From the human T2T-CHM13v2.0 reference genome, Homo sapiens, in assembly GCA_009914755.4 (NCBI GenBank), contig CP068257.2:8896001-8960000 (forward strand): a DNA stretch of 64,000 nucleotides. The letters are read 5' to 3'. Below are positions 1 through 64,000 of this stretch, in pieces. Position 1 is the stretch's first letter. Every line of letters starts with the position of its first letter. The notes under the pieces are model-generated. The model saw nothing but the letters and a program-made list of their open reading frames with translations, did not search any database and had not been told where the DNA came from. Made by a program: the position numbers and the translations under genes.

Positions 1-116
1 AAAAAGAGTGTTTAAAAACTGCTCTACCAAAAGGAAGATTCAACTCTTTGTTTTGAATGTGCAGATCACAAAGAAGTTTCTGAGAATGCTTCTGTCTAGT
101 TTTTATGTGAAGATAT

Positions 117-133
117 TCCCGTTTCCAACGAAG
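117..133 (-). promoter_or_regulatory. Intact CENP-B box (reverse complement of CTTCGTTGGAAACGGGA).
   Basis: The + strand reads tCCCGttTccaaCGAAg. This matches the reverse complement of the essential core nTTCGnnnnAnnCGGGn. Confidence 0.85.
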
Positions 134-288
134 GCCTCTAAGCAGTACAAATATCCACTTTGCAGATTTTGCGAAAAGAGTGTTTCCAAACTGCTCTATC
201 AAAAGAAACGTTCAACTCTGTGAGTTGAATGCACACATCACATAGAAATTTCCCAGAATTCTTCTGTCTAGTTCTTATGTGAAGATAT

Positions 289-305
289 TCCCGTTTCCGA
301 CGAAG
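289..305 (-). promoter_or_regulatory. Intact CENP-B box in the adjacent monomer.
   Basis: The + strand reads tCCCGttTccgaCGAAg. All essential positions are conserved. It lies 172 bp from the previous box. Confidence 0.8.
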
Positions 306-1141
306 GCCTCAAAGCAGTCCAAATATCCACTTGCAGATTCTACGAAACGAGTGTTTCAAAACTGCTCTATGAAAAGGTATGTTCAAATCTGTGAGTTGAA
401 TGCACACATCACAAAGAACTTTCTGAGAATGCATCTGTCTAGATTTATGTAAAGATATTCCTGTTTCAAAGAAAACCTAAAAGCAGTCCAAATATCCACT
501 TGCAGATTCTACGAAAAGAGTGTTTCAAAACTCCTCTATGAAAAGGTATTTTCAACTTTGTGAGTTGAATGCAAACAGCACAAAGAAGTTTCTCAGAATG
601 CTTCTGTCTGGTTTTTATGTGAAGATATTTTCTTTCTCACCATAGGCCTCAAAGCTCTCCAAATGTCCACTTGCAGATTCTTCAAAAAGAGTGTTTCAAG
701 ACTGCTCTATGAAAAGAAAGGTTCAAGTGTGTGAGTTGAATGCCCACATCACAAAGAAGTTTCTGAGAATGCTTTTGTCTACTTTTTATTTGAAGATATT
801 CACATTTCCAACGAAGGCCTGAAAGCATTCCAATTATCCATTTGCATATTCTACCAAAAGAGTTTTCCAAAGCTGCTCTATGTAAAGGTATGTCCGTCTC
901 TGTGAGTTGAATGCAAACATAACAAATTAGGTACTGAGAATGTTTCTGTCTAGTTTTCATGGGAAGGTATTTCCATTTCCACCATATGCTTCAAAAGTCT
1001 CCAAATGTCCTCTTGCAGATTCTATAAAAACAGTGTTTCAAAACAGCTCTATCAAAAGAAAGGTTCAACTCTATGAGTTGAATGCCCACATCACAAAGGT
1101 GTTTCTGAGAATGCTTCTGTCTAGTTTTTATGTGAAGATAT

Positions 1142-1158
1142 TCCCGTTTCCAACGAGG
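1142..1158 (-). other. Decayed CENP-B box (CGAA changed to CGAG).
   Basis: The sequence tcccgtttccaacgagg has a substitution at an essential position. Similar decayed boxes lie at about 1824-1840 (CAAA), 2507-2523 (CGTA), 3364-3380 (TGAA) and 3705-3721 (TGAA). Confidence 0.6.
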
Positions 1159-4100
1159 TCCTTAAAGCAGTCCAAATATCCTCTTGCAGATTCTACAAAA
1201 AGAGTGTTTCAAAACTGCTCTACGAAAAGTTATTTTCAACTCTGTGAGTTGAATGCAAATATCACAAAGATGTTTTTGAGAATGCTTCTGTCCAGTTTTT
1301 ATGTAAAGATATTTCCTTTTCCACTGTAGGCCTCAAAGCTCTCTTGGCTTTGCACTTGCAGATTCTACAAAAAGAATGTTTCAAACTGCTCCTTCAAAAG
1401 AGTGGTTCAGCTCTGTGAGTTGAATGGCCTCATCACAAAGAAGTTTCTGAGAATGCTTCTGTCTAATTTTTATGTTAAGATATTTCTGTTTCCACTGAAG
1501 GCCTCAAAGCAGTCCAAATATCCCCTTGCAGATACTACGAAAAGAGTTTTTCAAAACTGCGCTATGAAAAGGTATTTCATCTCTGTGAGTTGAATGCAAA
1601 CATCACAAAGAAGTTTCTGAAAATGCTTCTGTCTTCTTTTTATGTGAAGGTATATCATTTTCCACCATAGGCCTCAAAGCTTCCCAAATGTCCACTTGCA
1701 GATTCTACAAATGTCTGTTTCAAAACTGCTCTATCAAAAGAAAAGTTCAACTCTCTGAGTTGAATGCACATATCACAAAGAAGTTTCTGAGAATTCTTCT
1801 TTCTAGATTTTATGTGAAGGTATTCCCGTTTCCAACAAAGGCCTCAAATCAGTCCAAATATCCACTTGTGGATTCTACGAAAAGAGTGTTTCAAAACTGC
1901 TCTATGAAAAGGTATGTTCAACTCTGTGAGTTGAATGCAAACATCACAGAGGAGATTCTGAGAATGCTTCTGTCCAGTTTTTATGTGGAGATATTTCCTT
2001 TTCCACCAAAGGCCTCAAAGCTCTCCAAATGACCACTTGCAGATGCTACAAAAACAGTGTTTCAAAACTGTTCTATGAAAATAAAGGTTAACACTGTGAG
2101 TTGAATGCAATCATCACAAAGTAGTTGCTGAGAATGCTTCTGTCTCGTTTTTTTGTGAAGATATTCTCATTTACAGCGAAGGCCTCAAAGCAGTCCAAAT
2201 ATACACTTGCAGATTCTACGAAAAGAGTGTTTCAAAACTGCTCTATGTAAAGTTATGTTCACCTCTCTTAGTTGAATGCAAACATCACAAAGAAGTTTCT
2301 GAGAATTTTTCTATCTAGTTTTTATGTGAGGATATTTCCTTTTCCACTGTAGGCCTCAAAGCTCTCCAAATGTCCACTTGCAGATTGTACAAAGTGAGTG
2401 CTTCAAAACTGCTCTATCAAAAGAAAGGTTCAAATCTCTGAGTTGAATGCCCACATCAAAAAGTTTTTTCTGAGAATGCTTCTATCTAGTTTTTATATGA
2501 AGATATTCCCGTTTCCAACGTAGTCCTTAAAGTAGTCCAAATATCCAATTGCAGATTAAACGAAAAGGGTGTTTCAAAACTGCTCTATGAAATGTTATGT
2601 TCATCTCTGTGTTGGTTGAATGCAAACATCACAAAGAACGTTCTGAAAATGCTTCTGTTTCGTTTTTATGTGAAGATTTTCCCATTTCCAACGAAGGTCT
2701 CAAAGCCGTCCACATATCCATTTGCAGATTCTACGAAAAGTGTGTTTCGAAACTTCTCTATGAAAAGGTGTGTTTAATTCTGTGAGTTGAATGCAACCAT
2801 CACAAAGAAGTTTCTGAGAATCCTCCTGTCTAATTTTTATGTGAAGATATTCCCTTTTCCAACCAAGGCCTTAAAGCAGTCCAAATATCCATTTGCAGTT
2901 TCTACGAAAAGAATGTCTCAAATCTGCTCTATGATAAGGTACTTTCAACTCTGTGAGTTGAATGCGCACATCACAAAGAAGTTTCTGAGAATGCTTATGT
3001 CTAGTTTTTATGTGAAGATATTCCCATTTCCATCGAAGGCCTCAAAGCTGTCCAAATACACACTTGCAGATTCCACGAAAAGAGTGTTTCAAATCTGAGA
3101 TACGACAACGTATGTTCAACTCTTTGTGTTGAACGTAAACATCACAAAGAGGTTTCTAAGAATGCTTCTGTCTAGCTTTTATGTGAAAATATTTCCTTTT
3201 CCACCTTAGGCCTCAAATCTTTCCAAATGTCCACTTGCAGATTCTACTAAAAGGGTGTTTCAAAACTTCTCTACCAAAAGAAAGGTTCAACTCTGTGAGT
3301 GGAATGCACACATCACAAATAAGTTTCTGAGAATGCTTCTGTCTCATTTTTAAGTGAAGATATTCCCGTTTCCAATGAAATCCTCAAGGCAGTCCAAATA
3401 TCCACTTGCAGATTCTACAAAAAGAGTGTTTCAAAACTGCTCTATGAAAAGATATGTTCAACTCTGTGAGTTGAGTGAAAATATCACAAAGAAGTTTCTG
3501 AGAATGCTTCTGTCTAGTTTTTATGTGAAGATATTTCCTTTTCCAATGTAGGCCTCAAAGCTTTCCGAATGTCCACTTACAGATTCTGCAAAAGAGTGTT
3601 TCAAATCTACTCTCTCAAAAGAAAATTTCAACTCTGTGAGTTGAAGACGCACATCACAAAGCAGTTTTTGAGAATCCTTCGGTCTAGTTTTTATGTGAAG
3701 ATATTCCCGTTTCCAATGAAGGCCTAAAATTAGTCCAAATATCCAATTGTAGATGCTACGAAAAGAGTATTTCAAAACTGCTTTGTGAAAAGGTATGTTC
3801 AACTCCTTGAGTTGAATGCCAACATCACAAACAAATTTCTGAGAATGCTTCTGTCCAGTTTTCTTGTGAAGATATTTCCTTTTCCACCATAGGCCTCAAA
3901 GATCTCCAAATGTCCACTTGCAGATTCTACAAAAAGAGTGTTTCAAAACTGCTCTATCAAAGAAAGGTTCAACTCTGTGAGTTGAATGCACACATCAAAA
4001 AGCAGTTCCTCAGAATGCTTCTGTGTTGTTTTTATGTGAAGGTATTTCGTTTTTCACCATAGGCCTCAAAACGCTACAAATGTCCACTTGCAGTTTCCAC

Positions 4101-7100
4101 AAAAAGAGTGAATCAAAACTGCTCTATCAAAAGAACGGTTCAACTCTGTGAGTTGAATGCACACATCACAAAGAAGATTCTGAGAATGTTTCTGTCTAGT
4201 TCTTGTGAAGATATCCCTTTTCCATCAAAGGCCTCAAAGCGGTCCAATTATACACTTGCAAATTCTACAAAAAGAGTGTTTCAAAACTGCTCTATGAAAA
4301 GGAATTTTCAACTTTGTGAGTTGAGTGCACACATCACAAAGAAGTTTCTGAGAATACTGCTGTGTTGTTTTTAGGTGAAGATGTTTCCTTTTTCACCACA
4401 GGCCACAAAGCGCTCCAAATATCCACTTGCAGATTGTACAAAAAAAGTGTTTCAAAGCTGCTCTATCAAAAAAAAGCTTCAACTCTCTGAGTTGAGTGCA
4501 TCCATCCCAAAGAAGTTTCTGAGAATGCTTCTGTCTAGTTTTTATGTGAAGATATTTCCTTTTTCACCATAGGCCTCAAAGCATTACAAATGTCCAATTG
4601 CAGATATTACAAAAAGAGTGTTTCAAAACTGCTCTATCAATAGAAAGGTTCAACTCTGAGAATTGAATGCACACATCACAAAGAAGTTTCTGAGAATGTT
4701 TCTGTCAAGTTTTCTTGAAGATATCTCGTTTCCAACGAAGTTCTCAAAGCGGTCCAAATATCCACTTGCAAATTCTACAAAAAGAGTGTTTCAAAATTGC
4801 TCTATGAAAAGGAGTGTTCCACTCTGTGAGTTGAAAGGAAACAACACAAAGAAGTTTCTGAGAATGCTTCTGTGTAGTTTTTATGTGAAGATATTTCCTT
4901 TTTCACCATTGGCCTCAAAGCCCTCCAAAAGTCCAGTTGCAGATTCTACAAAAAGGTAGTTTCAAAACTGCTCTATCAAAGGAAAGGTTCAACTCTGTGG
5001 ATTGAATGCACACATTACAAAGAAGTTTCTGAGAATGCTTCTGTCTAGTTTTTATGTGAAGATACTTCGTTTTTCACCATAGACTTCAAAGTGCCCTAAA
5101 TGTCCACTTGCAGGTTCTCCAAAAAGAGTGCTTCAAATCTCCTCTATCAAAAGAAAGTTTCAACTCTCTGAGTTGAATGCACACATTACAAAATTATCTG
5201 AGAATGCTTCTGTGAAGTATTTATGAGAAGATATTTCCTTTTTCACCATAGGCCTGAAGGAGCACCAAATGTTCACTTGCAGATTCTATATAAAGAGTGT
5301 TTCAAAACTGCTCTATCAAAAGAAAGGTTCAACTCTGAGTTGAACGAACACATCACCAATAAATTTCTGATAATTATTCCATCCACTTTTTATGTGAAGG
5401 TATCCCCTTTCCAATGACTTCCTCAAAGCGGTCCAAATATCCACTTACACATTCTACAAAAAGAGTGTTTCAAAACTGCTCTATTAAAAGAAAGTTTCAA
5501 CTCTGTGAGGTGAATGTACACATCACAAAGAAGTTTCTGAGAATGCTTCTGCCTAGTTTTTATGTGAAAATATTTTCTTTTTCACCATAGGCTTCAAAGC
5601 ACTCCAATTGTCCACTTGCAAATAGTTTAAAAAGAGTGTTTCAAAATTGCTCTATCAAAAGAAAGGTTGAACTCTGTGGGTTGAATGCACACATCACAAA
5701 GAAGTTTGTGAGAATGCTTCTGTCTAGTTTTTATGTGAAGATACTTCGTTTTTCACTATAGGCCCCAAAGGGCTCCAAATGTCCAGTTGCAGATTCTACA
5801 AAGAGAGTGTTTCAAATCTGCTCTATCAAAAGAAAGGTTCAACTCTGTGAGTTGAATGCACACATCACAAGGAAGATTCTGAGAATGCTTCTGTCTAGTT
5901 TTTATGTGAAGATAGTTCCTTTTACACCTTAGGCCTCAAGGAGCTCCAAATGTCCACTTGCAGATTCTACAAAAGGAATGTTTCAAAACTGCTCTATCAA
6001 AAGCAAGGTTCAATTCTTTGAGATGAACGCACACATCACAAAGGAGTTTCTGGGAATGCTTCTGTCTAGTTTTTAAGTGAAGATGTTCCTTTTCCAATGA
6101 AGGCCTCAAAGCCGTCCAAATATCCACTTGCAAATTCTTCAAAAAGAGTGTTTCAAAACTGCTCAATGAAAAGGAATGTTCAACTCTGTGAGTTGAAAGC
6201 AAACGTCACAAAGAAGTTACTGAGAATGCTTCTGTTTAGTTTTTATGTGAAGATATTTCCTTTTTCACCATAGGCTTCAAAGCGCTCCAAATGTCCACTT
6301 TCAGATTCTACAAAAAAAGTGTTTCAAAACTGCTGTATGAAAAGAAAAGTTGAATTCTCTGAGTTGAATGCACACATCTGAAAAATGTTTATGAGAATGC
6401 TTCTGTGAAGTTTTTATGTGAAGATATTTCCTTTTTCACTGTAGGTATCAAAGAGCTCCAAACGTCCACTTGCGGATTCTACAAAAAGAGTGTTTCAAAA
6501 CTGCTCTATCAAAAGAAATGTTCAATTCTGTGAGTTGAATGCACACATCACAAAGAAGTTCCTGAGAATGCTTCTGGGTAGTTTTTGTGTGAAGATATTT
6601 CCTTTTTCACCATAGGATTCAAAGCGTTCCAAATGTCCACTTGCAGATTCTACAAAAAATGTGTTTCAAAATTGCCCTATCAAAAGAAAGGCTCAACTCT
6701 GTGAGTTGAATGCATACATTCCAAGGAAGATTCTGAGAATGCTTCTGTCTAGTTTTTATGTGAAGATATTTCCTTTGTCACTTCAGGCCTCAAAGTGCAC
6801 CAAATGTCCACTTGCAGATACTACAAAAAGAATGTTTCCAAACTGCACTATCAGAAGAACGGTTTAACTCTGATAGTTGAATGCACACATCACAAAGAAG
6901 TTTCTGAGAATGCTTCTGTCTAGTTTTTGTGAAGATATCCCAATTCTCAAGAATGCCTCAAAGTGGTCAAAATACCCACTTGTAAATTCTACAAAAAGAG
7001 TGCTTCAAAACTGCTGTATGAAAAGGAATGTTCAACTCTGTGAGTTGAATGCAACCAACACAAAGAAGTTTCTGAGAATGCTTCTGTGTAGTTTTTAGGT

Positions 7101-7967
7101 AAAGATATTTCCTTTTTCACCATAGGCCTCAAAGTGCTCCAAATGTCCAGTTGCAGATATTTCAAAAAGATTGTTTCAAAACTACTCTATCAAAAGAAAG
7201 GTTCAACTCTGTGAGTTGAATGCACACAGCACAAAGAAGTTTCTGGGAATGCTTCTGTCTAGTTTTTATGTGAAGATATTTCCTTTTTCACCATTAGCCT
7301 CAAAGCACTCAAATGTCCACTTGCAGATTCTAAAAAAAAGAGTGTTTCAAAACTTCTCTATCAAAAGAAAGGTTCAAAACTTTGAGTTGAATGCACACAT
7401 CCCAAAGAAGTTTCTGGCAATGCCTCTTTCTAGTTTTTATGTGAAGATATTCCTTTTCCAATGAAGGTCTCCAAGCCGTCCAAATATTCAATTGCAAATT
7501 CTACAAAAATAGTGTTTCAAAACTGCTCTATGAAAAGCAATGTTCAACTTGTGAGTTGAAAGCAAACATCACAAAGAATTTTCTGAGAATCCTTCTGTGT
7601 AGTTTTAATGTGAAGATGTTTCCTTTTTCACCATAGGCTTCAAAGTGCTTCAAATGTCTACTTGCAGATTCTACAAAAAGAGTGTTTCAAAACTCCTCTA
7701 TCAAAAGAAAGGTTCAACCTTTTGAGTTGAATCCACACCCCACAAAGAAGTTAATGGGAATGCTTCTGTCTAGTTTTTGTGAAGATATCCCTTTTCCAAC
7801 GAAGTCCTCATATTGGTCCAAATATACACTTGCAAATTCGACAAAAAGAGTGTTTCAAAACTGCTTTATGAAAACGAATGTTCAACTCTGTTAGTTGAAA
7901 GTGAACAACACAGGAAGTTTCTCAGAATGCTTCTGTGTAGTTGTTATGTCAACATATTTCCTTTTTC

Positions 7968-8224
7968 ACCATAGCCCTCAAAGCACTCCAAATGTCCCCT
8001 TGCAGATTCTACAAAAAGAGGGTTTCAAAACTGCTCTATCAAAGAAGGCTTCAAAGCTGTACAAATATCCACTTGCAAATTCTACAAAAAGTGTTTTTCA
8101 AAACTGCTCAATGAAAAGGAATGTTCACCTCTCTGAGTTGAAAGCAAAACACACAAAGAAGATTCTGAGAATGCTTCTGTCTGGTTTTTATGTGAAGATA
8201 TTTCCTTTTTCACCATAGGCCTCA
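7968..8224 (-). repeat. Alpha-satellite interval with an internal deletion of about 100 bp that fuses a partial A-type monomer to a B-type monomer at about 8040/8041.
   Basis: The ccatag anchors at 7968 and 8212 are 244 bp apart instead of 342. The fusion reads ctctatcaaa|gaaggcttcaaagctgtacaaatatccacttgc. Confidence 0.5.
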
Positions 8225-11200
8225 AAGCACTCCAAATGTCCACTTGCAGATTGAAAAAAAAAAGAGTGTTTCAAAACTGCTCTATCAAAAGAACGGTTCA
8301 AGTCTGTGAGTTGAATTCACACATCAAAAAGAAGTTTCTGAGAATGCTTCTATATATTTTTTGTGAAGATATCACATTTCTAATGAAGGCCTCAAAGCGA
8401 TCCAAATATGCACTTGCAAATTCTTCAAAAAGAGTGTTTCAAACATCTCAATGAAAAGAAATGTTCAGATCCGTGTCTTGAATGCACACATCACAAAGAA
8501 GTTTGTGAGAATTGTTCTGTCTAGTTTTTATGTGAAGATACTTCGTTTTTCACTATAGGACCCAAAGGGCTCCAAATGTCCAGTTGCAGATCCTACAAAG
8601 AGAGTGTTTCAAAACTGCTCTATCAAAAGAAAGGTTCAACTCTGTGAGTTGAATGCACACATCAAAAGGAAGATTCTGAGAATGCTTCTGTCTAGTTTTT
8701 GTGTGAAGATATTTCCTTTTTCACCTTTTTCACTCCATTCCACTCGAGTTGATGCCATTCCATATCATTGCACTCGAGGCTACTTCATTCCATTCCATTC
8801 CAATCCATTCTTTTCGTGTCCATTCAATTCAAATGCATTCCATTCCATTCCATTCCATTCCATTCCATTCCATTCCATTCCATTTTACTCGAGTTGATTC
8901 CATTCCATTCTATTGCATTCCATTCCAATCCATTCCATTCCATTCCATTCCACTCCAGTTGATTCCATTCAATTCTATTGCATTGGAGGCCAGTTCATTC
9001 CATTCCATTCCTTTCCATTCTAATGCATTCCATTTCATTCCCTTCCAACCCATTCCATTCCATTCCATTCCATTCCATTCCATTCCACTTGACTCCATAC
9101 CATTTCATTCTATAGCATTCCATTCCATTCCATTCCATTCCATTTCACTCCATTCCACTCGAGATGATTCCATTGCATTCTATTGCATTTGAGGCCACTC
9201 CTTTCCATTCCATTCCATTCCATTCTCTTCGGGTCCATTCAATTCAAATGCATTCCATTCCATTCCATTCCAGTCGAGGTGATTCCATTCCATTCTATTG
9301 CATTCCATTCCATTCCATTGCATTCCATTCCATTCCATTGCATTCCATTCCATTCCATTCCATTCCATTCCATTCCACTCGAGTTGATTCCATTCCATTC
9401 TAATGCATTCCATTCCATTCCATTCCATTCCAACCCATTCCATTCCATTCCACTCGACTTGATTCCATTCCATTATATTGCATTCGAGGCCACTTCATTC
9501 GATTCCATTCATTTCCATTCAATTCTTTTCGTGTCCATTCAAGTCACATGCATTCCATTCCATTGCATTCCATTCCATTCCGTTCGAATCCATTCCATTC
9601 CATTCCATTCCACTCAAGTGGATTCCATTCCATTCCATTCCATTCCATTGTATTCCATTCCATTTCACTGCATTCCATTCCATTCCATTCCATTGCATTC
9701 CATTCTGTTCCAGGTGAATTGATTCCATTCCATTCCATTCCATTCCATTCCATTCCATTCCATTGCATTCCATTCCATTCCACTGCAGTTGATACCATTC
9801 CATTCTATTGCATTTCATTCCATTCCATTCCATTCCATTCTATTCCATTCCATTCCATTCTATTCCATTCCATTCCATTCCATTCCGTTCCATTTCACTC
9901 CATTCCACTCAAGATGATTCCGTTGCAATCTAATCTATTGCATTCGAGGCCACTTCATTCCATTCCATTCCATTCCATTCTCTTCAGGTCCATTCAATTC
10001 AAATGCATTCCATTCCATTCCATTCCAGTCAACTCGAGTTGATTCCATTCCATTCTATTGCATTGTACTGCATTCCATTCCATTCCATTCCATTCCATTC
10101 CATTCCATTCCATTACATTACATTCCATTCCACTCGAGTTGATTCCATTCCACTTTATAGCATTCCATGCCATTCCATTCCATTCCATTCCATTCCACTC
10201 GAGCTGATACCATTCCATTCTATTGAATTCCATCCCATTCCATTCCATTCCATTCAATTCCACTCCATTCCATTCGAGATGATTCCATTGCAATCTATTG
10301 CATTCGAGTCCACTTAATTCCATTCCATTCCATTCCATTCCATTCCATTCCATTCCATTCCATTCCATTCTCCTGGGTCCATTCAATTCAATTGCATTCG
10401 ATTCAATTCCATTCCATTCCATTCCATTCCATTCAACTCGAGGTGATTCTGTTCCATTCTATAGCATTCCATTCTGTTCCATTCCACACCATTTCATTCC
10501 ATTACATTCCATTACATTCATTCCATTCCAATCCATTCCATTCCACTCCATTTCATTCCATTTCATTCCACTCCATTCCATTCCATTCCATTCCATTCCA
10601 TTCCACTCCATTCCATTCCATTCCATTCCATTCCATTCCATTCCACTCGAGTTGATTCCATTCCATTCTATTGCATTCCATTCCATTCCATTCAATTCCA
10701 TTTCACTACATTCCACTTGAGATGATTCTATTGCAATCTATTGCAGTCGAGGCCACTTCATTCCATTCCACTCCATTCCATTCTCTTCGGGTCCATTCAA
10801 TTAAAATGCTTTCCATTCCATTCCATTCCATTCCATTCCATTCCATTCAACTCGAGTTGATTCCATTCCATTCTATTGCATTCCATTCCATTCCGTTCCA
10901 TTCCATTCCTTTCCATTCCATTGCATTCCATGCCATACCACTCGAGATGATTCCATTCCAATCTATTGCATTCCATGCCATTCCTTTCCATTCCATTCCA
11001 TTCCATTCCACTCGAGATACCATTCCATTCCTTTGCAGTCCATTCCATTCCACTCGAGATACCATTCCATTCCTTTGCATTCCACTAGAGATGATTCCAT
11101 TCCATTCTATTGCATTCGAAGCCACTTCATTCCATTCCATTCCATTCCAATCTCTTCAGGTCCATTCAATTCAAATGCATTCCATTCCACTCCATCCCAT

Positions 11201-12924
11201 TCCATTCCAATCCATTCCATACCATTCCATTCGAGTTGATTCCATTTCATTCTAATGCATTCCATTCCATTCTGTTCCATTCCATTCTATTCCACTCGAA
11301 TTGATTCCATTCCATTCTATTGCATTCCATTCCATTCCATTCCATTCCATTCCATTCCATTCTCTTCCATTCCATTCAACTCCATTCCATTCCACTTGAG
11401 TTGATTCCATTCCATTCTATTGCATTCCATTCCATTCCATTCTATTCCATTCCACTCGAGTTGATACCATTCCATTCAATTGCATTGAATTTCATTCCAT
11501 TCCATTCTGTTCCATTCCATTCCAATCCACTCGAGTTGATTCCATTCCACTCTAATGCATTCCATTCCATTCCATTCCATTCCATTCCATTCCATTCCAT
11601 TCCATTCCATTCCATTCCATTCCAATCGAGTTGATTCCATTTCATTCTATTGCATTGCATTCCATTCCATTCCATTCTATTCCATTACACTCGATTTGAT
11701 TACGTTTCATTCTGTTGCATTCCATTCCATTTCATTCTATTCCACTCCATTCAACCCAAGTTGATTCCAATCCATTCTATTGCATTCGAGGCCACTTCTT
11801 TCCATTCCATTCCATTCCATTCCATTCCATTATTTTCGGGTCCATTCAATTCAAATGCATTGCATTGCATTCCATTCCATTCCATTCCATTCCGTTACAT
11901 TCCATTCCATTCCGCTCGAGTTTATTAAATTCCATTCTCTTGCATTCTATTCCATTCCATTCCATTGCACTCGAGTTGATTCTATTCCATTCCATTCCAT
12001 TTCATTCCATTCCACTCGAGTTGATTCCATTCCATTCTATTGCATTCCATTCCATTCCATTCCATTCCATTCCTTTCCATTCCACTCGATTTGATACCAG
12101 TCAATTCTCCTGCATTCCATTCCATTCTATTCCATTCCATTCCATTTCTTTCCATTCCATTCCATTCCACTCGAGAAGATTCCATTCCATTCTATTGCAT
12201 TCAAGGCCACCTCATTCCATTCAATTCCATTCCATTCCAATCCATTCCACTCTAATTGATTTCATTCCATTCTATTGCATTCCATTCCATTCCATTCCAT
12301 TGCATTGCATTCCATTCGAGTTGATTCCATTCCATTCCGTTCCACTCGAGTTTATTCCTGTCCATTCTATTGCATTTGAGGCCACTTCATTCCATTCCAT
12401 TCCATTCCATTCCATTCCATTCCATTCCATTCTATTGCATTCCATTCCATTCCATTCCACTCCATTCCATTCCATTCCATTCCATTCCATTCCATTCTAT
12501 TGCATTCCATTCCATTCCATTCCACTCGAGTTGATTCTATTCCATTCTATGGCATTCCATTCCATTCCATTCAGTTCCTTTCCATTCCACTCTAGTTGAA
12601 TCCATTCCATTCTATTGCATTCCATTCCATTCCATTCCATTCCATTCCATTCCATTCCACTCGAGTAGATTCCATTCCCTTCCATTGCATTCCATTCCAT
12701 TCCATTCCATTAAATTCCATACCTCTCAAGTTGATTCCATTACATTCTATTGCATTATATTCCATTCCATTCCATTCCATTCAACTCCATTCCAACCGAG
12801 TTGTGTCCATTCCATTACATTGCATTCGAGGCCACTTCCTTCCATTCCATTCCATTCCATTCAAATTCTTTCGTGTCCATTCAATTCAAATGCATTTCTT
12901 TCCTTTCCATTTCATTGCATTCCA

Positions 12925-13649
12925 ATCCATTCCATTCCATTCCATTCCACTCAAGTTGATTCCATTCCATTCCATACCAGTCGAGCTGATTCCTTTCCAT
13001 TCTATTTCATTCGAGGCCCCTTCATTCCATTCCATTCCTTTCTGTTCTATTGCATTCCATTTCACTGCATTGCAATCCATTCCATTCCATTCCATTCCAT
13101 TGCAATCCATTGCATTCCAGTCGAGTTGATTCCATTCTATTCCACTCCCTTCCAATGCATTCCATTCCATTCCATTCCATTCCATTCCATTCCACTCGAG
13201 TTGATACCTTTCCATTCTATTGCATTCTATTGCATTCCATTCCATTCCATTCCATTCCATTCCATTCCATTCCATTCCATTCCATTTCACTTCATTCCAC
13301 TCCATTCCATTCCATTCCATTTCACTTCATTCCACTCGAGATGATTACATTGCAATCTATTGCATTCGAGACCAATTCATTCCATTCCATTCCCTTCCAT
13401 TCTCTTCGGGTCCATTCAATTCAAATTCAGACCATTAACTTCCATTCCATTCCAGTCCATTCCATTCAACTCGAGTTGGTTCTTTTCCATTCTATTGCAT
13501 TCCATTCCATTCCATTCCATTCCTTTGCATTGCATTCCATTCCATTCCATTCCTTTGCATTCCATTCCATTCCATTCCATTCCATTCCTTTGCATTCCAT
13601 TCCATTCCATTCCATACCACTCGAGTTGATACCTTTCCATTCTATTGCA
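12925..13649 (+). repeat. Copy 1 of a local tandem duplication (about 580-725 bp unit) within the HSat3-like domain.
   Basis: It is near-identical to 13650-14230. Lines 13321-13380 and 13981-14040 are identical, and the unique string caaattcagaccattaacttcc occurs only in these two copies. Translated ORFs on both strands share long identical peptide stretches, which supports the duplication. Confidence 0.8.
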
Positions 13650-14230
13650 TTCCATTCCATTCCATTCCACTCAAGTTGACTCCATTCCACTCCATACCAG
13701 TCGAGCTTATTCCTTTCCATTCTATTGCATTCGAGGCCCCTTCATTCCATTCCATTCCTTTCTGTTCTATTGCATTCCATTTCACTGCATTGCAATCCAT
13801 TCCATTCCATTCCATTCCATTGCACTCCATTGCATTCCAGTCGAGTTGATTCCATTCTATTCCACTCCCTTCCAAGGCATTTCATTCCATTCCATTCCAT
13901 TCCATTACATTACATTACATTCCACTCGAGTTGATACCTTTCCATTCTATTGCATTCCATTCCATTCCATTCCATTCCATTTCACTTCATTCCACTCGAG
14001 ATGATTACATTGCAATCTATTGCATTCGAGACCAATTCATTCCATTCCATTCCCTTCCATTCTCTTCGGGTCCATTCAATTCAAATTCAGACCATTAACT
14101 TCCATTCCATTCCATTTCATTCCATTAAACTCGAGTTGATTCTTTTCCATTATATTGCATTCCATTCCATTCCATTCCATTCCTTTGCATTCCATTCCAT
14201 TCCATTCCACTCGAGTTGATTCCATTCCAT
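13650..14230 (+). repeat. Copy 2 of the same tandem duplication.
   Basis: See copy 1. The offset changes from about 726 to about 660 bp along the unit because of pentamer-count indels. Confidence 0.8.
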
Positions 14231-17200
14231 TCTATAGCATTCCATTCAATTCCATTGCATTCCATTCCATTCCATTTCATTCCTTTCCACTAGAGATGAT
14301 TCCATTCCATTCTATTGCTTTCCAAGCCACTTCTTTCCATTCCATTCCATTCCAATCTCTTCGGGTCCATTCAATTAAAATGCATTCCATTCCATTCCAT
14401 TCCATTCCATTCCATTCCATTCCATTCCATTCCATTCGAGTTGATTCCATTTCATTCTAATGCATTCCATTCCATTCCAATACATTCCATTCCATTCCAC
14501 TCGAGTTGATTCCATTCCATTCTATTGCATTCCATTCCATTCCATTGCATTCCATTCCACTCGAGTTGATACCTTTCCATTCTATTCCATTTCATTCCAT
14601 TCCATTCCATTCCATTCCACTAGAGATGATTCCATTCCATTCTATTTATTTCGAAGCCACTTCATTCCATTCCATTCCATCCAATCTCTTCAGGTCCATT
14701 CCATTCAAATGCATTCCATTCCATTCGATTCCATTCGATTCCGTTCCATTCCATTCTGTTCCATTCCATTCCATTCCATTCCATTCCATTCCATTCCAAT
14801 CGAGTTGATTCCATTCCATTCCATTCCATTCCATTCCACTCGATTTGATTCCATTCCATTCTGTTGCATTCCATTCCATTTCATTCTATTCCACTCCATT
14901 CAACACGAGTTGATTCCAATCCATTCTATTGCATTTGAGGCCACTTCTTTCCATTTCATTCCATTCCATTCCATTCCAATCCATTTCACCCTTGTTGATT
15001 CCATTCCATTCTATTGCATTCCATTCCATTCCATTCCATTCCATTCCTTTCCACTCCATTCCATTCCTTTCCTCTCCATTTGATTCTATTCCATTCTGTT
15101 GCATTCCATTCCATTTCATTCTATTCCACTCCATTCAACCCGAGTTGATTCCCATCCATTCTATTGCATTCCAGGCCACTTCTTTCCATTCCATTCCATT
15201 CCATTCCATTCCGCTATTTTCGAGTCCATTCAATTCGAATGCATTCCATTCCATTCGATTCCATTCCATTCCGTTACATTCCTTTCCATTCCACTCGAGT
15301 GTATTCCATTCCATTCTATTGCATTCTATTCCATTCCATTCCATTCCACTCGAGTTGATTCCATTCCATTCCATTCCATTCCATTCCATTCCGTTCAACC
15401 CGAGTTGATTACATTCCATGCTATTGCATTCCATTCCACTCCATTCCATTCCATTCCACTCGAGTTGATTCCTTTCCATTCTATTGCATTTGAGGCCACT
15501 TCATTCCATTCCATTCCATTCCTTTCTATTGCATTCCCTTCCATTCCATTCCATTCCATTCCATTCCATTCCATTCCATTCCATTCGAGTTGATTCTATT
15601 CCATTCTATTGCATTCCATTCCATTCCATTCCATTCCATTCCATTCCATTCCATTCCATTCCATTCCATTGCTATCTTTCCATTCCACTCGGGTTGAATC
15701 CATTCCATTGAATTGAATTTCCTTCCATTCCACTCCATTCCATTACAATCCACTCGAGTTTATTCCATTCCATTCTATTGCATTCCATTCCATTCCATTC
15801 TATGCCACTCGTGTTGTTTCCATTCCATTGTATTCAATTCCATTCCATTCTATTCCATTCCACTCAAGTTGATTCCATTCCATTCTATTGCATTGCATTC
15901 CATTCCATTCCATTCCATTCCATTCCACTGGAGATTTTTTTTATTCCTTTCCATTCCATTCGATTTGATTCCATTCCATTCTATTGAATTCTATTCCATT
16001 CCATTCCATTCCATTCCACTCGAGTTGATTGCATTCCATTCCATTCCATTCCATTTCATTCCATTCAACCCGAGTTGATTACATTCCATTCTATTCCATT
16101 CGAGGTCACTCCATTCCATTCCATTCCATTCCATTCCATTCCATTCCATTCCATTCCAATCCTTTCTGGTCAATTCAATTCAAATGCTTTCCATTCCATT
16201 CCATTCCACTCTAATTGATTTCATTCCATTCAATTGCATTCCATTCCATTCCATCCATTCCATTCCATTCCATTCCACCTGAGTTGATTCCATTCCATTC
16301 TATTGCATTCCATTCCATTCCATTCCACTCCATTCCATTCCATTCCATTCCGCTCGATTTGATTCCATTCTATTCTGTTACATTCCATTCCATTTCATTC
16401 TATTCCACTCCATTCAACCCGAGTTGATTCCAATCGATTCTATTGCATTCGATGCCACTTCTTTCCATTCCATCCAAATCCATTCCATTCCATTCCATTC
16501 CATTCCATTCCATTCCATTCCATTCTATTCCATTATTTTCGGGTCCATTCAATTCAAATGCATTCCATTCCATTCCATTCCATTCCATTCCATTGCATTC
16601 CATTCCATTCCATTCCACTCGAGTTTATTCCATTCCATTCTATTGCATTCTGTTACATTCCATTCCATTCCACTCTTGTTGATTTCATTCCATTCCATTC
16701 CATTTCATTCCATTCAACCCGAGTTGATTCCATTCCATTCTATTGCATTCGAGGCCACTTGATTCCATTCCATTCCATTCCATTGCATTCCCTTCCACTC
16801 CATTCTTTTCTGGTCAATTCAAGTCGAATGTTTTCCATTCCATTCCATTCCACTCGAGTTGACTCCATTCCATTCTATTGCATTCCATTCCATTCCTTTC
16901 TCTCCACTCGAGTTGATACCTTTGAATTCTACTGCATTCCATTCCATTCCATTCCATTCATTGCAGTTGATTCCATTCCATTCCATTCCATGCCATTCCA
17001 TTCCATTCCATTCAAGTTGATTCCATTCCATTCCATGCCATTCCATTCCATTCCATTCAAGTTGATTCCATTCCATTCCATTCTATTGCATTCCATTCCA
17101 TTCCTTTCCATTCCATTCCACTCTAGTTGATTCCATTCCATTCTGTAGCATTCCATTCCGTTCCATTCCATTCCATTCCTTTCCATTCCATTCCATTCAA

Positions 17201-20200
17201 TACCATTCCATTCCATTCCTTTCCACTCGGGTTGATTCCAATCCACTCTATTGGATTCGAGGCCACTTCATACCATTGCATTGCATTCCATTCCATTCCA
17301 TTCCATTCCATTCCATTCCATTCCATTCCATTCCATTGCATTCCATTCCACTCTAGTTGATTCCATTCCATTCTATTGCATTCCATTCCATTCCATTCCA
17401 TTTCACTCCGGTTGATTCCATTCCATTCTCTTGCATTCCATTCAATTCCTTTCCATTTGGTTCCATTCCATTGCATTCCATTCCACTCGAGTTAATTCCA
17501 TTCCTTTATACTGCATTCCGTTCCATTTCATTCCATTCCATTCCATTCCATTCCGTTCCTTTCCATTCCATTCCATTCCATTATATTACATTAACTTCCA
17601 CTCCATTCCACTCGAGTTGATTCCATTCCATTCTATTGCATTCGAGGCCACTTTATGCCATTCCTTTCCATTGCATTCTATTGCATTCCTTTCCATTCCA
17701 TTCCATTCCATTCCATTCCATTCAACTCGTGTTGATTTCATTCCATTCTATTTCATTCAAGACCACATCATTCCATTCCTTTCCATTCCATTCTTTTCTG
17801 ATCCATTCAATTTAGATGCATTCCCTTCCGTTCCATTCCATTCAATTCCATTCCATTCCATTCTTTTCCTTTACACTCGAGTTTATTCCATTCCATTCTA
17901 TTGCATTCCATTCCAGTCCATTCCATTGCTTTCCATTCCAGTCCATTCCATTGCACTCCTTTTCATTCCATTCCATTCCATTCCACTCGAGTTGATTCCA
18001 CTCCATTCTGTTCCATTCCATTCCATTCCATTCCACTCAAATTGATTCCATTTCATTGTATTGCATTCCATTCTGTTCCATTCCATTCCATTCCATTCCA
18101 CTCCAGTTGATTCCATTCCATTCTATTGTATTCCATTCCAATCCATTCCATTCCATTCCAATCCATTCCACTCGAGCTAATTCCTTTCCATTCTATTGCA
18201 TTCTAGGCCACTTCATTCCATTCCATTCTATTGCATTCCGTTCCATTCCATTCCATTCAATTCCATTCCATTGCATTCCATTCCATTCCATTCCATTCCA
18301 TTCCATTCCATTCCATTCCATTCCATTCCATTCCATTGCATTCCTTTCCACTCGGGTAGATTCCATTCCAATCCATTCCATTCCATTCCATTCCAATTCC
18401 ATTCCATTCCATTCCACTAGGGTTGATTCCATTCCATTCTATTGCATTCCATTGCATTCCATTCCATTCCATCCGATTCCACTCGTGTTGATTAGACTCC
18501 TTTCTATTGCATTCCATTCCCTTCCATTTCATTCCATGCCATTCCACTCAATTCCATTATATTCCATTCAACTCTATTGCATTCCATTCCATTCCATTCC
18601 ATTCCATTCCAGTAGAGTTGATTCCATTCCATTCTATTGCAATCAATGCTACATCGTTCCATTCCATTCCGTTACTTTCTATTCCATTCCATTCCATTCC
18701 ATTCCATTCCATTCCATTCCATTCCATTCTAGTTGATTCCATTCCATTCCATCCCATTCCATTCCATTCCATTGGAGTTGATTACATTCCATTCTATTGC
18801 ATTCCTTTCCATTCCATTCCATTCCATTCCATTTCAATCCCCTCGAGTTGATTCCATTCCATTGTTTTGCCTTCCATTCCATTCCATTGCATTCCATTCC
18901 ATTCCATTCCACTCGAGTTGTTTCCATTCCATTCTATTGCATTCCATTCCCTTCCATTCCATTCCATTGCATTCCATTCAATTCCAATCCATTCCATTCC
19001 ATTCCACTCGAGTTGATTCCATTCCAATCTATTGCATTCGAGGGCACTTTATTTCATTTCATTCCGTTCTATTCCATTATTTTCGAGTCCATTCAATTCA
19101 AATGCATTCCATTCCATTTCATTCCATTCCACTCCATTCAAATCCGTTTCATTCCATTCCACTCAAGGTGATTCCATTCCATTCCATTGTTTTCGAGGCC
19201 CCTCTAATCCATTCATTTCCATTCCATTCTATTGCATTCAAAGCCAGTTCATTCCTTTCCATTACATTCTATTGCGTTCCATTCCATTACATTACATTCC
19301 AATCCATTCCATTCCACTCGAGTTGATTCCTTTCCATTCTATTGCTTCCATTCCACTCCATTCCATTCCATTCCATTTCAGTCCATTCCATTCCACTCGA
19401 GTTGATTCCAGTCTATTCTATTGCTTTCCATTCCCTTCCATTCCATTTCTTTCCAGTCCATTCAATTCCATTCCATTAAATTCCACTCGAGTTGATTCCA
19501 TTCCATTCTATTGCACTCGAGACCACTTCATTCCATTCCATTCCGTTCCTTTCCTTTCCATTCCAATCCATTCCATTGCATTCCATTTTTTCGAGGTCCA
19601 TTCAATTCAAAAGTATTCCAATCCATTCCATTCCATTCTACTCCATTCCATTCCATTCCATTCTATTCCATTATATTCCATTCCACTCGAGTTGATTCCA
19701 TTCCATTCTATTGCCTTCCATTCCATTCCATTTCATTCCATTGCATTCCATTCCACTCGAGTTGATTCCATTCCATTCTATTACAGTCACGGCCACTACA
19801 TTCCATTCAATTCCCTTCCATTCCATTGCATTCCACTCGAGTTGATTCCACTCCATTCTATTGCATTCCATTCCATTCCATTCCATTCCGGTTAATTACT
19901 TTCCATTCTATTGCATTCGAGGCCACGTCTTCCAATTCCATTCCATTGCATTGTATTGCATTCCATTCCTTTCCATTCCATTCCATTCCATTCAATTCCA
20001 TTCCATTCCAATCCATTCCATTCTATTCCATTCCATTCCATTTCATTCCATTCCTTTCCACTTGGGTTGATTCCACTCCAATCCATTCCATTCCATTCCA
20101 TTCCATTCCATTCCATTCCATTCCATTCCACTAGAGTTGATTCCATTCCATTCTATTGCATTCCATACCCTTCCATTCCATTCCAATCAATTCCATTCCA

Positions 20201-23200
20201 TTGCATTCGAGTTGATTCCATTCCATTTTATTGCATTCCATTCCACTCCATTCCACTCGAGTTGATTCTATTCCATTCTATTTCATTCCATTCCATTCCA
20301 TTCCAATCCATTCCATTCCATTCCATTCCATGCTACTCTAGTTGATTCCATTCCATTCTATTTCATTCCATTCCATTCCACTATATTCCATTCCATTCCT
20401 CTCGAGATGATTCCTTTCCATTTTATTGCATTCCATTCCATTCCATTCCATTCCATTCCATTCCATTCCATGCCATTTAATTCCATTCCATTCCACTCTT
20501 TTCCATTCCTGTTGATTCCATTACTTTATATTGCATTTAATTCCATTCCATTCCATTGCATTCCATTCCATTTCACTGCTTTCTATTCCATTCCATTCCA
20601 TCCCTTTCCATTCCATTTCTTTCCATTCCATTCCTTTCGTGTTGTTTGCATTCCATTCTATTGAATTCCATTCCATTCCATTCCACCCGAGTTGATTCCA
20701 TTCCATTCCATTGCATTTGAGACCACTTCATTCCATTCCACTCCATTCCATTCTATTGCATTCCATTAAATTCCATTCCATTCTATTTAATCCCATTCCA
20801 TTCCGTTCCATTCCATTCCATTACATTCCACTCCATTCCGTTCCACTTGAGTTGATTCCATTCCATTCTCTTGCACTCAATTCCATTCCTTTACATTCCA
20901 TTTCATTCCATTCCTCTCGAGCTTATTCCATTCCATTCTATTGCATTCATTTCCATTCCAAAACATTCCATTCCTTTCCACTCCATTCCATTCCACTCGA
21001 GTTGATTCCATTCCATTGCATTCCCTTCCATTCCATTACATTCCCTTCCATTCCATTCCACTCGAGTTGTTTCCATTCCATTCTATTGCATTCGAGGCCA
21101 CTTCATACCATTCCATTCCTTTCCATTCCATTCTTTTGAAGTCCATTCAATGCAAATACACTCGATTCCCTACTATTCTATTCCATTCCATTCCATTTCA
21201 TTCCATTCCATTCCTTTCAATTCGACTTGAGTTTATTCCATTCTATTCCACTGTATTCCATTCCATTTTATTCCATTCCATTATATTCCATTCCACTCGA
21301 GTTGATTCCATTCCATTCTATTGCATTCCATTCCATTCCATTCCATTTCATTCGAGTTGATTACAGTCCATTCTGTTGCATTCCATTCCATTCCATTCCA
21401 CTCTAGTTGATTCCATTCCATTCTACTGTATCCGAGGACACTTCATTCCATTCCATTCTTTCCCATTCCATACTTTTTGGATACATTCAATTCAAATGCC
21501 TTCCAATCGATTCCATTCCATTCCATTCCATTCCACTCTAGTTGATTCTATTCCATTCTATTCCATTCCATTCCAGTCCACTCCATTCCATTGCATTCCA
21601 CTCGAGTTGATTCCATTCCATTCTATTACATTCGAGGCCACTTCATTCCATCCCATTGCATTCCATTCTATTGTGTTCCATTCCATTCCATTCACTTCCA
21701 TTCCATTCCACTTGAGTTGTTTCCATTCCATTATACTGCATTCAAGGCCACTTGATTCCATTCCATTCCATTCCCTTCTTTTCGGATAAATTCATTTTAA
21801 ATGCATTCCATTCCATTCCATTCCATTCCCTTCCATTCCATTCGATTCCTTTCCACTCGAGTCTATTAAATTCCATTCTATTGCATGCCATTACATTTCA
21901 TTCCTTTGCATTCCTTTCCATTCCATTGCATTGCATTGCATTGCATTCCATTCCATTCCATTCCATTCCACTCGTGTTGATTCTTTTCCATTCTATTGCA
22001 TTGCATTAAATTCCATTCCCATCCATTCCATTCCATTCCATCCCATTCCATTCCATTCCACTCGAATTGATTCCATTCCATTCTATTGCATTTGAGGCCA
22101 CTTCATTCCATTCCTTTCCATGCCATTCCATTCCATTCCATTCTTTTCGGGTCCATTCAAATTAAATGCATTCCATTCCATTCCACTCAAGTTGATTCCT
22201 TTCCATTCTATTGCATTCCATTGCATACCTTTCCATTCCATTCCATTCCGCTCTAGTTGATGCCATTCCATTCTATGGCATTCCATTCAATTCCTTTCAA
22301 TTCCATTCCACTCCATTCCACTCGAGTTTAATCCATTCCATTCTATTGCATTCCATTAAATTCCATTCCATTCCATTCCACTCGAGTTAATTCCATTCCA
22401 TTCTATTGCATTCCGTTCCATTCCTTTCCATTCCATTGCATTCCATTCCATTCCCTTCCATTGCATTCCATTCCTTTCCATTCGAGTTGATTCCATTCCA
22501 TTGTATTGCATTCCATTCCATTCCATTGCATTCCATTCTATTGCATTCCATTCCATTCCATTCCGTTGTGTTCCATTCTATTCCATTCTGTTACATTCCA
22601 TTCCATTCCACTCGGGTTGATTCTATTGCATTCGAGGCCACTTCATTCCATTCCATTCTATAGCATTCCATTCCATTCGATTCCATTCCATTCCTTTCCT
22701 CTCCAGTTGATTCCATTCCATTGTATTGCATTCCATTCCATTCCATTCCATTGCATTCCATTCCATTCCAATCCATTCCATTCCATTGCATTCCATTCCA
22801 ATCCATTCCATTCCATTGCATTCCATTCTATTCCGTTCTATTCCACTCGAATTGATTCCATTCCATTCTATTGCATTCCATTCCATTCCATTCCATTCCA
22901 TTCCATTCCATTCCTTAGCATTCCATTCCATTGCATTCCATTCCATTGCATTCCATTAAATTCCACTATATTTGATTCCATTCCATTCTATTGCATTCCA
23001 TTCCATTCCATTCCTTTCCATTCCATTCCATTCCATGCCATGCCATTCTATTGCATTAGAGGCCACTTCATTCCATTCCATTCCATAGCATTCTATTGCA
23101 TTCCATTCCTTTCCATTCCATCCCATTCCATTGCACTGCATTCTATTCCATGCCACTCGTGTTGATTCCATTTCATTGCATTCCATTCCATTTCATTCCA

Positions 23201-23204
23201 TTCC

Positions 23205-23470
23205 ATTCCATTCCCTTCCATTTCATTCCATTCCATTCTATTGCATTCCATTCCCTTCCATTCCTTTCCGTTCCGTTCCGTTCCATTCCATTCCATTCCA
23301 TTCCATTCCCTTCCATTCCTTTCCGTTCCGTTCCATTCCATTCCATTCCATTCCATTCCATTCCATTCCATTCCTTTCCGTTCCGTTCCATTCCATTCCA
23401 TTCCATTCCATTCCATTCCCTTCCATTCCTTTCCGTTCCGTTCCATTCCATTCCATTCCATTCCATTCCA
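23205..23470 (+). repeat. Micro higher-order repeat (about 115-120 bp, 2.3 copies) carrying the CGTTCCGTTCC pentamer variant.
   Basis: The block cccttccattcctttccgttccgttccattccattccattccattccattcc… repeats in tandem. The minus-frame translation shows the repeating peptide NGTERNGREWNGMEWNGTERNGKEWKG. Confidence 0.7.
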
Positions 23471-26400
23471 TTCCACAGGGTTTGATTCCATTCCATTCTA
23501 TTGCATTCGAGGACTCTTCATTCCCATCCGTTCCATTCCTTTCTTTTACCTACCTTTCCATTCCTTTCCATTCCATTCCATTCCATTCCATTCTATGCCA
23601 TTCTGTTCCATTCCATGCCACTCGAGTTGATTCGCTTCCAATCTATTGCATTCCATTCCATTCCATTCCACTCGATTTGATTCCATTCAATTCTATTGCA
23701 TTCCATTCAATTCCATTCCATTCAAATACATTCCATTCTTTTCCATTCACTCGAGTTGATTCCCTTCTGTTCTATTGCATTCTTTTCCATTCCATTCCAT
23801 TCCATTCCATTCCATTCCATTGCATTCTATACCATTCCACTCGTGTTGATTCCATTCAAATCTATTGCATTCCATTCCATTCCATTCCATTCCATTCCAT
23901 GCCACTCGAGTTCATTCCATTCCATTCTATTGCATTTGAGGCCACCTCATTCCATTTCATTCCATTCCATTCTATCACATTCCATTCCATTCCATTCCAA
24001 TCCATTCCATTCCATTACATTCCATGCCACTCGAGTTGATTCCATTCCATTCTATTGCATTCCCTTCCATTCCTTTCCATTCCATTCCATGCCACTCGAG
24101 TTGATTCCATTCCATTCTATTGTATTCCATTCATTTCCATTCCATTCAATTCCATTGCATTCCATTCGATTCCACTCGATTTGATTCCATTCCATTCTAT
24201 TGCATTCCATTCCATGCCATTCCATTCCATTCCTTTCCATTCCATTCCATTCTACTCCATTGCATTCCATTCCACTCGATTTGATTTCATTCCATTCTAC
24301 TGCATTCCATTTCATTTCGTTCCATTGCATTCCGTTCCATTCCACTTGACTTGATTCCATTCCATTCTATTGCATTCCATTCCATTGCATTCCATTCCAG
24401 TCCAGTCCATTTCTTTCCACTTGAGTTCATTCCATTCCATTCTATTGCATTCCATTCCCTTCCATTCCATTTCATTCCATTCCATTCCATTCCATTTAAT
24501 TCCGTTCCATTCCATTCCACTCCAGTGGATTCCATTCTATGCTATTTAATTTCATTCCATTCCATTCCATTCCACTGCGGTTGATTCCATTCAATTCTAT
24601 TGCTTTTCATTCCATTCAATTCCACTGCGTTTCATTCCATTCCATTCCACTGCATTTCATTCCATTCCATTCAATTTCATTCCATTCCACACCAGTTCCC
24701 TCCATTCCATTCCATTCCATTGCATTCCATTCCATTCCACCCGTGTTGTTTCCATTCCATTCTACAGCATTCCATTATATTACATTACATTCCACTCCAT
24801 TCCACTCGAGTTGATTGCTTTCCATTCTATTCCACTCAAAGCCACTTTATTCCATTCCATTCCATTCCATTCCATTCTCTTGCATTCCTTTCCATTCCAT
24901 TCCTTTGAAATCCATTCCGCTCTATTCCATTCCATTTCATTCCACTCCAGTTGATTCCATTCCATTCTATTGCATTCAAAGCCACTTGATTCCATTCAGT
25001 TCCATTCCATTCCATTCCATTCCATTCTTTTCGGATCCATTCAATTCAATTGCATTGCTTTCCATTCCATTCCACTCGAGTTGATTCCATTCCATTATAT
25101 TGCATTCCATTGCATTCCATTCCATTCCATTTCATTCCACTCGGGTTGATTCCATTCCATTCTATTGCATTGCATTCCATTCCATTCCATTCCATTCCAA
25201 TCGAATTAATTCCATTCCTTTCTATTGCGTTCGAGGCCACTTCATTCCATTCATTTCCATTCCATTCCATTCCATTATTTTCTGGTCCATTGAATTCAAT
25301 TGCATTCCGTTCCATTCCATTCCATTCCACTGGAGTTGATTCCATTACATTCTATAGCTTTCCATTCCATTCCATTCCATTCCACTCCATTTCACTCGTG
25401 ATTTTTCCATTCCATTCAATTGCATTCCATTCCATTCCATTCCATTCCATTCCACTCCACTCGAGTTGATTAAATTCCATTCTATTGTACTCCATTCTAT
25501 TGCATTCCATTCTATTCCATTCCATTCCATTCCATTCCACTTGACTTGATTCCATTCCATTTTATTGCATTCCATTCCATTCCATTCGAGTTGATTCCAT
25601 TCCATTCTATTACATTCCATTCCATTCCATTCCTTTCCATTCCATTATACTTGAGTTGATTCCATTCTATTCTATTGCATTAGAGGCCACTTCATTCCAT
25701 TCCATTCCATTCCATTCCATTCCATTCCATTCCATTCTATTGCATTCCTTTCCATTTCATTCCATTCCATGACACTAGAGTTGATTCCATTCCATTCTAT
25801 TCATTCCATTCAATTCCATTCCATTCCTTTTCGCTCCATTCCATTCTATTCCACTCGAGTTGGTTCCATTCCTTTCTATTGCATTCGAGTCCAATTCATT
25901 CCATTCCATTCCATTCCATTCCAATCTTTTTAGGTCCATTCAATTAAAATGCATTCCATTCCACTCCACTCCATTCCAATCCATTCAAATATTCTCGAGT
26001 TGATTCCATTCCATTCCATTCTATTGAATTCCATTTAATTCCATTTCATTATATTTCATTGCACTCCAGTTGTTTCCATTCCATTCTATTGCATTCCACT
26101 CCATTCCATTCCATTCTATTCCCTTGCATTCCATTCCACTCGAGTTGATTGCATTCCATTCTATTGCATTCTAAGCCACTTCATTCCATTTAATTCCATT
26201 CCATTCCATTCCATGGTATTCCATTCCATTCCATTAGACTCGAGCGGTTTTCATTCCATTCTATTGCATTCGAGGCCAGTTCATTCCATTCAATTCCATT
26301 GGAGACCATTCCATTCCATTCGAGTCCTTTCCATTCCATTCCATTCGAGTCCATTCCATTCCATTTCATTCTATTCGAATCCATTCCATTCCATTCTATT

Positions 26401-29400
26401 TGATTCTATTCTTTTCCATTCCATTCCATTACGTTGCATTCAATTTATTCCATTCCATTCCATTCCATTCTTGTACATTTCTTTATATTCCATTGCATTC
26501 CATTGCATTGCATTTCATTCCATTTGAGTCCGTTCCATTCCATTCTTGTCCATTCCATTCCATTCCATTCCGTTGGAGTCCTTTCCATTCCATTTCATTT
26601 GAGTCCATTCCATTCCATTTCATTACATTCGTGTGGATTCCTCTCCATTCCATTCGAGTCCATTCCGTTTCATTCGGGTGGATTCTTTTCCATTCCATTA
26701 GAGTCCATTCCATTACATTCCGTTCGAGTCCATTCCATTAGATTCCATTCCATTCCATTCCATTCGTGTCGATTCCATTCCATTATATTCCATTCTAGTC
26801 CATTCCATTTCATTCCACTCGGGTCCATTCCATTCGATTCCATTCCATTGGAGTCCATTGCATTCCATTCCATTCCATTCCATTCCATTCCATTCCATTG
26901 GTTTCCATTCCATTCCATTCCATTCCATTCGTGTGAATTTCATGCAATTATTTTCGAGTCCATTCCATTCCATTCCATTCTGTTCCATTCGCATCCTCTT
27001 CATTCCCTTCCATTCTATTCTACTCTTGTCGTTTCCATTCTATTCCACTACATTTCAATCCATTCCATTCCATTAGTGTCCATTCCTTCCATTCAATTCC
27101 ATTCCTTTCTTTTACATTCCATTCCATTCGATTCCACTCCCTTCCATTCCATTCAATTCCGTTTCACTCCATTACATTCCATTCAAGTCCATTCCATCGC
27201 ATTCGATTCCATACCGTTCCATTTCATTCCATTTTGGTCCTTTCCAATCCCTTCCATTCGAGTTCATTTCATTCCATTCCAGTCCATTCCATTCCATTTC
27301 TTTTAAGTCTATTCCATTCCATTCCATTCCATTCCATTCCATTCCATTCCATTTCATTCCATGCCATTCGAGTCTTTTTCATTTCAATCCACCGGAGTCC
27401 ATTCCATTCCATTGCTGTCCATTCCATTCCATTCCATTAGACTCCATTCCATTCCTTATGAGTGCATTCCTTTCCATTCTATTCCACTGAAGTCGATTCC
27501 ATTCAATTCCCTTCCATTCCATTCCATTGCATTCATTTCCATTCCTTTTGAGTCCATTCCATTCCAGTCCAATCTATTTGAGTAAATTTCGTTCCGTTAA
27601 CTTGCATTCCATTCGAGTCCATTCCATTCCGTTACATTCCATTATATTCGAGTTCATTCAATTCCGTTCCTTTCCATTTAACTCCATTCCACTCCGTTCC
27701 ATTTGAGTCCACTCCATTCCTCTCAATTCCATTCGAGTACATTCCATTGTATTCCTTTCGAATCCATTGTATTACATTCCATTCCATTCGATCCAATTCA
27801 ATGCCATCCATTCCTTTCCATTCGAGTCCATTCCATTCCATTCCATTGGAGTCCATTCCATTTCATTCCATTCCATTCCAGCCCAAGATGTTCCAACCCT
27901 TTCCATTCGAGTCCACTCTATTGCATTCCATTCCATTCGCGTACATTCCGTCCTGTTCCATTCGAGTCTGTTCCATTCCATTTCATTGGATTCCAATCCA
28001 TTAGAGTCCATTACTTTAAATTCCATGCAATTCCACTCGATTCCTTTCCAATACATTTAATTCAAGTCCATTCCATTCAAACCCTTTCCATTCCAGTCCA
28101 TTCTATTCCATTCCATTCTTTTCCATTCCATTCCATTCTATTCCATTTGAGCCGATTCCATTCCATTGCATTTAATTCGAGTCAATTCCATTCCATTCCA
28201 TTCCATTTAGGTCCAGTCCCTTCAATTCCATTCGAGTCAATTCCATTCCATTCCATTCGAGTATATTCCTTTGCATTCTATTCCATTTGAGTCCATTCCT
28301 TTCCATTCCATTCGAGTCCATTCCATTCCATTTGACTCAGGTACATTGATTACATTCCATTCCTTTCGAATATATTCCATTCTATTCCTTTCAAGTCTAT
28401 TCCATTCCATTTCATTAGATTCCATTTCATTAAATTCCATTTTAATCTATTCGAGATCATTCCATTCCATTCCGTTCCCTTCATGTCCATTCCATTCTAT
28501 TCGAGTCCATTCCATTCCATTCCTTTCGAGTCCAATCCAGTACATTACATTCTCTTCCATTCAAGTCCATTCCATTGCATACCATTCCATTCCATTCCAT
28601 TCCATTCCATCCCATTCCATTAGGGTGAATTCCTTTCCATTCGATTCGGGTCCATTCCATTCCATTACATTACATTAACTTGTAATCTATTAAATTCCAT
28701 GCCATAGCATTAGAGTACATTCCATTCCATTCCTTTCCATTTCATTCAATTCCATTTCATTCCATTCGAGTCCATTTCATTCCATTACATTCCATTCCAT
28801 TCGAGTCCATTCCATACCATTACATTCCGTTGGACTTGAATCCATTAAATTCCTTTTGATTCCATTCGAATCCATTCCACTCCAACCCATTCGATTCTAT
28901 TTGATTCCATTCCATTCCACTCCAGTCCTTTCCATTCCATTCGAGTCCATTTCATTCCGTAACATTCAAATCCAATGCATTCCTTTCCATTGTATACCAT
29001 GACATTCCATTCGAGTCCATTTCAATCTATTCTATTGAATTCGAGTCCATTGCATTTCATTCCACATGAGTCCATTCCACTCCATTCCACTCGAGTCCAT
29101 TTCATTCCTTTCCATTCAATTGGAGTTCATTCCATTCCATTTGAGTCCATTCCTTTCCAGTCCATTCGATTCGATTGCATTCTATTCCATTCAGCTCCAT
29201 TCCATTCCATTCCACTCCATTCCATTCCATTCCACTCCATTCCATTCTGTTCAATTCCATTCCATTCCACTGCACTCCATTCCATTCCATTCCATTTCAT
29301 TCGTGTCCATTTCATTCGTGTCTTTTCCATTCCATTCCACCTGAGTCCATTCCTTTCCATTCAATTCCATTCGAATCCCTTCCTTTCCTTTCCATTAAAG

Positions 29401-30315
29401 TCCATTACATTAGATGCTAATCCTTTAAAAGCCATTCTACTCCTTTCGAGTCCATTCCATTCCTTTGCATTTGAGTCCATTCCATTCCATTCAATTCTAT
29501 TACAATCCAGTCCATTCCTTTGTATTCCATGCCTATCCATTCCATTCCATTCCATTCGTTTCAATTCCATTCCATTCCATTGGAGTCCATTCCATTCCAT
29601 TCGAGTCTGTTCCATTCCATTGCTTTTCATTCCAATACATTCCACTGCATTTCATTTCATTCGAGTGCATTCCATTCCAATACACTCGAGTCAATTCCAT
29701 TCCATTCCATTTCATTTGGGTCCATTCATTTCATTCATGTCCATTCCATTCTATTTCATTCCTTTCAAGTCCTTTTCATTCCATTCCATTCCATTCAATT
29801 CCACTCCTTTCCATTCCATTAAATTGCATTCCATTCCTTTCCATTTCTTTCAGGTCCTTTCAATTCAGCTGCATTCCATTCGAGTCCATTCCATTCCATT
29901 CAATCCCATTCGAGTCCATTCCATTAAATTCCGTTCCATTCCATTCCATTCCATTCCTTTCCATTCAGTTCCATTCGGATCAATTCCATGCCATTCCATT
30001 CGAGTCCATTCCAATCCATTCCATTCCATTCCGTTCCATTCGAGTCCATTCCATTCCATTCAATTCCACTCCATTTGAATCCATTCCATTCCATTCGAGT
30101 CCATTCCTTTCCATTCCATTCCATTCGAGTCCACTCCATTCCATTCCATTCCATTCCACACGAGTCCTCTCCATTCTATTCCACTCCATTTCAATCCATT
30201 CCATTCCATTCGAGTGCATTCCTTTCTATTCCATTCCATTCTATTACATTCCATTCCATTCGAGTCCATTCCCTTCCATTCCATTCAATTCCATTCCACT
30301 CCATTCCATTCCATT

Positions 30316-31529
30316 CAAGTCCATTCCATCCCATTTGATTCCATTCAATTCCATTCCATTCCATTTGTGTTCTTTCCATTCCTTTCCATTCGAGTTATTT
30401 CCATTTTAATCGAGTCCATTCCATTCCATTCCTTTCGAGTCTTTTCCATTCCATTCCATTGGATTCCATTCCATTTTATTCCATTCTTTTCGAGTCCTTT
30501 CCATTTGATTCCATTCGAGTCCATTCCATTCCATTCCAATCCATTCGTGTCCATTCCATTTCATTGAATTCAAATCTATTCCATTTCATTCCAATCATTT
30601 CGAGTCCATCCCATTTCATTGAATTCGAATCTATTCCATTTCATTCCAATCATTTCGAGTCCATTCCATTGCACTGTAGACAATTCCTTTCCAATCCATT
30701 CCATTCCTTTCCATTCCATTCGATTCAATTCCATTCCATTCCATTCTATTCCATTCCATTCCAAACCATTACATTCCTTTCTAGTCCATTCCATTCCATT
30801 CCACTCCATTTTAGTAAATTTCATTTCAGTAACTTCCATTCCATTCTAGTCCATTCCATTCCGTTACATTTCATTCCATTTGAGTCCATTCAATTCCATT
30901 CCATTCCATTCCAATTGATTCCATTCCAATCCGTACCATTCGAGTCCACTCTTTTCCTCACCATTCCGTTTGAGTACGTTTCCTTCTATTCCATTGGAAC
31001 CCATTGCATTACATTCCATTCTATTCGAACGAATTCATTTCCATTCCATTCCATTCTGTTCGATTCCATTCCATTCCATTCGAGTCTATTCCATTCCAAT
31101 CCATTTGAGTGAATTCCTTTTCATTCCATTCCATTCGTGTCCATTCCGTTCCAAACTTTCCATTCGAGTCCATTCCATTGCATTCCATTCCATTTGAATA
31201 CATCCTATTCTATTTCATTCGTTTCCATTCCATTCCATTTCACTGGACTCCATTCCATTAGAGTCCATTCCATTAAATTTCATTATATTCCATTCGAGTC
31301 ATTTCCTTTCCGTTGTAGTCCATTCCATTCCATTCGAGTCCATTTCACTCCTTTCCATTCCTGTCCATTCCTTTCCATTCCATTCCATTCCATTCCATTC
31401 CATTCCATGCTATTCCATTTGAGTCCATTAAATTCCAAGCCATTCAAATCCATTCCATTCAAACCCATTACATTCCAGTCCATTCTATTTCATTCCATTA
31501 GAATCCAATCCATTCCATTCCATTCCATT
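30316..31529 (+). repeat. Copy 1 of a tandem duplication of about 1.2 kb in domain C.
   Basis: It is collinear and near-identical to 31530-32700. Shared unique strings are ccatttgtgttctttcc, aatccgtaccattcgagtccactc and tagtaaatttcatttca. The ORFs 30459..31112 and 31673..32008 share the peptide MDSIPFYSI.FESFPFDSIRVHSI. Confidence 0.85.
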
Positions 31530-32700
31530 CAAGTCCATGCCGTCCCATTTGATTACATTCAATTCCATTCCATTCCATTTGTGTTCTTTCCATTCCATTC
31601 CATTCGAGTTCTTTCCATTTTAATCGAGTCCATTCCATTCCCTTCCTTTCGAGTCTTTTCCATTCCATTCCATTGGATTCCATTCCATTTTATTCCATTC
31701 CTTTCGAGTCCTTTCCATTTGATTCCATTCGAGTCCATTCCATTCTATTCCAATCCATTCGTGTCCGTTCCATTTCATTGAATTCGAATCTATTCTATTT
31801 CATTCCAATCATTTTGAGTCCATTCCATTCCATTTCATTCCACTGTAGACAGTTCCTTTCCTTTCCATTCCATTCCTTTCGATTCGATTCCATTCCATTC
31901 CATTCTATTCCATTCCATTCCAAACCATTCCATTCCTTTCTAGTCCATTCCATTCCATTCCACTCCATTTTAGTAAATTTCATTTCATTAACTTCCATTC
32001 CATTCTAGTCCATTCTATTCCGTTACATTTCATTCCATTTGAGTCCATTCAATTCCATTCAATTCCATTCCAATTGATTCCATTCCAATCCGTACCATTC
32101 GAGTCCACTCCATTCCTCACCATTCCGTTTGAGTATGTTTCCTTCTATTCCATTAGAACCCATTGCATTACATTCCATTCCGTTCAAGCGAGTTCATTTC
32201 CATTCCATTACATTCCGTTCGATTCCATTCCATTCCATTCGAGTCCATTCCATTCCAATCCATCTGAGTGAATTCCTTTTCATTCCATTCCATTCGTGTC
32301 CATTCCGTTCCAAACCTTTCCATTCGAGTCCATTCCATTGCATTCCACTCCATTCGAGTACATCCTATTCTATTCCATTCGTTTCCATTCCATTCCATTT
32401 CATTGGACTCCATTCCATTAGAGTCCATTCCATTAAATTCCATTATATTCCATTCGAGTCATTTCCTTTCTGTTGTATCCCATTCCATTCCATTCGAGTC
32501 CATTTCACTCCTTTCCATTCCTGTCCATTCCTTTCCATTCCAGTCCATTCCATTCCGTTGCTTTCAAGTCCATTCCATTCCATGCTATTGCATTTGAGTC
32601 CATTAAATTCCAAACCATTCAAATCCATTCCATTCAAACCCATTACATTCCAGTCCACTTTATTTCATTCCATTAGAATCCAATCCATTCCATTCCATTC
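31530..32700 (+). repeat. Copy 2 of the 1.2 kb tandem duplication.
   Basis: See copy 1. Similarity is lost after about 32700. Confidence 0.85.
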
Positions 32701-33469
32701 CATTCCCTTCCATTCCATTCGATTCCATTCCATTCGAGTCCATTCCATTCCATTCCATTCCATTGCATTGCATTGCATTCCATTCCATTCTATTTCTTTC
32801 GCGTCCATTCCATTCCATTCAATTCCATTTCATTCAGGTCCATTCCACTGCATTCTATTCGAGGTCATTCCAATGCATTTCATTTGATTTGTGTCCATTC
32901 AATTGTATTTCATTATATTCCACTAGAGGCGATTCCTTTCCGTTCCGTTCCATTCCATTCGAGTCCATTCCATTTCATTTGAGTCCATGCCATTAAATTC
33001 CATTCCAGTCCATTCCATTCCATTCATTTCAATTTCATTCCTTTCCATTCCTTTCAGGTCCATTGAATTCACTTGCATTCCATTCGTGTACATTCCATTC
33101 CATTCCATTCCATTCCTTTACAATTCATTCGTGTCAATTCCATTCCATTTCATTCCATTCGAGTGCATTTGCATTTTTTTTCCATTACATTCCATTCTAT
33201 TTGAGTCCATTCCATTCTGATACATTCCATTCCATTCGAGTCCTCTCAATTCCGTTCCATTCCTTTCCAGTCCATTTCATTCCAGTCCATTCCATTCCAT
33301 GCTATTCCATTTGAGTCCATACCATTCCTTTCAATTCGAATCCATTCCATTCAAACCCATTCCATTCCAATACATTCCATTCCATTCCATACGAATCCAT
33401 TCCATTCCTATCCAAACCACTCTACTCCAATCCATTCCATTCCTTTCCATTTGTGTCCAATCAATTCCA

Positions 33470-34085
33470 TTCCATTCCATTCCATTCCATTCCATTATAC
33501 TCGTGTCCATCCCATTCAATTCCATTCGGGTCCATTCCATTCCTTTCCATTGGAATCCATTCCATTGCATTCCATTCTTCTCTTTTTGAGTCCATGCAAT
33601 CCCATTCCATTCCACTCAAGTCCATTCAATTCCATTAAGTTCCATTCATGTCCGTTCCATTCAATTCCATTCAAGTCAATTCCATTCCAATCCTCTCAGG
33701 TCCATTCCATTGCATTCAATTCCATTCGAGTCCATTCCATTCCATTCCATTCGTCTCCATTCCATTGAATTATATTCCATTCCTTTCGAGTCCATGCAAT
33801 TCCATTTCATTCCATTCGAGTTCATTCCATTCCATTCCATTTGAGTCCTTTCCATTGAGTTCCATTCCATTCGAGTCCATTCCATTCTATTCCATTCGAG
33901 TCCATTCCTTTCTATTCCATTAGAATCCATTCCATTAAATTCCATTGTATTACATTCGAGTTCATTCCATCCCATTCCGTTCCATTCATGTCCATTCCAT
34001 TCGAGTCCTTTCTATTCCATTCCTTTTGAGTCCTTTCCATTCCATTCCTTTCTATTACCTTAGAGTGCATTCCATTCCATTCCAT
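33470..34085 (+). repeat. Copy a of a dispersed duplication of about 615 bp. Its partner lies about 4.7 kb downstream.
   Basis: It matches 38175-38790 nearly base-for-base, for example tatactcgtgtc..tcc.a.tcaattccattc.ggtcc and ttgagtccatgcaatc.cattcc. The ORF pair 33648..33923 and 38346..38621 is almost identical. Confidence 0.8.
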
Positions 34086-34104
34086 TCCATTCGAGTCCAT
34101 TCCA

Positions 34105-34265
34105 TTCCATTCCATCCCATTCGTGTCCATTCCATTCCATTCCATTTGCGTCCATTCCATTCCTTTCCATTCCATTCCATTCCATTCCATCCCATTCGTG
34201 TCCATTCCATTCCATTCCATTTGCGTCCATTCCATTCCTTTCCATTCCATTCCATTCCATTCGTG
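34105..34265 (+). repeat. Tandem sub-repeat of about 75 bp with about 2 copies.
   Basis: The unit cattccatcccattcgtgtccattccattccattccatttgcgtccattccattcctttccattccattccattc repeats. The ORFs show repeating RVHSIPFHLRPFHSFPFHSIPF. Confidence 0.7.
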
Positions 34266-37200
34266 TCCATTCGTGTCCATTCCATTCCATGTAAATGACG
34301 TCAATTCCATTCCATTACATTCCATTCCATTGCATTCCATTCGAGTCCACTCCACTGCATTCCATTTCATTCGAGTCCATTCTATTCCATTCCATTCCAC
34401 TCGAGTCGATTCCATTTGATTCCATTCCATTCAAGTCCATTGCATTTCATTTGATTCCATTCCATTCCATTCCGTTTGAGTTCATTCAATTCCATTCCAT
34501 TCCATTCCATTTCATTCCATTCCATTCCTTTCATATCCAATCAATTCAACTACATTCCATTTGAGTCCATTCCATTCAATTCCTTTCCATTCCTTTGTAG
34601 TCCATTCCGTTGCTTTCCATTCGAATCCATTCCTTTCCATTAGTTTCGATTCCATTCCATTGCATACGAGTCCATTCCATTCCATGATATTCCATTTGAG
34701 TCCATTCCATTCAAATGTATTGCATTCAAAACCATTCCATTCCAGTAAATTCCATTCCATTCCATTCGAAATCATTGCATTCTATTCCATTCCATTCGAC
34801 TGCAACCCATTTCATTCGAGTCTATTCCTTTCCAATCTATTTCACTCGATTCTGTTCCGTTTAATTCCATTCGAGTCATTCGCATTCAAATGCATTCAAG
34901 TGCATTCCATTGCATTCCATTCCACTGAAGTCCATTAGTTTCCATTCAACTCGAGTCCTTTCCGTTGCATTCCGTTCCATTCCTTTCGAGTCCATTCCAT
35001 TCCATTAAATTCCATTCGAGTCTTTTCCATTCCGTTCCATTCGAGTTTTTTCCATTGCATTCCATTTCATTCGAGTCCACTCCGTTCTATTCCATTCGAG
35101 TACGTTCCGTTCCATTCCATTAGAATCCATTCAATTAAATTCCTTTGTATTCCATTGATGTCCATTTCATTCCATTCCATTCCATTCGTGTTCATTCCAT
35201 TCCATTCCAGTCCATTCCATTCCATGGCTTTCTTTCGAGTCCATTCCATTCCAATCCATTCGACTCCATTCCATTCCATTCCATTCCATTCCATTCCATC
35301 CCTTTCAGGTCCATTCAATTCAACTGCATTCCATTCGAGTCCATTCCACTCAATTCCTTTCCATTCCATTCAACTCCAGTGCATTCCATTCCATTCCATT
35401 CCATTCCATTCCATTCCATTCCATTCCATTTGAGTCAACTCCATTCCATTCCATTCAAGTCCATTTCAATGCATTCCATTCCATTTGAGTCCATTCCATT
35501 CAATTCAATTCCATTTGAGGCCATTCTATTACATTCCCTTCTATTCTTTTCGAGTCCATTCCTTTGCATTCCATTCGAGTCCATTCATTTACATTCCCTT
35601 CCATTCTTTTTGAGTCCATTGAATGCCATTCCATTGCATTCGAGTTCTTTCAATTCCTATACATTCGAGTCTATTCCATTGCATTCCATTCCATTCGAGT
35701 CCATTCCATTCTATTCCTTTCGAGCCCAGTCCATTCCATTCCTTTACAATCCCTTCCATTAAATTCTAATGTATTCCATTTGAGTCCATTCCATTCCATT
35801 GCATTTTAATTGTATCCATTCCATTTCATTCGTGTCCATTCCATTCCATTCCTTTTGAGTCTAGTCCATTTCATTCCCTTCTATTCCATTAGGGTCCATT
35901 CCACTCCATTGCATTGCATTTGAGTCTATTCCATTCAATTCCATTGCATTCGATTCCGTTCCATTCCATTCTATTCCATTCCATTCCATTCCATTCCTTT
36001 CCATTCCATTCCTTTCCATTCCATTCTATTCCTTTCGGGACGATTCCGTTGACTTCCGTTCGATTCCATTCCACTGCATTCCATTTCATTCGATTCCATT
36101 CCATCCCACTCAGGTCGATTCCATTCCACTCCATTCCATTCAAGTCCATTCCATTTTATTCGAATCCATTCCATTCCATTCCAGACGAGGCCATTCCATT
36201 TTATTCCTCTCCATTCCATTCCATTCCATTCCTTCGGGTCCATTCAACTCAACTGCATTCCCCTCGAGTCCATTCCATTCCATTCCATTCCATTCCAATC
36301 CATTCCATTCCAATCCTTGTGGTCCATCCAATTCAACTGCATTCCCCTGGAGTCCATTCCATTCCATTTCATTCCATTCCATTCAAGTCCATTCCATTCC
36401 ATTCAGTTCAAGTCCATTTCATTACATTACATTACATTCGAGTCCATTCTATTCCATTACATTATATTCAATTCGAATAAATTCCATTCCATTCAAGTCC
36501 ATTACACTCCATTTTGTTCAAGTCCAATCCATTCCTAACGAGTCCATTCCATTGCATTGCATTCGAGTCTGTTCCATTCCATGCTATTCCATTAGATTCC
36601 ATTCCTTTCCATGCCATTCGAGTCCTTTCCATTCAAACCAATTCCATTCCAGTACATTCCATTCCATTCCATTCCATTCGTCTCCATTATATTGTATTCC
36701 ATTTTGCTGCATTCCATTCCACTACATTCATGTCCATTCCATTCTATTTCATTCGAGTCCATTCCATTCCATTCCATTTGAGTCCACTCCATTCCATTCC
36801 ATTCCATTCCATTCCATTCTGGGCCATTCAGTTTCATTCGATTCCATTCGATTCCATTCGATTCCATTGCATTGCATTCCATTCCATTCCATTCCTTTCT
36901 AGTCCATTTCTTTCCATTCCATTCCATTCCATTCCATTCCATTCCATTCGAATCCATTCCATTCCATTCCATTCGGTTCAATTCCATTCCATTCCATTCG
37001 CATCCATTCAATTCCATTCCATTAAATTCGAGTACATTCCATTCCATTCCATTCCTCTGTAGTCGATTCCATTCCATTCCATTCCATTCACGTGCATTCC
37101 ATTCCATTCGAGTTCATTCCATTCCATTCGAGTCCTTTCCATTCCGTTCCATTCCATTCACGTAAATTCAGTGCCATTCCAGGCGAGTCCATTCCATTCC

Positions 37201-38174
37201 ATTCAAGTCGATTCCACTCCATTCAAACCCATTCCATTACTGTCCATTCAATTCCATTCCATTCTTTTCATTTCATTTCTTTCCATTCCATTCCATTCCA
37301 TTTGAGCCCAATTCATTCTTTTCTTTCAATTCGACTCCATTCCATTCCATTCCATTCCATTTCTTTAAGGTCCATTCCCTTCAATTCCAATCGACTCAAT
37401 TCCATTCCATTCCTTTCGAGTTCATTCCATTGCATTCCATTGCATTCAAGTCCATTCCTTCCAATCCATTCCATTCCATTTTATTGCATCCCACTCCTTT
37501 TGAGTCCATTCATTTCCAATCAATTCCTTTCGAGTCCTTTCCTTTCTATTCGACTCGAGTCCAATGATTACATACCATTCCATTCAATTCTATTCCATTA
37601 TATTCCATTCAAGTCCATTCCATTCAATTCCATTAGAGTCCATTGCATTAAATTCCGTTGTGTTTCATTCGAGATAATTCCATTCCATTCTGTTCCATTC
37701 ATGTCCATTCCATTCCATTCCATTCCATTCCATTCCATTCCATTCCTTTCCATGCCATTCCATTCTTTTCGATTCCAATCCATTCCATTCTATTCCATTC
37801 AAGTCCATTCCATTGCATACCATTCCATTCCATTCAATTGCATTCCATTGCACTCCATTCCATTCCATTCCATTCTGGTGAATTCCTTTCCATTCCATTC
37901 GAGTCCATTCTATTCCATTTCATTCCATTCCAGTACATTCCATTCCGTTCCACTCGAGTCCATTCCATTCCATTCCATTCCGTTCCGTTCCATTCCATTC
38001 CATTCCATTAAATTCCGTTCCTTTCCATTCCATTCCATTCCATTAAATTCCATTCCATTCCATTCCATTCCTTTCCATTGAATTCCATTCCGTTCCTCTC
38101 AATTCTTGACAATTCCATACCTTTCTATGCGAGTCCATTCCAATAACTTCCATTCTGTTCGAGTCCATTCCATT

Positions 38175-38790
38175 CCATTCCATTCCATTGTATTATACTC
38201 GTGTCTGTCCCACTCAATTCCATTCAGGTCCATTCCATTCCTTTCAATTCGAATCCATTCCATTGCATTCCATTCCACTCTTTTTGAGTCCATGCAATCT
38301 CATTCCATTCCATTCAAGTCCATTCAATTCCATTAAGTTCCATTCATGTCAGTTCCATTCAATTCCATTCAAGTCAATTTCATTGCAGTCATCTCAGGTC
38401 CATTCCATTGCATTCAATTGCATTCGAGTAAATTCCTTTCCATTCCATTCAACTCCATTCCATTGAATTCTATTCCATTCCTTTCAAGTTCATGCAATTC
38501 CATTTCATTCCATTCGAGTCCATTCCATTCCATTCCATTTGAGTCCTTTCCATTGAGTTCCATTCCATTCGAGTCCATTCCATTGTATTCCATTCGAGTC
38601 CATTCCTTTCCATTCCATTAGTATCCATTCCATTAAATTCCATTGTATTCCATTCGAGTTCATTCCATTCCATTCCGTTGCATTTGTGTCCTTTCCATTC
38701 CATTCCATTCGTGTCCCTTCCATTCCATTCCTTTTGAGTCCTTTCCATTCCATTCCATTCTATTACCTTAGAGTCCATTCCATTCCATTG
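38175..38790 (+). repeat. Copy b of the dispersed duplication of about 615 bp.
   Basis: See copy a. Flanks on both sides do not match, so only this segment is shared. Confidence 0.8.
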
Positions 38791-41700
38791 CATTCCACTC
38801 GAGTGGTTTCCATTCCGTTTCACTCCATTTCAATCCATTCCATTCCATTTAAGTCCATTCCATTCCATTCCATTGCATTCCAATCCATTCTGTTACATTC
38901 CATTTCGTTCGAGTCCTTTCCTTACATTCCCTTCAATTCCATTCCACTCTTTCCATTCCATTCAAGTCCATTCCATCCCATTCAATTCCATTCAATTCTA
39001 TTCCATTCCATTCCATTCCATTTGGGTCCTTTCCAATCCATTCCATTCAAACCCATTCCATTACTATCCAGTCCTTTCTATTCCATTCCATTCGACTACA
39101 TTCCATTCTATTTGAATCCATTCCATTCCATTCCATTTGAGTCCATTCCATTCCATTCCATTCCATTCCATTCCACTCCACTCCATTCATATCCATTCTA
39201 GTCCATTCCATTCCATTTGGGTGCATTCTATTCCTTTCCATTCCATTCCACTCCAGTCCATTCATATCCATTCCAGTCCATTCCATTCCATTCGCGTCCA
39301 TTCCATTCCATTCCATTCCATTCAAGTCCATTGCATTCCATTCGTGTCCGTTCAATTCCATTCCATTCCGTTGGAGTCCTTTCCATTCCATTCCATTCCA
39401 TTCGAGTCCATTCCATTCCCTTACATTACATTACATTTGGGTTGATTCCATTCCATTCCATTCCATTCGAGTCTATTACATTCTATTCCATTAAAGTCCA
39501 TTCAATTCAATTCCATTCCATTCCATTCCACTCGAGTTGGTTCCATTCCATTATATTCCATTCGAGTCCTCTTCATTCCATTCCATTAGGGTCCATTCCA
39601 TTCGACTCCATTGCATTCAATACCATTCCTTTTGATTCCATTCCATTCGAGTCCATTCCCTTCCATTCTGTTCCATTCGAATCCATTCGATTCCATTCCA
39701 CTCAAGTCCATTCCATTACATTATATTCCATTCGAGTCAATTCCATTCCATTGCATTCCATTCGGGTCCACTCCATTCGATTCCATGCCATTCGATTCCA
39801 TTCCATTCAATTCCATTCCATTCGATTCCAGTGCATTTGAGTCCAATCCATTCCTTCTGAGTCCATTCCATTCCATTCCATTCGTGTCAATTCCATGCCG
39901 TTCCAATCGAGTCCATTCCATTCCATTCGTGTCAATTCCATGCCATGCCATTCGAGTCCATTCTATTCCATTCAACTCCACTCCTTTCCATTCCATTGCA
40001 TTGTATTCGAGTCCTTTCCATTCCATTCCACTCCATTTCAATCCATTCCATTCCATGTGTTTCCATTCCTTTCCATTCCACTCCATTCCATTCCATTCTA
40101 TTACATTCCATTCCATTCGAATCCATACCCTTCCATTCCATTCAATTCCATTCCACTCCATTCCATTCAATTCAAGTCCATTCAATCCCATTCGATTCCA
40201 TTGCATTCCATTCCATTCCATTCTATTCCATTCCATTTTTGTCCTTTCGAAACCATTCCATTCGAGTCCATTCCATTCCATTCGAGTCCATTCCATTCTT
40301 TGGAATCTATTCCATTCCATTCCATTTCATTCCTTTCGAGTCCATTCCATTCCATTATTTCGAGTCTATTCCATTCCATTCCATTCCATTCCATTCCTTT
40401 CCATTTCAATCCATTTGAGTCCATTCCATTCCATTCCTGTCCATTCCATTCCATTGCTTTCAACTCCATTCCATTCCATTCCATTCCATTCATTATGAGT
40501 ATATTCCATACCATTCCATTTCACTGCAGTCCATTCTATTCCATTCCATTCCATTCCATTCCATTACTTTTGAGTCCATTCCATTCCATTCCACTCCATT
40601 TGAGTAAATTTCATTCCATTAACTTCCATTCCTTTCATGTCCATTCCATTCCGTTACATTCAATTCCTTTCGAATTCATTCAATTCTATTCCATTCCATT
40701 TGATACCATTCCACTACATTCCTTTGGAGGCCACTCAATTCCTCTCCATTCCATTCGAGTACATTCCTTTCTATTCCATTTGAATCCATTGCATTCCATT
40801 ACGTTCATTTTGAGCCAATTCAATTCCATTCAATTCCATTTCATTCGAGTCCATTCCATGCCATTCGAGTCAATTCCTTTCCATTCCATTCGAGTCAAAT
40901 CCATTTCTTTCCATTCCATTCGAGTCCATCCTGTTCCAACCCTTTGCATTCGAGTTCATTCCGTTGCATTCCATACTATTCGAGAAAATTCCATTCTATT
41001 CCATTTGAGTCCATTCCATTCCATTTCATTGGATTCCATTCCATTAGAGTCCATTCCATTAAATTCCATTCGATTCCATCCGACTCCATTCCACTCCATT
41101 GGAGTCCATTCCGTTCCATTCCATTCGAGTTCATTCCATTCCTTTCCTTTCTATTCCATTCAAGTCCCTTCCAATTCTTTCCATTCCAGTAGATTCCATT
41201 CCATTCCTTTCCATTCCATTCCATTCCATTCCATTCTATTCCAGTCGGGTTCATTCCATTCCATTTGAGCCCATTCCATTCCATTCGAGTCCTTTCCATT
41301 CCATTCCTTTCGAGTCCATTGCATTCCATTCCATTCTATTGGAATCCATTCCTTTCCATTCCATATGAGTCCACTCCATTCCATTCTATTTCATTCCATT
41401 CCATTCCATTCTATTTGATTCCATTCCATTCCATTCGAGTCCATTCCTGTCCATTACATTCCATTCGGTTCCATTCCATTCCATTCCATTCGCCTCCATT
41501 CAATTCCATTCGATTAAATTCGAGTACATTCCATTCCATTCCATTCCACTCGAGTCGATTCCAATCCATACCATTCCATTCGCGTACATTCCATTCCATT
41601 CCATTCCATTCGCGTACATTCCATTCCATTCCTTTCCATTCGGGTTAATTCCATGCCATTACAATCGAGTCCATTCCATTCCATTCCATTCCATTTGCAT

Positions 41701-44700
41701 CCATTCCTTTCCATTCCATTCCATTCCATTACATTACATTACATTACATTTCTTTCCATTCCATTCCATTCCTTTCCATTCCATTCCATTCCAATATATC
41801 CCATTCTTTCGTGTCTATTCCATTCCATTCCTTTCTGTTCCATTCCATTCCATTCCATTATCGTCCATTCTATTCCATTGCTTTAAATTCGAGTACATTC
41901 CATTCCATTCCATTCCACTCGAGTCGATTCCATTCTATTCCATTCCATTCGAGTCCATTCCATTCCATTCGAGTTCCATCCATTACATTCCATTCGACTC
42001 CATTCCATTCCATTCTAATCCATTTCATTCCATTCAAATCCAACCCATTCTGGTCAATTCCATACCATTCCATTTGAGTCCATTCCATTCCATTCCATTC
42101 AATTCCATTCCATTCCTTTCCATTCCATTCGAGTCCAATCCATTCCATCCAATTCCATTGCACTCGAGTTTTTTCCATTCCATTGCAATGCATTTCAATC
42201 CATTCCATTGCTTTCGTGTCCATTCCCTTCCATTCCATTCCATTCCTTTCCATTCCATTCCATTCTATTACCTTCCATTCCATTCGAGTCCTTGCCCTTC
42301 CATTCCTTTGAATTCCTTTCCACTCTATTCCATTCCATTCAAGTGCTTTCCATCTCATTCAATTCCACTCAATTCCATTCAATTCCATTCCTTTCGTTTT
42401 GGATCCTTTCCAATCCATTCCCTTTGAGTTCATTCCATTCCATTCGAGTCCATTCCATTCCATTCCATTCGAGTCCATTCCATTCCTTTCGTGTCCATTT
42501 CATTCCAATCCATTCCATTCCATTCCGTTTGAGTCCATTCCATTCCACACAAGTCCATTCCGTTCCATTCTATCTCATTCCATTCCATTCCTCTCCATTC
42601 TATTCCATTCCATTCCATTCGAGTCCATTCCATTACATTATGTTCGAGTCCCTTCCATTCAATTCCATTCCATTCGATTCCATTCCAGTCCTTTCGGTTC
42701 CATTCCATTCCATTCCATTCCATTCCATTCGAGTCCATTCCTTTCAACACCGTTAGAGTCCATTCCATTCCGTTTTATTAGATTCGAGTCCATTCCATTG
42801 TATACCATTCGAGTCCATTCAATTCCATTACATTAGAGTCCATTCCACTCTGTTCCACTCCATTCCATTGCATTCCATTTTATACAATTCGCGTACATTC
42901 CATTCCGTTAGAGTCCTTTGCATTTCACTCCATTCGTGTGCATTCCATTCCATTCCATTCCATTCGAGTCCATTACAGTCCAATCAATTCTTGTTCATTC
43001 CATTCCATTCCGTTTGAGTCCATTCCATTCCAATCCATTCCATTACATTTATGTCCATTCCATTCATTTCCATTCCATTCGAGTCCATTCCTTTCCATTC
43101 CATTCCATTCGACTCGATTTCATTCCTTCACATTGCATTCCATTCTAGTCCTTTCAATTCCATTACTTACCACTCGAGTTAATTCCACTCCACTGCATTT
43201 GAGTCCATTCCATTCTGCTCCTTTCCATTCGAGTCCTTTCCATTCTCTTCGATTCGAGTAAATTACAATTCATTCGTTTTGAGTCCGTTCCATTTCATTC
43301 CATTGCATTCCAGTCTAATCCAATACATTCCATTCTATTCCATTCAAGTCCACTCCATTCCATTCCATTCCATTCCGTTCCATTCCATTCTCATCCACTC
43401 AATTCCATTCATTTCAATTCCATTCAATTCCATTCCATTCTATCTCGTTCAAGTCCATTCCATTCGATACCATTCCATTCTGTTTCTGTCCATTCCATTG
43501 TATTCCATTAAACTCGATTTCACTCTTTCACATTCCATTCCATTCCATTCGAGTACATTCCATTCTGTTCCATTCCATTCCGTTTGATTCCATTGCACTC
43601 CTTTCCTCTCTATTCCATTCGAGTACATTCCATTCTATTCCATTCGAATCCATTGCATTCCATTTCATTCCATTTGAGCCAATTCAATTCCATTTCATTC
43701 CATTCCTTTGGAGTCCATTCCATTCCATTGGTGTGCATTCCTTTCCAACCATTCGAGTCCATTCCATTTCACCCCATTCCATTCGTGTCCTGTCTGTCCC
43801 AACCCTTTCCATTTGCGTCCATTTAATTGTATTCAATTCCATTTGGGTACATTCCATTCTATTACATGCAAGTCCATTCCATTCCGTTTCATTGGATTCC
43901 ATTCCATTAGAATCCATTCCATTAAATTTCGTTCCATTCCATTCGAGTCCATTCCATTCCATTCCATTCGAATCCATTCCATTCCTTTCTATTCCATTGA
44001 AGTCCATTCCAATTCATTCCATACTGTTAGATTCCATTCCATTTCATTCCATTCCATTATGGTTCTTTCCATTCCATTCCATTCAAGCCCATTCCATTCC
44101 ATTCGAGTCCTTTCCATTCCATTCCATTCAAGTCCATTCCATTCCATTCCATTCTGTTCAAATCCATTCCATTCCATTCCATTCGCTTCCATTCCATTCC
44201 ATTCCATTCACATCCATTCAATTCCATTACATGAAATTCGAGTACATTCCGTTCCATTCCATTCCACTTGAGTCGTTTCCTTTCCATTCCATTCCATTTG
44301 AGTCCTTTCCATTTCATTCAAGTTCTTTCCATTCCATTCCATTCGAGTCCATTCCATTCAATTCCAATCCATTCTATTCCATTACTTTGCAATCGATTCT
44401 ATTCCATTCCTTTCTAGTCTGTTCAATTCCATTCCATTCTATTTGAGTCCATACCATTCCATTCGAGTCCAATTCATTGCATACCATTCCATTCCATCCG
44501 AGTCCATTCCATTCCATTCAACTCCATTCCGTTCTGTTCCATCTCATTCCATTCCATTCCATTCCATTCGAGTCCAATCATTTCCATTACGTTCGAGTCA
44601 ATTCCATTCTATTCGATTGCATTCCATTACATTCTTTTTGAGTCCATTCCATACAATTGCATTCTATTTGACTGCTTTCCATTCCATTCGCTTCCATTAC

Positions 44701-46728
44701 TTTTCATTCCATTCGCGTCCATTCCATTCCACTCCATTCCATTCGGGTCCATTCCATTCAACTTCATTGGAGTCCATTCCATTCCGTTGCATTAGATTCG
44801 AGTCCATTCCATTTTATAACATTCTTGTCCATTCCATTCCATTATATTCGAGTCCATTCCAATCCCTTCCACTCCATATACAATTCGACTACATTCCATT
44901 CCAATCAAATCCATTTTTTCACATCCATTCGTGTGCATTCCGTTCCACTCCATTCCATTCTATTCGAATCCATTCCATTCCAATACATTCCATTACATTT
45001 GTGTCCATTCCATTCAATTCCATTCCATTCTTGTCCATTCCATTCCATTCCATTCCAAATCATTCCATTACATTAAATTACAATACTTTCTTGTCCATTC
45101 CATTCAATTCCATTCCAATCGCGACCTTTCAATTACATTCCTTTCAAGTCCATTCCATTCCATACCTTTCCATTCTGTTCCATTCCATTCCATTCTACTC
45201 CATTGCATTCCATTCCATTCCATCACATTCCATACCTTTTCATTCTGTTCCACTCCATTCCATTCGACTCCATTCCATTCCATTCCATTCCATACCATTC
45301 CATTCCATTACTTTCCATTGAATTCCATTCTGGTAAATTCAATTCCATTCCTTTCAAGTCCATTCCATTCTATTCCATTAAAGTCCATTCCATTCCATAC
45401 CATTCCGTTCTTTTCTATTTCATCCCATTCCATTCCATTCCATTCCAGTCCATTCCATTCCACTCCATTCGTGTCCCTTCTATTCCATTCCCCTCGAGTC
45501 CATTCCATTCTATTCCATTCTATTCCATTCAGGTCCATTCAATTCCATACCATTCCGTTCTGTTCCATTCCATCCCATTCCATTCCTTTCTATTCTGTTC
45601 CGTTCCATTCCATTTGTGTCCATTCCATTGCATTTGAGTCCATGCCATTCCATTCCATTGCATTCCATTCCATTGCATTCCATTCCATTCCATTGCATTG
45701 CATTCCATTCCCTTCCATTCCATTCCATTCCATTCCATTCCATTCCATTCCATTCCATTCCATTCTATTCGAGTCCATTCCATTCCGTTCTATTCGAGTC
45801 CATTCCATTCCATTCCAATCCATTCCATTCTGGTCCATTGCATTCCATTCCATTCGAGTCCATTCCATTCCATTCCATTCCATTCCATTCCATTCCATCC
45901 CATTCCATTCCATTCCATCCCATTCCATCCCATTCCTTTCCAGTCCATTCAATTTCATTCCATTCCATTAGAGTCCATGCCATTCCATTCGAGTCCATTC
46001 CATTCCATTCTTTTCCATTCCATTCGAGTCCATCCATTCCATTCGAGTCTGTTCCATTACACTCCGCTCGAGTCTAAATGTCTTTCAATTCTATTCCATT
46101 CATTCCAATTTCATTCCATTCCCGTCCATTCCATTCCATTTGAATCGACTTCATTCCTTTCCTTTCCATTCTTTTCTAGTCCATTCCATTCCGTTGCAGT
46201 CCATTTGACTAAACTTCATTCCATTAACTTCCATTCCTTTTGATTCCATTCCATTCCATTCCAGTCCATTTGACTAAATTTCATTCCATTAACTTTCATT
46301 TCATTTGAGTCCATTCCATTCCGTTACATTCAATTCCATTCGAGTCCATTCCATTCCATTCCATTCCATTTGATTCCATTCCACTTCGTTCCATTCGGGT
46401 AAACACCATTCGTCTCCATTCCATTGAATTACATTCCAATCTATTCCATTCGAATCCATTGCATTCCATTCAGTACCATTCGAGCCAATTCCATTCCATT
46501 CCATTCCATTCTGTTCAAGTCCGTTCCATTCCATTCAATTCGAGTCAATTCCATTTCATTCCATTCCATTGCAGTCCATTCCGTTTCAACCCATTCCATT
46601 CGAGACAATTCCATTGCATTCCACTCTATTCGAAATCATTCCATTCTATTCCATTCATGTATATTCCATTCCATTTCATTGGATTCCACTCTGTTAGAGT
46701 CCATTCCATTAAATTCCGTTCCTTTCCA

Positions 46729-46862
46729 TTTGAGACATTTCCATTCCATTGGAGTCCATTCCATTCCACTGCATTCGAGTCCATTCCATTCCATTCAATT
46801 CTTTTCCATTCGAGACATTTCCATTCCATTGGAGTCCATTCCATTCCACTGCATTCGAGTCC
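46729..46862 (+). repeat. Tandem duplication of about 70 bp.
   Basis: The sequence gagacatttccattccattggagtccattccattccactgcattcgagtccattccattcc occurs twice back-to-back. Confidence 0.7.
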
Positions 46863-49800
46863 ATTCCATTCCATTCCATTCTTTTCCATTCAAGTCCATT
46901 CCAGTTTTTCCATTCCATTAGAATCCATTCCATTCCATTGCATTGCATTCCATTCCATTCCATTCCTTTCCATTCCATTCGGGTTCATTCTATTCCATTC
47001 ATTCGAGCCCATTGCATTCCACTCAAGTCCTTTCCATTCCATTCCATTCGCGTCCATTACATTTCATTCCATTCTATTCGAACCCATTCCATTCCATTCT
47101 ATTTGAGACCATCCATTCCATTCCATTGCATTCAATTTGTGTCCATTCCATTTGTGTCCATTCCATTGCATTCCATTCCATTCGTTTCCATTCCATTCTA
47201 TTCCGTTCGCATCCATTCAATTCCATTCCATTAAATTCGAGTACATTCCATTCCATTCCATTCCACCCGAGTTGATTCCATTCCATTCCATTCCATTTGC
47301 GTCCTTTCCATTCCATTCGACTTCATTCCATTCCATTCCATTCGAGTCCATTCCATTCCTTTGCACTCCATTCCATTCCATTCCATTCTACTCCATTCCA
47401 TTCCATTCTATTCCATTCCTTTCAATTCCATTCCATTCCATTCCATTCGTTTCTAGTCCGTTCAACTCCATTCCATTCCATTTGAGTCCATTCCATTCGA
47501 GTCCATTTCAATTGCATTCCAATCCATCTGTGTGTAATAAATTCCATTCCATTCGAGTCCGTTTCAATTGCGTTCCAGTCCATTTATGTGCAATCCATTC
47601 CATTCCATTCCATTCCTTTAGAGTACATTCCATTCAAATCAATTCCATTCCATTTGAGTGCATTCCATTCAATTCCATTCCATTCGAGTCCATTCCATTT
47701 TATTCCATTATATTCCATTCCATTCCATTCCTTTACATTCTTGTCCATTCCATTCCATGCCATTCTACTCCCCTTCATTCTATTACATTACATTCCTTTG
47801 GAGTCTATTCAATTCCATTCCATTCCACTCCAGTCCATTCCTCTCCACTCCTTTCGTGTCTATTCCATTCCTTTCCATTCCATTCGAGTCCATTCCATTC
47901 TCTTCCATTCGAGTCCATTCCATTCCATTCTATTCACGTCCTTTCCATTCCATTCCAATCCATTCCATTCGGGTCTATTTGATTCCATTCCAATCCAATC
48001 CATTCTGGTCCATTCAATTATATTCCATTCGAGTCCACTCCATTCCATTCCATTCCATTACATTATTTTCCAATCAATTTGATGCAATTAATTCCCATTT
48101 GAGCCCATTCCGTTACATTGGAGTCCATTTCATTACATTCCATTACATTCCTTTTGAGTCCATTCCGTTCCATTCAAGTCCATTCCATTTCGTTCCATCT
48201 CATTCCAATTCATTCCATTCCATTCCATTTCATTCCATTCCACTCCATTTGGTTCCATTCCTTTCCATTCCATTCGAGTCCATTCCATTCCATTCGAGTC
48301 CATTCCAATACATTACGTTCGAGTCCATTCCATTCAATTCCATTCCTTTCTATTCCATTCCATTCCTTTCGAGACCATTCCATTCCATTCTATTGCATTC
48401 GCGTCCAACCAATTCTATTCCATTCCATTGCAGTCCAATCGGGTCCATTCCATTCCGTTCCATACTAATACGCTCCACTGCATTCAACTTCATTCCAGTC
48501 CCTTCCATTCCATTCCATTTCACTCGAGTCTGTTTGATTCCATTCCATTCCATTCGAGTCCATTCCATTCAACTCCTTTACATTCAATTCTTTTCCATTC
48601 CCTTCTATTCCATTTGATTCCATTCCATTTCATTCCATTCGTGTGTATACCATTCCATTCCATTCCATTTGGGTCCGTTCCATTCTATTTCATTTGGGTC
48701 CATTCCACTACATTGCATTTCTTTCCATTCCACTCCATTCCATTGCATCCACTCAAGTCGATTCCATTCCATTCAATTCCATTCCAGTCCATTCCATTAC
48801 ATTTGAGTACATTCCATTCCATTCCATTCGAGTCCATTCTATTTCACTAAATTTCTTTCAAGTGCATTCAAGTGCATTCCATTCGAGTCCATTCCATTCC
48901 ATACCATTCTTTTCCATTCCTTTCCATTGTATTCCATTCCATTCCATTCCATTCGGGTCAATTCAATTCCATTCATTTCGAGTCCATTCCATTCAATTCC
49001 ATTACATTCAAGTCCCTTTCATTCCATTCCCTTCAGTTCCATTCCATTCCATTAAATTCCTCTCCATTCCATTCCATTGCATTCCTTTCGTGTCCATTCC
49101 ATTCCATTCCATTCTTTTCCATTCACGTGCATTCCATTCCATACCAATCCTTTCCATTCCATTGCATTCTATTCCATTCCATTCCATTCGTGTCCATTCC
49201 ATTCCATTCCTTTCTAGTCCATTCTATTCCATTCCTTTCTAGAACATTCAATTCAATTCCATTCCATTCAAGTTTATTCCATTCGATTCGTTTCCATTTA
49301 ATTCCATTCCATTCCATACGTTTTGAGTCCATTCCATTCCATTCAAGTCCATTCCATTCCCTTACATCTCATTCCATTCCATTCCATTCCGTTCCATTCC
49401 ATTCCATTCCATTCCAATCAATTCGGGTCCATTCCTTTCTATTCCATTCGAGTCCATTCCATTGAATTCCAGTCCATTCCATTCCAATCCATTCCATTCC
49501 ATTTCATTCGAGTCCCTTCCATTCCATTCCATTCTATTGCATTCGAGTCCATTCCATTCCTTTCCATTCTATTCGAGTCCATTCCATTCCTTTCCATTCC
49601 ATTCGAGTCCATTCGATTCAATTCCATTCCATTCCATTCAAATAAGGTCCATTCCATTCCATTCAATTCCATTCTAGTATACTCCACTGCATTCAATTTC
49701 ATTCCAGTCCATTCCAATCCTTTGCATTCGACTCTAATCAGTTCGATTCCATTCCATTCAATTCGAGTCAATTCCATTCAATTCCATTCCATTTGATTCC

Positions 49801-52800
49801 TTTCTATTCCTTTCTATTCCATTCGAGTCCATTCCATTACATTCAATTCATGCCCATTCCATTCCTTTCCATTCCATTCGTGTGTTTTCCTTTCCACACC
49901 ATTCTATTGAAGTCCATTACATTCCATTGTATTACATTCTAATCCATTCCCTTCCATTCCATTCCATTCGGGTCCATTGATTTCAACTCCATTCAGGTCA
50001 ATTCCATTCCATTCCATTCGAATCCATTCCATTCCACACCATTCCAATACATTCCATTCACTTGCATTCGAGTCCACTCCATTCCATTCCACTCCATTCC
50101 ATTCCACTCCATTCCATTCCATTCCGTTACATTGCAGTACATTCAATTCCATTCGAATCCATTGCATTCCAATCTATTCGTGGCATTCCATTCCAATGCA
50201 TTCCATTCCTTTTGAGTCCATTCCATTCAAATCCATTCCATTCCATTTGAGTCCATTCCATTCGATTCCACACCATGCGAGTCCATTCCATTCCATTCCA
50301 TTCCATTCCATTCCATTCCATTCCATTCCATTCCTTTCCGTTCCATTATATTCCATTCCATTCCTTTACATTACATTCTTCTCCATTCCATTCCATTCCA
50401 TTGCATTCGACTCCACTGCATTTCATTTCATTCCATTCCACTGGAGTCCATTCAATTCCATTCCATTCCACTCCAGTCCATTCCAGTCCCCTCCATTCAG
50501 GTCCATTCCATTCCTCTCCATTCCCTTCGAGTCCATTCAATTCTCTTCCTTTCGAGTCCATTACATTCCACTCCATTCGAGTCCATTCCATTACAATACA
50601 TTCCATTCGAGTCCATTCAGTTCCATTCATTTCGAGTCCATTCCATTCCATTACATTCTATTCCATTCAAGTCCATTCCATTCCATTCCATAATATTCCT
50701 TTCCATTCCATTCCATTCCATTCAGGTCCATTCAATTCCATTCCTTTCCGGTCCACTCCGTTTCATTCCATTCCATTCCATTCCATTCCATTCCATTCCA
50801 TTCCATTCCATTCCATTCCATTCCATTCAATTGCTTTCCTTTCGAGTCCATTCCTTTCCATTCCATTCTGTTCCATTCAAGTCCTTTTGATTCCATACGT
50901 TTCCGTTCCATTCCATTCCATTCCATTCGTGTCCATTCCATTCGAGTCCTTTAAATTCCATTACATTCAATTCCAATGAATTCCAGTTCATTCTATTCAA
51001 GTCCATTACCTTCCATTCTATTCGATTCCATTCCATTCCAATCCAATCCATTCCATTCGGGTCTATTCCATTCCATTCCAATCCATTCCTTTCAGGTCCA
51101 TTCAATTCCATTCCATTCGAGTCCATTCGATTCCATTCCATTCCATTTAATTACATTCCTTTCTCGTCCATTCCATTCAATTAAATTCAATTCAAGCCCA
51201 TTCCATTACATTCGAGTTCCATTTTATTACATTCCATTCCATTCCTTTTGAGACCATTCCGTTCCATTCAAGTCCATTCCATTCCGTTTCATCTCATTCC
51301 ATTCCATTCCATTCCATTCCATTCCATTCCATTCGGTTCCATTCCTTTCCATTCCATTAGAGTCCATTCCATTCCATTCGAGTGCATTCCAATACATTCC
51401 GTTCGAGCCAATTCCATTCAATTCCATTCGATTCGATTCCATTCCATTCCTTTCGAGTCCATTCCATTTCATTCCCTTCCATTCCATTCCATTCCACTCT
51501 AGTCTGTTCGATGCCATTCCATTCCATTCAACTCCATTCCATTCAATTCCTGTCCATTCGATTCTTTTGCCTTCCCTTCTATTCCATTCGATTCCATTCC
51601 ATTCCATTACATTCCAGTCCATTCCATTACATTCGAGTACATTCCATTCCATTCCATTCCATTCTATTCCAATAAATTCCTTTCGAGAGCATTCAATTTA
51701 GATGCATTCCATTCGAGTCCATTCCATTCTATTCCATTCGACTCCATTCTATTCCATACCATTCCGCTTCGTTCCTTTCCATTCCATTCCATTCCATTCC
51801 TTTCTATTCCATTCCATTGTATTCGGGTCCATTCAATTAAATTCCTTTCGAGTCCATTTCATTCAATGCCATTCCATTCAAGTCCTTTATATTCCACACC
51901 TGTCTGTTCCGTTCCATTCTATTACGTTCCATTCCGTTCCATTCCATTCCATTCTATTGATTTCGAGTTCAATCCATTCCATTCCTTTCTGTTCCATTCA
52001 TGTCCATTCCATTCCATTCAATTCCGTTCCTTTCCATTCCATTCCATGCTTTTCCATTCCTTTTGTGTTCATTCCATTCCATTCCATTCGAGCCCATTAC
52101 ATTCCTTTCCTAACCATTTGATTCCAGTCCATTCAATTCCATTTGATTCGAGTCCATTTCTTTCAATTTTATTAGATTCCTTTCCATTCCAATCCAATCC
52201 ATTCCATTCGGGTCCATTCCATTCCATGCTAATCCTTTAGGTTCCAGTTCTTTCCATTCCATTTTATTCAGTTCCATTCCATTCCATTCCATTCTATTTG
52301 AGTCCATTCCATTCCATTCCAATAAATTCCATTCAGGTCAATTCCATACCATTCCAGTCTACTCCATTCGGGTCTTTTCAATTTCATTCCTTTCTAGTCC
52401 AATCCATTCCATTCCATTCCATTCCATTCCATTCAATTCCATTCCATTCCATTCTGTTCCGTTCCGTTCCATTCCATTCCATTCCATTCCATTTAATTCA
52501 TATCTAGTCCATTCGATTCTATTCCATTCCATTTGAGTCCATTCCATTCCATTCGAGTCCACTTAATGCCATTCCATTCCATTCCATTCCATTCCTTTTG
52601 AGTCCATTCCATTCCCTTCCTTTAAATTCCATTCCATTCCATTCCATTCCATTCCATTCCATTCCATTCGGGTCCATTCCTTTCCATCCTATTCGATCCA
52701 TTCCATTCCATTCGAGTCCATTCTATTATATTCTGTTCCAGTCAGGTTCATTAAATTCCATTCCATTCGATGCCAATCCATTCCATTGCAGTCCATTCTA

Positions 52801-55800
52801 TTCCACTCGAGTCCTATCTGTTCAATTCCATTCCATTCCAGTCCATTCTATTCAATTTTATTAAATTCGATTCGATTCGATTCCATTCCATTCCATTCCA
52901 TTCCATTCCATTAGGGTCCCTTCCATTCCATGTCATTTAGGTCCATTCCACTACATTCCATTTCTTTCGAGTCCATTTCATTTCATTCCATTCCACTTGA
53001 GTCGCTTCCATTCCATTCCATTCCATTGCATTCCACTCGATTCCATTCCATTACATTCCTTTCTATTGGAGTCCAATCCATTCTATTCCATTCCTTTCGC
53101 GTCCATTCCCTTCTGTTCCATTTCATTCGAAGCCATTCCATTCCCTTACATTCACGTCCATTCCATTGCATTCCATTCCATTCCTTTCGAGACCATTCCA
53201 TTCTATTCCATTCCATTAAATTCCATTCAAATCCACTCCATTAAAGTCCATTTCATTCCACTCCATTCCATTAGAGTCCGTTACATTCTATTCCACTCGA
53301 GTCCATTCTATTCCAAAACAATGAAGTCCATTCCATTCCATGCATTTCCATTCCATTCCATTCGAGTACATTCAATTCCATCCCTTTCGAGTCCATTCTA
53401 TTCCATTATATTCCATTCCATTCGAGTCAATTCCCTTCCATACCATTCCGTTCCATTCCATTCCACTCCATTCCACTCCATTCCATTCCATTCCAATCCT
53501 TTCCATTCCATTCCATTCCAATCCATTCCATTCCATTAGAGTCCATTCCATTTCATTCCATTCGCGTCCATTCCATTGCATTCCATTTTATTCCTTTCGA
53601 AACCATTCCATTCCATTCCGTTGGATTCCATTCCATTCCATTCCATTCCATTCGATTTCCCTCCATTCCATTCTATTCCAAATGAGTCCATTCCATTCTA
53701 TTCCATTCGAGTCCATTAAATCCTATCCCATTAGATTCCATTTCATTAGTGTCCATTCAATTATATTCCATTTAATTCCATTCGAGTCCATTAAATTCCA
53801 TTCCATTCCATTCCATTCCATTCCATTCCCTTTGAGTCCATTCTATTCCAGTCCATTCCATTCCGGTCCATTTTCCCATTCCTTTCCATTCCATTCCATT
53901 CTGATCCCTTGAATTCCATTCCATTGGAGTCCATTCCATTCCATTCGAGTTCATTCAATGACATTCCATTCGAGTTCATTCCATTCCGTTTGAGTCCTTT
54001 CCATCACATTCCATTTGAGTTCATTTCATTCCACTCCATTCCGTTCGATTCCATTCCATTCTTTTCCATTCGAGTCCATTCCATTCGATTCCATTCAAGT
54101 CCATTCCATTCCATTCTATTCCTTTTGAGTCCATACCATTCCATTCTTTTCGAGTCTATTCCATTCCAACCCATTCCATTCGAGGCCATTCCATTCCATT
54201 CCAGTCCTTTTGAGTCCATTCCAATCCATTCCATTTGACTCTATTCCACTCATTTCTATTCCATTTATGTCCATTCCATTCCATTTCATTCGAGTCTATT
54301 CCATTGCATTTCATTCCATTCAAGTCCATTCCATTACATTCCTTTTGAGTCCATCTCATTGCATTGCATTCCATTTCTTTCGAGTTCATTCAATTCCATT
54401 TCATTGCATTCCATTCCATTCGTGTCCATTCCATTCTATTCCTTTTGATTCCGTTCCATTCCATTCCATTAGAGTCCCTTCCCTTAAATTCAGTTGAATT
54501 CCATTACAGTCCATTCCATTTCACTCCTTTTGAGTCCATTCCATTCCATTCGAGACTATTCAATTCCATTCCTTTCGAGTCCATTGCATTCCATTCTATT
54601 TCATTCAATTCTATTTCTTTCCATACCATTCCGTTCAATTGCTTTCCATTCCGTTCAATTCTTTTCCACTCCATTCCATTCCATTTCATTTGTATCCATT
54701 CCGTTCCATTCCATTCCATTCCATTCCATTCCATTCTGTTCGATTCCAGTTTATTCCATTCCATTCTATTCGAGTACAATCCATTCCATTCTATTAGACT
54801 CCATTTCATTCCATTCCAATCCATTCTGTTCGGGTCCACACCATTCCATTCAATTCGAGTCCATTCCATTCCATGCCATTCCATTCCATTTCATTCCATT
54901 AGTATCCATTTCATTCCATTCCATTCCATTCCATTCGATACCATTCTATTCCTCTACATTCCATTCCATTCTACTCCATTCAATTCCATTCCATTACATT
55001 CAAGTCCATTCAATTCCATTCGAGTCCATTTCTTAACGTTCCATTCCATTCCTTTTGAGTCCTTTCCATTCCATTCAAGTCTATTCCATTCCGTTTTATA
55101 TAATTCCATTCCATTGCATTCCATTTCATTCCATTGCATTCCATTCCATTCTTTTGCATTCAATTTCATTCGGGTCCATTCCATTCCATAGCATTCGATT
55201 CCATTCCATTCGATTCCATTCCATTCCTCTCCATTCCATTCGAGTCCGTTGCACTCTTTTCCATTCTATTCCATTGTATTTAAATACATTCAAGTGCATT
55301 CCATTCCATTCCATGCCTGTCCTTTCCATTCCATTCGAATAAATTCACTTCCATTCCTTTCAAGTCCATTTGATTCCATTCCATTCTATGCCATTTAAGT
55401 CCATTCGATTCCATACAATTCTTTTCCATTCCATTCCACTCCATTCCATTCGATTCCATTCCATTCCATTCCATTCCACTCCACTCCCTTCCATTCCATT
55501 CCTTTCCCTTCCATTCCATTCCATTCCATTCAATTCCTTTCAATTGATGTCCATTACATTCCAATCCATTCGTGTGCTCTCCATTCCATTCCATTCCATT
55601 CGAGTCCGATCCATTCCAATCTATTCCATTCCATTTGAGTCCATTCCATTGAAATCAATTCCATTCAAGTCCATTCCATTCCATTCCATTCGTGTCCATT
55701 CCGTTCCATTCCATTCGAGTCCATTCCATTCTCTTCCATTCCACTCGATTCCAGTCTATTCCATTCCATTCTATTCCAGTCTATTCCATTCAATTATATT

Positions 55801-58800
55801 CAAGTTGAATCCATTCCAAACCATTGGATTCCATTCCATTCTGTTCCATTCCATTCGATTCCAGTCTATTCCTTTCCATTCTGTTCCAGTCTATTCCATT
55901 CCATTCTATTCAAGTCAAATCCATTTCATTCTATTTGAATCCATTCTATTCCATTCCAACGCATTCCATTCGGTTCCATTCCATTCCATTCAAATCGATT
56001 CCATTCCATTCCATTCCATTCCATTCCATTCCATTCCATTCCATTCCTTTCTAGTCCATTCAATTCCATACCATTTCTCTCGATTCCATTCCATTTCATT
56101 CGAGTCCATTTCTTAACGTTCCATTCCATTCAATTTATGTACTTTCCATTCCATTCAAGTCCATTCCATTCCATTGCATTCCATTCCATTCGGGTCCATT
56201 CCATTCCATTGCATTTAATTCCATTCCATTCCATTCAGATCCATTCCTTTCCATTAGAGTCCATTCCATTCCTTTCCATTCCATTCCATTCCATTCGAGT
56301 CCTTTCCATTCCATTCCAGTCCATTGCATTCGGGTCCATTCCAATCCATTCCATTCTATTGCATTCCACTGTATTGAATTTCATTCCAGTCCTTTCCATT
56401 CCACTCGAGTCCTATCCATTCCATTCCATTCCATTAGAGTCCATTCTATTCAATTCCAATCCATTGGTTTTCATTCCATTCCGTTAGCGTCCATTCTATT
56501 CAATTCCATTCCATTCGTTTTCTTTCCATTCCATTCCGTTCCATTCCATTCCATTCCATTCGAATCCATTCCATTGTATTCCATCAATTCCATTCAATTC
56601 CAGTCCATTCGGGTCCCTTCCTTTCTATTTCATTTGGGTACATTCCATTGCATTCCTTTTCTTTCGAGTCCATTCCTTTCCATTCCATTCCATTCATGTC
56701 GATTCCCTTCCATTCCATTCCATTCGAGTACATTCCATTCCATTCGAATACATTCCTTTCCATTCCATTCCATTGGAGTCCATTCCATTCTATTCCATTC
56801 CATTTGAGTCCATTCCATTCCATTCCATTTCATTCGATTCCATTCCATTCCATTCCATTCGAGTCCATTCCATTCCAGTCCATTCTCGTGCATTCCATTG
56901 AATTCCATTCCACTCCTTTCAAGACCATGCCATTCCTTTCGAGTCTGTTCCATTCCATTCCATTCGAGTACATTCCATTCCATTCCATTCCAATCGAATC
57001 CATTCCATTCTATTCCATATGAGTCCATTCCATTCCATAACATTAGATTCAATTCCATTAGTTTCCATTCATTTGTATTCCATTCCATTCAAGTCCACGC
57101 CATTTCATTCAATTCCATTTCCTTCGAGCCAATGCCATTGCATTCCATTCCATTCCATTCCCTTCCCTTCCATTCCATTCCATTCCATTCTATTCCACTT
57201 CATTCCCTTCCATTGCATTTCATTCCATTCCATTACAATCCATTCCGGTCCATTCCTTTCCATTCGAGTCCATTCGATTACATTACATTCCAGTCCATTC
57301 CATTCCATTCGAGTCCATTCCATTAAATTCCATTCGAGTTCATTTCTTTCCACTCCATTCCATTGGATTCCATTCCATTCCGGTCCATTCCAATTCATTC
57401 CATTCCATTCCATTCTGTTCCATTCGAGGCCATTCCATTCCATTCGAGTCCATTCCAATCCATTCCATTCGAGTCCATTCCATTCCAGTCTATTCCATTT
57501 GAGTCCATTCCATTCCATTCTTTTCGATTCCATTCCATTCCAACCAATTTCATTCGTGTCCATTCCATTCCATTTCATTCGAATCAATTCCATTCCATTC
57601 CGTTCCATTGGAGTCCATTCCATTCCATTCCATTCGAATCCGTTCCATTCCATTCCTTTCGGTTCCATTCCATTCAGTTCAATTCCAGTCCATTCCATTC
57701 CATTTGGGTGCATTCCAATCCATTGCATTCCATTCCATTCCATTCGAGTCCATTTCATTCAATTCCATTCCGTTCCAGTCATTTCGATTGCATTCAATTC
57801 CATTTCATTTCACTCTGTTAGTGTCCACTCCATTCAATTCCATAAGAGTCCTTTGCATTCCATTCTATTCCATTTGAGTTCAATACATTCCATTCCATTC
57901 GAGTCCATTACATTCCAACCCATTTCATTTGAGTCCACTCCTTTCCATTCCATTCGAATCCATTCCATTCTGTTCCATTCCATTGGAGTCCTTTCCATTC
58001 CATTCCATTTGAGTATATTCCATTACATTCCATGCCATTTGTGTCCACTCCATTCAAGTCCATTTGAGTCAATTCCATTCCTTTCCTCTTGAGTCCATCC
58101 CATTGCATTCCATTCCATATAGTTCGAGTCCATTCAATTCCATTCCGTTCCATTCCAGTCCATTCCATTCCTTTCCCTTCGAGTCCATCTAATTGAATTC
58201 CATTCCATTGGAATCCATTCCGTTCTCTTCCTTTCGAGTCCGTTCCTTTCCATTCCATTAGAGTCCCTTCCCTTAAATTCAATTGAATTCCTTTCGAGTC
58301 CATTCCACCCCATTCCATTCTTATCCATTCCATTCCATTCGACCCTATTCACTTCCCTTCCTTTCAAGTCCATTCCATTCCATTCTATTTCATTCAAGTC
58401 CATTCCTTTCCATTCCATTCCATTCCGTTCATTTCCATTCCATTTGATTCCATTCCATTCCATTCATGTCCACTCCGTTCCATTCCTTTTGAGTCCAATA
58501 CATTCCATTCCATTCCGTTTGATTCCAGTCTATTCCATTCCTTTCTATTCGAGTCAAATCCACTCCATTCTATTTGAGTTTACTCCATTCCATTCCAATC
58601 CATTCCATGCGGGTCCATTCCATTCCATTCAATTCCAGTCCACTCAATTCTATTCCATTCCATTCCATTCCATTCCATTCCATTCCATTCCATTCAGGTC
58701 ACTTCCATTCTATTTCATTTGGATCCATTCCATTACATACCATTTCTTTAAAGGCCATTCCAATCCATTCCATTCCACTCGGGTCTATTCCATTCCATTC

Positions 58801-59519
58801 CATTCAGTTTGAGGCCATTCCATTCCTTTCCATTCCATTCGAGTCCATTCCATTCCATTCCATTCCATTCCATCCCATTCCATTCCATTCCATTCCATTC
58901 ATTTCGAGTGCATTCAATTCAGCTGCATTTCATTCGAATCTATTCCATTCCATTCCATTCTATTCCATTGGCGTCCATTAAATTCCATTCCCTTCCATTA
59001 GTGTCCATTCCATTACAATCCATTCGAATCCATTCCATTCCATTCCATTCCTTTCGAGTCCATTCCATTCCATTCCATGTTATTCTGTTCCGTTCTGTTC
59101 CATTTCATTCCATTCCATTCTATTTGTGTCCATTCCATTCCATTCCATTACAGTCCATTCCATTCCATTCTATTCGAGTCCATTCCATTCATTTCTATTC
59201 GAGTCCATTACACTCCGTTACAAGCCATTCCATTTGGATCAATAGCATTCCATTCTATTGGAGTACATTCCATTCCATTCCATTGAATTTCATTCCATTC
59301 CATTCTTTTCTAGTCCATTCGTTTCCATTCCATTCCATTCGGGTCCATTCCATTCCATTCAATTCCATTCCATTCCATTCCATTCCATTCCATTCCATTC
59401 GGGTTCCATCCATTCTATTTCATTTGTATCCTTTCCACTACATACCATTTCTTTCAAGGCCATTCCAATCCATTCCATTCCACTCAATTCAATTCCATTC
59501 CATTCCATTTGAGTCCATT

Positions 59520-62500
59520 CCATTCATTCCCATTCCATTCCATTCCATTCCATTCCATTCCATTCCATTCCACTCCATTCCATTCCACTCAATTCCATTC
59601 CATTCCACTCCACTCTACTCCCCTCTACTCGACTCTAATCCACCACATCCATTCCATTCCTTTTCATTCCACTGGATTCCATTCCATTCCACTCCACTCA
59701 ACTCCATTCCAATCCACTGCACTCCACTCCTTTCCATCCATTTCTAGTGCACTCTGACCGACTCCAAACAACTCCACTCCACTCCACTCTATTCTCTTCC
59801 ACTCCGTTACATTATGTTCCGTTCCATTCCACTCCATTCCATTCCAATCCTCTCCATTCTATTCCATTCCAATGCTCTCCATTCCACTCCACTCCTTTTC
59901 ACTCCATTCCACTCCATTACACTCCATTCCACTCCATTCCATGCCATTCCACTCTTTTCCATTCCTGCCCACTCATTCGACCCAACTCCACTCCACTCCT
60001 TTTCATTCCATTCCACTCCATTCCACTCCACTCATTTCAATTCCTCCCCACTCCATTCCATTCTATTCCACACCACTCCACTCTACTTCATCGCATTTCA
60101 TTCAATTCAATTTAATGCTATTCGATTCCATTCTGTTCGATTCCATTCCATTCAAATTCATTACATTCGAGTCCAATCCGTTTTAGTCCATTCCATTCCT
60201 GTCTATTCCATTTGAGAACCCATTCCATTCCATTCCACTCCACTCCCTTCCGTTTCTCTCCACTCCATTCCATTCCACTCCATTACACTTCACTCCACTT
60301 CACGGCATTCCATTCGATTCCATTCGTTGCCATTCGATTCCATTCCATTCGATTGCATTCCTATTGATTCCAGTACATTTGATTCATTTCCGTTCGATTC
60401 CATTCGATTCAATTACATAAAATTCTGTTTCATTCCATTCAAATCCATTCCTTTCCATTCCATTCCATTGCGTTCAATTCCATTCCATTGCATTCCATTC
60501 CATTCGATTCCATTCCATTCCACTCCATTCCATTCCATTCCATCACATTCCATTCGATTCCATTCCATTCGAGTGCATTACTTTCCAGTCAGTTGCATTC
60601 AATTCCATTTGATTCGATTCCATTCCATTCCATCTCATTCCATTCGATTCCATTCCATTCCAGTCAGTTGCATTCGAATCCATTTGATTCGATCCCATTC
60701 CATTCCATCTCATTCCATTCGATTCCATTCCATTCCAGTGCATTACATTCCAGTCAGTTGCATTGGATTCCATTACATTCCACTACATTCCACTGCATTC
60801 CACTCCATTCCATTCCATTCAACTGCATTCCACTGCATTCCACTCCATTCCATTCCATTCGACTCCATTTCACTGTACTGCACTCCACTCCATTCTATTC
60901 CACCCCATTCCATTCCATTCCACTCCACTCCACTTCACCACATTCTGTTCAATACCATTGGATTCAATTCGATTCCATTCGATGCCATTCGATTCCATTC
61001 CATTCGATTCCATTCCATTCGACTCCATTCAATTTGATTCCATTCCTTTTGATTCCATTCCATTCGAGTCCATGCCATTTCATTCCATTCCATTCCATTC
61101 CGTTCCTTTCGATTCCATTCCATTCTATTCCATTGCCTTCCATTCCATTCCATTCGTGTCCATTCCAATCCTGTGCATTCCATTCGATTCCATTCTATTC
61201 GATTCCATTACATTCCATTCGATTGCATTCCACTCGATTCCATTCCCATTGAGTCCATTCCTTTTGTGTGCATTCCATTAGTGTCCATTTCATTCCAGTT
61301 CAATCCATTCGAGTCCATTCTATTCCATTCCATTCCATTCATTATCACCCCTTTCCAATCCATTCCATTCCATTCCAAACTATTGCATTACATTCCATTT
61401 GATTCCATTCCATTCAAGTCCATTCCATTCGTGTCCATTACACCCGAATCCATTCCATTCCATTCTGTTCCACTGCATTCCATTCCATTCCATTCGTTTG
61501 CATTCCATTCTAACCCACTCCACTCCACAACACTCCGTTCTATACCATTCCTTCCCATTGCATTCCATTCCACTGCATTCCACTCCACTCCACTCCATTA
61601 AATTTCATACCACCCCATTCCATTCCACTACATTCCACTTTACTCCACTTCAGTTCTCCGCATTCCATTCGATTTCATTCGATGCCATTGGATTCCATTC
61701 CATTTGATTCCATTGCTTTGGATCCCATTCCATTCGATTCTATTCAGTTTGATTCCATTAAATTCGATCCCATTCCATTCGATTCCTTTCCATTTAAATA
61801 CATTCCAATGGCGTGCATTCCATTCCATTCCATTCCATTCCATTCCATTCCATTCCATTCCATTCCATTCCATTTCATTCCATTCGATTCCATTCTCTTT
61901 GATTCCATTCCATTCGATTCCATTCCATTCCATTCTAATGCATTCCATTCCATTCCATTTCATTCCATTCCATTCCGTTCCACTCCATTCCGTTCCACTG
62001 CATTCCATTCCACTCCATTCCATTCCATTCAGTTCCACTCCATTCCGTTCCACTGCATTCCATTCCACTCCATTCCATTCCATTCCATTCCTTTCGATTG
62101 ATTCCGTTCAATGTCATTCCTGTCGATTCAATTCCATTCCTTTCCATTCCATTCGAATCCATTCTATTCGTTTCCATTCCATTCGAGTAAATTCCATTCG
62201 AGGCCATTCCGTTCCATTCCATTCCATTCCGTTCCATCGTACTCCATTCCACTCCACTCCATTCCGTTCCATTGCATTTCATTTCACTCCATTCCACTCC
62301 ATTCCATTCCACACGACTCCATTCCATTCCATTGCACTGCATTCCACTCCCCTCTACTACCCTCAAATCCGTTCAAATCCATTCCTTCCCTTTCCACTGC
62401 ATTCCACTCCAGTACACTGCACTCATTTCCATTCCACCCCTTTCCATTCCACTCCATTCCACTTCACTCCACTTTATTTCATCGCCTTCCATTCGATTCC

Positions 62501-64000
62501 CTTCTATGCCACTGGATTCCATTCCATTCGATTCCATTGCATTCGATCCCATTACATTTGATTCCCTTAAATTCGATTCCATTCCATTCGATTCTCTTCC
62601 ATTCGATCCCACTCTGTTCTATTCCATTCCATTTGAGTCCATTCCATTGAAGTCCATTCCATTCCATTCCAGTCCATTCCAATCCATTCCATTCCATTCC
62701 ATTCCAATCCATTGCATTCGATTCCATTCCATTCGATTCCATTCCATTCCATTCCATTCATGTCCTTTCCATTCGATTCCTTTCTATTCAATTCCATTCC
62801 ATTCGATTCCATTCCATTCGATTCCATTCCATTCCATTCCATTCATGTCCTTTCCATTCGATTCCTTTCTATTCAATTCCATTCCATTCGAGTCCATTCC
62901 ATTCCGGTCCATTATATTCGAGGCTATTCCATTTGAGGCCATTGCATTTCATTCATTTGTATTCCAGTCCTTTCCCTTCCTTTCCCCTCCATTCCACCAC
63001 TCTCCATTCCATTCCATTCGTTTCCACTCCAATCCATTCCACTCCTTTCCATTCCACTCCACTCTGTTCCATTCCACTGCATTCCATTCAACTCCACTCC
63101 ACTTCATTCAACTTTCTTCAAATCCATTCCTTCCCATTCCATTCCATTCTACAGCATTGCACTCCACTACACTCCATTCAATTCCATTTCACCCCATTCC
63201 ATTCCACTCCATTCCACTCCACTCCACTTCACTACATTCCATTTGATTCCATTTGATGCCATGCGATTCTATTCAATGTGATTCCTTTCCATGCCATTCC
63301 ATTCCATTCAATTCCATTCCATTCTATTCCGTTCCATTTGATTTGATTCCATTCCTTTCCATTCCATTCCATTGCATTCCACTCTACTCCATTGCATTTC
63401 ATTCAACTACACTACACTCCATTCCACTTCACTTAATTCCATTCCATTCCATTGCATTCCACTCTACTGCATTGCATGTCATTCAACTCCACTACACTCC
63501 ATTCCACTCCACTTCATTCCATTCCATTCCATTCCTCTCCATTCCATTCCATTCCATTCTACTCCATTCCATTCCATTCCACTCCATTCCACTCCACTCC
63601 TCTCCACTCCATTCCATTCCATTCATTCCGTTCCATTCTATCCCCCATCACTCCACTCCACTCCAATCCACTCCAATCCACTCCATTCCATTCCACTCCA
63701 CTCCAGTCCACTCAACTCCATTTCATTCCAATCCACTCCACGCCACTAAACTGCTATCCATTCCATTGCATTCCATTGCGTTCCACTCCACTCCCCTCCG
63801 TTCACTTCTATTCTTTCCCATTTCATTCCATTCCACTCCACTCCACCCATTCCATTGCATTCCATTGCGTTCCAATCTACTCCACTTTGCTCCTCTCCAT
63901 TCACCTCCGTTCCTTCCCATTCTGTTCCACTCCTTTCCACTCCACTGCACTCCATTCAATCCATTCTACACTATTCCATTCCAATCCATTCCTCTCCACT
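59520..64000 (+). repeat. Composite satellite that alternates CCACTCC/CCATTCC-rich blocks with CGATTCCATTCGATTCC-rich blocks (HSat2/3-like).
   Basis: gagtcc units stop at about 59513. After that, runs of ccactccattccactcc alternate with runs of cattcgattccattcgattcc. Similar switch points recur at about 60080, 60295, 60930, 61640, 62460 and 63225. Confidence 0.7.
60560..60745 (+). repeat. Tandem duplication of about 90 bp inside the CGATTCC-rich block.
   Basis: The sequence tccattcgattccattccattccagtcagttgcattc.aatccatttgattcgat.ccattccattccatctcattcc is repeated. Confidence 0.65.

What the first reader, a model, noticed from the sequence alone, without database searches (positions are those of the whole stretch)
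8715..8740. Abrupt alpha-satellite to pentameric-satellite junction with no spacer or transposable element
The alpha monomer is cut after …gtgaagatatttcctttttcacc, where the consensus would continue ataggcctcaaagc. Five T residues later cactccattccactcgagttg begins. No L1, Alu or unique sequence lies between the two satellite classes. I also see no target-site duplication at the junction. An exact breakpoint like this between an alpha array and an HSat array is a useful chromosome-specific landmark. It may mark an ancient unequal-exchange or breakage event.
Basis: seen in the sequence. Interest (0 to 1): 0.55.

Follow-up and report, generated by a model that had tools for sequence, protein, structure and literature searches.

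The report
Direct alpha-satellite to HSat3 junction
This is a real but ordinary boundary in primate pericentromeric DNA, where an old, degenerate alpha-satellite array is joined directly to a (CATTC)n human-satellite-3 array, with a small repair-type scar at the joint and no mobile element.

Summary
Window 1-8727 is monomeric 171-bp alpha satellite with about 81% identity between monomers and no higher-order repeat. From 8728 to 64000 the sequence is uninterrupted, single-orientation (CATTC)n HSat3.

Every base at the joint can be assigned. Alpha alignments end at 8725-8728. The best HSat3 self-alignments (86-89% over 133 bp) all start exactly at 8728. No transposable element, unique sequence or Rfam family is present.

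- Three of the Ts belong to the HSat3 sub-unit, whose internal copies read CCA-TTTCACTCCATTCCACTCGAG.
- The other two are either alpha or part of a 9-bp tandem duplication. A 96.4% paralogue 2.8 kb upstream reads CACCTTAGG at the same place. The duplication, (CTTTTTCAC)x2 at 8716-8733, straddles the joint.

A junction repeat that long arises in about 2-4 in 10,000 random alpha/HSat3 joins. This favours microhomology-mediated or templated end joining at a shared TTTCAC hexamer. A blunt join remains possible.

The break lies inside the alpha A-box (pJalpha box). Homologous unequal exchange is not supported. The chromosome of origin, presence in other individuals and read support could not be tested, because no collection held the junction. 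The feature belongs to a known kind and is of low interest.

The parts
1..8727 (+). Monomeric (divergent, non-HOR) alpha-satellite array. It has 50 full monomers plus a truncated 51st, all in one orientation.
   Evidence: TRF period 171, 80% matches. Monomer phasing and consensus. Mean identity is 0.80-0.82 at every lag from 1 to 20, so there is no higher-order repeat. A-box and B-box motifs sit at the expected monomer position.
8478..8727 (+). The last 250 bp of alpha before the joint. It is a 96.4% paralogue of 5681-5930, and the similarity runs right up to the breakpoint.
   Evidence: 9 mismatches in 250 gapless positions, against about 81% background identity. The paralogue continues CACCTT|AGGCCTCAAGG.
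8703..8727 (+). Truncated final alpha monomer, 23-25 of 171 bases: GTGAAGATATTTCCTTTTTCACC(TT).
   Evidence: Alignment to the other 50 monomers. BLAST alpha hits end at 8725-8728.
8713..8727 (+). Truncated A-box (pJalpha box, TTCCTTTTYCACCRTAG). It is cut after 13-15 of its 17 bases.
   Evidence: The motif string is taken from PMC5109768. Nine intact copies occur at the same monomer position elsewhere in the array.
8716..8733 (+). Tandem direct repeat (CTTTTTCAC)x2 straddling the joint. The second copy ends in the hexamer TTTCAC, which alpha and the HSat3 unit share.
   Evidence: Read directly. A junction repeat of 10 or more bases arises in 2e-4 of 20,000 random alpha/HSat3 joins, and in 4e-4 with the alpha end fixed.
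8726..8727 (+). Two T residues of ambiguous origin. They are either alpha (variant CACCTT, as in the paralogue) or part of the duplicated or templated 9-mer.
   Evidence: CACCTT occurs in 2 of 21 CACC-type monomers, one of them the paralogue. TTTTTCACTCC occurs nowhere else in the HSat3.
8728..8860 (+). First HSat3 sub-unit (about 133 bp): TTTCACTCCATTCCACTCGAGTTGAT...GAGGC.ACTTCATTCC...CATTCAATTCAAATGCATTCC.
   Evidence: 86-89% identical over 133-138 bp to 9143-9275, 9893-10030, 10701-10833 and 9438-9575. All of these alignments start at 8728. The same context is seen.
8728..26310 (+). HSat3 block 1. It is rich in ACTCGAGTTGAT and TCTATTGCATT motifs and resembles HSat3B.
   Evidence: Motif counts per 2 kb. 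Near matches to the Altemose B1 and B3 24-mers are confined to or concentrated in this block. The end of the block is read.
26311..59595 (+). HSat3 block 2. It has the CATTCGAGTCCATTCC type and resembles HSat3A1/A2.
   Evidence: TTGAT almost disappears. There are exact hits to the HSat3A1 24-mer at 28239 and the HSat3A2 24-mer at 41984.
59596..64000 (+). HSat3 block 3. It is a CACTC-rich variant in which the TCGAG motif is lost, and it runs off the window.
   Evidence: Counts. Sequence.

Best explanation
This is a genuine germline junction in a primate (most likely human) pericentromere. An old, inactive monomeric alpha-satellite layer was broken inside the A-box (pJalpha box) of one monomer. 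It was then joined by an illegitimate, non-homologous repair event to an HSat3 unit broken just before its TTTCACTCC segment.

Proposed mechanism, in steps:
1. The alpha end finished at ...CCTTTTTCACC.
2. Its terminal CC re-primed on the CC nine bases upstream and copied TTTTTCAC. This is a synthesis-dependent microhomology-mediated end-joining (SD-MMEJ) or polymerase-theta-type templated insertion. Equivalently, a simple TTTCAC-microhomology join was followed by a 9-bp slippage duplication.
3. The newly made TTTCAC paired with the TTTCAC of the HSat3 end.
4. The result is ...CCTTTTTCAC-CTTTTTCAC-TCCATTCC...
5. The HSat3 side then grew, or had already grown, by ordinary tandem-repeat amplification into a layered array of more than 55 kb.

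The junction has no function of its own. It is a scar marking where HSat3 abuts a dead alpha layer.

Shown: direct abutment, no TE, the positions of both breakpoints to within 3 bases, and the non-random junction repeat.

Inferred: the repair pathway, the order of events and the germline origin.

The confidence of 0.5 applies to this specific microhomology/templated mechanism. That the joint is a real, TE-free, illegitimate end-joining junction of some kind I hold at about 0.85.
For: - Every base is assigned to one satellite or the other. Alpha homology ends at 8725-8728. HSat3 homology begins at 8728 in all of the best alignments.
- No TE-sized interruption exists. No 200-bp window from 8.7 to 64 kb has less than 34% exact CATTC-pentamer coverage. 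Alpha monomer spacing is regular. No Rfam family is present.
- The 10-mer CCTTTTTCAC occurs twice across the joint. Random joins reach that length in 2e-4 of trials, or 4e-4 with the alpha end fixed.
- TTTCAC is native to both partners. CCTTTTTCAC occurs 13 times in the alpha part. ATTTCAC occurs 28 times and CATTTCACTCC 8 times in the HSat3 part.
- The five-T version TTTTTCACTCC occurs nowhere else in the HSat3. This fits the extra Ts having been copied from the alpha side.
- Another out-of-register joint with a 3-bp AGG overlap lies 0.7 kb upstream in the same alpha layer. Illegitimate joins therefore do occur in this array.
- Published reviews list 'HSat expansions' among the typical decay features of divergent alpha layers (PMC9549924).
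Against: - The 96.4% paralogue of the last 250 alpha bases reads CACCTT|AGG. The two extra Ts could therefore simply be alpha, and the join could be blunt with no templated synthesis. Only 2 of 21 CACC-type monomers carry TT there, so this agreement has some weight.
- The repeat statistic was chosen after seeing the sequence.
- The pathway cannot be proven from a single scar that may be millions of years old.
- The T-run may have changed length since the event.
- No independent copy of the junction was found in any collection. Germline origin and read support are therefore untested.
Confidence: 0.5

Rival explanations
1. Blunt non-homologous end joining. The alpha monomer carried the variant ...CACCTT|AGG and was cut after TT (8727). 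The HSat3 unit was cut between CCA and TTTCAC. The two ends were ligated with no microhomology, no filler and no templated synthesis. On this reading the 9-bp tandem repeat is a coincidence.
For: - The last 250 bp of alpha (8478-8727) are 96.4% identical to 5681-5930. That paralogue reads CACCTTAGGCC at the same place.
- Two alpha Ts plus three HSat3 Ts account exactly for the five Ts. The T-run before CACTCC is 3 long in 10 of 15 HSat3 cases.
- This model needs a single event.
Against: - With this alpha end fixed, only 4e-4 of random HSat3 breakpoints give a junction repeat of 10 or more bases, and 8e-3 give 9 or more.
- The first 23 bases of the truncated monomer match the generic A-type monomers perfectly (for example monomers 27, 37, 39 and 48). 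They differ from the paralogue at 2 positions. Paralogy of the last 25 bases is therefore not secure.
Confidence: 0.33
2. Assembly artefact. A chimeric read or a mis-join fused an alpha contig to an HSat3 contig, and no such junction exists in the genome.
For: Nothing positive. The only point in its favour is that no independent copy was found in any searchable collection. Those collections are microbial or metagenomic and hold little human satellite, so the absence says little.
Against: - Overlap-based assemblers join on kilobase-scale overlaps, and alpha and HSat3 share only 6-10 bases here.
- The joint carries a repair-type signature: the repeat across the joint, and breakpoints in register with both repeat units.
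- Direct alpha/satellite III contiguity has been known experimentally since the early 1990s. The titles of Vissel et al. 1992 and Jackson et al. 1992 appear in the reference list seen.
Confidence: 0.05
3. Homologous unequal exchange. Mis-paired recombination between repeat arrays created the boundary.
For: Unequal exchange does shape each array internally. Examples are the 250-bp paralogue and the layered HSat3 blocks.
Against: Homologous exchange needs extended homology. The two partners share no more than TTTCAC at the break. They are otherwise unrelated 171-bp and 5-bp repeat families.
Confidence: 0.03
4. Retrotransposition seeding. A (GGAAU)n satellite-III transcript was reverse-transcribed by L1 machinery at a TT|A nick in the alpha monomer. 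The five Ts would be the complement of a short poly(A) tail. The seed later amplified into the array.
For: The orientation fits, with a T-run followed by the CATTC strand on the nicked strand. The inferred alpha cut CCTT|AG is a weak L1-endonuclease-like site. The endonuclease site preference comes from my own knowledge.
Against: - Three of the five Ts are native to the HSat3 sub-unit, so at most 0-2 bases could be a poly(A) remnant.
- No target-site duplication can be seen, because the far end of the HSat3 lies outside the window.
- The first HSat3 unit is in register with genomic sub-units and does not look like a transcript 3' end.
Confidence: 0.02

Closest known systems
HSat expansions within or next to divergent ('dead') alpha-satellite layers of human pericentromeres, as mapped in T2T-CHM13 (Altemose et al., bioRxiv 10.1101/2021.07.12.452052; Miga and Alexandrov review, PMC9549924)
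   Same: Both have monomeric, non-HOR alpha directly flanked by a large classical-satellite array, a single strand orientation, and no TE within the satellites at this point (for the literature; for this window).
   Different: Those papers describe arrays at map level. I found no nucleotide-level description of this breakpoint, the 9-bp junction repeat or the A-box cut. I could not place this window on a chromosome.
Cloned alphoid/satellite III boundaries: chromosome 10 (Jackson, Mole and Ponder 1992, NAR 20:4781) and chromosomes 13/14/21 (Vissel, Nagy and Choo 1992)
   Same: Both show contiguity of alpha satellite with a (CATTC)n-derived satellite. HSat3A1/A2-type sequence, which block 2 resembles, is reported on chromosomes 10, 13, 14, 21, 22 and Y (Altemose 2014 Table 1 and Table S1).
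   Different: Those papers are not held in the library, so their junction sequences could not be compared. The chromosome 10 boundary clone cMEN375 is classed as HSat2A1, not HSat3. No HSat2 24-mer matches this window.
Synthesis-dependent microhomology-mediated end joining (SD-MMEJ) or polymerase-theta-mediated end-joining scars (repair-junction class; known to me from the literature, not re-read here)
   Same: Both have a short templated insertion that is a direct repeat of sequence within about 10 bases of the break. In both, the insertion creates or uses a microhomology with the other end. Here these are the CC primer, the copied TTTTTCAC and the TTTCAC overlap.
   Different: That class is defined experimentally by dependence on the repair pathway. 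Here there is only one old scar, and a blunt-join reading is not excluded.

Membership tests
Alpha satellite, monomeric/divergent layer | Head-to-tail tandem repeat of about 171 bp | tested here: met
   TRF period 171 over 47.3 + 4.0 copies. 51 phased monomers of 169-173 bp, apart from one of 244 bp.
Alpha satellite, monomeric/divergent layer | A-box (pJalpha, TTCCTTTTYCACCRTAG) or B-box (CENP-B) at the AB position of each monomer | tested here: met
   9 exact pJalpha boxes. 10 CENP-B-box matches at 1 mismatch or fewer, and 2 minimal CENP-B boxes, all at the same monomer offset. Motif strings are from PMC5109768.
Alpha satellite, monomeric/divergent layer | No higher-order repeat: no lag at which monomers are about 95-100% identical | tested here: met
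   Mean identity is 0.80-0.82 at lags 1-20. The only pair above 92% is monomer 34 versus 50, a local 250-bp duplication.
Alpha satellite, monomeric/divergent layer | Assignment to a suprachromosomal family or monomer class (for example SF4, SF5 or older) | not testable with these tools
   This needs the HumAS-HMMER monomer models or a T2T cenSat track. Only the A/B pattern BB?ABABA?ABABABBBBABABAABAABAAABAAA?AAAABAA?ABAABAA could be described.
Human satellite 3 (HSat3) | Derived from the (CATTC)n pentamer, on a single strand | tested here: met
   TRF period 5, 11,045 copies, 8786-63992. 66% of bases lie in exact CATTC-rotation pentamers. GGAAT is almost absent, so there are no inversions.
Human satellite 3 (HSat3) | Not HSat2: lacks HSat2-specific 24-mers | tested here: met
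   The HSat2A1, 2A2 and 2B top 24-mers give 0 matches even at 2 mismatches.
Human satellite 3 (HSat3) | Subfamily assignment (A1-A6, B1-B5) by subfamily-specific 24-mers | tested here: inconclusive
   Only the single most common 24-mer per subfamily was available. Block 2 has one exact hit each for 3A1 and 3A2. Block 1 has only near matches to B1 and B3. The full 24-mer list is held only for 2A1.
Transposable-element-mediated junction (L1/Alu insertion or transduction) | TE-derived sequence, a poly(A) tail or a target-site duplication at the joint | tested here: not met
   8600-8727 aligns to alpha and 8728-8860 aligns to HSat3 units, with nothing left over. No 7SL or other Rfam hit. The T-run is native to the satellites. 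A TSD at the far end of the array cannot be examined.
SD-MMEJ / polymerase-theta-type end-joining scar | Microhomology at the joint, plus a short insertion templated from sequence close to the break | tested here: inconclusive
   The (CTTTTTCAC)x2 repeat and the shared TTTCAC fit this class and are unlikely by chance (2e-4 to 4e-4). The paralogue's CACCTT allows a blunt join without any templated bases.
SD-MMEJ / polymerase-theta-type end-joining scar | Dependence on the alternative end-joining machinery | not testable with these tools
   This is a historical event and no experiment is possible on it.
Assembly mis-join | Lack of spanning reads, or a coverage break at the joint | not testable with these tools
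   No read data are available. The junction is absent from all searchable collections, which does not bear on the question.

The most novel reading that the evidence does not exclude
The joint is a preserved germline scar of templated, microhomology-mediated end joining (SD-MMEJ or polymerase-theta type). That event planted or fixed an HSat3 array against a dead alpha layer, and the break fell inside the A-box (pJalpha box). If many alpha/HSat junctions across T2T genomes share A/B-box breakpoints and templated repeats, the pathway by which classical satellites invade decaying centromere layers would be identified.
Probability: 0.35. Interest if true: 0.3.

Novelty: already known. Interest (0 to 1): 0.13.

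Why it matters
It matters little on its own. Direct alpha/satellite III contiguity and HSat expansions in divergent alpha layers are established features of human pericentromeres, and complete assemblies already annotate such boundaries.

The modest added value is at nucleotide level:
- The breakpoint is fixed to within 3 bases.
- It lies in the A-box.
- It carries a 9-bp junction repeat typical of microhomology-mediated or templated repair.

The unique 30-mer across the joint could serve as a locus-specific marker once it is placed on a chromosome. A genome-wide survey of such joints could show which repair pathway builds satellite-satellite boundaries.

Tried and rejected
1. I searched for independent copies of the junction and found none.
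   - The exact 30-mer gave 0 hits in genome contigs, metagenome contigs and viral contigs.
   - A gapped pattern that also allowed the single-copy (no duplication) form gave 0 hits.
   - The junction-spanning ORF, as 97-aa and 71-aa versions, is not on record.
   - A protein search with the junction peptide returned only alpha-satellite ORFs covering the alpha half.
   - These collections are essentially microbial, so the absence is uninformative.

2. I tried to place the window on a chromosome through long HSat3 ORFs of 457 and 367 aa. Neither is on record.

3. I tried HSat3 subfamily typing with the Altemose 2014 24-mers. Only one 24-mer per subfamily was usable. The held part of the full list covers HSat2A1 only.

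4. The classic boundary papers (Jackson 1992 and 1993) are not held. A full-text search for the junction string found nothing.

5. I looked for a higher-order periodicity in the HSat3. Only weak, irregular spacings appeared (1159, 660, 720 bp) and no clean nested repeat.

6. Rejected readings:
   - A TE or unique fragment at 8726-8760.
   - The five Ts as a spacer or poly(A) remnant.
   - Homologous unequal exchange.

Full report
**1. What is there**

The window begins with a tandem array of 171-bp units from 1 to about 8724 (TRF: 47.3 + 4.0 copies, 77-80% matches).

- Anchoring on GTGAAGATATTTCC gives 51 in-phase units of 169-173 bp.
- Their majority consensus is a typical alpha-satellite monomer. 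From memory, it is the reverse complement of the usual published orientation.
- Mean pairwise identity is 0.80-0.82 at every lag from 1 to 20. This is therefore monomeric, divergent alpha with no higher-order repeat.
- Monomers carry either an A-box or a degenerate B-box at the same offset. There are nine exact matches to the pJalpha pattern TTCCTTTTYCACCRTAG, a pattern quoted in PMC5109768. Only two minimal CENP-B boxes are present.

From 8728 to the end of the window the sequence is (CATTC)n-derived.

- TRF reports one period-5 array, 8786-63992.
- 66% of bases lie in exact CATTC-rotation pentamers.
- GGAAT is virtually absent, so the orientation never flips.
- GC skew changes from about -0.07 to about -0.65 at the joint.
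- HSat2-specific 24-mers from Altemose et al. 2014 (PMC4022460, Table 1) are absent even at 2 mismatches, while HSat3 24-mers match. The array is therefore HSat3.

**2. The junction, base by base**

The sequence reads ...GTGAAGATATTTCCTTTTTCACC(8725) TT(8726-8727) TTTCACTCCATTCCACTCGAGTTGAT.... I ran BLAST of 8690-8860 against the rest of the window.

- Alpha hits end at 8725-8728.
- The five best HSat3 hits all start exactly at 8728. They cover 133-138 bp at 85.5-89% identity, against 9143-9275, 9893-10030, 10701-10833, 9438-9575 and 14275-14407.
- The internal copies read ...CATTCCA-TTTCACTCCATTCCACTCGAG(A/T)TGAT....
- In the HSat3 part the T-run before CACTCC is three long in 10 of 15 cases and never five.

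Nothing between 8600 and 8900 is left unexplained, so there is no TE or unique fragment.

The same holds for the whole window:

- No 200-bp window in the HSat3 falls below 34% exact-pentamer coverage.
- Alpha spacing is regular except for one 244-bp unit.
- Rfam gives no hit, including no 7SL/Alu-like match.

**3. The two remaining Ts and the junction repeat**

Two observations pull in different directions.

(a) The last 250 bp of alpha (8478-8727) are a 96.4% copy of 5681-5930, with 9 mismatches and no gaps. Background identity is about 81%. The paralogue continues CACCTT|AGGCCTCAAGG. CACCTT occurs in only 2 of the 21 monomers that have CACC at this position. On this reading the alpha ends at 8727 and the join is blunt: two alpha Ts plus three HSat3 Ts.

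(b) The 9-mer CTTTTTCAC is tandemly duplicated across the joint, at 8716-8724 and 8725-8733. Equivalently, the 10-mer CCTTTTTCAC occurs twice.

- In 20,000 simulated joins of random alpha and HSat3 breakpoints from this window, a junction repeat of 10 or more bases appeared with frequency 2e-4.
- With the alpha end fixed, the frequency was 4e-4 for 10 or more bases and 8e-3 for 9 or more.
- TTTCAC is native to both partners. CCTTTTTCAC occurs 13 times in alpha and CATTTCACTCC 8 times in HSat3.
- The five-T form TTTTTCACTCC occurs nowhere else in the HSat3.

This is the pattern expected from two routes. One is a TTTCAC-microhomology join plus a 9-bp slippage duplication. The other is a one-step synthesis-dependent microhomology-mediated join, in which the terminal CC re-primes nine bases upstream, copies TTTTTCAC, and the new TTTCAC pairs with the HSat3 end.

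Weighing the two, the paralogue evidence is worth about 10-25-fold and rests on one base. The repeat evidence is worth 10^2 to 10^3-fold before discounting for post-hoc choice of statistic. I favour the microhomology/templated model moderately (about 0.5) over the blunt join (about 0.33).

Either way, this is illegitimate end joining and not homologous unequal exchange.

**4. Position of the break**

On the alpha side the cut falls after 13-15 of the 17 bases of the A-box (8713-8727). This is the AB region, which the Miga and Alexandrov review describes as the main site of difference between A-type and B-type monomers (PMC9549924). On the HSat3 side the cut falls at the start of a recurring sub-unit of about 133 bp. 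With a single junction, no preference for the A-box can be claimed.

**5. Context**

The HSat3 is layered.

- Block 1 (8728 to about 26310) carries ACTCGAGTTGAT and TCTATTGCATT motifs. Its only 24-mer affinities are near matches to HSat3B1 and B3.
- Block 2 (about 26311-59595) is of the CATTCGAGTCCATTCC type. It contains the exact HSat3A1 24-mer at 28239 and the exact HSat3A2 24-mer at 41984.
- Block 3 (about 59596-64000) is rich in CACTC and lacks TCGAG.

According to Altemose 2014, HSat3A1 and A2 map to chromosomes 10, 13, 14, 21, 22 and Y. That is a weak hint at best, and I do not assign a chromosome.

The alpha layer also holds another illegitimate joint. Monomer 47 is 244 bp, with a 73-bp out-of-register duplication joined at AGG.

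**6. Comparison with what is known**

- Alpha/satellite III contiguity has been cloned before. The reference list cites chromosome 10 (Jackson 1992) and chromosomes 13/14/21 (Vissel 1992).
- T2T work maps HSat arrays beside divergent alpha. The preprint found was read.
- The review lists 'HSat expansions' among the signs of decay in dead alpha layers.

This junction is an instance of that known kind. I found no nucleotide-level description of it.

**7. What could not be done**

No human or ape reference, read set, RepeatMasker or alpha-monomer HMM is available among the tools. Chromosome, population frequency, read support and SF class therefore remain open. The searches of microbial, metagenomic and viral collections and of the protein collection all came back empty. 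Given what those collections contain, this is uninformative. The old boundary papers are not held.

**8. Verdict**

- This is an ordinary, known kind of pericentromeric feature. Interest is 0.13.

Noticed in passing
window 7948-8191 (joint near 8046; TRF 7978-8116): One alpha unit is 244 bp instead of 171. After ...CTATCAAAGAAGG the sequence jumps back to CTTCAAAGC..., a 73-bp out-of-register partial duplication (83% between copies). The trinucleotide AGG is shared by both parental positions. This is a second illegitimate joint in the same alpha layer.
   Followed up: partly
window 5681-5930 and 8478-8727: A 250-bp alpha segment is duplicated 2.8 kb apart at 96.4% identity (9 mismatches, no gaps), against about 81% background. 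On the left the similarity starts abruptly in mid-monomer. On the right it is cut off by the HSat3 junction. This suggests the junction post-dates the duplication, or that a conversion tract was stopped by it.
   Followed up: partly
window ~26260-26320 and ~59590-59600: The HSat3 is not one homogeneous array. There are two abrupt compositional transitions. At about 26.3 kb, TTGAT and TGCAT motifs are lost. At about 59.6 kb, CACTC rises five-fold and TCGAG is lost. Together these divide it into three variant blocks, all in the same orientation.
   Followed up: partly
window 1-3865 versus 3866-8727: The pattern of alpha monomer types changes. Monomers 1-22 roughly alternate B-box-like and A-box types, with a run of four Bs. 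Monomers 23-51 are mostly A-type, with a shorter B-like unit every 3-5 monomers. Only two minimal CENP-B boxes (118, 290) exist in the whole array. This may mean two alpha layers of different age.
   Followed up: no
window 8728-64000, e.g. 39895-41268, 28975-30078: The stop-poor (CATTC)n sequence yields 25 ORFs of 230-457 aa on the + strand. These are artefacts of repeat composition. The two tested are not on record in the protein collection. Alpha-satellite ORFs, by contrast, are abundant there as 'hypothetical proteins', some filed under Shigella or E. coli, which points to human contamination of microbial records.
   Followed up: partly
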